DNA from: Mytilus galloprovincialis
Taxonomy: Eukaryota
DNA: 64,000 nt
Assembly: GCF_965363235.1 (NCBI RefSeq)
Contig: NC_134841.1
Location: 74,589,723 to 74,653,722 of the forward strand
Direction: 5' to 3'
Both the position numbers and the translations under genes were made by a program. Below the pieces are notes generated by a model, which was not told the DNA's origin, made no database searches, and saw only the letters and a list, made by a program, of their open reading frames with translations. Positions 1-64,000 of this stretch are shown piece by piece. The stretch's first letter is position 1; the number at the start of each line of letters is the position of its first letter.

Positions 1-419
1 CTTCTCAAATATGAAAAGTTTTAACTGTTCTCTACAATTTCCCGTTGAAAGTGGCTTGTTTGGAAGTAGAATGTTGTGTACACGTAACACTTATTTTAAG
101 TTTTCGAGCCTCCACACGGGCGCGAAATTGCAATCATCTTTCAATATCATTCATATTATTTTAACATACGATAAATGTTGTTGTTCCTTATATAATAATA
201 TTTTTTAGAGGTTTGATGAATCCAGGCATTGTTACTTTTATCAACACACGTCTCTTAGGTATTCTTTTTCAATTTGAAAATGTCCATGTGCCAGTGTTCT
301 AATTCCATCTTTTAAAATATAACGTGTGTCATCTTGTGTGTTAGTTTCTAAAGTCACCACGTTTTAAAGGTAACTGCGAATGACGTTCATTTTTCTATGA
401 CAACTTTGATAGGTCATAA

Positions 420-3400
420 AACACGTCTGGTAATCGTTACACGGAATATTCTGTCGATTGACCTGTTTGGTTTTTCCTTAAGCTTTCCTTGTGTTTTAAC
501 CATCATTCATTCGATATTAAAACATCTTGCACGAAGCCCTACAAACTCAGCAATCATTTGACCACCAAATGTATCTTCAAACACACCAATCACTATTTTC
601 TGACGTTGTTTGGAATTCAACGATAGGTTGTCCGTACAATAGTTAAATGTGTTAAACTTGTTTTGAATTTGAGATATCATGTCTTTAGAAAGTCGTCAGT
701 TTGAATTTAATAGACTAAATTATCAGTGTCGGTAAACAATAGCCGAACTTTGTTCCCGAAGGTTTCATAATGAATGTCGTACATTAAAATCTTTGAAATG
801 TCTAAGATGCATGCTCCCAAATACACAGGCTTGTCAAATTTGAGTTCGGTTTTCTTCATGTGTACGATTGTTTTTCGGTAGTCACTTATTTTGTATTCAT
901 CCGTTTAAGTATGTTTACCATGGTATTTCCAAACTTTTGTTCATCAGTTTGAAAAAAAATGTTTTTTCAGACACGGTGCGAGTGGTGGTTATGGTTATAA
1001 GGTTAATATTCAGGTAAATGCAAATTTCAAGCCTACATGATTATTTAAATTTTAACACATGATACACTTTTGTTAATACCAACACATTGGAATAACTCTG
1101 TTTCAAATTTCTATTATAAAGAACATACTTTACACCTTTGTCGGATTTGAATACGGTACCAACTTATGAAACTTGTTCATTTCTGTTTTCATGTAAAAAC
1201 AATAAATCGTTAAGCTTATCGTAAAGGTCGACTGAGTAACCAAATCCCATTCAATTATGTACCCAACCTCATCCTCCTCTTTCCACATGTCAATGACTTC
1301 AAAGTCGTCCACCAATTCAAAACCCTTGTTGGCTACGGTTCTGACATGGCCAACACATACTCATAGTTAGTACTACTAGTTAAGTATTCCAAAAAAGTCA
1401 TTGGGAAGGTTGTGGAGGGTCGCATTCACTCATGTATTTGTTGTTGGCCACCCAATGTCGATGGCTTATTTGAGCACAGTCCCCTCTCTTGCTTATTCAA
1501 ACATAAGTAACATGTCTGGGTCGTGTAACAATTGTGATCTAACTTTGCTTATATTTAACGCCGAATCGTAAGCTATCACTGATGACGTGTAATAATGAAA
1601 TACGTCAAGGCCCGTAAGCTTTTAAACAAATGACACTAGTTTTCAAATATATCATCCAATTGCACAACGTCTCCTTTCAAGTACACATCATGGTAGTCTT
1701 GTAATGTTTGACAATTAAATCTAGTTAACACATGTTTTGCTTGAGCATAGTCAGCCACACTAATGTGTTCATTGTTAAGTCGGTTGTAAAACTGGTCAGC
1801 AGATGGTAGTTGTATTTTCTTCTTCTTATGAGGACCCTTCATGGAATCGTAAGGGTACATACTTTGTTTATCATTCATTCATAGTGCTCCTAAAAACAAG
1901 ACTTCAATACCTTACATTGGTTCAGCTTTAAATGGCTAAATATATAAAATAACATAAACATACATTTATCAATGAATAGAATTTCTTACCCATCAACTTT
2001 CTTAGAAAGACTACTGTTCTCTTCATCGGTATTTGGAATGCAGTTCACTTCAAAAACAGTATAACCCAATGCCTTTACGAACAAGTAGGCGTCATACATT
2101 GTTAAGTTGTAAAATATATTGGAAACATAGGTAAGTAAGTTTAAGTTACATTAATTATCTGTGCTGCATCACGATACTTACGATCAAGTGGTCGCGATCA
2201 CGCACTTTGCCTTCCCCTAATTCATCATCGCACATGTGACAACGTGAACTCGCTTTAAAACATTGGGGATCTTCTTCAGTCATCACCAGGTCTTTTTATC
2301 CATGTACATGTCTGCAATGTCCTACATCTCCTTTTCCTTACAAGCCACACATATATAACCATGTCACCCCCTGGGTACACCTTTGTTTCTTTGAATTTTC
2401 CAACATCATACCTGACTCGGTAGTAAAAAAACCTGAAGGTGTATTTTGTTGGTAAGCATTCGTGTAAGCTTTTGACTTGTCAGGTTGGCATGTGTCTATA
2501 TGTTATAAGTAACATTAAACGTCAGCATAATTAACATAAGGAAATCGCATTTTACGTTTACAGTTGTATATCTTATAAAGGTATCTTCTTCAGGTATCTT
2601 GATTTTCACTCCAGCCCTCTAATCCCAATACTATAAATTTTCGTCTAAAATGTCTTCTCTCAAACAGTGCTTCTTACACTTTCGACAAAAAATACTTTAA
2701 CATTGTAGATGACACTTGGGCTCTGAACAAATGTGATAAACTTTTTTTATCTAGCAGTAATGTTGTTTAGTTACATGTCTGCGTGGGTTCTGTCCTTTCC
2801 GATGTTCTTTGAAATTTTTCTCGGGTTCTTCATTTTTTTAATCGTTGTTGTTTATTTCAACACCATCATACCCAAACACGTTAATAGAAAAGCTAGTTCT
2901 AGTATTTAACCTTTAAAATTGGTCAATGTGTTTCAAACACATGGAGGAAACTAAACCCTTCTGGTTCAACTCATTTTCACGTTTTTTTTTTATATTGGCG
3001 CACTTTGTGTGTACTTTTCTGAGTCACCTCTTTATGTGTACTTTTGATAACACAGCTCACGTTAATAATGGCCTTCTTTTGTGCTAGTTTTACTGAAAGG
3101 CGAATGTAAGATTTACCCTTCAGGGGTACAATTTATCCATATGAAGGTGTAATTTTACAATATGTCTTCACGGTCACCCCCTTCAATCACGCATGCAATG
3201 TGCTATACTTTCATAACTTTTAACGTTAGTTAAGTGTCTTAGTTGGTTGATTCAGTAAAAATAACTTCAGTTGATCTAAAAAATGGAACGAATTTCACCT
3301 GTTGCGGGGTTGGTTTTTACCAACTCTACTCGAAGCATCTACTGTACCTTCGATGCCTTCTTAACTTTTGTGCTTCTGACATTTTACTAATCAAATGTAT

Positions 3401-3700
3401 GCAAAGCACTTCGACTTGCCTAACAATGGTTCAATGGTCACTGTGGTAATTTTCTACCATCTTTCACCTTAATAACAGATTCCTTCTCTATGTCTTGTTG
3501 AAGTCGTATTTCCTTAATCTAGATGTATAAGGTATACCACGTTTTTTTTGCTTGTAGTATAAATTCATTTTTAGGAAACACTTCTGTACGGGTTCACACA
3601 TGATGCGTTATGACTCCAATAAGCTTTACCAGCACTTCCTTTGGTTTTCTACTTTATCCTTTTAACCCAAAATCCTTTGCCAAGAGGGTACCTGTTTTAA
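420..3700. repeat. Segmental duplication, copy 1 (paralog of 29990-33312, same orientation, roughly 80% identity)
   Basis: By eye, long stretches of 420-3690 align to 29990-33312 (e.g. 421-860 vs 29990-30440; 2160-2290 vs 31090-31200; 3040-3300 vs 32640-32900). Copy 1 keeps ~615 bp (about 1130-1745) that copy 2 lacks. Copy 1 lacks the ~818-bp ribozyme tandem present in copy 2. Confidence 0.6.
1630..2290 (-). pseudogene. Degenerate TE-derived coding remnants: Endonuclease-VII-like HNH motif exon (2164-2290, ends at a GTAAGT donor) and a PolB-exonuclease-like segment (1636-1878)
   Basis: Minus-strand translation 2290-2164 reads ...CHMCDDELGEGKVRDRDHLI followed by gtaagt. This resembles the CxxC...(K)VxDHDHxTG zinc/HNH motif of phage T4 endonuclease VII-type domains. 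ORF 1636-1878 contains ...DYHDVYLKGDVVQLDDIFEN, resembling an Exo-III-like YxxxD motif of protein-primed B-family polymerases. The paralog at 31100-31230 is frameshifted. Domain assignment is from memory, not a search. Confidence 0.25.
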
Positions 3701-4029
3701 GTAGTAAACTTATAACCTGTTGGGCATCACTAGCCCTTATGAGACGTTGGGAATGATTTTCTGGTGAATACATACTCCGGAAAATATTTGTTTCCTTTAT
3801 ATTATTTTCATGCAAAATGTGACTAGTCTACCAAACTCAAGGTGGTTTTTGAAAAGTTCCTCTTATACATATTCCTGCAAATATCGAAATGTTTCTTTAA
3901 CTCAACATACACTTATATATTCTTTACAGAAACAAAAAATCAATTGTAAATTCTCTTGAAAGGGTTCTATGAAAATATGAATCTGTTTTATTAGCTAGGT
4001 ATGACATCAGTTTCACGTTTAAAGTAGCA

Positions 4030-4724
4030 TCTCAACAAACTTCCCAGATTAACAACACATTTGGTACTTCTCGGCATATTTCTACGGCAATGTTCCGAAC
4101 CAGACCTAGCTCATTTTAAAAGATATTGACCTGGACTACTCCTTCCTTAAATATTTTTTTGTGATCCGGGCACCTCGGCCATAGTAAGGATTCAAAGTTG
4201 TGTTTTAACGAACTTTTCATTTCAACCACACAATCGGTACTTTTCGGCATCTACCTACGGCAAAGTTCCGAACCGGACCTAGCTCATTTTAAAGGTATTA
4301 ACCCAAGCTATTCCCCACTTAAATATTTTTCTGGGATCCGGGCCCGTCTGGCCACCACAGAGGTTCAAAGTTGCCAATTTACGTATTTTCCATATCAACC
4401 ACACATTCGGTACTCCTCGACATATCCCTACGGCAAAGTTCCGAACCGGACCTAGCTCATTTCAAAGGTATTGATCCAAGCTATTTGCCAGTCAAATATT
4501 TTTCTGGAATCCGGGCCCGTCTGGCCACCACAGAGGTTCAAAGGTGCCCCTTAACGTAATTTTCCGTATTAACCATATGCATACATTCGGTACTTTTCGG
4601 CATATACCAACGGCAAAGTTCCGAACCGGACCTAGCTCATTTTAAAGGTATTGACCCAAGCTATTCCCCACTTAAATATTTTTCTGGGATCCGGGCCCGT
4701 CTGGCCACCACAGAGGTTCAAAGT
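4030..4724 (+). repeat. Short array (~4 monomers) of the ~175-bp satellite; distal monomers diverged, proximal ones near-identical to the big arrays
   Basis: Repeating cggcaaagttccgaaccggacctagctcatttyaaaggtattgaYccaagctattYcc...ttttctgggatccgggcccgtctggccaccacagaggttcaaag. Overlapping ORFs 4198-4455 and 4371-4559 translate to the same peptides as the ORFs in the large arrays. Confidence 0.85.
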
Positions 4725-5355
4725 CGTTTTAGGGTGGTCACCGTCATTTAAGCAGTCTCTGGTAGGTGTTGATTATTAATTTCTTTTCTTTTTTGGCTTT
4801 CCATAAGTATTTCTATGTATATTTCTATATGTTTCTGAAGTAATTGGATTGTGTTTCATATTTTATATATTAAATTACATCTTTGGTGAATCCTCTGTAA
4901 TGTTTTATTGATAAAAATCTATATAACATAAAGACAAATATACAACTTGTATCAGGGTTTATATTCGAGGACAACGAAAATTTATGGCAGCCTGAAGGGG
5001 TCATAGAATGGTATCTTTTCCCTCAGGCTTTATAGTGATTTTCAACTAAATTTAAATATTGAACCGACGGCTAGCAGTCGGTTGGATATTGAATATTAAT
5101 TATCGAATGTCAAATAAAGGACAGATTGCTTACATACATATTTAAAACGGAATTAAATGCTTTAGAAATTACCAGAAACCGTGAAATTGTCGATTCCGCT
5201 GTTAGATTGCATTTAACTAAGATTTAGCGATTTTTGGAACGTTTGAGTCTCACGCAGTTTTTTGGTTTTTAGACATATCGTCAAAATTGGCTGCTGGAAA
5301 AAAGTAGCTGCTATCTTGATTGGCCGATAAAAGTGGCTGCCAGCTTGAGTCTGGT
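4725..5355 (+). mobile_element. Conserved ~620-bp satellite-flanking module, copy 1 (candidate terminus of a satellite-carrying Helitron/MgE-like element)
   Basis: The same sequence (agtcgt(t/c)ttagggtggtcaccgtcatttaagcagtctctggtag ... gtggctgccagcttgagtctggt) recurs at 44695-45333 (+) and reverse-complemented at 12464-13100. It is always joined to the satellite at the identical junction. It contains the palindrome aaccgacggctagcagtcggtt. Confidence 0.6.
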
Positions 5356-6214
5356 ACAAAATCAAGATATTTTAAAATAGGTGTTCAAACACCCAGTTCA
5401 TTGTTAGATATTAACTTCAAAATCATGATTTCCATCGTAAGAAAAGAAAGAACAATATTATTTACCCGATAAATACAATACATTTGTATTAACCAATTAT
5501 ATATATATATGTTACAGGCATTTTCTAAATTTAGGCCTAATATTGACAGGCATTATACAAAATGACTAAAAATACCTAGTCATTTTGTAAAATGACTAAA
5601 ATTTTGAGACAAAATTCAACAAATTGCCTGTTCAGTTTCAGGCAATTTGTAGAAGAATGATATCGTTGAGATGCATATAACAAAAGTGGACAAAAACAAA
5701 ATATCTTGCTAAGAAAATAACTAATGGTTCGATATAATGAATTTATTCTCCAAAAACCTGCTGGGAAGATTTATATGTCATATATGATGTTTTCTTTTTA
5801 GTAAAACTACGTTAAGTATGCACTGGCTCTGTATTTCAGATAGTAGATAGTTTTTGGTGTGGTTCGTGTTGCTTCTTCATCGAGTTTTATGTTGTGTCAT
5901 GTGTACTATTGTTTGTCTGTTTGTCTTTTTCAGTTTTAGCCATGGCGTTGTCAGTTTATTTTCAATTTGTGATTTTGACTGTCCCTCTGGTATCTTTCGT
6001 CTCTCTTTTTCACTAAAAACTGGGATTAAATTTTTTGAGCCATAGACTTAAACTAAAGACAAAAACAGTTTGTCAATAGTCTAGGCTCACGTCAATTAAA
6101 GTAAGAGGGAAATTACAGCTGCGTATAGACAGGTACGGGTCCAGGATGTGAAAAACGTTCTACGGGCAATCCACTGTGGAGATTGATACAGCAACTTGTA
6201 ATAAAAGAATCCGA

Positions 6215-6367
6215 CAGAAGAGGATTTAGGGGGTCATGGTACCCGTCCCCTTTTTGTGGGAAAAAAAGATTATTATTTCGGAATCACTGAAGCATGACTG
6301 GACCCCCCCCCCCTTTAATAGCAGTCAGTGGGCCACCCATTATGGAAATTTCTGGATCTGCCTCTGG
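6215..6367 (+). mobile_element. MITE-like element, copy A (same family as the insertion at 9836-9995)
   Basis: Shares ...ggatttaggggg...gggaaaaaa...ggaatcactgaagc(a/g)tgactgga...cagtcagtgggcc...tatgRaaatttctggatc(t/c)gcc(t/a)ctgg with copy B. Terminal inverted repeat approx CCAGAGGCRGAT. Internal poly-C/G runs. Confidence 0.5.
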
Positions 6368-6384
6368 TATAAAATGTATACTTA

Positions 6385-6575
6385 ATGTTAATAAGAAAAC
6401 TATCCAACACAGTCTCCGTATTAGGCATGAAATGTTAATAATAAAACTATCCAACACAGTCTCCATATTAGGCATGAAATGTTAATAATAAAACTATCCA
6501 ACACAGTCTCCATATAAGGCATGAAATATTAATAAGAAAACTATCCAACACAGGCTCCATATAAGGCGGATTTAA
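6385..6575. repeat. ~49-bp tandem repeat, ~3.8 copies
   Basis: The unit taataaNaaaactatccaacacagtctccRtatWaggcatgaaatRt is repeated head-to-tail. Confidence 0.75.
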
Positions 6576-6926
6576 GCAACTATAGGTTATCGAATGGCCT
6601 TCAATAATGAGAAACATCAATATGCTGTAGTCAGTTAAATATAAATTCCCGACATTACTAATCAAACCCGGAAAAAAATGTGTTCATTAAATAGTATATG
6701 ACAACACGGAAAACACATGCACCAATTAAACAACAAACAACGACAATGACCACCCAGACTTGCGACAATCACACGAATAGTTGGCATGGTTAAATATGTT
6801 TGGGAACGCTCAAACTCCCTCTAACTTGGAAAAAAGAGTGCCAATAAAAAAAAGTATAACATATATTTTTCCTAAGACTGTAGATCTCCTCTCACTAAAA
6901 ATAAAGAGGAATTGATGAAGTCAGTG

Positions 6927-6928
6927 CT

Positions 6929-6960
<32 letters not shown>
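6927..6960. repeat. Poly-T tract (~33 nt) followed at 7332-7362 by a (GT)n microsatellite
   Basis: ttttttttttttcttttttttttttttttttt at 6927-6960. gtgtgtgtgtgtgtgtgtgtg at 7332-7362. Confidence 0.8.
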
Positions 6961-8850
6961 TATCTCTGGGCAGTGGTGATTGTAGAACGAGCTTACTTTG
7001 TTTTAAAACATTGCTACGATAAGGGTGATGATTTAACTATTAATCGCAATGCCCAATATTTCATGTTTTCAGCTTTAAGTGGCCTCTGACTTGACGTGGC
7101 TCTCCCCTTCTAAAAAAAACCAAAACCAAACCCAAACAAACCTTCAATTGGTTTCGGACCGTGAAGCGGTTTGTTGCACTTTCATGCCAACTAGGGATAT
7201 CAATGTATCGAATATTTCAGAGTCATTGCATACCATGACCTAAAGGCTATTTGTTTTTAGTATTCCGTTACATTTTCAAATGAACGTTCGTATTGATGTC
7301 TATATAATATATACATAGACAGCTTCCTTTATAGCGTTATGTGTGTGTGTGTGTGTGTGTGAATCGTTTTATTTGTTTTTGTTATTTTGTTGAAATTATA
7401 TAATATATGTATGTCCATATATATCGTACTTAAAAATGGGGTTTAGTCAAGTCTACAGATTATATTGGTGGTGTTGTTTTATAAAAAGGTGGACACAAGT
7501 TTCATACAAAAAAAAATCATATATTACTAACGTATTCATGCTAACATTTGTGCAACAATACTATTTTTATAGTTCTAACATTCTTTTACATTTTGTCATT
7601 GAATTATGGACCGATCGAGTGTAATTTAACTTCTATTTCTCATTTGTTCTTTATGGTATGTTGACAAAGCTTTCCCAAAAATATCTTTATATGTTTCTTC
7701 ATGTTATTGCATAGTTAAATAGAAAATATTTTTAACTATAGTTTCCTTAGTTATTTTTGTCATTTTCATACATAACTGAGTTGATGTAACATTACCAGTC
7801 ATCACTAGGGATGATCGAGATATTGTACGAAATGTCCCAAATAAAAACCACATCAACAAAATAAGATGAACTCCGCACATGTCTTTCTGTTATAGAACGG
7901 ATTATAAAAGACGATTTTAATATTTCTACAATTTTAACTCTGTGAATATGTTGATTCTTTTAGGCCATATCGATCTTGAATATGATTTTTTTTTTACAGT
8001 TACAACAATATTAAATAAAAAGTAAAAGCATTGATTTTTACCGTTTTGAATAACAATAACTGGCAATATAACGTATTAAACAAGTAACTTTTCATTGAAT
8101 TTTTGAGATAAAAAAAAAGAAGAAAAAGATGCATCATGGTTAAGGATGTTCGCTCTTGTTGTTTTTAAATTTTTGTCATAAATTTTGAATTGTCGGGTTT
8201 TATCGATGTAATGCCAGTTAAAAAAAATTGCCCGCTCACCCCTACGTTTCTTTTTATAAATCTTATAAAATGCTTGTTATTTTTTCATATTTTTTTTTAA
8301 AGAAAACGTTACCAATGATAAGTGGATGAAAAATCTAGAGGGATTCATTTTCCGCCAAATTTTCAATGGCAACGAACCTTGATTCTTTTCTCCTTTTTAG
8401 CTCTATTATTTATGAACTATCAATTTGTAACGTCTTTTAAAAAGCTTGTTATTTTGAAACCGAGTAGCGAACAACATTAAAAGAGGGGGCGAAAGATACT
8501 AGGGGTACAGTCAAAATCATAAATCGAAAAAGACAAACAGACAAATAATATTATCCTGATTTAGAGTAATTTCTCGCAATTTGATTGGCTGATATTGTCC
8601 TAATAAATTTCAGTACAATTTTTTATCACGTCAATTGGAATTATCTCCCTTATTTATTACGTCAATTGAAATTATCTCCCTTATACCATTGACCTAATAA
8701 AAAAAATGAGTTGCTTTAATCATAATATTTTTTTTATTTTTCATAGTTTTAGATTAAATATCTAAAATACATTTGTTGATGTTCTAAAATTGGAATTATA
8801 ATTTCAATATAATAATATGTAATATAACAAAATCAGGATAAATTCGTTAC

Positions 8851-8978
8851 ACAGTGTTCAATTGTCCTAATACGAAATTTATCGGGTCAATAAAATTCAT
8901 ATCGGGTTTGGTTTCGCCTCACCCGATATGAATTTTATTGACCCGATAAATTCTCGTATTAGGACAATTGCACACTGT
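8851..8978. repeat. Large near-perfect palindrome (foldback): ~57-bp arms, 13-nt loop
   Basis: Left arm acagtgttcaattgtcctaatacgaaatttatcgggtcaataaaattcatatcgggt. Loop ttggtttcgcctc. Right arm is its reverse complement with 1 substitution and 1 indel. Confidence 0.75.
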
Positions 8979-9662
8979 AACTAATAGTACACAAGAAACA
9001 ACATAGAAAACTAAAGACTGAGCAACACGAACCCCTTCCTTGTGAACAGCAACCCTATCAAGGAAATCATGATAGGAAATATAAGCGCGAGAATATCGTA
9101 TCAATTGGGAGATATATACTCCGTATGCAGGCGCTACTGGAATGTTTCTACATAGAAATGGAAAGTTCACAATTGGGAAGCTGAAATCATTTCGGTTGTC
9201 GTTATGTAAGTCAAGATATGAGGCAGACTTAAATGTATCTGTTGTATTCTTTATCTCTAGTTCGATGGGATGGATGCGTTCAACATAGTCACCAAATTCT
9301 CAATTATTTAGTGTAGAGAGAACAACACCTAAAGGATATTGCTAACGTTTTATTTTTCTTCCTAAGAAGTTCCTATATGAAGTCAGTTAAATTACTCATA
9401 TCCTTTTGTAGTAGTGATAAAATATTTTTAAAATAGTCACAATAAATAAAACAAATCAGGCAAATTGCTAATCGTGTGTAAAAGGTATATTTCACTACAT
9501 GATTCACAGCTTGTAGGATATACATGCAATGAAATTTGGTAAAAAAAAATATAACGTTCTATTGAACTCTGAAATTGTTGCAATTTAGATGGATTCCAGG
9601 CCGATATCCTTTTTTTACAATACATCTTTTGCAGTTGTTAACCACGTTATCGGAACTGTGTA

Positions 9663-11506
9663 CTAACAGCGTCCGTACAATATAGGTCCACTAGCATTCG
9701 CAACTATAATTTTTTCATTCTTTACATCAAACTCGAGTCCAAAAGGATTATTAATTCCGTAATCTTTCCCAAGCAGCTTTCTTGCGTGTTTTCCATCCGA
9801 CGACAGTACAATTATACCATTGTTACCAGAAGAAGCCAGAGGCGGATTTAGGGGGGGGCAGGGGGCCCGGGCCCCCCTTTTTGGGAAAAAATGTGGTTGC
9901 TTATATAGGGAATCACTGAAGCGTGACTGGAGCGGGCCCCCTCTTAGGTCAGTCAGTGGGCCCCCACTTATGAAAATTTCTGGATCCGCCACTGGAAGCA
10001 ATATACACGTTTGAGTCTTTATCTATAGATATCCCTCGCGGACAAAGAACTGATTGATCTTTGTATTCCCACATCTTCTCTCCAGTCAATGAGCAGCATG
10101 TAACTGTATGGTGTAAGCTATTGGTATAAAATATCTTGTCTTTAGATGTTGTTATAAAACTCCAGTTTGTCAAGGTTTCGTCTTTAACCAAGGTAGAAGA
10201 GCAATTATCCAACACATTTACCTTCTGTATACCCAAGCCAGAATTACAGTATAATAAGTGGCCATCTCTGTAACATATACCGAAACAGTAACTGGTTGTC
10301 TTTATCGTGCTTTCAATTGAAATTTGTTAAAATGTTGATGATTGGAATTTGATTGGAAAATTGAAATGTAACAGCAACCGTCTTGTCATCGATACAAGTA
10401 ACATCTAATGGGTAGGAGCTTGACAATGATATGTAATTCTTTAAGGTTCCATCTTTGTTTAAGATCAGAAGACGTTGTTGTTTGTAGCCTAACAGAAAGA
10501 TATCTCCCGTACTAGAAAAAGAACACCCTCTGACACCAGTAAAGTTTTCCAATGTCATGTTGATATCATTAATATTGGTAGTTGTAGGTGATGCATGATG
10601 AATAGTTATAATCTGTGCTTGTTTGTCATTCTCAGTCTGCAAAACCACCAACGGAGAACTCGATTCAACAGATATTGAACAAAATGAAGTTACAGTAGAC
10701 AATACGTCGGATAGCTTGTCCTCAATGTTATAGTTCAAGTCTATCTTCTGTGAACTACCATCCTCAAATAATGACTGCATTAATATTTCATGTTTCTTAA
10801 TTTCTGTTTCAATCATTTTACTCCCAAGAAATGCCTGTAGGTCTGACGCATATTCTTTGACAGCTGACATATTAGTTTGCAATATATCAATATTTTCCGT
10901 ATGTTTAGCAAGTTTTCTCAGTAAATCTTCTATTTGTGCTTTAACTTTCTCTTCTGCAGAATATAAATCCTGATGTATTAGTTGTTCTAACCCGTCAAGG
11001 TGCGCGTTAATTTTATTATGAACCTTTTTTATTTCATCGCAAATTTTCTGCCTTTGATTCTGGATTTCTTCAAGATTTTGTTTCCGATCTTTTACAACTT
11101 TCTCGGCATTTATTTTGATATATTTCAGATTTTCATCAAGACTCTTCAATAAGACTGAAGTCTTTGCCGTTTGTATGACATTCTCCAGCGACAATATCCC
11201 AACACATTCAGCATGGTTGGACTGAATACACAGTGGACAACCGATACTTTCATGTTGCGGACAATACATCTGAAATTTTCTGTCATGCTGTGAACAGTAT
11301 GGTGATATTTTTGCTATTGAGGGAGGTAATTGTTTATAGTTGTCGACAGATATAACATCATGGTTACGTGAGGCTTTCGATGCATTCTGATACTGCAGAC
11401 ATTGAGATCAGAGTCCTTCGTCACATTCAGGGCACCAGTAGTCAGCATTTGTTGTCGTGTGCTGAGACTCACAAATACCACACGAAACTGTGCTCGATGA
11501 TGCCAT
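9663..11506 (-). pseudogene. TRIM-like (B-box1, B-box2, coiled-coil, NHL repeats; no RING) gene carrying three lesions; likely pseudogene
   Basis: Minus-strand frame from ATG at 11506: MASSSTVSCGICESQHTTTNADYWCPECDEGL[TGA]SQCLQYQNASKASRNHDVISVDNYKQLPPSIAKISPYCSQHDRKFQMYCPQHESIGCPLCIQSNHAEC... is B-box1 then B-box2. A long coiled-coil follows (ORF 10313-11269), then NHL-like repeats (..GICYRDGHLLYCNSGLGIQKVNV.., ..GISIDKDSNVYIASSG.., ..NNGIIVLSSDGKHARKLLGKDYGINNPFGLEFDVKNEKIIVANASGPILYGRC*). Lesions: (1) in-frame TGA at 11408-11410 where a B-box zinc-ligand Cys is expected. (2) A 1-nt frameshift near 10313-10326. (3) The MITE at 9836-9995. Confidence 0.6.
9836..9995 (+). mobile_element. MITE insertion (copy B, 160 bp) inside the NHL-repeat coding region of the TRIM-like gene; 3-bp target-site duplication AAG
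   Basis: Element ccagaggcggatttagggggg...cagtcagtgggcccccacttatgaaaatttctggatccgccactgg. It is flanked by aag at 9833-9835 and 9996-9998. Element plus one TSD is 163 nt (3n+1). Removing it fuses the upstream and downstream NHL reading frames exactly (..NVYIASSG|NNGIIVLSSDGK..). Confidence 0.65.
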
Positions 11507-11829
11507 TGAAGTCTTGATCTGCTAAAAATAAGACAATGTCCATTAGTCAAATTGTAGTTGCAGTTTGTTTGATGTGTACATTTATGTACATGTATACACA
11601 TCCATTGCTTAAGTGGTTGATTTATATATCACAGTTCTTGTTTCCTCAATTATCATATCTGGTCCTTTAAAATTGATAATACTAGTTGTGAAACAATGGC
11701 GTTTAACAAAAATATAAACCGTATAGTAAATTGTATATCATTTAGGCCTATGAACTTGCTTACCAGAAGAACTTGATCAAGATTTTTGAAGGCGTAAATA
11801 TGGTATCAATTAGAACAATGCCGTTGTAT

Positions 11830-11937
11830 CAATCTAATTAAAAACCGATCTCTCATCGCTCCTGTTTCTGATATGTCGAGCTACCACGCGACATATCAGA
11901 AACAGGAGCAATGAGAGATCGGTTTTTAATTAGATTG
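11830..11937. repeat. Near-perfect hairpin/foldback: 48-bp arms (1 mismatch), 11-nt loop, ~320 bp upstream of the TRIM-like start codon
   Basis: caatctaattaaaaaccgatctctcatcgctcctgtttctgatatgtcg | agctaccacgc | gacatatcagaaacaggagcaatgagagatcggtttttaattagattg. Confidence 0.75.
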
Positions 11938-12463
11938 ACTTTTGGATAAGATGGGTTTTAGTCAGCACAAACATGTTCACACAAAAGGCAAAGGCGCATA
12001 ATAAAAATCGACCGATAATGAATATCAAAGGGGCATAAGCTACCAACTCAACAATAAAAACAATCGGATCTTTTTTTCAAACATTTATGAAAGTGGAGTA
12101 AAGAAATAATATTTCGCTATTAGCAGTCTGTTTTGTTCAATTAAAGGCTAAAATATATCGCTGATGTATAATTGACTTGCAAGTCAACAGTTCATGCTAA
12201 TTTGGACCTTCGTGGAGATCGGTTGTGCATGTGTTTACCATGTAGTTCATTAATTGAAAGAATGTCAACATTAAAAAGTAAAACAAAGGAGACACCGTCA
12301 CACCTAGTGTTTATTTTTCAGAGTAAAAGATTCAATTGATTGCATGCTTCTTAATTGTCATCTGAATTTTTATCTGCTAAATGACAAAACATAACTTCAG
12401 ACTACCAGGCGCCTGTATCGCTATCTAGCTTTTCAAAACAATCACTGAAAGAGGAATATTTTC

Positions 12464-13100
12464 ACCAGACTCAAGCTGGCAGCCACTTTCATCGGCCAAT
12501 CAAGATAGCAGCCACTTTTTTCCAGCAGCCAATTTTGACGATATGTCTAAAAACCAAAAAACTGCGTGAGGCTCAAACGTTCCAAAAATCGCTAAATCTT
12601 AGTTAAATGCAATCTAACAGCGGAAATCGACAATTTCACGGTTTCTGCTAATTTCTAAAGCATTTCATTCCGTTTTAAATATGTATGTAAGCGATCTGTC
12701 CTTTATTTGACATTCGATAATTGATATTCAATATCCAACCGACTGCTAGCCGTCGGTTCAATATTTCAATTTAGTTGAAAATCACTATAAAGCCTGAGAG
12801 AAAAGATACCATTTTATGACCCCTTCAAGCTGTCATAAATTTTCGTTGTCCTCGAATATAAACCCTGATACAAGTTGTATATTTGTCTTTATGTTATATA
12901 GATTTTTATCAATAAAACATTACAGAGGATTCACCAAAGATGTAATTTAATATATAAAATATGAAACAAAATCCAATTACTCCAGAAACATATAGAAATA
13001 TACATAGAAATACTTATGGAAAGCCAAAAAAAAAAAAAGAAATTAATAGTGAACACCTACCAGAGACTGCTTAAATGACGGTGACCACCCTAAGACGACT
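12464..13100 (-). mobile_element. Satellite-flanking module, copy 2 (reverse complement of 4725-5355)
   Basis: accagactcaagctggcagccacttt...ctaccagagactgcttaaatgacggtgaccaccctaagacgac is the reverse complement of the module at 4725-5355 and 44695-45333. It is joined to the satellite at the same junction. Confidence 0.6.
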
Positions 13101-16100
13101 TTGGACCTCTGTGGTGGCCAGACGGGCCCGGATCCCAGAAAAATATTTAAGTGGCAAATAGCTTGGATCAATACCTTTGAAATGAGCTAGGTCCGGTTCG
13201 GAACTTTGCCGTAGGGATATGTCGAGGAGTACCGAATGTGTGGTTGATATGGAAAATACGTAAATTGGCAACTTTGAACCTCTGTGGTGGCCAGACGGGC
13301 CCGGATCCCAGAAAAATATTTAAGTGGGGAATAGCTTGGGTCAATACCTTTAAAATGAGCTAGGTCCGGTTCGGAACTTTGCCGTTGGTATATGCCGAAA
13401 AGTACCGAATGTATGCATATGGTTAATACGGAAAATTACGTTATGGGGCACCTTTGAACCTCTGTGGTGGCCAGACGGGCCCGGATCCCAGAAACATATT
13501 TAAGTGGCAAATAGCTTGGATCAATACCTTTGAAATGAGCTAGGTCCGGTTCGGAACTTTGCCGTAGGGATATGTCGAGGAGTACCGAATGTGTGGTTGA
13601 TATGGAAAATACGTAAATGGGCATTTTGAAGCTCTGTGGTGGCCAGACGGGCCCGGATCCCAGAAAAATATTTAAGTGGCAAATAGCTTGGATCAATACC
13701 TTTGAAATGAGCTAGGTCCGGTTCGGAACTTTGCCGTAGGGATATGTCGAGGAGTACCGAATGTGTGGTTGATATGGAAAATACGTAAATTGGCAACTTT
13801 GAACCTCTGTGGTGGCCAGACGGGCCCGGATCCCAGAAAAATATTTAAGTGGGGAATAGCTTGGGTCAATACCTTTAAAATGAGCTAGGTCCGGTTCGGA
13901 ACTTTGCCGTTGGTATATGCCGAAAAGTACCGAATGTATGCATATGGTTAATACGGAAAATTACGTTATGGGGCACCTTTGAACCTCTGTGGTGGCCAGA
14001 CGGGCCCGGATCCCAGAAACATATTTAAGTGGCAAATAGCTTGGATCAATACCTTTGAAATGAGCTAGGTCCGGTTCGGAACTTTGCCGTAGGGATATGT
14101 CGAGGAGTACCGAATGTGTGGTTGATATGGAAAATACGTAAATGGGCATTTTGAAGCTCTGTGGTGGCCAGACGGGCCCGGATCCCAGAAAAATATTTAA
14201 GTGGCAAATAGCTTGGATCAATACCTTTGAAATGAGCTAGGTCCGGTTCGGAACTTTGCCGTAGGGATATGTCGAGGAGTACCGAATGTGTGGTTGATAT
14301 GGAAAATACGTAAATTGGCAACTTTGAACCTCTGTGGTGGCCAGACGGGCCCGGATCCCAGAAAAATATTTAAGTGGGGAATAGCTTGGGTCAATACCTT
14401 TAAAATGAGCTAGGTCCGGTTCGGAACTTTGCCGTTGGTATATGCCGAAAAGTACCGAATGTATGCATATAGTTAATACGGAAAATTACGTTATGGGGCA
14501 CCTTTGAACCTCTGTGGTGGCCAGACGGGCCCGGATCCCAGAAACATATTTAAGTGGCAAATAGCTTGGATCAATACCTTTGAAATGAGCTAGGTCCGGT
14601 TCGGAACTTTGCCGTAGGGATATGTCGAGGAGTACCGAATGTGTGGTTGATATGGAAAATACGTAAATGGGCATTTTGAAGCTCTGTGGTGGCCAGACGG
14701 GCCCGGATCCCAGAAAAATATTTAAGTGGCAAATAGCTTGGATCAATACCTTTGAAATGAGCTAGGTCCGGTTCGGAACTTTGCCGTAGGGATATGTCGA
14801 GGAGTACCGAATGTGTGGTTGATATGGAAAATACGTAAATTGGCAACTTTGAACCTCTGTGGTGGCCAGACGGGCCCGGATCCCAGAAAAATATTTAAGT
14901 GGGGAATAGCTTGGGTCAATACCTTTAAAATGAGCTAGGTCCGGTTCGGAACTTTGCCGTTGGTATATGCCGAAAAGTACCGAATGTATGCATATGGTTA
15001 ATACGGAAAATTACGTTATGGGGCACCTTTGAACCTCTGTGGTGGCCAGACGGGCCCGGATCCCAGAAACATATTTAAGTGGCAAATAGCTTGGATCAAT
15101 ACCTTTGAAATGAGCTAGGTCCGGTTCGGAACTTTGCCGTAGGGATATGTCGAGGAGTACCGAATGTGTGGTTGATATGGAAAATACGTAAATGGGCATT
15201 TTGAAGCTCTGTGGTGGCCAGACGGGCCCGGATCCCAGAAAAATATTTAAGTGGCAAATAGCTTGGATCAATACCTTTGAAATGAGCTAGGTCCGGTTCG
15301 GAACTTTGCCGTAGGGATATGTCGAGGAGTACCGAATGTGTGGTTGATATGGAAAATACGTAAATTGGCAACTTTGAACCTCTGTGGTGGCCAGACGGGC
15401 CCGGATCCCAGAAAAATATTTAAGTGGGGAATAGCTTGGGTCAATACCTTTAAAATGAGCTAGGTCCGGTTCGGAACTTTGCCGTTGGTATATGCCGAAA
15501 AGTACCGAATGTATGCATATGGTTAATACGGAAAATTACGTTATGGGGCACCTTTGAACCTCTGTGGTGGCCAGACGGGCCCGGATCCCAGAAACATATT
15601 TAAGTGGCAAATAGCTTGGATCAATACCTTTGAAATGAGCTAGGTCCGGTTCGGAACTTTGCCGTAGGGATATGTCGAGGAGTACCGAATGTGTGGTTGA
15701 TATGGAAAATACGTAAATGGGCATTTTGAAGCTCTGTGGTGGCCAGACGGGCCCGGATCCCAGAAAAATATTTAAGTGGCAAATAGCTTGGATCAATACC
15801 TTTGAAATGAGCTAGGTCCGGTTCGGAACTTTGCCGTAGGGATATGTCGAGGAGTACCGAATGTGTGGTTGATATGGAAAATACGTAAATTGGCAACTTT
15901 GAACCTCTGTGGTGGCCAGACGGGCCCGGATCCCAGAAAAATATTTAAGTGGGGAATAGCTTGGGTCAATACCTTTAAAATGAGCTAGGTCCGGTTCGGA
16001 ACTTTGCCGTTGGTATATGCCGAAAAGTACCGAATGTATGCATATAGTTAATACGGAAAATTACGTTATGGGGCACCTTTGAACCTCTGTGGTGGCCAGA

Positions 16101-19100
16101 CGGGCCCGGATCCCAGAAACATATTTAAGTGGCAAATAGCTTGGATCAATACCTTTGAAATGAGCTAGGTCCGGTTCGGAACTTTGCCGTAGGGATATGT
16201 CGAGGAGTACCGAATGTGTGGTTGATATGGAAAATACGTAAATGGGCATTTTGAAGCTCTGTGGTGGCCAGACGGGCCCGGATCCCAGAAAAATATTTAA
16301 GTGGCAAATAGCTTGGATCAATACCTTTGAAATGAGCTAGGTCCGGTTCGGAACTTTGCCGTAGGGATATGTCGAGGAGTACCGAATGTGTGGTTGATAT
16401 GGAAAATACGTAAATTGGCAACTTTGAACCTCTGTGGTGGCCAGACGGGCCCGGATCCCAGAAAAATATTTAAGTGGGGAATAGCTTGGGTCAATACCTT
16501 TAAAATGAGCTAGGTCCGGTTCGGAACTTTGCCGTTGGTATATGCCGAAAAGTACCGAATGTATGCATATGGTTAATACGGAAAATTACGTTATGGGGCA
16601 CCTTTGAACCTCTGTGGTGGCCAGACGGGCCCGGATCCCAGAAACATATTTAAGTGGCAAATAGCTTGGATCAATACCTTTGAAATGAGCTAGGTCCGGT
16701 TCGGAACTTTGCCGTAGGGATATGTCGAGGAGTACCGAATGTGTGGTTGATATGGAAAATACGTAAATGGGCATTTTGAAGCTCTGTGGTGGCCAGACGG
16801 GCCCGGATCCCAGAAAAATATTTAAGTGGCAAATAGCTTGGATCAATACCTTTGAAATGAGCTAGGTCCGGTTCGGAACTTTGCCGTAGGGATATGTCGA
16901 GGAGTACCGAATGTGTGGTTGATATGGAAAATACGTAAATTGGCAACTTTGAACCTCTGTGGTGGCCAGACGGGCCCGGATCCCAGAAAAATATTTAAGT
17001 GGGGAATAGCTTGGGTCAATACCTTTAAAATGAGCTAGGTCCGGTTCGGAACTTTGCCGTTGGTATATGCCGAAAAGTACCGAATGTATGCATATGGTTA
17101 ATACGGAAAATTACGTTATGGGGCACCTTTGAACCTCTGTGGTGGCCAGACGGGCCCGGATCCCAGAAACATATTTAAGTGGCAAATAGCTTGGATCAAT
17201 ACCTTTGAAATGAGCTAGGTCCGGTTCGGAACTTTGCCGTAGGGATATGTCGAGGAGTACCGAATGTGTGGTTGATATGGAAAATACGTAAATGGGCATT
17301 TTGAAGCTCTGTGGTGGCCAGACGGGCCCGGATCCCAGAAAAATATTTAAGTGGCAAATAGCTTGGATCAATACCTTTGAAATGAGCTAGGTCCGGTTCG
17401 GAACTTTGCCGTAGGGATATGTCGAGGAGTACCGAATGTGTGGTTGATATGGAAAATACGTAAATTGGCAACTTTGAACCTCTGTGGTGGCCAGACGGGC
17501 CCGGATCCCAGAAAAATATTTAAGTGGGGAATAGCTTGGGTCAATACCTTTAAAATGAGCTAGGTCCGGTTCGGAACTTTGCCGTTGGTATATGCCGAAA
17601 AGTACCGAATGTATGCATATGGTTAATACGGAAAATTACGTTATGGGGCACCTTTGAACCTCTGTGGTGGCCAGACGGGCCCGGATCCCAGAAACATATT
17701 TAAGTGGCAAATAGCTTGGATCAATACCTTTGAAATGAGCTAGGTCCGGTTCGGAACTTTGCCGTAGGGATATGTCGAGGAGTACCGAATGTGTGGTTGA
17801 TATGGAAAATACGTAAATGGGCATTTTGAAGCTCTGTGGTGGCCAGACGGGCCCGGATCCCAGAAAAATATTTAAGTGGCAAATAGCTTGGATCAATACC
17901 TTTGAAATGAGCTAGGTCCGGTTCGGAACTTTGCCGTAGGGATATGTCGAGGAGTACCGAATGTGTGGTTGATATGGAAAATACGTAAATTGGCAACTTT
18001 GAACCTCTGTGGTGGCCAGACGGGCCCGGATCCCAGAAAAATATTTAAGTGGGGAATAGCTTGGGTCAATACCTTTAAAATGAGCTAGGTCCGGTTCGGA
18101 ACTTTGCCGTTGGTATATGCCGAAAAGTACCGAATGTATGCATATAGTTAATACGGAAAATTACGTTATGGGGCACCTTTGAACCTCTGTGGTGGCCAGA
18201 CGGGCCCGGATCCCAGAAACATATTTAAGTGGCAAATAGCTTGGATCAATACCTTTGAAATGAGCTAGGTCCGGTTCGGAACTTTGCCGTAGGGATATGT
18301 CGAGGAGTACCGAATGTGTGGTTGATATGGAAAATACGTAAATGGGCATTTTGAAGCTCTGTGGTGGCCAGACGGGCCCGGATCCCAGAAAAATATTTAA
18401 GTGGCAAATAGCTTGGATCAATACCTTTGAAATGAGCTAGGTCCGGTTCGGAACTTTGCCGTAGGGATATGTCGAGGAGTACCGAATGTGTGGTTGATAT
18501 GGAAAATACGTAAATTGGCAACTTTGAACCTCTGTGGTGGCCAGACGGGCCCGGATCCCAGAAAAATATTTAAGTGGGGAATAGCTTGGGTCAATACCTT
18601 TAAAATGAGCTAGGTCCGGTTCGGAACTTTGCCGTTGGTATATGCCGAAAAGTACCGAATGTATGCATATGGTTAATACGGAAAATTACGTTATGGGGCA
18701 CCTTTGAACCTCTGTGGTGGCCAGACGGGCCCGGATCCCAGAAACATATTTAAGTGGCAAATAGCTTGGATCAATACCTTTGAAATGAGCTAGGTCCGGT
18801 TCGGAACTTTGCCGTAGGGATATGTCGAGGAGTACCGAATGTGTGGTTGATATGGAAAATACGTAAATGGGCATTTTGAAGCTCTGTGGTGGCCAGACGG
18901 GCCCGGATCCCAAAAATATTTAAGTGGCAAATAGCTTGGATCAATACCTTTGAAATGAGCTAGGTCCGGTTCGGAACTTTGCCGTAGGGATATGTCGAGG
19001 AGTACCGAATGTGTGGTTGATATGGAAAATACGTAAATTGGCAACTTTGAACCTCTGTGGTGGCCAGACGGGCCCGGATCCCAGAAAAATATTTAAGTGG

Positions 19101-22100
19101 GGAATAGCTTGGGTCAATACCTTTAAAATGAGCTAGGTCCGGTTCGGAACTTTGCCGTTGGTATATGCCGAAAAGTACCGAATGTATGCATATGGTTAAT
19201 ACGGAAAATTACGTTATGGGGCACCTTTGAACCTCTGTGGTGGCCAGACGGGCCCGGATCCCAGAAACATATTTAAGTGGCAAATAGCTTGGATCAATAC
19301 CTTTGAAATGAGCTAGGTCCGGTTCGGAACTTTGCCGTAGGGATATGTCGAGGAGTACCGAATGTGTGGTTGATATGGAAAATACGTAAATGGGCATTTT
19401 GAAGCTCTGTGGTGGCCAGACGGGCCCGGATCCCAGAAAAATATTTAAGTGGCAAATAGCTTGGATCAATACCTTTGAAATGAGCTAGGTCCGGTTCGGA
19501 ACTTTGCCGTAGGGATATGTCGAGGAGTACCGAATGTGTGGTTGATATGGAAAATACGTAAATTGGCAACTTTGAACCTCTGTGGTGGCCAGACGGGCCC
19601 GGATCCCAGAAAAATATTTAAGTGGGGAATAGCTTGGGTCAATACCTTTAAAATGAGCTAGGTCCGGTTCGGAACTTTGCCGTTGGTATATGCCGAAAAG
19701 TACCGAATGTATGCATATGGTTAATACGGAAAATTACGTTATGGGGCACCTTTGAACCTCTGTGGTGGCCAGACGGGCCCGGATCCCAGAAACATATTTA
19801 AGTGGCAAATAGCTTGGATCAATACCTTTGAAATGAGCTAGGTCCGGTTCGGAACTTTGCCGTAGGGATATGTCGAGGAGTACCGAATGTGTGGTTGATA
19901 TGGAAAATACGTAAATGGGCATTTTGAAGCTCTGTGGTGGCCAGACGGGCCCGGATCCCAGAAAAATATTTAAGTGGCAAATAGCTTGGATCAATACCTT
20001 TGAAATGAGCTAGGTCCGGTTCGGAACTTTGCCGTAGGGATATGTCGAGGAGTACCGAATGTGTGGTTGATATGGAAAATACGTAAATTGGCAACTTTGA
20101 ACCTCTGTGGTGGCCAGACGGGCCCGGATCCCAGAAAAATATTTAAGTGGGGAATAGCTTGGGTCAATACCTTTAAAATGAGCTAGGTCCGGTTCGGAAC
20201 TTTGCCGTTGGTATATGCCGAAAAGTACCGAATGTATGCATATAGTTAATACGGAAAATTACGTTATGGGGCACCTTTGAACCTCTGTGGTGGCCAGACG
20301 GGCCCGGATCCCAGAAACATATTTAAGTGGCAAATAGCTTGGATCAATACCTTTGAAATGAGCTAGGTCCGGTTCGGAACTTTGCCGTAGGGATATGTCG
20401 AGGAGTACCGAATGTGTGGTTGATATGGAAAATACGTAAATGGGCATTTTGAAGCTCTGTGGTGGCCAGACGGGCCCGGATCCCAGAAAAATATTTAAGT
20501 GGCAAATAGCTTGGATCAATACCTTTGAAATGAGCTAGGTCCGGTTCGGAACTTTGCCGTAGGGATATGTCGAGGAGTACCGAATGTGTGGTTGATATGG
20601 AAAATACGTAAATTGGCAACTTTGAACCTCTGTGGTGGCCAGACGGGCCCGGATCCCAGAAAAATATTTAAGTGGGGAATAGCTTGGGTCAATACCTTTA
20701 AAATGAGCTAGGTCCGGTTCGGAACTTTGCCGTTGGTATATGCCGAAAAGTACCGAATGTATGCATATGGTTAATACGGAAAATTACGTTATGGGGCACC
20801 TTTGAACCTCTGTGGTGGCCAGACGGGCCCGGATCCCAGAAACATATTTAAGTGGCAAATAGCTTGGATCAATACCTTTGAAATGAGCTAGGTCCGGTTC
20901 GGAACTTTGCCGTAGGGATATGTCGAGGAGTACCGAATGTGTGGTTGATATGGAAAATACGTAAATGGGCATTTTGAAGCTCTGTGGTGGCCAGACGGGC
21001 CCGGATCCCAGAAAAATATTTAAGTGGCAAATAGCTTGGATCAATACCTTTGAAATGAGCTAGGTCCGGTTCGGAACTTTGCCGTAGGGATATGTCGAGG
21101 AGTACCGAATGTGTGGTTGATATGGAAAATACGTAAATTGGCAACTTTGAACCTCTGTGGTGGCCAGACGGGCCCGGATCCCAGAAAAATATTTAAGTGG
21201 GGAATAGCTTGGGTCAATACCTTTAAAATGAGCTAGGTCCGGTTCGGAACTTTGCCGTTGGTATATGCCGAAAAGTACCGAATGTATGCATATGGTTAAT
21301 ACGGAAAATTACGTTATGGGGCACCTTTGAACCTCTGTGGTGGCCAGACGGGCCCGGATCCCAGAAACATATTTAAGTGGCAAATAGCTTGGATCAATAC
21401 CTTTGAAATGAGCTAGGTCCGGTTCGGAACTTTGCCGTAGGGATATGTCGAGGAGTACCGAATGTGTGGTTGATATGGAAAATACGTAAATGGGCATTTT
21501 GAAGCTCTGTGGTGGCCAGACGGGCCCGGATCCCAGAAAAATATTTAAGTGGCAAATAGCTTGGATCAATACCTTTGAAATGAGCTAGGTCCGGTTCGGA
21601 ACTTTGCCGTAGGGATATGTCGAGGAGTACCGAATGTGTGGTTGATATGGAAAATACGTAAATTGGCAACTTTGAACCTCTGTGGTGGCCAGACGGGCCC
21701 GGATCCCAGAAAAATATTTAAGTGGGGAATAGCTTGGGTCAATACCTTTAAAATGAGCTAGGTCCGGTTCGGAACTTTGCCGTTGGTATATGCCGAAAAG
21801 TACCGAATGTATGCATATGGTTAATACGGAAAATTACGTTATGGGGCACCTTTGAACCTCTGTGGTGGCCAGACGGGCCCGGATCCCAGAAACATATTTA
21901 AGTGGCAAATAGCTTGGATCAATACCTTTGAAATGAGCTAGGTCCGGTTCGGAACTTTGCCGTAGGGATATGTCGAGGAGTACCGAATGTGTGGTTGATA
22001 TGGAAAATACGTAAATGGGCATTTTGAAGCTCTGTGGTGGCCAGACGGGCCCGGATCCCAGAAAAATATTTAAGTGGCAAATAGCTTGGATCAATACCTT

Positions 22101-25100
22101 TGAAATGAGCTAGGTCCGGTTCGGAACTTTGCCGTAGGGATATGTCGAGGAGTACCGAATGTGTGGTTGATATGGAAAATACGTAAATTGGCAACTTTGA
22201 ACCTCTGTGGTGGCCAGACGGGCCCGGATCCCAGAAAAATATTTAAGTGGGGAATAGCTTGGGTCAATACCTTTAAAATGAGCTAGGTCCGGTTCGGAAC
22301 TTTGCCGTTGGTATATGCCGAAAAGTACCGAATGTATGCATATGGTTAATACGGAAAATTACGTTATGGGGCACCTTTGAACCTCTGTGGTGGCCAGACG
22401 GGCCCGGATCCCAGAAACATATTTAAGTGGCAAATAGCTTGGATCAATACCTTTGAAATGAGCTAGGTCCGGTTCGGAACTTTGCCGTAGGGATATGTCG
22501 AGGAGTACCGAATGTGTGGTTGATATGGAAAATACGTAAATGGGCATTTTGAAGCTCTGTGGTGGCCAGACGGGCCCGGATCCCAGAAAAATATTTAAGT
22601 GGCAAATAGCTTGGATCAATACCTTTGAAATGAGCTAGGTCCGGTTCGGAACTTTGCCGTAGGGATATGTCGAGGAGTACCGAATGTGTGGTTGATATGG
22701 AAAATACGTAAATTGGCAACTTTGAACCTCTGTGGTGGCCAGACGGGCCCGGATCCCAGAAAAATATTTAAGTGGGGAATAGCTTGGGTCAATACCTTTA
22801 AAATGAGCTAGGTCCGGTTCGGAACTTTGCCGTTGGTATATGCCGAAAAGTACCGAATGTATGCATATAGTTAATACGGAAAATTACGTTATGGGGCACC
22901 TTTGAACCTCTGTGGTGGCCAGACGGGCCCGGATCCCAGAAACATATTTAAGTGGCAAATAGCTTGGATCAATACCTTTGAAATGAGCTAGGTCCGGTTC
23001 GGAACTTTGCCGTAGGGATATGTCGAGGAGTACCGAATGTGTGGTTGATATGGAAAATACGTAAATGGGCATTTTGAAGCTCTGTGGTGGCCAGACGGGC
23101 CCGGATCCCAGAAAAATATTTAAGTGGCAAATAGCTTGGATCAATACCTTTGAAATGAGCTAGGTCCGGTTCGGAACTTTGCCGTAGGGATATGTCGAGG
23201 AGTACCGAATGTGTGGTTGATATGGAAAATACGTAAATTGGCAACTTTGAACCTCTGTGGTGGCCAGACGGGCCCGGATCCCAGAAAAATATTTAAGTGG
23301 GGAATAGCTTGGGTCAATACCTTTAAAATGAGCTAGGTCCGGTTCGGAACTTTGCCGTTGGTATATGCCGAAAAGTACCGAATGTATGCATATGGTTAAT
23401 ACGGAAAATTACGTTATGGGGCACCTTTGAACCTCTGTGGTGGCCAGACGGGCCCGGATCCCAGAAACATATTTAAGTGGCAAATAGCTTGGATCAATAC
23501 CTTTGAAATGAGCTAGGTCCGGTTCGGAACTTTGCCGTAGGGATATGTCGAGGAGTACCGAATGTGTGGTTGATATGGAAAATACGTAAATGGGCATTTT
23601 GAAGCTCTGTGGTGGCCAGACGGGCCCGGATCCCAGAAAAATATTTAAGTGGCAAATAGCTTGGATCAATACCTTTGAAATGAGCTAGGTCCGGTTCGGA
23701 ACTTTGCCGTAGGGATATGTCGAGGAGTACCGAATGTGTGGTTGATATGGAAAATACGTAAATTGGCAACTTTGAACCTCTGTGGTGGCCAGACGGGCCC
23801 GGATCCCAGAAAAATATTTAAGTGGGGAATAGCTTGGGTCAATACCTTTAAAATGAGCTAGGTCCGGTTCGGAACTTTGCCGTTGGTATATGCCGAAAAG
23901 TACCGAATGTATGCATATGGTTAATACGGAAAATTACGTTATGGGGCACCTTTGAACCTCTGTGGTGGCCAGACGGGCCCGGATCCCAGAAACATATTTA
24001 AGTGGCAAATAGCTTGGATCAATACCTTTGAAATGAGCTAGGTCCGGTTCGGAACTTTGCCGTAGGGATATGTCGAGGAGTACCGAATGTGTGGTTGATA
24101 TGGAAAATACGTAAATGGGCATTTTGAAGCTCTGTGGTGGCCAGACGGGCCCGGATCCCAGAAAAATATTTAAGTGGCAAATAGCTTGGATCAATACCTT
24201 TGAAATGAGCTAGGTCCGGTTCGGAACTTTGCCGTAGGGATATGTCGAGGAGTACCGAATGTGTGGTTGATATGGAAAATACGTAAATTGGCAACTTTGA
24301 ACCTCTGTGGTGGCCAGACGGGCCCGGATCCCAGAAAAATATTTAAGTGGGGAATAGCTTGGGTCAATACCTTTAAAATGAGCTAGGTCCGGTTCGGAAC
24401 TTTGCCGTTGGTATATGCCGAAAAGTACCGAATGTATGCATATGGTTAATACGGAAAATTACGTTATGGGGCACCTTTGAACCTCTGTGGTGGCCAGACG
24501 GGCCCGGATCCCAGAAACATATTTAAGTGGCAAATAGCTTGGATCAATACCTTTGAAATGAGCTAGGTCCGGTTCGGAACTTTGCCGTAGGGATATGTCG
24601 AGGAGTACCGAATGTGTGGTTGATATGGAAAATACGTAAATGGGCATTTTGAAGCTCTGTGGTGGCCAGACGGGCCCGGATCCCAGAAAAATATTTAAGT
24701 GGCAAATAGCTTGGATCAATACCTTTGAAATGAGCTAGGTCCGGTTCGGAACTTTGCCGTAGGGATATGTCGAGGAGTACCGAATGTGTGGTTGATATGG
24801 AAAATACGTAAATTGGCAACTTTGAACCTCTGTGGTGGCCAGACGGGCCCGGATCCCAGAAAAATATTTAAGTGGGGAATAGCTTGGGTCAATACCTTTA
24901 AAATGAGCTAGGTCCGGTTCGGAACTTTGCCGTTGGTATATGCCGAAAAGTACCGAATGTATGCATATGGTTAATACGGAAAATTACGTTATGGGGCACC
25001 TTTGAACCTCTGTGGTGGCCAGACGGGCCCGGATCCCAGAAACATATTTAAGTGGCAAATAGCTTGGATCAATACCTTTGAAATGAGCTAGGTCCGGTTC

Positions 25101-28100
25101 GGAACTTTGCCGTAGGGATATGTCGAGGAGTACCGAATGTGTGGTTGATATGGAAAATACGTAAATGGGCATTTTGAAGCTCTGTGGTGGCCAGACGGGC
25201 CCGGATCCCAGAAAAATATTTAAGTGGCAAATAGCTTGGATCAATACCTTTGAAATGAGCTAGGTCCGGTTCGGAACTTTGCCGTAGGGATATGTCGAGG
25301 AGTACCGAATGTGTGGTTGATATGGAAAATACGTAAATTGGCAACTTTGAACCTCTGTGGTGGCCAGACGGGCCCGGATCCCAGAAAAATATTTAAGTGG
25401 GGAATAGCTTGGGTCAATACCTTTAAAATGAGCTAGGTCCGGTTCGGAACTTTGCCGTTGGTATATGCCGAAAAGTACCGAATGTATGCATATAGTTAAT
25501 ACGGAAAATTACGTTATGGGGCACCTTTGAACCTCTGTGGTGGCCAGACGGGCCCGGATCCCAGAAACATATTTAAGTGGCAAATAGCTTGGATCAATAC
25601 CTTTGAAATGAGCTAGGTCCGGTTCGGAACTTTGCCGTAGGGATATGTCGAGGAGTACCGAATGTGTGGTTGATATGGAAAATACGTAAATGGGCATTTT
25701 GAAGCTCTGTGGTGGCCAGACGGGCCCGGATCCCAGAAAAATATTTAAGTGGCAAATAGCTTGGATCAATACCTTTGAAATGAGCTAGGTCCGGTTCGGA
25801 ACTTTGCCGTAGGGATATGTCGAGGAGTACCGAATGTGTGGTTGATATGGAAAATACGTAAATTGGCAACTTTGAACCTCTGTGGTGGCCAGACGGGCCC
25901 GGATCCCAGAAAAATATTTAAGTGGGGAATAGCTTGGGTCAATACCTTTAAAATGAGCTAGGTCCGGTTCGGAACTTTGCCGTTGGTATATGCCGAAAAG
26001 TACCGAATGTATGCATATGGTTAATACGGAAAATTACGTTATGGGGCACCTTTGAACCTCTGTGGTGGCCAGACGGGCCCGGATCCCAGAAACATATTTA
26101 AGTGGCAAATAGCTTGGATCAATACCTTTGAAATGAGCTAGGTCCGGTTCGGAACTTTGCCGTAGGGATATGTCGAGGAGTACCGAATGTGTGGTTGATA
26201 TGGAAAATACGTAAATGGGCATTTTGAAGCTCTGTGGTGGCCAGACGGGCCCGGATCCCAGAAAAATATTTAAGTGGCAAATAGCTTGGATCAATACCTT
26301 TGAAATGAGCTAGGTCCGGTTCGGAACTTTGCCGTAGGGATATGTCGAGGAGTACCGAATGTGTGGTTGATATGGAAAATACGTAAATTGGCAACTTTGA
26401 ACCTCTGTGGTGGCCAGACGGGCCCGGATCCCAGAAAAATATTTAAGTGGGGAATAGCTTGGGTCAATACCTTTAAAATGAGCTAGGTCCGGTTCGGAAC
26501 TTTGCCGTTGGTATATGCCGAAAAGTACCGAATGTATGCATATGGTTAATACGGAAAATTACGTTATGGGGCACCTTTGAACCTCTGTGGTGGCCAGACG
26601 GGCCCGGATCCCAGAAACATATTTAAGTGGCAAATAGCTTGGATCAATACCTTTGAAATGAGCTAGGTCCGGTTCGGAACTTTGCCGTAGGGATATGTCG
26701 AGGAGTACCGAATGTGTGGTTGATATGGAAAATACGTAAATGGGCATTTTGAAGCTCTGTGGTGGCCAGACGGGCCCGGATCCCAGAAAAATATTTAAGT
26801 GGCAAATAGCTTGGATCAATACCTTTGAAATGAGCTAGGTCCGGTTCGGAACTTTGCCGTAGGGATATGTCGAGGAGTACCGAATGTGTGGTTGATATGG
26901 AAAATACGTAAATTGGCAACTTTGAACCTCTGTGGTGGCCAGACGGGCCCGGATCCCAGAAAAATATTTAAGTGGGGAATAGCTTGGGTCAATACCTTTA
27001 AAATGAGCTAGGTCCGGTTCGGAACTTTGCCGTTGGTATATGCCGAAAAGTACCGAATGTATGCATATGGTTAATACGGAAAATTACGTTATGGGGCACC
27101 TTTGAACCTCTGTGGTGGCCAGACGGGCCCGGATCCCAGAAACATATTTAAGTGGCAAATAGCTTGGATCAATACCTTTGAAATGAGCTAGGTCCGGTTC
27201 GGAACTTTGCCGTAGGGATATGTCGAGGAGTACCGAATGTGTGGTTGATATGGAAAATACGTAAATGGGCATTTTGAAGCTCTGTGGTGGCCAGACGGGC
27301 CCGGATCCCAGAAAAATATTTAAGTGGCAAATAGCTTGGATCAATACCTTTGAAATGAGCTAGGTCCGGTTCGGAACTTTGCCGTAGGGATATGTCGAGG
27401 AGTACCGAATGTGTGGTTGATATGGAAAATACGTAAATTGGCAACTTTGAACCTCTGTGGTGGCCAGACGGGCCCGGATCCCAGAAAAATATTTAAGTGG
27501 GGAATAGCTTGGGTCAATACCTTTAAAATGAGCTAGGTCCGGTTCGGAACTTTGCCGTTGGTATATGCCGAAAAGTACCGAATGTATGCATATGGTTAAT
27601 ACGGAAAATTACGTTATGGGGCACCTTTGAACCTCTGTGGTGGCCAGACGGGCCCGGATCCCAGAAACATATTTAAGTGGCAAATAGCTTGGATCAATAC
27701 CTTTGAAATGAGCTAGGTCCGGTTCGGAACTTTGCCGTAGGGATATGTCGAGGAGTACCGAATGTGTGGTTGATATGGAAAATACGTAAATGGGCATTTT
27801 GAAGCTCTGTGGTGGCCAGACGGGCCCGGATCCCAGAAAAATATTTAAGTGGCAAATAGCTTGGATCAATACCTTTGAAATGAGCTAGGTCCGGTTCGGA
27901 ACTTTGCCGTAGGGATATGTCGAGGAGTACCGAATGTGTGGTTGATATGGAAAATACGTAAATTGGCAACTTTGAACCTCTGTGGTGGCCAGACGGGCCC
28001 GGATCCCAGAAAAATATTTAAGTGGGGAATAGCTTGGGTCAATACCTTTAAAATGAGCTAGGTCCGGTTCGGAACTTTGCCGTTGGTATATGCCGAAAAG

Positions 28101-28700
28101 TACCGAATGTATGCATATGGTTAATACGGAAAATTACGTTAAGGGGCACCTTTGAACCTCTGTGTTGGCCAGACGGGCCCGGATCCCAGAAAAATATTTC
28201 AGTGGGGAATAGCTTGGGTCAATACCTTTAAAATGAGATAGGTCCGGTTTGGAACTTTGGCGTTGGTATATGCCGAAAAGTACCGAATGTGTGGTTAATA
28301 CGGAAATTGACGTTAAGGGGCACCCTTGAACCTCTGTGGTGGCCAGACGGTCCCGGATCCCAGAAAATATTTAAGTTGGTAATAGCCTTGGTCAGTACCT
28401 TTTAAAATCAGCCAGGTCCGGTTCGGAACTTTGCCGTAGGGATATGTCGAGGAATACCGAATGTATTGTTGATATAGAAAATACATGTACGTAAATGGAC
28501 AATTTTGAACCTCTGTGGTGGCCAGACAGTGCCGGTTCCCAGAAAAATTTTGAAGTGGCGAATAGCTCGGGTCAATACCTTTAAAATGAGATAGGTCAGG
28601 TTCGGAACTTTGCCGTAGAGATAAGCCTAGGATTTCCGAAAGCATGTGTGGTTAATATGAAAAGTACGTTAAGGCACACCTTTGAATCCCTATAATGGCC
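13095..28700 (-). repeat. Satellite array: 525-bp higher-order repeat (three ~175-bp monomer variants), ~30 HOR copies that are virtually identical; last ~600 bp (28100-28700) progressively degenerate
   Basis: The ORF track repeats with exact 525-nt spacing (13436, 13961, 14486 ... 27609). Monomers contain GGATCC, GGGCCC and TGGCCA sites. A single G/A variant (atatGgtt vs atatAgtt) recurs at spacings of 3-5 HORs. Confidence 0.92.
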
Positions 28701-31687
28701 AATATCTTTCATTAGTACAACACCTCCAAATATAGATAAATTAAATTGGCTTCTTATAATGCTAGTAAAAAAGAACACGAATATAAAGTGTATGGAACTT
28801 GTTTGGTAACCTTTTTTCATTGAAACAGGTTATATTTAAAGTAGGGGACGGACACAGTTTTAAACTTTAAATAAAAGAATGTTTAAAAAGGTGGACCGAG
28901 AAAAGTCTTAACTGGTGTCCCAAGTGTTAAACACTTAAGCCCAAAGGTATCGCATCAAGGATTTTACTGACGAAAAAGTACAAAGTTCTTTTTATGAACC
29001 TTAACTTAAAAGAAGGTTCAGGATTTGAACCGCATCGGTAAGGTCTGGCTAAAACAAAACAGGTGTGGGTGAAAGAGGTCTTTGTTCCATGAAAAGGGTA
29101 ACCTAAGTCCTTAAACTCTTGATTCAAACAATAAGATTTGCAGTACCAACCTTTTAGCAAGTATAGGCTTTGACAATTTGCCCAAGATTATAAAGGATAC
29201 TTTCGTTATGCGAGTATTAATGTGGTGAAGGCTTAAACATCTGGACTACGTCTTTACCAAATAATAAACCACTAACGGATTTTAATCTCCCACCAGCATG
29301 TTTTGATAGAATACACATCCTCAGACTCTCTAGATTTTCCTTGTTTTGGTCTTAAGCTTCTATTGACAACTAAAGTTTCAAGAGTTCATCAATGTTTTAT
29401 GTGTCGAGTTTTTAATCTGATTTACCTCGAGTTCTTGGTGCAGAGTGGTCTTAAACTCATCTACCTTTTTCTCGAGTTCTTTAATGACTGTATCATTATC
29501 CTTTCTCTAGTCGTTTTATATCTCTCTTTATCTGGTTACACGCGGATTGTAATTTTAATTCTAACGGTTTCGTATAGTGTTTCAATTGACGCATGACTCG
29601 TCGTTTTATTGCAGCATCCGTATTATTATTCTAAGATTTAATGTTAGTGATAGGATTGTTGTTCATGTTCAATTCTTCAAGCAATTGACTCCTATTTATT
29701 TCTCAATTTCCATAAAGTCCAAATTTGTCTGTCTTGGAAACGCAACTTCATCAAGGTTTTCCTTCAGACAACAATTGTGACAAATACAAACAAAAGTGTC
29801 CACAGACCACTGGTGCTCTTATCTGAAGTTCATCGGTGATGTAGTAGATCTTAAGTTTCAAGTAATTTACCATTACGTAAGGGGGGATTAAAGTCCGTAA
29901 GAATCAAAATACGCTTTGCTTGTTGTCGTCTTAAACTAACACGTCCAATGGGTTCCAGGTCTCATAATGGAAGAGTTAAAAGGTCATCAAACACGTCTTG
30001 CAATCGTTAAATGTAATGTTCTGTCAATTGACTTGTTTCTTCGTTCCTTTAGCTTTCCTGGTGTGTTGACCATCACCCATTCGATATTAACACATCTTGT
30101 AAGAATCCATACAAAGTTAGCCATCATTTGACCACCACATGCATACCAATCATTTTTTATTTTGTTGACGTTGGTCGGAATTCGAAAACGGGTTGTCCAT
30201 ACAATAGTTTGATGTGTCAATCTTGTTTTGAATGTGAGATATGTCTTTTTAAAAGTCGTCGGTTTAAATTTAATAGGCTTAACTATCGGTGTCGGTAAAC
30301 AATTGTCGAACTTTGTTCCCGTTGGTTTACGCACAAAGTCCAAATGAATGTCGTACATTTAAAATCTTTGAAATGTCTAAGATAATTGCTCCTTAGTACA
30401 CAGGCTTGTTAAACTTTAGTTTGGTTTTCTTTATGTTTACTACTACCATGGACTCGTTATACACCACGAATTGGTCACAGTTGGGTGTAGCTATTAGTTT
30501 CAACGGTTGCTTATCAGTAGTCATTAATATTATATTCACCCGTTAACGTGTGTTTTCCATGGTATTTTCAAACATTGAGTTGTTTATCAGTTTAAAGGAA
30601 TACTTTTCAGATACGATGCTGGCTATGATTCTAAGGTTAGTGTTCAGGTCAATGAAAATTTTAAGCCAAATTGATTGTTAAATTTTTGACACACGATGCA
30701 CTTTGGTTAATACCAACCATTGGAAACAACACTATTTCAAATTTCTAAAAAAAAAAAAATAGTAAACACATGTAGTACATGAACATAGTCAGCCACACTA
30801 ATGTGTTTATTATTAAGTCGGTCAGCAGATAGTAGTTGTGTTTTCGTCTTGTCGTAATGACCCTTCATGAAATCGTAAGATAAACATTTTATTTTTAATT
30901 ATTTATCATAAATTCATTATTCTACCTAAATCACGACTTTCATACCTTAAATTGGTTCAACTTTAAATTCTAAGCTAAATATATAAGGTGTCGGACGAAT
31001 TTAACATAAACTTACAGGAATCAATGAAAAGCATTTCTTACCGGTAATTGACAGTCTAAGTTACATTTTTTTATGTACTGCACCACGATACTTACTTGTC
31101 GAACGCTCGTGATCACGCACTTTGTCTTCACCTAATTCATCATCGCACATGTGACAATATTAACTCGCTGTAAAACATTGGGATCTTCTTCAGTCATCAC
31201 CAGGTCTTTTATCAATGTAGATGTTTGCAATCGCCTTCATTATCTCTTCCATACAAGCCACAAATCTCTGAACAATGTCTTCCAGTGAGTACACTTTTGT
31301 TTCTTTATATTCCCTATGAGCATACTGGACACGGTAGTAAAACCAGAAGGTGTATTTTGTTAGTTAACATCCGTGTAAGCTTTTAGTTTGTCAGGTTGGC
31401 AAGTGTCTATCTGTTCTGAGCTACATTGAATGTCAGCATAAATAACATAAGGAAATCGCATTTTACGTTGGTACTATGTTGTAAGATATTGTAATGGTAT
31501 CTTCTTCTGGAATTTCGATTTTCACTCCATTCATCTTATCACAATACATTAAATGTTCGTCTAAAAAGTCCTCACTTTAACAATGATTGAAACATCTTCG
31601 ACAAAAACACTTTACCATTGTGGGATGACACTTGGGGACTTAACAAATGTGATAATAGTTATCAAAGTACCAGGATTATAATTTTGT

Positions 31688-31733
31688 ACGCCAGACGCGC
31701 GTTTCGTCTACATAAGACTCATCAGTGACGCTC
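31688..31733 (-). ncRNA. Hammerhead ribozyme, minimal type-I topology (copy 1)
   Basis: Minus strand: GAGCGUCA-CUGAUGA-GUC-UUAUGUA-GAC-GAAAC-GCGC-GUC|UGGCGU. Conserved CUGAUGA and GAAA cores are present. Stem II is GUC/GAC. Short helix III is AC/GU. GUC cleavage triplet. Helix I is GCGUCA with UGGCGU (6 bp including 2 G-U pairs). Confidence 0.6.
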
Positions 31734-32039
31734 AGATCAAAATATTTATAAAGCCAAACAAGTACAAAGTTGAAGAGCATTTAGGATCCAAAATTCCAAA
31801 AAGTTGTGCCAAATACGGCTAAGGTAATCTATTCCTGGGATAAGAAAATCCTTAGTTTTTCGAAAAATTCAGTTTTGTAAACGGGAAATTTATAAAAATG
31901 ACCACAATATTGATATTCATGTCAACACCAAAGTGTTGACTACTGGGCTGGTAATACCCGCGGGGACGAAACGTCCACCAGCAGTGGCATCGACCCAGTG
32001 GTGTATATAGTTATCAAAGTACCAGGATTATAATTTTGT

Positions 32040-32085
32040 ACGCCAGACGAGCGTTTCGTCTACTTAAGACTCATCAGTGACGCTC
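32040..32085 (-). ncRNA. Hammerhead ribozyme (copy 2; stem II loop UUAAGUA, helix III loop GCUC)
   Basis: Same core as copy 1, 352 nt away. Compensatory or neutral changes are confined to loops. Confidence 0.55.
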
Positions 32086-32391
32086 ATATCAAAATATTTA
32101 TAAAGCCAAACAAGTACAAAGTTGAAGAGCATTTAGGATCCAAAATTCCAAAAAGTTGTGCCAAATACGGCTAAGGTAATCTATTCCTGGGATAAGAAAA
32201 TCCTTAGTTTTTCGAAAAATTCAGTTTTGTAAACGGGAAATTTATAAAAATGAACACAATATTGATATTCATGTCAACACCGAAGTGTTGACTACTGGGC
32301 TGGTAATACCCTCGGGGACGAAACATCCACCAGCAGTGGCATCGACCCAGTGGTGTAAATAGTTATCAAAGTACCAGGATTATAATTTTGT

Positions 32392-32437
32392 ACGCCAGAC
32401 GCGCGTTTCGTCTACATAAGACTCATCAGTGACGCTC
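32392..32437 (-). ncRNA. Hammerhead ribozyme (copy 3, identical to copy 1)
   Basis: gccagacgcgcgtttcgtctacataagactcatcagtgacgctc on the plus strand is the reverse complement of the ribozyme. Confidence 0.55.
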
Positions 32438-34269
32438 ATATCAAAATATTTATAAAGCCAAACAAGTACAAACTTTTTATCCAACAGTAATGATGTTTAG
32501 TAGCATTGGTTAAATACAACGTGTTTGTGTGAGTTCTATTCTTTTTGATGTTTTTTGAATTTTTAACGGGTACTTTTTTGTATTTTTTGTATTGACTCAC
32601 TCGTAAAATGTACTTTTCTGATCCACCTATTCATGATGTGATTGTGAGAATACAGCTCACGTTAATAATGGCCTTCTTCTGTGCTAGTTTTACTGAAAGG
32701 CGTAGGTAAGACTCAAACATCAGGGATACAATTTATTCATATGAAGGTGTACTTCTACAATATGACTAACGTTCACTCACTTCCATCACGCATGCAAGTT
32801 GCTATGCTTTCTTTTGCCTTTTCTATCATTACTGTTAGTTCAGTGTCTTAGTTGGTTGATTCAGTAATACTAACTTGCCATGCTTGAGTTGACCTTAAAA
32901 GTGGAATCACTGTCACCTGTTGCAAGGTTTTTTTTACCAACTGTACTAGAAGCACCTTCGATGCCTACTTTAAGTTGTCTTCTGAAATTTTACGAATCAA
33001 ATGTATGTAAAGCACTTCGACTTGCCTTAAAAATGAATTAACAAATGGTTCAATAAACACTGTAGTTCTTTTCTACCATCTTTCATCTTAATAACAGGTT
33101 TCTTAGCTATGTCTTGTTGCAGTCCTTTTTCCTTTTTCTTGATCTATATGTAAGGTATACCACGTTTCTTTGCTTTTAGTATTAATTCATTTTTAGTGAA
33201 CACTTCTGTATTGGGTAACACTTGATGCGTGTTGTCTTCAATAAGCTTTACCAACACGTCTTTTGGGTTTATACTATATCCTTTTAACCCCAAATCCTTT
33301 GCCATTCGATGTAATTAGTTTACCGTTATTTGTAAATGACCCGCTGGTATTGTCTTTATAAACCTAGCGCAACCTCTTTATTATGTATAGCATGTATATT
33401 AACTCACAATCTAGGCGTACCCGGTATGTTTTTGTTTGTTAATGCCATTGTTTATTTAATACTTACACACATGTGTCTTTTATGATTATTTTTTTTTTTC
33501 AATTTTACACCCCTAACCACCACTTGTAATTTTTTTAATCTAATGTTTACTAGATGTGAAAAGAAAAATAATGACACGTACTACTACGCGGTTTTCTGTC
33601 TAATAAGGGTATAGGCAGTCGTACTTCTGATGAACGGTCTTTCCAACGTTCTTGTTTCGTAATACAACCCACTACAAGCCCACACCTTACTTGTTACCCG
33701 TTTTATTGACTTCAAGATTAGTAGGTAAGTATCACAAATTATTTCATCCCCACTTGTAGTGTCAATAATTTGGTTCACCTCACTTGTTGGCAGGTCCTTC
33801 CATTTTTGTTTTTCTTTTGTGTCAAAGGTATTCAGATCAATAAAATAATATTGATTATAAGATGCCTTCATAATCCTAATACTTATAAAAATATTCCTAT
33901 ATTCTGGTTTTTTTTTTCATTTTAAAAAACACCACCCCGTACTCCTATTCAAATTCTAACCCTAACACCCCTTACCCTAACACACCTTACTCTAAAACCT
34001 TAAACACCTTTTAAATCAGACTATAACTTTTACACCATGATGCTTATTTACCTGTATAATGTTACGTCATAACTTTTACTTACTAATATGACGTCACTTT
34101 TTTCACTGTCACCTTCCTACTTTCACGTTCACTGTTAATTACTAAAATTGAAAGTGTTGCAGCATTCTCTATTCTACACCACTGGTATGAACCCAGGCTA
34201 TTCACTACTTTTTTTATATAATCCAGAGCCATCTGCATTACAGTGGTTCCGAAATTCATATAACGTATT

Positions 34270-34395
34270 TAACTTACAAACCACATATTCGGAACATCTT
34301 AGCATATCCTTACGGCAAAGTTCCGATTTAATATTTTTCTGGGATCATGGCAATCCTGACCACAATTGGGGTTAAAAGTTGTGCCTTAACATATT
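34270..34395 (+). repeat. Degenerate satellite monomer fragment (edge of array C, separated from it by the BEL/Pao insertion)
   Basis: ccttacggcaaagttccga...atatttttctgggatcatggcaatcctgaccacaattggggttaaaagttgtgccttaac aligns to the satellite monomer. Confidence 0.5.
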
Positions 34396-34424
34396 TTCAT
34401 AATAATCATGTCAGAAAATACACA

Positions 34425-37192
34425 AATACAAACATTATGCTATGGTAACGTTGTTTCCATAACGCTATAGTGAGTGACGTTATTGTATTATTCATTAGCT
34501 ATCATGACGATTAAACGTATATAGAACACACAACGCATTTATTGAGATTTTTTAACATTTATGGTGCCGTGACGGACGTTAAAGGCAATACGTGTCGGCA
34601 ACAGAGCAGCAGTGACTAAGCTATGGATCAAATTCGAGGAGCTGAAAGAGAATCCTGAAAACGTCAAAATGGAGGAATTCAAAGCCACAGAGTATGCCGT
34701 AACCCAGAAAAAGAAGAATATTCATGATTTAAACGAGGAAATGAAAGAAATCCAACACGAGGATCACATTGATCAAGAAATTACAGACTCGGATGAGTAT
34801 ATGTTTGATTTAGACATTAAACTAAAGCAAATACGAAAACTTAAGCAAACAATCAAATCCCCCAACAATAATTCTAATTTAAAAGAAAGTAAACAATGAA
34901 CGCTAACACTGAATGCTATATACCTACATCAAACGCTATTTATACAAACACATCAGCCGTTTACATGCTAAACACTAGAAAACGAATTCCATCGGAGGAA
35001 AATCCTACCGGAAATCAATCAAGCAACTTTATTGGTCCGATTTTACAATCATACAATACTCAGGAAGATTGTTCGTATATACAACCACCAGCCCAACTAC
35101 CAAATGTATTTAGTAATGTAAATCATAGATTATTTTAATTAGATTAGCCACATTTTGACGGGTATGTTTTGCAGTTGAGCACATTTTGGGACTTTTACGA
35201 ATGTACCATACACTAAAATAGTAGCCTTACACCAATACAGAAATTTAGTTATCTGAAAGCCCAGCTTATAAGAACCGCCGCCCAAACCATAGCAGGATTT
35301 ACGCTTACGCACACCAATTATGAGACAGCCGTTTGTTTGCTAAGAGAGAGATTTGGAAACTCACACAATTTTTTAATGATTACATGAAATCACTCATGAG
35401 CTTACCCGCACCGACAAATGATGCATTTAGCTTGAGATCTTACGGAGACAAACTTGAATCATATGTGCGAGGATTAGAGTCACTTTGTCAAACACCTGAG
35501 ATGTATGGTTCGCTTTAGTTTTGGACAAGTTACCGATTGACATGAGAAAATCTATTGCAAGAAAACGCGGGAGATATAACTTGATATTGAAAAATCTACG
35601 AATAGCAATAACTAAAGAGATTGAAATACTTAAAGCTGGCGAAGGAGTCATGAGTTCAGACATATTGTACGCCACTGCACTTTTTTATGGGTACGCAATC
35701 ACATTCATACAAGAGCGAATTCAAAGACACACGTAAGATGGTAAATACACATACATGTATATTTTGTTTAGCTGAGCACTATCCGGCGGAGTGCCCTGAA
35801 GTAACAGACGTAAACATAAGAAATCAAATTGTAAAACAGAAACAGTTATGCTTTAACTGTAAAGGGTCACACTAAGTAGCCGCATGCCACTCTACTGAAC
35901 GATGCAAAAAGTGTAACGGAATACATCATACTAGCATATGTAAAGGAAAAGAGGTAATTCCAGGTATGACACCGCAGCCTACAATACAATAGTCAGCAAT
36001 CAACGTAGTTGAAACACCAAACGAGACTACAGTAATGTATCCATCACATCAGAGTCACGACATTCTCCCGAAAACAACAACTGCACCAGTTGTAAATAAC
36101 GACCAAGAACTAGAAAGTAACATCTTATTTGACGAGGGAGCACAGCCTTCTTCAATTTTATAACTCAGAAATTAACTGATAAATTAGAAATAAATCCTAC
36201 AGAAAAAGTAAGCATTCATCCGTCTGTGATTTGAAATTTATCCCAGAAGGTTCGCAACTTAGACACTGCAACAATACAGTTACAGACCGACACAGGAGAA
36301 AAAGTCCATATCGACACATTCATTGTTCCAGAGATTGCCGTTCCGATTTAAAACAAGATTTCACAGACTACAAGGAACTTTCAACATTTAAACTTAAGTA
36401 CAGAACGTTTCGAAATTGACTTACTCATAGGCACCGACTACTACTGGTAAATTATCGAGGACAGAGTTATAAGAGGAAAAGGACCAATCGTTGTACAGTC
36501 AAAGTTCGCATGTGTGTTATCAGGACTAAACAATAGAAACATCAACCATCCGACAACATCTATAGCTCTGGTAAACGTCATTAAAGACAAGAACACAGCG
36601 AAAAAGGAAAGTCCACGGCAAAGTTGCTATGGAAACATGACCGTTCAGATGATATACCTTCAGGCACGACCGTTGCCAAAAGAAGACCAGAAGACACATC
36701 ACAATGGCTCGTACAAAGTAGATCGCATATGAACCCACTTAAGGAAAATTTCAAAGAAAGTAACTTGCTACCTAGACGAACGAACACACCCTCAACTGGT
36801 AGAGTCAAGAAGCCAAATAGATACAAGAAAGGAACTTACAACGCATAAAGAAAATTACCGCTGAGTGATGCTACAGTAGGCGGCAGAAGAAAAATCCATG
36901 AATGGACTATGAGATAAACTTTAGTTGTGATCAGTTAAGGTTAAGGAACTAGATTATTTTATTTGAGATGGACATAAATTTAAATTTCTTTTATCTATAT
37001 TGTGAACTTACATTTTCTTACAATTTTTCGTTACATACTTCGGAAAATACGCAAGGTACAAACATTATGCTATGGTAACGTTGTAACTATAACGCTATAG
37101 TAAGTGATGTTATTGTATTATTCATTACCATCACTACATTTAAACGTATATAGAAAACACAACGCATTTATTGAGATTCTTCAACAATCTTA
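34425..37192 (+). mobile_element. BEL/Pao LTR-retrotransposon fragment (gag with three CCHC knuckles plus start of A17 protease), degenerate, bounded by ~135-bp direct repeats (34425-34558 and 37058-37192)
   Basis: Gag DUF1759-like motif LKAQLIRTAAQTIAGFTLTHTNYETAVCLLRERFGN (about 35245-35350). Zinc knuckles CIFCLAEHYPAEC, CFNCKGSH..C and CKKCNGIHHTSIC (35750-35940). Protease-like LFDEGAQPSSIL (about 36125) and DLLIGTDYYW (about 36415). Many stops and frameshifts. No RT or integrase. Confidence 0.55.
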
Positions 37193-37214
37193 CATTCGGA
37201 ATTCCTAAGAATAT

Positions 37215-40200
37215 CTTTACGGTAATTTTCGAACCTTTCCAAGCTCATTTCAAAGGTATTGACCCAAGCTATTCCCCACTTAAATATTTTTCTGGGATCC
37301 GGGCCCGTCTGGCCACCACAGAGGTTCAAAGTTGCCAATTTACGTATTTTCCATATCAACCACACATTCGGTACTCCTCGACATATCCCTACGGCAAAGT
37401 TCCGAACCGGACCTAGCTCATTTCAAAGGTATTGATCCAAGCTATTTGCCAGTTAAATATTTTTCTGGGATCCGGGCCCGTCTGGCCACCACAGAGGTTC
37501 AAAGTTGCCCATTTACGTATTTTCCATATCAACAACACATTCGGTACTCCTCGACATATCCCTACGGCAAAGTTCCGAACCGGACCTAGCTCATTTTAAA
37601 GGCATTGACCCAAGCTATTCCCACTTAAATATTTTTCTGGGATCCGGGCCCGTCTGGCCACCACAGAGGTTCAAAGGTGCCCCTTAACGTAATTTTCCGT
37701 ATTAACCATATGCATACATTCGGTACTTTTCGGCATATACCAACGGCAAAGTTCCGAACCGGACCTAGCTCATTTTAAAGGTATTGACCCAAGCTATTCC
37801 CCACTTAAATATTTTTCTGGGATCCGGGCCCGTCTGGCCACCACAGAGGTTCAAAGTTGCCAATTTACGTATTTTCCATATCAACCACACATTCGGTACT
37901 CCTCGACATATCCCTACGGCAAAGTTCCGAACCGGACCTAGCTCATTTCAAAGGTATTGATCCAAGCTATTTGCCAGTTAAATATTTTTCTGGGATCCGG
38001 GCCCGTCTGGCCACCACAGAGGTTCAAAGTTGCCCATTTACGTATTTTCCATATCAACAACACATTCGGTACTCCTCGACATATCCCTACGGCAAAGTTC
38101 CGAACCGGACCTAGCTCATTTTAAAGGCATTGACCCAAGCTATTCCCCACTTAAATATTTTTCTGGGATCCGGGCCCGTCTGGCCACCACAGAGGTTCAA
38201 AGGTGCCCCTTAACGTAATTTTCCGTATTAACCATATGCATACATTCGGTACTTTTCGGCATATACCAACGGCAAAGTTCCGAACCGGACCTAGCTCATT
38301 TTAAAGGTATTGACCCAAGCTATTCCCCACTTAAATATTTTTCTGGGATCCGGGCCCGTCTGGCCACCACAGAGGTTCAAAGTTGCCAATTTACGTATTT
38401 TCCATATCAACCACACATTCGGTACTCCTCGACATATCCCTACGGCAAAGTTCCGAACCGGACCTAGCTCATTTCAAAGGTATTGATCCAAGCTATTTGC
38501 CAGTTAAATATTTTTCTGGGATCCGGGCCCGTCTGGCCACCACAGAGGTTCAAAGTTGCCCATTTACGTATTTTCCATATCAACAACACATTCGGTACTC
38601 CTCGACATATCCCTACGGCAAAGTTCCGAACCGGACCTAGCTCATTTTAAAGGCATTGACCCAAGCTATTCCCCACTTAAATATTTTTCTGGGATCCGGG
38701 ACCGTCTGGCCACCACAGAGGTTCAAAGGTGCCCCTTAACGTAATTTTCCGTATTAACCATATGCATACATTCGGTACTTTTCGGCATATACCAACGGCA
38801 AAGTTCCGAACCGGACCTAGCTCATTTTAAAGGTATTGACCCAAGCTATTCCCCACTTAAATATTTTTCTGGGATCCGGGCCCGTCTGGCCACCACAGAG
38901 GTTCAAAGTTGCCAATTTACGTATTTTCCATATCAACCACACATTCGGTACTCCTCGACATATCCCTACGGCAAAGTTCCGAACCGGACCTAGCTCATTT
39001 CAAAGGTATTGATCCAAGCTATTTGCCAGTTAAATATTTTTCTGGGATCCGGGCCCGTCTGGCCACCACAGAGGTTCAAAGTTGCCCATTTACGTATTTT
39101 CCATATCAACAACACATTCGGTACTCCTCGACATATCCCTACGGCAAAGTTCCGAACCGGACCTAGCTCATTTTAAAGGCATTGACCCAAGCTATTCCCC
39201 ACTTAAATATTTTTCTGGGATCCGGGCCCGTCTGGCCACCACAGAGGTTCAAAGGTGCCCCTTAACGTAATTTTCCGTATTAACCATATGCATACATTCG
39301 GTACTTTTCGGCATATACCAACGGCAAAGTTCCGAACCGGACCTAGCTCATTTTAAAGGTATTGACCCAAGCTATTCCCCACTTAAATATTTTTCTGGGA
39401 TCCGGGCCCGTCTGGCCACCACAGAGGTTCAAAGTTGCCAATTTACGTATTTTCCATATCAACCACACATTCGGTACTCCTCGACATATCCCTACGGCAA
39501 AGTTCCGAACCGGACCTAGCTCATTTCAAAGGTATTGATCCAAGCTATTTGCCAGTTAAATATTTTTCTGGGATCCGGGCCCGTCTGGCCACCACAGAGG
39601 TTCAAAGTTGCCCATTTACGTATTTTCCATATCAACAACACATTCGGTACTCCTCGACATATCCCTACGGCAAAGTTCCGAACCGGACCTAGCTCATTTT
39701 AAAGGCATTGACCCAAGCTATTCCCCACTTAAATATTTTTCTGGGATCCGGGCCCGTCTGGCCACCACAGAGGTTCAAAGGTGCCCCTTAACGTAATTTT
39801 CCGTATTAACCATATGCATACATTCGGTACTTTTCGGCATATACCAACGGCAAAGTTCCGAACCGGACCTAGCTCATTTTAAAGGTATTGACCCAAGCTA
39901 TTCCCCACTTAAATATTTTTCTGGGATCCGGGCCCGTCTGGCCACCACAGAGGTTCAAAGTTGCCAATTTACGTATTTTCCATATCAACCACACATTCGG
40001 TACTCCTCGACATATCCCTACGGCAAAGTTCCGAACCGGACCTAGCTCATTTCAAAGGTATTGATCCAAGCTATTTGCCAGTTAAATATTTTTCTGGGAT
40101 CCGGGCCCGTCTGGCCACCACAGAGGTTCAAAGTTGCCCATTTACGTATTTTCCATATCAACAACACATTCGGTACTCCTCGACATATCCCTACGGCAAA

Positions 40201-43200
40201 GTTCCGAACCGGACCTAGCTCATTTTAAAGGCATTGACCCAAGCTATTCCCCACTTAAATATTTTTCTGGGATCCGGGCCCGTCTGGCCACCACAGAGGT
40301 TCAAAGGTGCCCCTTAACGTAATTTTCCGTATTAACCATATGCATACATTCGGTACTTTTCGGCATATACCAACGGCAAAGTTCCGAACCGGACCTAGCT
40401 CATTTTAAAGGTATTGACCCAAGCTATTCCCCACTTAAATATTTTTCTGGGATCCGGGCCCGTCTGGCCACCACAGAGGTTCAAAGTTGCCAATTTACGT
40501 ATTTTCCATATCAACCACACATTCGGTACTCCTCGACATATCCCTACGGCAAAGTTCCGAACCGGACCTAGCTCATTTCAAAGGTATTGATCCAAGCTAT
40601 TTGCCAGTTAAATATTTTTCTGGGATCCGGGCCCGTCTGGCCACCACAGAGGTTCAAAGTTGCCCATTTACGTATTTTCCATATCAACAACACATTCGGT
40701 ACTCCTCGACATATCCCTACGGCAAAGTTCCGAACCGGACCTAGCTCATTTTAAAGGCATTGACCCAAGCTATTCCCCACTTAAATATTTTTCTGGGATC
40801 CGGGCCCGTCTGGCCACCACAGAGGTTCAAAGGTGCCCCTTAACGTAATTTTCCGTATTAACCATATGCATACATTCGGTACTTTTCGGCATATACCAAC
40901 GGCAAAGTTCCGAACCGGACCTAGCTCATTTTAAAGGTATTGACCCAAGCTATTCCCCACTTAAATATTTTTCTGGGATCCGGGCCCGTCTGGCCACCAC
41001 AGAGGTTCAAAGTTGCAAATTTACGTATTTTCCATATCAACCACACATTCGGTACTCCTCGACATATCCCTACGGCAAAGTTCCGAACCGGACCTAGCTC
41101 ATTTCAAAGGTATTGATCCAAGCTATTTGCCAGTTAAATATTTTTCTGGGATCCGGGCCCGTCTGGCCACCACAGAGGTTCAAAGTTGCCCATTTACGTA
41201 TTTTCCATATCAACAACACATTCGGTACTCCTCGACATATCCCTACGGCAAAGTTCCGAACCGGACCTAGCTCATTTTAAAGGCATTGACCCAAGCTATT
41301 CCCCACTTAAATATTTTTCTGGGATCCGGGACTGTCTGGCCACCACAGAGGTTCAAAGGTGCCCCTTAACGTAATTTTCCGTATTAACCATATGCATACA
41401 TTCGGTACTTTTCGGCATATACCAACGGCAAAGTTCCGAACCGGACCTAGCTCATTTTAAAGGTATTGACCCAAGCTATTCCCCACTTAAATATTTTTCT
41501 GGGATCCGGGCCCGTCTGGCCACCACAGAGGTTCAAAGTTGCCAATTTACGTATTTTCCATATCAACCACACATTCGGTACTCCTCGACATATCCCTACG
41601 GCAAAGTTCCGAACCGGACCTAGCTCATTTCAAAGGTATTGATCCAAGCTATTTGCCAGTTAAATATTTTTCTGGGATCCGGGCCCGTCTGGCCACCACA
41701 GAGGTTCAAAGTTGCCCATTTACGTATTTTCCATATCAACAACACATTCGGTACTCCTCGACATATCCCTACGGCAAAGTTCCGAACCGGACCTAGCTCA
41801 TTTTAAAGGCATTGACCCAAGCTATTCCCCACTTAAATATTTTTCTGGGATCCGGGCCCGTCTGGCCACCACAGAGGTTCAAAGGTGCCCCTTAACGTAA
41901 TTTTCCGTATTAACCATATGCATACATTCGGTACTTTTCGGCATATACCAACGGCAAAGTTCCGAACCGGACCTAGCTCATTTTAAAGGTATTGACCCAA
42001 GCTATTCCCCACTTAAATATTTTTCTGGGATCCGGGCCCGTCTGGCCACCACAGAGGTTCAAAGTTGCCAATTTACGTATTTTCCATATCAACCACACAT
42101 TCGGTACTCCTCGACATATCCCTACGGCAAAGTTCCGAACCGGACCTAGCTCATTTCAAAGGTATTGATCCAAGCTATTTGCCAGTTAAATATTTTTCTG
42201 GGATCCGGGCCCGTCTGGCCACCACAGAGGTTCAAAGTTGCCCATTTACGTATTTTCCATATCAACAACACATTCGGTACTCCTCGACATATCCCTACGG
42301 CAAAGTTCCGAACCGGACCTAGCTCATTTTAAAGGCATTGACCCAAGCTATTCCCCACTTAAATATTTTTCTGGGATCCGGGCCCGTCTGGCCACCACAG
42401 AGGTTCAAAGGTGCCCCTTAACGTAATTTTCCGTATTAACCATATGCATACATTCGGTACTTTTCGGCATATACCAACGGCAAAGTTCCGAACCGGACCT
42501 AGCTCATTTTAAAGGTATTGACCCAAGCTATTCCCCACTTAAATATTTTTCTGGGATCCGGGCCCGTCTGGCCACCACAGAGGTTCAAAGTTGCCAATTT
42601 ACGTATTTTCCATATCAACCACACATTCGGTACTCCTCGACATATCCCTACGGCAAAGTTCCGAACCGGACCTAGCTCATTTCAAAGGTATTGATCCAAG
42701 CTATTTGCCAGTTAAATATTTTTCTGGGATCCGGGCCCGTCTGGCCACCACAGAGGTTCAAAGTTGCCCATTTACGTATTTTCCATATCAACAACACATT
42801 CGGTACTCCTCGACATATCCCTACGGCAAAGTTCCGAACCGGACCTAGCTCATTTTAAAGGCATTGACCCAAGCTATTCCCCACTTAAATATTTTTCTGG
42901 GATCCGGGCCCGTCTGGCCACCACAGAGGTTCAAAGGTGCCCCTTAACGTAATTTTCCGTATTAACCATATGCATACATTCGGTACTTTTCGGCATATAC
43001 CAACGGCAAAGTTCCGAACCGGACCTAGCTCATTTTAAAGGTATTGACCCAAGCTATTCCCCACTTAAATATTTTTCTGGGATCCGGGCCCGTCTGGCCA
43101 CCACAGAGGTTCAAAGTTGCAAATTTACGTATTTTCCATATCAACCACACATTCGGTACTCCTCGACATATCCCTACGGCAAAGTTCCGAACCGGACCTA

Positions 43201-44694
43201 GCTCATTTCAAAGGTATTGATCCAAGCTATTTGCCAGTTAAATATTTTTCTGGGATCCGGGCCCGTCTGGCCACCACAGAGGTTCAAAGTTGCCCATTTA
43301 CGTATTTTCCATATCAACAACACATTCGGTACTCCTCGACATATCCCTACGGCAAAGTTCCGAACCGGACCTAGCTCATTTTAAAGGCATTGACCCAAGC
43401 TATTCCCCACTTAAATATTTTTCTGGGATCCGGGACTGTCTGGCCACCACAGAGGTTCAAAGGTGCCCCTTAACGTAATTTTCCGTATTAACCATATGCA
43501 TACATTCGGTACTTTTCGGCATATACCAACGGCAAAGTTCCGAACCGGACCTAGCTCATTTTAAAGGTATTGACCCAAGCTATTCCCCACTTAAATATTT
43601 TTCTGGGATCCGGGCCCGTCTGGCCACCACAGAGGTTCAAAGTTGCCAATTTACGTATTTTCCATATCAACCACACATTCGGTACTCCTCGACATATCCC
43701 TACGGCAAAGTTCCGAACCGGACCTAGCTCATTTCAAAGGTATTGATCCAAGCTATTTGCCAGTTAAATATTTTTCTGGGATCCGGGCCCGTCTGGCCAC
43801 CACAGAGGTTCAAAGTTGCCCATTTACGTATTTTCCATATCAACAACACATTCGGTACTCCTCGACATATCCCTACGGCAAAGTTCCGAACCGGACCTAG
43901 CTCATTTTAAAGGCATTGACCCAAGCTATTCCCCACTTAAATATTTTTCTGGGATCCGGGCCCGTCTGGCCACCACAGAGGTTCAAAGGTGCCCCTTAAC
44001 GTAATTTTCCGTATTAACCATATGCATACATTCGGTACTTTTCGGCATATACCAACGGCAAAGTTCCGAACCGGACCTAGCTCATTTTAAAGGTATTGAC
44101 CCAAGCTATTCCCCACTTAAATATTTTTCTGGGATCCGGGCCCGTCTGGCCACCACAGAGGTTCAAAGTTGCCAATTTACGTATTTTCCATATCAACCAC
44201 ACATTCGGTACTCCTCGACATATCCCTACGGCAAAGTTCCGAACCGGACCTAGCTCATTTCAAAGGTATTGATCCAAGCTATTTGCCAGTTAAATATTTT
44301 TCTGGGATCCGGGCCCGTCTGGCCACCACAGAGGTTCAAAGTTGCCCATTTACGTATTTTCCATATCAACAACACATTCGGTACTCCTCGACATATCCCT
44401 ACGGCAAAGTTCCGAACCGGACCTAGCTCATTTTAAAGGCATTGACCCAAGCTATTCCCCACTTAAATATTTTTCTGGGATCCGGGCCCGTCTGGCCACC
44501 ACAGAGGTTCAAAGGTGCCCCTTAACGTAATTTTCCGTATTAACCATATGCATACATTCGGTACTTTTCGGCATATACCAACGGCAAAGTTCCGAACCGG
44601 ACCTAGCTCATTTTAAAGGTATTGACCCAAGCTATTCCCCACTTAAATATTTTTCTGGGATCCGGGCCCGTCTGGCCACCACAGAGGTCCAAAG
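37215..44694 (+). repeat. Satellite array: 526-bp higher-order repeat, ~14 copies, same 3-monomer HOR as the minus array; ends at the conserved flank junction
   Basis: ORF track spacing is 526 nt (37857, 38383, 38909 ...). Linked variants (gttgcAaattt plus gggacTgtc) recur at 41013/41186 and 43117/43290. That is a 2104-bp (4-HOR) super-repeat. Confidence 0.92.
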
Positions 44695-45333
44695 TCGTCT
44701 TAGGGTGGTCACCGTCATTTAAGCAGTCTCTGGTAGTTGTTCACTATTAATGTCTTTTCTTTTTTGGCTTTCCATAAGTATTTCTATGTATATTTCTATA
44801 TGTTTCTGGAGTAATTGGATTTTGTTTCATATTTTATATATTAAATTACATCTTTGGTGAATCCTCTGTAATGTTTTATTGATAAAAATCTATATAACAT
44901 AAAGACAAATATGCAACTTGTATCAGGGTTTATATTCGAGGACAACGAAAATTTATGACAGCTTGAAGAGGTCATAGAATGGTATTATTTCCCTCAGGCT
45001 TCATAGTGATAGTGATTGTCAACTAAATTTAAATATTGAACCGACGACTAGCAGTCGGTTGGATATTCAATATCAATTATCGAATGTCAAATAAAGGACA
45101 GACCGCTTACATACATATTTAAAACGGAATGAAATGCTTTAGAAATTAGCAGAAACCGTGAAATTGTCGATTTCCGCTGTTAGATTGCATTTAACTAAGA
45201 TTTAGCGATTTTTGGAACGTTTGAGCCTCACGCAGTTTTTTGGTTTTTAGACATATCGTCAAAATTGGCTGCTGGAAAAAAGTGGCTGCTATCTTGATTG
45301 GCCGATAAAAGTGGCTGCCAGCTTGAGTCTGGT
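44695..45333 (+). mobile_element. Satellite-flanking module, copy 3
   Basis: Near-identical to 4725-5355. Diverges from the other copies immediately after ...gcttgagtctggt. Confidence 0.6.
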
Positions 45334-45599
45334 AATACTTGTGCTAAATGGAAACTGTATTGGCAAACAATATCTATCTTGCTGATCATATTAACTGGAT
45401 GCATTTCTGTATATATGTTTCTATATAAATAATTCGTCTAAACATCAGCCAAACAATGTTAGATCTGTAAATTTGCTTTCGCAATTTTTTTGTTCTTCCC
45501 TCGCCGGGATTCGAACTCGTGCTACTGAGATATCGTGACACCAAATCGCCAAAATGACAACAGTAAACTCCAGCTTCTTAGAAAATTCACTGAACAGTG

Positions 45600-46100
45600 T
45601 AGATTGAGCAACAAGAACCATACCACAACTAGCTGGAGTTGAGCTCTGTATGCGAGATTTTTATTTACAGAATCAAGGCAAATTGGACACTTATTTTTCA
45701 TTCAAAAGGTCATTTCACTAAGAAAATTATTTAGATTTAAAGCACCCACAAAAACATTTGTTAACAAAATACAGACTCAGCAATCACTGTTTAAGAATAG
45801 AAACTGGCAGACATGAACGAACTACCAATGTATGTGGTAAAAATGAAATATTACCTCGACATGAGAGGTAATTCAAATTGTATTGAAAATGAAATGCACT
45901 TTCTTCTGGAATGCCCTCTTTACAATAACCTCAGAAGAGATATGACTGATCAAATAAAAAAATACCCCAGTTTAGATAATTTAAATAGAAAAGATCTTTT
46001 TTCATGGATCATGATTAATGAAGATAGCAGATTTTTATCTATTTTATGTGCATACCTCGATAAAGGCCTGCAACTAAGGAATCAGAAAATTAGTTAACTT
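45600..46100 (+). mobile_element. 3' fragment of a non-LTR retrotransposon (LINE) ORF2 C-terminus, frameshifted
   Basis: ...LTKYRLSNHCLRIETGRHERTTNVCGKNEI.. (about 45740-45830), then ORF 45813-46097 ...CIENEMHFLLECPLYNNLRRDM... This matches the typical LINE ORF2 tail pattern (R.S.H.L.IE.GR ... C..C...E...H.LL.CP.Y...R). Confidence 0.4.
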
Positions 46101-46839
46101 AAATACTCTAATAGATATCAAAATTATCTCCCCTTAATTGTAATTTATGTCATACAATTTTGTAATTATAATGTTATGCATTGCTCTTAAATGGGCCCTT
46201 TAATTTGGAAAATAAAAATATTGTAAATATTGTATTGTATGACTAGATGTGTGAAATATTATCATAGCAATAGTCAAATTGAATGTCATTTGTTTTATAT
46301 CTTTTACCTGATTTCAGAGATGGATTAAATGTAAGATGTCAAGAACCAGGAAGGTTAAAAGTGTGCATAGAGACGACAGATTACACGTGACTTTTATTTT
46401 TAAATTGACGAATCAAACGGTGGACTATGTTAAATTTAAGTGTCATTTATAATGGATGAAAGTTAATCCAGAAGCATTGGTGAATAAAAGCAGATGGCAA
46501 TAAAATTAATATAACTCTAATGAAGATGTATATGTATATTAATATAAAAGAGGAACATCTAGATTAAAATACAGATCGATATATAACTTTTTTTAGTTCA
46601 TCGAAGTTATGGAAATAGTAAAATCACATATTTCTATCTCAATTTCAAAAAGCACCAAATATTAATTGATTCGTTGATTGATGGTTGCTTAAAGTCGAGT
46701 GACAAATATTTCATGCATGTTCAGAACGAATGTGTCCCTGGGACAAAGATGATGCCCCCGCTTGGATATAAGCTCGGATATAAGATTATAAAGAGACATA
46801 ACTCAAGATAGGTAAAAGTGACAAGTCAACACCCAAATG

Positions 46840-47480
46840 TGTGATTAATCTGTGTTTTGTGGTATTAAGCATCGTTTATTAGTTTCATAACATTTTCTTG
46901 AGGAAAACTTAGTAAGAGAACAAAAACGAAAAATTCAATTTTTCCATTTGTAAAGGGGCCTAACTCTAGAACAGTAAAAATGAGGTCACCAAAATTCAAA
47001 CATAATCTATGTTTTGTGGTAATAAGCTTATAATGAGGGTTTGGATGGGATTAAATGATTAAAGAATAAGTCCCTTAAAAAATGAAGATTACAGAATAAT
47101 GGGCAAAAAAAAAATGAAGATTAGAGAAAAAAGGGGTTATTTTTTTGAAGATTAGAGAAAAAAGGGGTTAATTTTTTAAAGATTAGAAGAAAAAAGGGGT
47201 GAAAATTAAATGTTTACAGAATAACAGACCCCCCCCCCCATCCAGGCCCTCTATAATCATTGCATAATAATTTCATAATATTTAAATGAGGCAAACTAAA
47301 GTAAGAGAAATGAAACGAAAAATTCAGCATTTTTTTCCCATTTATAAAGGGACATAACTGTAGAATAGAAAAAAGTATGGCTTCCAAAGCTCTTAATACT
47401 TGATCTGTGTTTCGTATTAATAAGCATTGTGTTTAAGTTTCATAACATTTGTATGAGGCAAACTAAATTTAGAGAACGGA
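46840..47480. repeat. ~230-bp repeat, about 3 tandem/diverged copies; plus a short ~40-bp tandem (gaagattagagaaaaaaggggtta) at 47100-47200
   Basis: Shared blocks such as gtgttttgtggtaWtaagcat...gtttcataacattt...gaggMaaacttagtaagagaac...cgaaaaattca recur at about 46850, 47000 and 47290-47470. Confidence 0.6.
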
Positions 47481-47735
47481 GACCAATTTTGGTATGTACG
47501 TATGCATAGATGGACAAGGGTAAAACTTAGCGCCCCTCCTTTACGGTGGGGTCATAAAAAAAACCATCACAATAAAAAAATGTCTTTACTTGCGAGAGCT
47601 CTTTATTAATTTTTCACCCATATGATTATTATGTAGATAAAATTTTAGATGAAGGTATTTGACCTAATTCACAAATATTATACATTTAGTTTATCTTTCC
47701 AGTTTTTACTAGACTAAGCCTAAAAGGCTTTCTCA

Positions 47736-49461
47736 GCAGGGGCGTAGCTAGAATGAAACGATGTGGAAGCAACTACAAAAATGTTTGGGACCCTATTATG
47801 CAGAATTTTTTTTTTTTCGGTTTTCGGTCATATATAGGACGGTTAAAAGAGGAGCTATATGTAGATAAAAATTTATGAATGTAAAACTATTAATAAATCT
47901 TCTGAATATAGTAATACATAAACAACACATATTTGTGATACAGAATTTACTCAAAATTGTCCAAAATCTGCTTTTCGGGTCTGGGCAGAAACAAACTTCT
48001 CTATTACTTTGTCAACATTCACACTGAAATCCCGATGAATATGCAGTAATGCTATGTAACTTTCGTTGTTCATTGTCGATCGTACATTTGTTTTCAATTA
48101 CATACGTAGTACCGTGACTGATAGATCTAAGGGCCATCATGGCATGGTAGCACTCGCGAGATGTTATAAACCAGCGTACGTGTTCGGCATCGAGCGACCT
48201 CCCAATTGAATTCGTCAAAATTACATGCTAGGTCAGTTTCGTATGTTTCAGACAATATTGAGATTTGTTCGTTTGTGATATTTCCTACAACACGATGAAG
48301 CAGATACAGCACAAAGAAGCGATTTTCTGATAACTTGACGCGACTCCACTCTCCAGTTGCCTTATCATATGGTCTATGAACGCAAAAAATAATGAGACTT
48401 TCCAATACTGTTTTGGCGTGGTTGCAGGGTGATTGGCTCCGGTAGTCTGTCAACCACATCGCCTCGGCATATTTTCAACGAAATCGAAGGGATCTGATAA
48501 TTCTAATGCCGATTGGTACATCTCATTCCAAACTGATGAACTGTACACTGTAAATGTGCTCCAAAACTACATATCTTAGACTGAGTATTACACATTCAAA
48601 AGTAAAAATCGTGTAAAAGATACAAGTAACCTTCCGATTTTGTCATAATCTCCAAAAAAAAAATTATTTTGAAACCAAATGTCGTTATTTAATGATATTT
48701 CATCAATTAAAAAAAGTGACAACATAGGTGTTTCCTTTAACATTCAATTTATAAATTTTTATTTTGCCATTTCTTTTTTTGCATGCCGAATCAATGTGCA
48801 CGCAACTTCGGAGCTACCGGATCTTTTTCTGAATGAACAGCTTCATCAATACTTGTAGGGAAAACGGTACTATTTATTCTGCCATAGGCGACAATGTTAA
48901 CATTTTCTAAATTTACCACTTTTTAAGATAAAAACCTGGATAAAACAGTTATATGTTGTGTTAGTACTTTATTATTCTGTTTTAAAAATTAAAGCCAAAT
49001 AGTATCATGACCAACTTCCAACGGAGCTTGTTTATGTTATCCATGCCCACCGTCATTTTGCACCAAATTTATGAAATTTTGCAAGTCTTTTCGAATAATT
49101 CTCTAGAAAATATTTCAATAGGTTTTAAAATTTATATTGTAAATATACACACTGCAGTTATTCATAGATAAATAAAAAATATATTGTACCCTTACATCCA
49201 ATCACAGCGCTCCTAATTTGACTTCCTTCACCTGCCTTGGGTACACAAAAGGCCAACCTAATGCTGGGAAAATTAAATACTACCGTTTTCCCTGTAACTA
49301 GGTTTTGTCAAACTAATATCCGGGATAGACGGAAAAAACACCAACAGTCTCCGATTCCGATTGACCAACTCATCTCTCTCTCTCTCTTCTTTTTTTTCTT
49401 TTTTTTTGTGAAAACGACGTGAATGCACGTGCTGTGTCGTGCTTCCGGGTAGCTACGCCCC
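47736..49461. mobile_element. Candidate TIR-bounded element (~1.7 kb) enclosing ORFs 48012-48459 (-)
   Basis: cagcaggggcgtagcta at about 47736-47752 and its reverse complement tagctacgcccctgc at about 49447-49461. Inside, minus-strand ORFs of 110 aa and 68 aa are separated by an apparent frameshift. Confidence 0.3.
48012..48459 (-). CDS. Uncharacterized ORF pair (110 aa plus overlapping 68 aa in another frame), possibly one frameshifted single-exon gene of TE origin
   Basis: ORF track only; no recognisable domain (MWLTDYRSQSPCNHAKTVLESLIIFCVHRPYDKATGEWSRVKLSENRFFVLYLLHRV...). Lies inside a TIR-bounded interval. Confidence 0.2.
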
Positions 49462-49479
49462 TGCCGGGATCTTTTATAG

Positions 49480-49595
49480 CTGACTATGTGGTATGGGCTT
49501 TGCTCATTGTTGAATGCCATACGGTGACTTATAGTTGTTAATTTCTGTGTCATTTGGTCTCTTGTGGGGAGTTGTCTCATTGGCAATCATAACCC
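49480..49595 (+). repeat. Dispersed ~110-bp repeat (SINE/MITE-like); other copies at 55008-55090 (+) and about 60060-60140 (-)
   Basis: ggtatgggctttgNtNattgttgaaNgccNtacggtgacYtatagttgttaatttctgtgtc...gagttgtctcattggcaatcata is shared by the three loci. Confidence 0.55.
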
Positions 49596-50112
49596 ATCTT
49601 CTTTTTTTTTTTTATAAAACCTTAATGTTTCGAATGGTTTTTATACTCTACGAATATCAAATATTCAGAGAATGACTTTATGCCACCAATTGGGAGGGGA
49701 ATTAGACCCTTGATACCCTTTCAGGGCAGACAAAACGTTCACCAGCTGTGATATCGACCTCGGGTTATATAAATAGGATTTTAATGGATTGAAGTTAAAA
49801 ATAATCACTGAAAATTATATTTAGTATGGTCCACAAAAGTTGTAAGTTAATTGCAGATTTGATATCTGTAAAAAAATCTGTTTAAAATATAATTCTAAAA
49901 TTGATTTTCACACGTTATATGTTTGATACTGATAAGATAGTAAAACCGAAACTAGATTTTCAATAAAAGAATTAAAAATAGATTAGAATAAATTTACACT
50001 GGGACTTTTTCCCCCAACTAAGACGTGTCAATGACAGAGTTCTAAATTAAGATTTACCTGTCTGTATATGATGTAATGATACAAATAAGTTGAGAAAACA
50101 ACACAAAATACG

Positions 50113-50241
50113 ATGGGAAGACGCAATAATCGTAGAGAGAGTTCACAAAGAGAAGTGAGATGCTTTGGATATTTTTGCTGTAGAAGTTGTGATCATGAGT
50201 GGACAAGTTCGTATGTCTGGAAAATGTCAGGAACGCTAAAG
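50113..50241 (+). CDS. ZAR1-like (zygote arrest 1-like) gene, exon 1
   Basis: ATG at 50113. Encodes MGRRNNRRESSQREVRCFGYFCCRSCDHEWTSSYVWKMSGTLK. Ends in phase 0 at a GTATTG donor (50242). Confidence 0.55.
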
Positions 50242-50900
50242 GTATTGATAACTTTCAATTTGTTTTAGTTGTAAATACTGGTGTTTGAAAACTGACCGAA
50301 ATGGCCATCATGTTTAATTTATTGATTACTTTTTTTTTTATCAAACAGAGTACAATTGAATGATTGCTTGATTGTTGTTTGCTTAATCATAATCAAATAT
50401 AAAAAATATCATGCATATTCAGGAAATTGAAAGTAATTCAAAAGGAAGGTTTTGCAAAGATGGTTCACCGAGATAGATAAATGGCGAATAATTTACACAG
50501 CCACTAGAAAGTAGAGTGTAAGCTATCAACAGGCCATTTGCGGATTGACCCATGAGGTTTTTGTGATGCTGTGCACAAAGTTTTTGTAAGGATAATGCCG
50601 ACAATGGTTATGCTTTGCCTAATGTGTATTCATTGGAATTGGAATCAGATGACACTAAACGTTAACCGAAAAGCGCTAAGCCTAAGGTACATACAATATT
50701 ATGATACAGAAATGCATCAAATTATGAAACGCATGACTATATTAAATCCTGACTACATTTTTTAAAATCGCCTTACTATAAACACTGACGGGGGTTTCTT
50801 TAAGCGAAAAAAAGACATTGTAATATTTTCAAATAAATATGGTAATAAAAGAAACTTAAAAGACCAATGACTTTGTAATACATGTTACATTTTCTTCAAG

Positions 50901-51143
50901 GTCCTATATAAACAACAGTGCATGGAGTGTGATGAATTTATGGGGCCATACAAAACAACACCTCTTATTTGTTCCGGTTGCAGAATGGTGAATTGCGAGT
51001 GTGAAGAGGACAATTCTGGACCGAAAAAGCCACACCTGTCAGATTTATGTGGAAGGTGTCAGTCAGGAAAAAAATGTCAATTATCACTAGAAAAATGTGT
51101 CTTCCCTTGTTCTAGGCGTGATGGAAGAAGATACCGCTATTGA
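50901..51143 (+). CDS. ZAR1-like gene, exon 2 (the spliced protein of 123 aa is an atypical 3CxxC-type zinc-finger domain)
   Basis: Acceptor ttttcttcaag|GTC at 50900/50901. Joined protein ...YFCCRSCDHEWTSSYVWKMSGTLKVLYKQQCMECDEFMGPYKTTPLICSGCRMVNCECEEDNSGPKKPHLSDLCGRCQSGKKCQLSLE... This matches the conserved ZAR1 C-terminal pattern (Y.HC.DC...W.S.YVW...GT.KV..KQ.C..C......Y.......C..C....C.C......PK.PH...LCGRC). TGA at 51141-51143. Confidence 0.55.
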   Translation, partial: VLYKQQCMECDEFMGPYKTTPLICSGCRMVNCECEEDNSGPKKPHLSDLCGRCQSGKKCQLSLEKCVFPCSRRDGRRYRY

Positions 51144-51602
51144 TGTCAACATCTGAAACTTTTTTTTTTATTGTATTTGAAATCATTAATGTTTATTAAA
51201 TCATTTGTTTCTTTATATATATACTAGATCTTTTTTTTTTTTTTTATTTAGCCATTTATTTCTTTTGCTTATGCATTACCTTTGCTTTAGCTGCATGCAG
51301 TCTTTTGTTTGTGCTTAAAGTGTTTAAGTTTGCATGTGCTACTCTTATATAAATACTATGTGCACTGCTACTATATATGTGCTGATATTAGACATTTGTT
51401 TTAATATATCTTGCTTAGATTTTATTCTGCATGTGCTATCTACATGTATGTATTAATATATATATATGTGATGTCTGTATGTTTGTGTTGTATGTGTATC
51501 TGATGTTATTACATGTATGTTTTGTTTATTAATATCAGTCGGTTAAAGAGCTCTTAAGAGCTCATGTTCTTTGTTATTATGTATATATGCAACCCGACTT
51601 TA

Positions 51603-51640
51603 AATAAAGATTACTTTACTTTACTTTACTTTACTTTACT
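51603..51640. repeat. (TTTAC)n microsatellite, ~6.5 units
   Basis: ctttactttactttactttactttactttta. Confidence 0.85.
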
Positions 51641-52249
51641 TTTAGATCACACCCGCGAAATCGCGGGCATACACAGTTGTCAACTGTTGTAGTATGAATT
51701 TTTGTAAAAGATAATTATTATGTCTGGAGAATTTCATAAAAGGTATCGAAAGCTCTCTCACTTTTTTTTCCAAAGTCCGTTATCTGTTTCCTTTCTGTTA
51801 AATTCAATTATTTTCGTGTTTCTGGCCTCAGACCACAATTATTCTTCCGCTTTGCTACAATGCATTTTTTTTTGTAACTGAATTCAAATCAAATTAAAAA
51901 TTTGCACCGCTTCAAACATGAAATTAATGCAACTCCGTACAGACCATTATTATTCTAATAAAATATGCTTCTAGGACACTCCATCAGTGCTTTTTCTTTT
52001 GAGAGCCCGATTAACATGCCAATGGTAGGATTTGAATCTTGTATAAATGCCGAAGGCTAATTTGAGAGGTCACGGGTCGGTGGGGTCCTGATCCCGAAAT
52101 CCTGGGCTTAAAAACATGAAATTCCGAGGTGTCGAATTTAAAGAAATTCATATCCCGACATCCCGAAATTCGAAAAAAATATTCCCTGATCCCGTAAGGA
52201 TCCATCCCAAAATCCCGAGCTTTAAAACACCCGATCCCGGTAAGTAAGT

Positions 52250-52480
52250 CATGCATCCATCAACTCTCTACCCTATTTTCATTTTAGCCAAATCACTACT
52301 TTCACTTTCAACAATAAATATTTATGCTCCATTTATGGGCATTATGTTTTCTAGTCTGTGCGTCCGTTCGTTCGTTCGACCGTCCGTCCGTCTGTCTGAC
52401 TTCAGGTTAAACTTTTTGGTCGAGGTAGTTTTTGATGAAGTTGAAGTCCAGTCAACTCGAAGCTTAGTAAATATGTTCCC
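52250..52480 (+). repeat. Repeat with internal (GTCC/GTTC)n microsatellite; inverted partner at 57420-57650
   Basis: 52290-52470 ...gtccgttcgttcgttcgaccgtccgtccgtctgtctgacttcaggttaaactttttggtcgaggtagtttttgatgaagttgaagtccagtcaactcgaagcttagt... is the reverse complement of 57470-57640 (...gacggacggacgaacgaacg...). The pair brackets ~5 kb. Confidence 0.6.
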
Positions 52481-52837
52481 TATGATATGATCTTTCTTAT
52501 TTTAATGCCAAAGTAGATATTTTACCCCATTTTACGGTCCACTGAATATAGAAAATGATAGTGCCGATGTGGCACCCGTGTGCTATGGACACTAACAGAA
52601 AACAGTAGACAGAACACAGAAAGTCTCTATAAATTATAGTAGTATGATCGTAGTTTACATGTAGATGAACACGAAAAATAATTGTCCTCTCTATGGAGGT
52701 ATAATAGTTGTGGTTCTTGCGATTTAAAAACCATGATATGGAGAACGCTCTGATTGGCGTATTTATTTTTCATTTTTATACGCCCGTCTTTTAGACGGGA
52801 CGTATTTAATATGGTATACCGTTGTCCTTCCGTCCGT

Positions 52838-53270
52838 CGTCCACACTTCGGACAATAACTCAAAAATATTTTCACCAATTTCCATGAAACTTAAGTGAAT
52901 TGTTTATATCTATTGACGTAAGCTCCCTTTCGTTTTTTTTTTTAATTTCAGATTTTAAGTTTTGGATTTATGGGGCTTTATTCATAAAAAAAAGGGTGAT
53001 TTTCAACGCTTCGGACAATAACTCAAAAAGGCTTTCACCAAAATAAAAATGATTTCATGGACATTTATATCTATTGATGTAAGCTCCCTTTCAATTTTTA
53101 TAAATTTTAGATTTTAAGTTTTGGATTTATGGGGCTTTATTCATAAAAAAGGGGGATTTTCAACACTTCGGACAATAATTAATTTTTAGATTTTACGTTT
53201 TCTTAAGTAATGAATTTTTATACTTAAAAAAGGGGGATTTTATGAAACTTTGGTGAATATATTAATGTAA
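52838..53270. repeat. ~150-bp tandem repeat, about 2.7 copies
   Basis: cttcggacaataactcaaaaa...ttcaNNNaaacttaagtgaattgtttatatctattgaYgtaagctccctttc...agattttaagttttggatttatggggctttattcataaaaaa repeats. Confidence 0.7.
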
Positions 53271-53794
53271 CATCCCTTTTGATTTGTATATATATTTCTA
53301 GTTGATCATATAAATTCATTTAAAGCATAAAAGACAAGTTAAAAGAGCAACGGACGTATCATGCGCTAAAGCACAGCCCTTTATTGTTATCCATCATACG
53401 ATTGGTTGTAGTTGTGCATGTTTAAAACCGGAAGTCCTATCTATGACTAAAAGTCGGTTTGATGACGAAAACAATATCCGGACAGCCTTTTTGTCGTTTT
53501 TCTTCCAAAATAACTCAATCTGAATAATCATAAGATGACAAATGTGACTATGCATGTTACCTATAGGACACAGAGGTATGGTGATTAATTTATTGTGGAA
53601 GGAAGAGAAGTGACACACAAAATGAGGTCTTCTCGTTTAATAGTATAGATATATATATATCTTTCAAATATTATATAGATATATTAATAAATATCATTTG
53701 TATACGAACGATCAAATGAATTATAATGATACATATTTCCTTAAATGCCTCGTTGGTAAATTAAAAAAAAAAGCAGTTTAGAAAATAAGGCTAC

Positions 53795-54665
53795 AGGGGC
53801 GGATCCAGCCATTTTAAAAAGAGGGGTCCAACCCAGGTTAAAGGGGAGGGGTCCTACCCATGTCCCCATTCAAAAGAATTGAGCGCCAAAGAAAGGAGTG
53901 GTTCCAACCCACGGAACCTAACCCCCGGAAAAGCACTGGGCTACAACTTCCTCAGGAAAAGTTGACTTTTGATGAATTTTGCAATTCTTTTTGTATTGCT
54001 TTGGTCGTATAGTTCCTAACGTGCTTCGTTACTGGCATGATGTTAACATATTTCCTCAAATAACTCGTTGATCGACGAAAAAAAATATCTAAGAAACTTA
54101 TTATTATAACTCCATCAATAAAAGTTGAACTTGTAAGTCTATTCATTTTAGGCATCTTTTAACCATATAGATCCTAACTTTTCTATGTTTTTATAGGTCT
54201 TTATACATCCTCAGCATTCAAATGTTTAGGTTTGAGCGTTCTTGATGAAGGTCGAACCAGCTTTGGACGCAGAAAAATGTCTCAGGCTGTTTTTCGATTT
54301 CTTGCACTGCATATAGATGCCACTGCTAAGACTCCCTGAGACTTTCTTTAGCTCGGAAGTCGGTGCTTCGTTTACGTTACTGGTATGACTTTTATCATAC
54401 TGTGTAAATTCACCCGTTTATAAATGAAGAAAAACAAATTTATAAACTAAGATTTCAACTCCATCAGGCAAAGTTGACCTGCAATGAGTATTGCTATTCT
54501 TTAAATTAGTCATATAGCCCTAACCAGGTGCGGATCCAGGGGGGGGGGGGGGGTCCGGGGGTTGGAACACCCCCTTTTTTTGGACGATCAATGCATTTGA
54601 ATGGGGACATGTAATTGGAACCCCCCTCTGTCCTGGGTTAGGAACCCCCCCCCCCCCCTTTCTTA
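53795..54665. mobile_element. Two further MITE-family-related copies with long G/C homopolymers (about 53795-53945 and 54520-54665)
   Basis: caggggcggatccagcc...gggg...tccaaccc and ccaggtgcggatccaggggggggggggggg...ggaacccccccccccccc share the GCGGATCCAG terminal motif with the MITEs at 6215 and 9836. Confidence 0.4.
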
Positions 54666-56438
54666 AGGAAAGGGTGGTTATCGATTTTCATTCTTAATCA
54701 ATCAATTCATAGAACCGTTAACAGACATGTTGGCTAAAGAACTAGTTCGACCGGTTTGTTTTTGTATTTTAAATTCATGGTACACTAAGCAAATAAGAAA
54801 ATATATATATATTTTTTTTTGGTAACTTTTATCCCGACCACATGATTTAGCTGTAACCATTGAAACAATCCGTTCGATAAAAATGTCATGAGAGGGAAAA
54901 TAACTTAAACACACATCTCTCGAAAAGAAGACAAGTAGAGATCTCTAAAATGGTTCTAATCACTACATAAAATTATAAATGAAACACTGTACAAAACATA
55001 GGTATGGGCTTTGATTATTGTTGAAGGCCGTACGGTGACCTATAGTTGTTAATTTCTGTGTCTCTTGTGTAGAGTTGTCTCATTGGCAATCATATCACAT
55101 CTTCTTTTTTTAAATTATCGCATCTTTTTACTCTCTGAAATAAAGTGTAAGTGTTCTCGCTTGTATGTCTATTTGCAAAAGTACAGCTAATACAACTTCG
55201 CAATATGCGACATATTGTTCTGAATTCATAAGATGTAAATTGCTTCTACTTGTATTTTTTCCCTTGATTGTATTTGTAATGTCAATAATTGCTTCATTCC
55301 ATACAGTCCTCATTATTTCTGGTTGTATTAGTTTCATATCCCCATAACAGTTTAATATTATTTTTGTCATATCTCTATTAACTGTAGTAAGTAAATAAGA
55401 TGCGAGATATATCAAAGGACCATTCAAACTCACAAGTAGAACTTTTAAAACCGAAAACGCCATGGCTAAAAAAGAAAAAGACAAACAGCAAACTACAAAA
55501 CACAAAACACAACATAGAAAACTAAAGACTGAGCAAAACGAACCCAAACAAAAACTGGGGGGTGATCTCAGGTGCTCCGAATTGGTAAGCAGGTCCTGCT
55601 CCACAAGTAAGTGTCATATTTCAATAAAAGACTTATTAAAAAGAGATATAGTTACGATACTGTTGTCAAGTCATAAAAGATGGCATACTTGACTTTAATA
55701 TTGATTCACTTATAGGGCTTTGCATCGGAAATAAACACATTTATTCTAAAACCAGTTGTTGGCATGATACGGGTTATCATCATTGTTCTTCTCAAATGAA
55801 CAATCATACATGTAATGATGGTATGATGCATATTCATATGGTGAAGACATAATCTTTCAATCAGTTTAATTGGGGTCTGGAGCTGGCATGTCAGTAACTG
55901 CTAGAAGTCCTTAGTGAAATTATGTATCATTATCAGTTTGTTTAGTTTCTTTTGTTACCTTGTTACCTATTCTGACATCGGACTCGGACTTCTTTTAAAC
56001 TGAGTTATACTGTGCGTTTGTTTAGAGGGAGGGTTAAGATCTTAAAAAAACATGTTTAACCCCGCCGCATTTTTGCGCCTGTCCCACGTCAGGAACCTCA
56101 GGTCTTTGTTAGTCTTGTGTGATTTTTAATTTTAGTTTCTTTTATATATTTCGGAGAAAAGAATGGCGTCCATTACCACTGAACTAAAACACATTTTTGT
56201 TTAGGGGCCAGCTGAAGCACGCCTCCGGGTGCTGGATTTTCTCACTGTATTGAAGACCCATTGGTGGCCATCGGCTGTTTTCTCCTCTTTGGTAGGGTTA
56301 TTGTTTCTTTGACATATCCCCCTTTCCCATTCTCAATTTTAAATGTAACAAAAAAATCAGCACTCAGCAACGGATGTTAAGTCCTCAATGCTCTTAAACA
56401 TAGTTAATTATTTGGTCTGCTTAATTTTTTGGCTTCGA

Positions 56439-56482
56439 GAATCACTGATGAGTCTTTTGTGGACAAAACGCTCGTCTGGCTT
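56439..56482 (+). ncRNA. Degenerate solo hammerhead-ribozyme relic (G12 to A, weakened helix I); probably inactive
   Basis: GAAUCA-CUGAUGA-GUC-UUUUGUG-GAC-AAAAC-GCUC-GUC|UGGCUU. Same architecture and same downstream caaaattataa as the 31655-32473 units. The catalytic GAAA is changed to AAAA. Confidence 0.45.
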
Positions 56483-58389
56483 TCAAAATTATAAGACTGA
56501 TGTCTTTGTTGACGTTGCAGGTGCGCTTGACTCCAATCTTAATTAAATAAGATAGTCAAGTTTTCAGACCGAAGGTTGGCGATTCTCTCCGACACTCCGT
56601 CTTCCTCCACTGATAAAACTGACGACCATGAAATAGCACAACTGTGCTGAAAGAAGCATTAAACACCAATCAATCAATCATAGAAATGATAATACTATTA
56701 TTTTTTTATTCATAATTTTTATAACAATAAGAAGCTTTATTTCTTTATTGAATATTTCATTAAAGAGACTTCGTAGGTTCTGGTTTCTAAGACAAATAAA
56801 AAATCTCAAATCATCATACAGTTTGCCTCAGGTTGAACTGTGACAAATTTGTTACACCCACACCCAGATAACACTTCCAATATCTGGTGTGGTGTTGAGA
56901 GAGCTGTAGCCATTGAAAATCAAGCACTGTTCAGTTTTAAAGACAAATGCTGTACAATCGGTTCCATGATGTAGACATAAGTAAGCACAGTAAATCCTTG
57001 TTCTGGAATACTCGGTTAGATAAGGAAGAGTAGTTGGGATGGAATCTGTCTTGTCAATATGAAAATACCTCGAACCTGTTAAATATTAAAAATACCATAT
57101 ATAGGTGGATAATGTAGTAAATATTTCTATCGGAAAACAACTGTAGTTCATACAAAATATAAACTCTCTTCACAAATGTTTTTTTTTCTTTCTATGTATT
57201 CCCCTTCTTTATTAAACTTATAGTGAACATAAAAATAATTAATCATCTAAAAATATTCTAAATATATTCTATAGTGACTATTAATTATATAAACCAATAA
57301 TTTAACAAATTCAAAAGGAAAAGATGCAAAATAAAACATATAACAACAAGAATGTGTCCCCAGTACACGAATGCCCCACTCGCACTATCATTTTCTATGT
57401 TCAGTGGACCGTGAAATTGGGGTAAAATCTCTAATTTGGCATTAAAATTAAAAAGATCATATCATAGGGAACATGTATACTAAGTTTGAAGTCGATTGGA
57501 CTTCAACTTCATCAAAAACTACCTTGACCAAAAACTTTAACCTGAAGCGGGACAGACGGACGGACGAACGAACGAACGAACGAACGAACGGACGGACGGA
57601 CGGACAGACGACCGACCGAACGAACGGACACACAGACCAGAAAACATAATGCCCCTCTACTATCGTAGGTGGGGCATAAAAATATCCACAATCTTGTTGA
57701 CTCCTTGTTTTGTCATCTCTTTATTTTTTCCTCCGGTGGAATGTTAAGGTTGTATGTTATTTTACTTACTGTTTGTACCCCCAACATGCCATTGGCCAAT
57801 ATTTCCCGTCGGTGTGCTTACTCCTGCTGTTAAACCTTCAACTATATCTTGGGATATGGGATAATGGTTCGCCGTTGGATCTATTTTAAGTAATTATATG
57901 TTTTATTATATGTGATGTATTATAATCGGATAGATATGATGAGAAAGGGTTAATTTTAATGAAGCAGTAGTCTTAACTAAATGGTTAAAACAATTTTTAT
58001 TTATCCCAACACACGGCCCCCACACTCACCTATATTCTTGCCTCCACAAAATGATCATATTACAAAGTTATCTAGTGTAGATTCTCGTTTTTCACATTTA
58101 TGGTAAAATGAGGAAACCCCATACATATTCGTACAAAAAAAGCACCCACACTCAAACATGAGAATATCAGTTTCATTGTTAATTTAGCTTTATCCATATG
58201 TAAACATAGAATATTCTCGCTTCTAAAATATTCAAAATTGAAACACTCGATAAGGTCGACGAAGGTTTTATCTACACACAAAAAAATCATATTTGTGACA
58301 ATAAGTACAGCTATACTATATTTATATTTTTTCTTTAAATTTCTTTTTTGAAACCATCATTTTGATATATCAAGAAAAAACATACATAC

Positions 58390-58598
58390 ATTGACAAAGA
58401 AATAGACTGGTTTCCGTCGCTGCTCTATTATCCCAATCAAAGCTTTTAGTGTAAACAAGTTTAACACGTTGGTTTATAGCATATGATGTAGGTTCTCCAT
58501 AAATCCATGCAGCTTCCGTTAGATCTGTTCCATCATTCCATTTGAATGAAATTCCATCTGCTGACGTCAGTCCAATCCAGAAATCGTTATTAACATTC
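58390..58598 (-). CDS. Multi-CTLD gene, exon e (C-terminal half of CTLD-C)
   Basis: Acceptor tgttacag|G at 58599/58598. Encodes (M)NVNNDFWIGLTSADGISFKWNDGTDLTEAAWIYGEPTSYAINQRVKLVYTKSFDWDNRAATETSLFLCQ then t|GTATGT donor. WIGL, W.W.DG and GEP signatures are present. Confidence 0.6.
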
Positions 58599-59890
58599 CT
58601 GTAACATATATAGAAATCGTTATTGTTGTCCCTGTAACATATTTAGAAATCGTTATTATTGTCCCTGTAACATTTTTAGAAATCGTTATTATTGTTCCTG
58701 TAATATATTTAGAAATTGTTAGGAATGTCCCTGTAACATGTTTAGAAATCGTTATTATTGTCCCTGTAACATATATAGAAATCGTTATTATTGTCCCTGC
58801 AACATATTTAGAAATCGTTATTATTGTCCCTGTAACATATTTAGAAATTGTTATTATTGTCCCTGTAACATATTTAGAAATCGTTATTATTTTCCCTTTA
58901 ACATATTTAGAAATCGTTATTATCGTCCCTGCAACTTATTTAGAAATCGTTATAATTGTCCCTGTAGCATATTCAGAAATCGTTATTATTGTCCCTGCAA
59001 CATATTTAGAAATCGTTATTATTGTCCCTGTAACATACTTAGAAATCGTTAGTATTGTCCCTGTAAAATATTTAGAAATCGTTATTATTGTCCCTGCAAC
59101 ATATTTAGAAATCGTTATTATTGTCCCTGTAACATATTTAGAAATCGTTATTATTGTCTCTGCAACATATTTAGAAATCGTTATTATTATCCCTGTAACA
59201 TACTTAGAAATCGTTATTATTGTCCCTGTAACATACTAAGAAATAGTTAGTATTGTCCCTGTTAAATATTTAGAAATCGTTATTATTGTCCCTGCAACAT
59301 ATTTAGAAATCGTTATTATTGTCCCTGTAACATACTTAGAAATCGTTATTATTGTCCCTGTAACATACTTAGAAATCGTTAGTAATGTCCCTGTCAAATA
59401 TTTAGAAATCGTTATTATTGTCCCTGCAACATATTTAGAAATCGTTAGTATTGTCCCTGTAACATATTTAGAAATCGTTGTTATTGTCCCTGCAACATAT
59501 TTAGAAATTTTTATTATTGTCCCTGTAACATATTTAGAAATCGTTACTATTGTCCTTGTAACATATTTAGAATCGTTATTATTGTCCCTGTAACATATTT
59601 AGAAATCGTTAAAATTGTCCTTGTAACATATTTAGAAATCGTTATTATTTTCCCTGTAACATATTTAGAATCATTATTATTGACCCTGTAACATATTTAG
59701 AAATCGTTATTATTGTCACTGTAACATATTTAGAAATCGTTATAATTGTCCATGTAACATATTCATAAATCGTTATTATTGTCCCTGTAACATATTTAGA
59801 AATCGTTATTATTGTCCCTGAAACATACTTAGAAATCGTTATTATTGTTCCTGAAACATACTTAGAAATCGTTATTATTGTTCCTGTAAC
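58581..59890. repeat. 33-bp minisatellite, ~40 copies, inside the intron between CTLD exons d and e; the unit is derived from the splice-acceptor and exon-start of exon e
   Basis: Plus-strand unit gaaatcgttattattgtccctgtaacatatttag. Minus-strand unit ..atgttacagGGACAATAATAACGATTTC.. matches the true junction atgttacag|GAATGTTAATAACGATTTCTGG. ORF 58738-59052 (NRYYCPCNIFR repeats) is just its translation. Confidence 0.85.
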
Positions 59891-60669
59891 ATATTTTCAA
59901 AGACCATTTCAACTGGCAAGCACTAAAAAGATAATCGTTATATAAAAAATAACCAGATTTGGTAGTCTTCTCGAAGTGCGAATTGAGTAATTTTAAATGA
60001 TTTCCGTTCAATTCCATTGTCACATCAGTAAATATCAGAAAGAAGAAGTGGTATAATTGTCAATGAGACAACTCTCCACAAGAGTCCAAATGACACAGAA
60101 ATTGGCAGCCCATAACGCACCTATAGTCAGATATAAATTTAAAAGGCCCCAAAATCACAAATGTAAAACAACTCAAATGGGAAAAATAGCCTGATTTATG
60201 TTCAAAAAATGAACGAAAAACAAATATTTTTATGTAACACAGCAACAAACCACAACTACTGAATTACAGGTTCCTGACTTGGGAGCAAGTACACAAGGAT
60301 TTAAGAATAGCAAGTAGAATTAGTTAGTCCAGTTACCCAGTTACTTATGTATATACTGAACAGTAGAATTAGTGATTATTTCTGCACTGAGGCAAAGAAG
60401 CAGCATATTGTCTCGAATATCATAATGTAAGGAGTGTATGCGTGCAATTTTTAAAAGTGTTTCGAAAGGATTTCCCCTTGGTAAGGAGTGTTTACTTACA
60501 ATTAAAGTGTAGAAATGGGAGAGAAATAATTGTTCTAATTCCCTTTGAGATATAATAAATTTTAGAAGAACAGTTTCGACATGTTTAAAAAAAAACCAGA
60601 TTAGCTTCTGTTACATTATCAAGTGTATCTAAAAAGGTAGATTCTGATTTCAGTATTTCTATTACTTAC

Positions 60670-60808
60670 ATTCCCTGGTAGACAATAGCATTCTTGGCAA
60701 CTGTAAACATTTCATTTGTGGGTAGCATGGCCAGCTCTAAGGCATTCATTTCACAATCCTGTTTAGCAGTTTGATAATCAACGGAGTAACTCATCGGCAT
60801 ATAATTAT
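60670..60808 (-). CDS. Multi-CTLD gene, exon d (N-terminal half of CTLD-C)
   Basis: Acceptor tctcttgtttctgaatgtag|AT. Encodes NYMPMSYSVDYQTAKQDCEMNALELAMLPTNEMFTVAKNAIVYQG then at|GTAAGT donor at 60669. Y..A...C and LA...S..E..F pattern. Confidence 0.5.
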
Positions 60809-61827
60809 CTACATTCAGAAACAAGAGACTTTGGTAAGAAACTCAATGAAACAATATACAGACAATGCATTATACTTTGTAAAGCAGTAGGACAAGACTC
60901 TTGATTAATTTGCACACACGTTGACGGATTCCTTTCAAGAATTCAAAGTATATAACACCTTGGTGTGCGTACTCTGTGGTTAAGGCAACATGTAACAACT
61001 ATGCATTTTTATATACATGTATTCAAATTAAAAAAAAAGTTTCTAGAAGGATATAAACAAATCGAATATTATATTAAAATTTCCCGGAATACATACATGT
61101 ATAAGCTTAATAATATTTTGACTTTGTGGAAAATTGAGAATATAAAAATATAACAGGCTACATGTATTTACAAACCGTTGAGTCTTATGATTATTTACTT
61201 TTTAATATTGACAATTCTAAAACATTCAAATATTAAAACGTGCATTATATTTAAATAAATAAGAACAAAACATTACCGTTCTTGTCCATTCGTTTTTGAT
61301 GCGTTTTGTTATTTGATTTTGCCTAGTGTGAATATGGATTTTCAGATTCGATTTTCCTCTAAGTTCAGTATTTTTGTGATTTTACATTTTACACGTAATT
61401 AATTTCATACTATTTCACTTTTGATTCGAATGTATGAGAATTAAATTTCCGCATAAGTTTTTTGAGTATTTGAACAGATCAATTTGAAATACCATTTGAT
61501 TTGTATGGGGGGCTAGGATGAAAAATTTTGTCCTGCATTTTTTTTAGTTGTTATCTCTGTCCTGCCTTTTTATTTTTCACTCTTTTCGGTCCTGTATTGT
61601 TTTCTTAGTTTATCCTGACCTTTTTTTATATAAATTGTCATCCTGCCTTTTTTTTTCAAATTTGCTCACCCTGCCTTTTTTTCTTTAACTTAAAACTGCC
61701 ATTTTCAAATTTCATTCTAGCCATCCCCGCCCCGATAAAATAAAATGGTATCTGTCTTTAAAAAGCTCAAAATTCTACAACAGCATGTATAATGACTGAA
61801 GTTCATCTTAAACCTGTAACAACTTAC

Positions 61828-62039
61828 ATTGACATAACGCGTGGGGCAGTCTGGTAGATTTAGTTTTTGACACCCATGTACCATCGACCTTGTCCACCGC
61901 TATAGAGACGTTTGCAACCGGATTGGGAACAGTGTGACCTGGTTTCCAGTCTGTATAAACCACACTTTCTAACATGTTTTGCCAGGTTAGATATGCTCCA
62001 TTGCCATATAAACCTATCCATATGTCACCAGTCAGAGTT
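61828..62039 (-). CDS. Multi-CTLD gene, exon c (C-terminal half of CTLD-B)
   Basis: Acceptor gtgttag|A. Encodes (E)TLTGDIWIGLYGNGAYLTWQNMLESVVYTDWKPGHTVPNPVANVSIAVDKVDGTWVSKTKSTRLPHALCQ then t|GTAAGT donor (61827-61822). Overlaps ORF 61808-62056. Confidence 0.6.
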
Positions 62040-62780
62040 CTAACACAAACAAACATAGTTTACTTATACATTGCATGTTAATCTAGTTTCAGTGCCACCC
62101 CAAGCATAATATGCTTAAAACTTTCACAATGATTATTTGAGGAAATTCATATAACTGTTTCATATCTCATGTGGCACAGAGAAACTTTTTATTGTCTGAT
62201 GCAAAATCTATTTAAATAAACTTATATAATATACAAAAGCCAATTTTGTGTCTTATATTCGTTTTTTTAATTAATTTCTCGTGACGCACCACTTCAAATA
62301 CTATCAATCTTTTGATAAATAAAACAAAAATAAAATAAAAATGCAAATTCAACTGAAGAGCGTCTAAGAATTTTCAATCCATAAATATAATATCTTAGCT
62401 GTATTCCGCTTAACTTTTCAAAAATGTTGGCCCTCAATGCTCTTCGTACTTTATTTGAACTTTTGATTTATTATTCTAGCAGGCACTGCATGATGAATCT
62501 TTTTCAACGAAAATGCGCGTCTTTAGTACAAAATTATAAGCCAGGGTCCGAAGCTACCAAAAGACATGTCATAAGATATATCTTAGGACATATCTAATGA
62601 TTCTCTTATGACTATCCTAGGACATATATCAGACCTCGCCTCGAAGCTGTCTTAGAATGATCTTAGCAAAGACATTCTAAAACTGCTGCAAGTTCTTTAA
62701 ATTTTCAAATATTAACATGGATTTATGGAAAAAAATCATGTGAATGTAGTGTTGACTGATCTTAACTTGAAAATACATAC

Positions 62781-62925
62781 TCATAAGTTATGAAATCTTT
62801 TAAAAACGTAACGGCAACTGGGTTAGAAAACACCGCTAATTGTCCACCTAAGTTAATACATTCCTGTGAGGCTTCGTAATAGTTGTAATCTCCATGGATA
62901 AATGTCACGTCTGGATGAGGAGGTG
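62781..62925 (-). CDS. Multi-CTLD gene, exon b (N-terminal half of CTLD-B)
   Basis: Acceptor gttttgcag|CA. Encodes PPHPDVTFIHGDYNYYEASQECINLGGQLAVFSNPVAVTFLKDFITY then ga|GTATGT donor. Phase joins exon c exactly (..ITY-E-TLTGDIWIGL..). Confidence 0.55.
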
Positions 62926-63262
62926 CTGCAAAACAACAGTATACAAGTAGAATATAGATAGGGTGACTAGATGACGGAATCCTTTAATCGACAATATGCT
63001 TAAAAATTCTCAAAGAAAATAGTCGAGCGGATCTGGTTATCAAAATGATTATTAATAGTTTTATCAATTTGTAATGGAATTTAAATTTGAATGACATATA
63101 GTGTAACAAGACTGTATCCACTTTCAAATATAAATGAAAATTTTACACAAAACTGAACACTAAAACATAATTGTGAAAGAAAAAAGTTACATGAAAAAAT
63201 ATCTAAAAAATGGAATTTTGAAACATGTACGTTTCTACTAAACATATATACAGTGATATGCA

Positions 63263-63460
63263 CCATAACATAGAGGGCGGTTAAGTTCCGTGTAGGCGCC
63301 CGTATTCCACAATACATAAGCATAGGCCTGGCTAAACTTTCCAAATTCCAATTGTGGTTCAAGGGCTGCCCATGAATCATAGTCCAATGTTTTGCCATCA
63401 TCCCAATAACAAAGTTGGTTTGTACAAGATACAGACATCCATACATCATCGACAATGCCC
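63263..63460 (-). CDS. Multi-CTLD gene, exon a (C-terminal half of CTLD-A; the N-terminal half presumably lies beyond 64000)
   Basis: Acceptor ttttttttaacag|G. Encodes GIVDDVWMSVSCTNQLCYWDDGKTLDYDSWAALEPQLEFGKFSQAYAYVLWNTGAYTELNRPLCY then g|GTGCAT donor. Overlaps ORF 63238-63489. Coordinates may be off by 1 (see summary). Confidence 0.5.
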
Positions 63461-64000
63461 CTGTTAAAAAAAATACATATACGTATCAATATAACTATAC
63501 CAAAGATATGTTAACAGATTAGAACTTTTTTTTATACATTTATGTTTATGTTTAAATTGTTCAGCGAATATTGTCGATACTTAGAATGCAATAACTGCGA
63601 CTATTTTGTATTTTACCAGTTGTAGGTAATAACAGTGGCGGATTCCTGTCTTGAGTAGTGAGTAGACGGCTGGGCGTTCACCTCTATTTTAGACGGCTAA
63701 TGCTTGTAAATATCTTGTTAAGATTTAAATGATTTTAGCACATAATAGTTCAATAAAATGGCGACTCACTCCGCATGGCACTATTTTTTTAAAAATAATT
63801 TTGACCAAAGAGCAGCCGGACAATGAGTATTTAGTTCGAATTGGGGATACGAATTTGACAGCTAATGTCCCAATAAATGTGTACATTATATTTTCAAAAC
63901 TAATTACAAATCATGTAAACTCGTACAAATGGAAAATGGAAAAATCGTTTTTATACGTTTTGATTATATTCGTGTGAAAATAACACAAATCGCTGGGTTA

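Follow-up and report, generated by a model that had tools for sequence, protein, structure and literature searches.

The window, by which we mean the whole 64,000-nt stretch of Mytilus galloprovincialis DNA analysed here, carries on its minus strand a gene for a protein with three C-type lectin domains (CTLDs), named 'lymphocyte antigen 75-like' in RefSeq. Seven exons with canonical AG/GT boundaries were joined into an uninterrupted ORF of 411 aa, which is 100% identical to M. galloprovincialis XP_076101033.1. Identity to the other full-length models from M. edulis, M. trossulus and M. galloprovincialis was 91-97%, and to the 82-aa fragment P0008 it was 87%. A lectin gene on this strand had been proposed in a first-pass annotation made from the letters alone, and both the RefSeq name and Pfam bear this out: Lectin_C matched the window model at 57.9 bits (gathering cut-off 22.6), and matched protein P0007 at 70.9 bits over three stretches, the best of which covers residues 261-366; the domain runs contiguously across exons D and E. 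A PAN_1 match in exon G remained below threshold. The exon model, in order of transcription, is as follows.

63264-63460, minus strand: exon A, second half of CTLD 1, with its acceptor 19 nt ahead of the W codon, the spacing also seen in exon E
62781-62925, minus strand: exon B, first half of CTLD 2
61828-62039, minus strand: exon C, second half of CTLD 2, with its acceptor 19 nt ahead of the WIGL W codon; it has no array
60670-60808, minus strand: exon D, first half of CTLD 3, donor GGAAT|gtaagt, phase 2
58599-60669, minus strand: intron D-E, 2,071 nt, of which the array occupies the 3'-most 1,298 nt
58599-58600, minus strand: AG of the authentic exon E 3' splice site, ttacag|G, placed by the ORF identical to XP_076101033.1 and by the same junction in five ortholog models
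58390-58598, minus strand: exon E, 209 nt, second half of CTLD 3 (..NNDFWIGLTSADG..EP..LFLCQ), donor CAAT|gtatgt, supported also by Pfam Lectin_C
57770-57880, minus strand: exon F, linker
56852-57075, minus strand: exon G, Cys-rich C-terminal exon with the stop codon

Two boundaries in this model had been named in advance. The exon D donor at 60670 agrees with the joined model and its 411-aa ORF, and the exon E acceptor at 58599/58598 is common to all five ortholog models that reach the junction, where they read ..VYQGM|(D/N)(V/N)NNDFWIGL.

The intron between exons D and E ends in a 33-bp minisatellite. Tandem Repeats Finder reported it as a single minus-strand array at 58579-59896 (40.0 copies, 89% matches, 0% indels, score 2118), a few nucleotides wider at either end than the 58581-59890 given by the first-pass annotation. 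Matches to the unit consensus, GGACAATAATAACGATTTCTAAATATGTTACAG, at no more than 3 mismatches numbered 35 in the 64-kb window, all on the minus strand; the rest of the window held none beyond the array, and 100 shuffled sequences gave 0. The units were parsed by an edit-distance walk starting at the junction, with the following landmarks.

58579-59896, minus strand: 33-bp minisatellite, 40.0 copies, from Tandem Repeats Finder, unit matches and unit parsing
59884-59896, minus strand: first copy of the acceptor, aaatatgttacag, abutting the unique intron sequence ..ggtctttga and forming the 5' edge of the duplicated segment, from the sequence and unit parsing
58599-58633, minus strand: last full unit (58599-58631) with the cryptic AG at 58632-58633 (site -33), from unit parsing and the reading frame
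58579-58598, minus strand: terminal half-unit, which doubles as exon E positions +1 to +20, GAATGTTAATAACGATTTCT, coding for N V N N D F and matching the unit consensus at 16/20
58738-59052, plus strand: artefactual ORF of 104 aa with FRNRYYCPCNI repeats, opened by the 3x11 periodicity and without a homologue

Read on the minus strand, each unit closes with ..atatgttacag|GGAC.., and the array passes directly into ..tatatatgttacag|GAATGTTAATAACGATTTCTGGATTGG at 58599|58598. The unit is thus composed of intron positions -13 to -1 followed by exon E positions +1 to +20, and the final copy is the authentic junction, cag|G, directly beside the array, as had been suggested. Likeness to the unit ends at exon E position +21 (GGATTGG in the exon, AAATATG in the unit), and its far edge lies 13 nt upstream of the first AG. 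Over the first 20 nt of exon E, the match to the unit was 16/20 in the window, 17/20 in M. edulis and 19/20 in M. trossulus (chance probabilities for a fixed alignment of P=1.6e-6, P=1.3e-7 and P=2.7e-10, respectively). The proposal that the unit joins an acceptor to an exon start therefore stands, with 13 intron nucleotides and 20 exon nucleotides.

We compared the array with its counterparts in other Mytilus genomes, using six sequences from five assemblies and three species, the window included. An array was present at the same site in all five other assemblies or contigs: 22 and 37.5 copies in M. edulis, 37 copies in each of the two M. galloprovincialis Lola contigs, and about 14 degenerate units in M. 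trossulus. Whole copy numbers (40.0, 22.0 and 37.0) were flanked by clean unique sequence. When the arrays were aligned unit by unit, position-specific variants proved to be common to the species, and the differences amounted to a few multi-unit indels. Since the array is found at one site in M. edulis, M. galloprovincialis and M. trossulus with differing copy numbers, it is old and variable in length; the length-polymorphic alleles that had been predicted do exist. Outside the M. edulis complex and M. coruscus, the protein search returned no orthologs. The only M. coruscus match (P0002, locus L002) loses homology in the intron after exon C, where other repeats and then the contig end follow; exons D-G and the 33-bp unit were not found at this locus, so it gives no view of the state before duplication.

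We consider that the array most probably started from the junction. A 33-bp segment over the exon E 3' splice junction (13 intron and 20 exon nucleotides) would have been duplicated in tandem, and slippage or unequal exchange would then have raised it to 14-40 copies, the expected pre-duplication state being a single-copy ..ttacag|GGACAATAATAACGATTTCTGG with no array. Two observations give this direction. In exons A, C and E, hence in all three CTLDs, a phase-2 intron lies 19 nt before the WIGL W codon, which argues for an array derived from the junction over a junction derived from the array; and in M. trossulus exon E opens with GGACAATAATAACGATTT, which equals the unit consensus. The origin put forward in the first-pass annotation, tandem duplication of the acceptor/exon boundary, is upheld by both. 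The opposite order, in which an intronic minisatellite came first and its last unit later supplied the beginning of exon E through exonisation or gene conversion, would also account for an exon start that is unit-like and, in M. trossulus, identical to the consensus, a state that array-to-exon conversion could produce. However, the three CTLDs, two of which have no array, agree in intron position, in phase and in the 19 nt that separate the intron from the W codon, and the array consists of complete units and stops precisely at exon position +20. The junction-first explanation moreover also has room for conversion between the terminal unit and those next to it, and we regard the reverse order as highly improbable. 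It is scarcely credible that a dispersed or transposon-borne satellite abuts the exon by chance, or that the array is an assembly artefact. The window is indeed rich in satellites and other repeats, but the unit was absent outside the orthologous array in the 64-kb window and in six fetched Mytilus loci (about 116 kb), an exact-unit scan of metagenome contigs gave 0 matches, and the unit holds 20 nt of coding sequence. Unit-specific variants shared across all the compared arrays speak against a satellite and an artefact alike. In the literature searched, nothing was found on the Mytilus ApaI satellite. The reading that we favour, with a probability of roughly 0.7, is that the array arose from the junction, predates the divergence of M. 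trossulus, M. edulis and M. galloprovincialis, and is a tolerated by-product of the kind known as mirage minisatellites, probably without function.

What does the array present to the splicing machinery? The acceptor register recurs at 40 sites, with AG in 37 and YAG in 36; one of these is the authentic site, which leaves 36 upstream AGs, 35 of them YAG. The estimate of about 40 tandem cryptic acceptors was thus close, the authentic one being included in the count. In 30/39 units a branch-point-like ATAAC is placed 21 nt ahead of the AG; TACTAAC occurs in 4, and seven units bear a consensus-like donor GTATGT, the identical hexamer to two real donors of the gene. Acceptor strength was judged here by base composition alone. 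From 38/39 upstream sites the reading frame runs into an in-frame stop, usually after MDNNNDF, so the earlier prediction that use of these sites would lead to nonsense-mediated decay (NMD) holds in principle. The sole upstream site open in frame is the one 33 nt from the junction, site -33, whose use would add 11 aa, DNNNDFYICYR; it stays in frame because the last unit has TAT in place of TAA. The site is likewise open in the M. edulis RefSeq and M. galloprovincialis Lola sequences, and closed in M. edulis GCA_905397895.

The sequences themselves show how the array is built, where it came from, its orthology, how its copy number varies and what it means for coding; which sites the spliceosome uses, and why, we infer. 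Each unit would constitute a small but complete 3' splice module, in which AAUAAC, or UACUAAC in some units, resembles a branch point at a distance of 21 nt from the AG and is followed by the U-rich GAUUUCU..UGUU and then by CAG|G. Under the rule that the spliceosome takes the first AG downstream of the branch point, choosing an acceptor would here mean choosing a unit. With the copies lying upstream of the junction, each with its in-frame TAA, the gene would be intact only if the exon-adjacent copy is the acceptor; the remainder of the array would then stay intron because this last copy serves as the acceptor. The exon-proximal unit probably wins, as it alone precedes true exon sequence and yields the shortest exon (209 nt) before the strong donor CAAT|gtatgt, so that exon definition would favour it. 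Leakage into upstream units would give transcripts with premature stops, to be removed by NMD. The exon-proximal acceptor is taken in 5/5 ortholog models that reach the junction, with the proviso that annotation pipelines favour the site that preserves the ORF. Exon definition by itself does not obviously exclude sites -33, -66 and -99, which share with the real site 33 nt upstream and about 16-19/20 nt downstream, and from which exons would measure just 242-308 nt. Masking of the cryptic sites by RNA structure was considered and rejected (MFE -31.7 kcal/mol, shuffle mean -34.3, z = +0.79).

Site -33 merits separate attention. It could be a genuine alternative site giving an isoform with the 11 residues just before the WIGL strand of CTLD 3: the TAT for TAA keeps the frame open in the window, in the M. 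edulis RefSeq sequence and in both Lola contigs, and the site reads CAG|G with the same upstream module as the real acceptor. The occurrence of the stop-less unit in 3/4 edulis/galloprovincialis alleles could hint at occasional use. The TAT variant, however, is also found in interior unit 34 and so is not confined to the last unit. M. edulis GCA_905397895 has the site closed and M. trossulus lacks it, and neither the 90% cluster, with its 7 members, nor the search matches include a protein with the insertion. An unpaired Cys before a core beta-strand would, moreover, probably harm the fold. Such an isoform is in our judgement decidedly unlikely. No isoform containing array-derived sequence of any kind was present among the database protein matches.

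Lectin genes are known to be extremely variable in the genus Mytilus. A bank of unproductive acceptors, combined with poison micro-exons made by the TAA|GTATGT units, might act as a decoy that diverts a copy-number-dependent fraction of transcripts to NMD and thereby tunes an immune lectin. The raw materials are there: the upstream AGs, each with its own branch-point-like motif, the premature stops that follow from nearly all of them, the donor hexamers, a range of 22 to 40 copies among alleles, and the retention of the array in three species. The AG positions, on the other hand, are no better conserved than other positions of the unit, varying in 0 and 2 of 37 units and so not exceeding the array mean of about 2 per position. 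We saw no sign of selection on the AGs: among the edulis/galloprovincialis alleles they show no erosion and no special conservation. Most M. trossulus units have lost the AG (CAT instead), and the gene is still intact. Analogous arrays in amphioxus and in human F7 were reported to be splicing-silent, and a neutral intronic repeat is expected to persist over a few million years in any case. We therefore hold a decoy role to be unlikely. Its most specific form, in which the seven TAA|GTATGT units form 22-nt poison micro-exons and allele length (22-40 units) sets lectin expression, is very unlikely; if it were true, the locus would be a natural system for studying how one of about 37 near-identical 3' splice sites comes to be picked by the spliceosome. 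The loss of AGs in M. trossulus could be due to selection against cryptic acceptors, which would mean that they carry a cost. Returning to the favoured reading, the array itself is most likely without function, a tolerated and slowly turning-over product of replication or recombination error, and most likely splicing-silent.

The repeat belongs to a kind that is already described, and the Mytilus case adds to that kind. Going by its tandem units of intron and exon content, its copied splice signal and its length variation, it would be classed as a mirage-type minisatellite. The name comes from amphioxus, where, according to the account in PMC3087553, the Adh3 mirage (Canestro et al. 2002, Nucleic Acids Res 30:2871) has units of 10-72 bp and shows somatic instability. 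Further amphioxus mirages lie in the globin genes BflGb6 and BflGb9, with units of 150-160 bp (PMC3087553), and in troponin C (TnC) and PGBD5 (PMC3902484); in BflGb6, the 3' intron end and the 5' part of the next exon are duplicated in 3-6 copies (PMC3087553). The passages on Adh3, TnC, globin and PGBD5 in PMC3087553 and PMC3902484 describe duplicated splice sites, unstable length and normal splicing by RT-PCR. Like these, the Mytilus units cross an exon-intron boundary and multiply splice signals, the arrays vary in length between alleles and have edge units diverged from interior ones, and the authentic site is the one used, in gene models for Mytilus and in transcripts for amphioxus. BflGb6 has the same side of the junction duplicated. 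The Mytilus array differs in that its host is a bivalve mollusc and not a cephalochordate, in its far higher copy number than BflGb6 (22-40 versus 3-6), in its unit of 33 bp versus the 150-160 bp of the globin mirages (although within the 10-72 bp of Adh3), and in its persistence across three species with position-specific variants. In amphioxus, normal splicing and somatic instability were demonstrated by experiment; the analysis of the Mytilus array covered sequence and annotation. The literature searched contained no mirage minisatellites outside amphioxus.

A donor-side counterpart is the 37-bp VNTR in IVS7 of human F7, whose first unit straddles the junction of exon and intron (Borensztajn et al. 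2006, PLoS Genet, PMC1557585). Its pseudo-sites are functional yet silent, the exon-adjacent site alone being used; the selection rule shown for F7, for which minigene data exist, is one in which 5'-to-3' scanning takes the most upstream donor (PMC1557585). The two arrays have units of similar size (37 and 33 bp), are copy-number polymorphic, and hold the authentic junction in a terminal unit beside a row of near-identical pseudo-sites; the exon-adjacent copy is used in both, in Mytilus according to the annotation. F7 copies the 5' splice site, in 5-9 copies downstream of its exon, whereas Mytilus copies the 3' splice site, with 37 AGs upstream. The F7 scanning rule is not directly transferable because Mytilus needs the most downstream acceptor to be chosen. 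That such repeats are already described in amphioxus and in F7, and are reported there to leave splicing undisturbed, lowers both the prior for a splicing effect in Mytilus and the novelty of the array.

Which of two identical acceptors is used was the question of classical 3' splice site tandem duplications, made as two-copy artificial constructs. Together with the model of scanning from the branch point to the first AG, they give the framework adopted here: the AG is set by the branch point, and which copy is taken depends on exon sequence and on proximity. This classical work is also summarised in PMC1557585. The Mytilus locus poses the same question in a natural invertebrate array of 40, and offers a natural splicing test case with about 37 nearly identical branch-point/AG modules, of which the last alone yields a functional protein; the F7 array played the same role for donor-site selection. 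The array extends mirage minisatellites from lancelets to a mollusc, with by far the highest copy number among the mirages described in the literature searched, and has been stable long enough for unit-by-unit comparison over three species. If silent, as expected, it is a curiosity from which something can be learned, and not a discovery. For mussel genomics it calls for caution, in that gene predictors and short-read aligners can easily misplace the exon E junction; one deposited M. edulis model already takes an AAG acceptor, with a 3-nt insertion.

The plus-strand ORF at 58738-59052, dismissed as a repeat artefact in the first-pass annotation, is indeed present and periodic over its 104 aa; a search of 5.8 billion proteins, which served as a proxy for the array in other assemblies and transcript contigs, returned no match. 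We also rejected a coding tandem repeat (exonic VNTR), given the in-frame TAA and the 38/39 entry points that reach a stop in the frame of the exon D donor, as well as two short ORFs within the array as genes, both being periodicity artefacts.

On the minus strand around the array, seven exons can be placed, all with canonical AG/GT boundaries, and when joined they form a single uninterrupted reading frame of 411 codons; the N-terminal part of the gene (approximately 66 codons) lies outside the window, past its end.

Exons of the three-CTLD lectin gene
63460-63264, minus strand, exon A
62925-62781, minus strand, exon B
62039-61828, minus strand, exon C
60808-60670, minus strand, exon D
58598-58390, minus strand, exon E
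57880-57770, minus strand, exon F
57075-56852, minus strand, exon G, stop included

This model is 100% identical to M. galloprovincialis XP_076101033.1 and matches Lectin_C in Pfam (57.9 bits, cut-off 22.6). Among 5.8 billion proteins searched, 'lymphocyte antigen 75-like [Mytilus edulis]' was retrieved (97% identity, 100% coverage), and the 90% cluster of that protein holds M. edulis, M. galloprovincialis and M. trossulus models. All five orthologous models reaching the D/E junction read ..AIVYQGM|(D/N)(V/N)NNDFWIGL.. there, and the best Lectin_C stretch of the full protein (residues 261-366) crosses it unbroken. On this evidence, the authentic acceptor is assigned to ttacag|G at 58599/58598 and the exon D donor to 60670, which bears out both sites proposed in the first-pass annotation. 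Intron D-E measures 2,071 nt, and the array occupies its final 1,298 nt. Intron F-G contains a (GGAC)n microsatellite (20 copies, 57550-57629) adjoining sequence that resembles an inserted repeat element.

The array consists of 33-nt units arranged head-to-tail on the minus strand (59896-58579), described by Tandem Repeats Finder (TRF) as period 33, 40.0 copies, 89% matches, 0 indels and score 2118. When the window was searched with GGACAATAATAACGATTTCTAAATATGTTACAG, 35 units were found with at most 3 mismatches, every one on the minus strand and within the array, and 100 dinucleotide-preserving shuffles gave 0 matches at this threshold. The coordinates, unit and copy number initially reported were correct. 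The array extends past the intron end into exon E, the first 20 nt of which (GAATGTTAATAACGATTTCT) are identical to the first 20 nt of the unit at 16/20 positions in the window, 17/20 in M. edulis and 19/20 in M. trossulus (chance probabilities at fixed alignment 1.6e-6, 1.3e-7 and 2.7e-10, respectively). This similarity stops at exon position +21, and at the upstream edge unique intron (..ggtctttga) directly abuts aaatatgttacag, the first acceptor copy. Therefore, the structure is U-[X]n-D, where X comprises intron -13..-1 and exon +1..+20. Copy counts that are whole numbers (40.0, 22.0 and 37.0) are expected if a defined segment was duplicated in tandem.

The second halves of the three CTLDs are encoded by exons A, C and E, each beginning exactly 19 nt ahead of the W codon of the W(I/M)G/WIGL motif and in identical phase; no repeat was found upstream of exons A and C. 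Judged from this arrangement, the intron position predates the array. In M. trossulus the exon starts with GGACAATAATAACGATTT (DNNNDF), the unit consensus. The opposite direction, capture of exon E from a pre-existing repeat, is very unlikely. We conclude that the junction was the source from which the array was copied; now and then, the terminal unit may have undergone conversion with its neighbours. The anatomy and origin originally suggested are supported.

The duplicated segment took in just 13 nt of original intron, so the 20 nt preceding the last 13 nt of each acceptor, the authentic one included, are exon-derived. These 20 nt supply ATAAC, with a branch-type A 21 nt from the AG, in 30/39 units and a perfect TACTAAC in four, and a U-rich stretch follows the branch-like motif in the unit. 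Pyrimidine content from -20 to -4 is 0.59 at the real site and 0.47-0.71 at the other acceptors of the gene. The array RNA has no unusual predicted structure (z = +0.79). Classically, the acceptor AG is the first one downstream of the branch point. As each AG is preceded by another AG 33 nt upstream, this rule places the branch point of the real site in the last unit, and the choice of acceptor amounts to the choice of unit. A scanning mechanism is generally accepted for the choice of 3' splice sites (PMC1557585). An A-to-G variant creates TAA|GTATGT in seven units (1, 2, 16, 17, 20, 21 and 26; e.g. 59325-59357), and since GTATGT is also the donor hexamer of two authentic exons in the host gene, it is conceivable that a unit acceptor and TAA|GTATGT could define a stop-containing 22-nt poison micro-exon.

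An edit-distance walk upstream from the junction parsed 39 full units which, with the first acceptor, give 40 sites in acceptor register; AG is kept in 37/40 and YAG in 36/40, the real site counted. Translated in the frame that exon D imposes (..GGA AT|G), a typical unit gives M D N N N D F and then TAA. A stop is reached from 38 of the 39 upstream entry points, in 31 of those 38 at the eighth codon. Only the site 33 nt before the junction (AG 58633-58632) escapes; its use would give the in-frame insertion DNNNDFYICYR because the last unit has TAT in place of TAA. The last unit is likewise open in the M. edulis RefSeq and both M. galloprovincialis Lola contigs, and closed in M. edulis GCA_905397895. 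The insertion was found in no database protein (protein search matches, 90% cluster and ortholog models). The array is a junction-derived intronic minisatellite that multiplies a 3' splice module, with all upstream copies but one unproductive as judged from their reading frames.

Orthologous loci were fetched from other Mytilus assemblies, and their copy numbers obtained by TRF.

Array copy number at orthologous loci
M. edulis GCA_963676685.2, 22.0 copies
M. edulis GCA_905397895.1, 37.5 copies
M. galloprovincialis GCA_900618805.1, two contigs, 37.0 copies each, arrays identical
M. trossulus GCA_036588685.2, 12.7 copies by TRF, 14 units ahead of the junction when parsed by hand; 78% matches

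In a unit-level alignment, M. galloprovincialis and M. edulis have unit-specific substitutions in common and in the same order, and a few insertions or deletions, each of several units, distinguish the alleles. This shows that the array is genuine rather than an artefact of assembly; it predates the three-species split, is length-variable and is only moderately unstable. The length polymorphism anticipated in the first-pass annotation is supported by the 22.0, 37.0, 37.5 and 40.0 copies seen across assemblies. In M. edulis and M. galloprovincialis, the AG positions of the array show 0 and 2 changes in 37 units, no more than the mean of about 2 per position; selection on the cryptic AGs, whether favouring or opposing them, is therefore not apparent in these species. 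The M. trossulus array (12911-13410 of the fetched locus) is shorter and degenerate: CAT instead of CAG ends seven consecutive units, and AG is kept at only 4-5/14 upstream sites. This loss could reflect selection against decoys, or the mere spread of one variant. In the last M. trossulus unit, a perfect TACTAAC box precedes the real AG by 20 nt.

Several features of these loci deserve mention. In M. edulis GCA_905397895.1 (locus positions 10529-10600) the authentic acceptor reads ttaaag|G (AAG) and exon E has a 3-nt insertion (MDVLNNDF in CAG2243796.1); these differences represent a genuine allele or else a sequence error at the edge of the repeat. The two GCA_900618805.1 contigs carry the gene with identical 37-unit arrays (4749-5970 and 9791-11012 of the respective loci) and truncated protein models; probable explanations are haplotigs left uncollapsed or a duplication of very recent date. 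At the M. coruscus locus (CACVKT020008819.1, 14417-26251), the deposited model continues past the exon C donor into intron sequence and is fused to unrelated sequence. Homology to the window stops within that intron, and beyond it lie complex 21/42/63-bp arrays (15290-16136), which recur as an inverted copy (25336-25813) close to the end of the contig. The M. edulis ortholog is followed downstream by two inverted 21/43/64-bp arrays (TATGTCGTTCCCTCAAGATAT; 22235-22598 and 23843-24400 of that locus), about 1.2 kb apart.

Minisatellites whose unit spans an exon-intron boundary, termed mirages, were first described at the amphioxus Adh3 locus, according to the account in PMC3087553, and later in amphioxus globin (PMC3087553), troponin C and PGBD5 (PMC3902484) genes. 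The BflGb6 unit comprises the intron 3' end and the 5' part of the next exon (PMC3087553), the same side of the intron as is duplicated in Mytilus; its copy number is 6 or 3 depending on haplotype, and its edge units escape homogenisation (PMC3087553). Human F7 provides a donor-side counterpart to the Mytilus acceptor array: the first unit of its polymorphic 37-bp VNTR lies across the exon 7/IVS7 boundary, and of its 5-9 identical, functional donor sites only the exon-adjacent one is used (PMC1557585). By every sequence-level criterion the Mytilus array is a mirage; the class has two further, experimental criteria, undisturbed splicing and somatic instability. No mollusc array of this kind was found in the literature searched, the coverage of which is incomplete; the present case stands out for its high copy number and unit-by-unit traceability across three species.

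The exon-adjacent copy is used in all annotated proteins. We consider it likely (probability about 0.7) that this last module wins, that leakage into upstream units is removed by NMD, and that the array itself has no function. The last module would prevail since it is the only one with genuine exon sequence behind it from +21 on, and with it the exon preceding the donor CAAT|gtatgt would be shortest (209 nt), a configuration that favours exon definition. Exon definition does not clearly exclude the nearest decoys, whose use would give exons of 242-308 nt. The alternative splicing, exon elongation or NMD suggested earlier are possible effects, but precedent argues against them: in amphioxus mirages RT-PCR shows regular splicing to be undisturbed, though AG/GT are kept in many copies (PMC3087553, PMC3902484). 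That the array might act on an immune lectin as a decoy or NMD attenuator, in a manner dependent on copy number, seems improbable.

Elsewhere in the window, the longest ORF (318 aa, 10313-11269, minus strand) had Pfam matches of coiled-coil type that all fell below threshold (Apolipoprotein 22 bits, Stathmin 19 bits). Very large arrays are formed by a 172/173-bp satellite (higher-order period a 353-bp dimer, about 89-90% matches) and total about 37% of the window at a GC content of 0.46 vs approximately 0.34 elsewhere. Its unit contains a GGGCCC (ApaI) site and resembles the Mytilus ApaI satellite; no confirmation of this was found in the literature searched. The two large blocks, about 8.5 kb from each other, are oppositely oriented; further tandem repeats sit between or beside the satellite blocks.

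Repeats elsewhere in the window
13098-28686, plus orientation, satellite block, 15.6 kb
37242-44695, inverted, satellite block, 7.5 kb
4051-4724, satellite remnant, 3.9 copies
31654-32472, tandem repeat, 352 bp x 2.3, 97% matches
6384-6567, tandem repeat, 47 bp x 3.9, 95% matches
47115-47200, tandem repeat, 31 bp x 2.7
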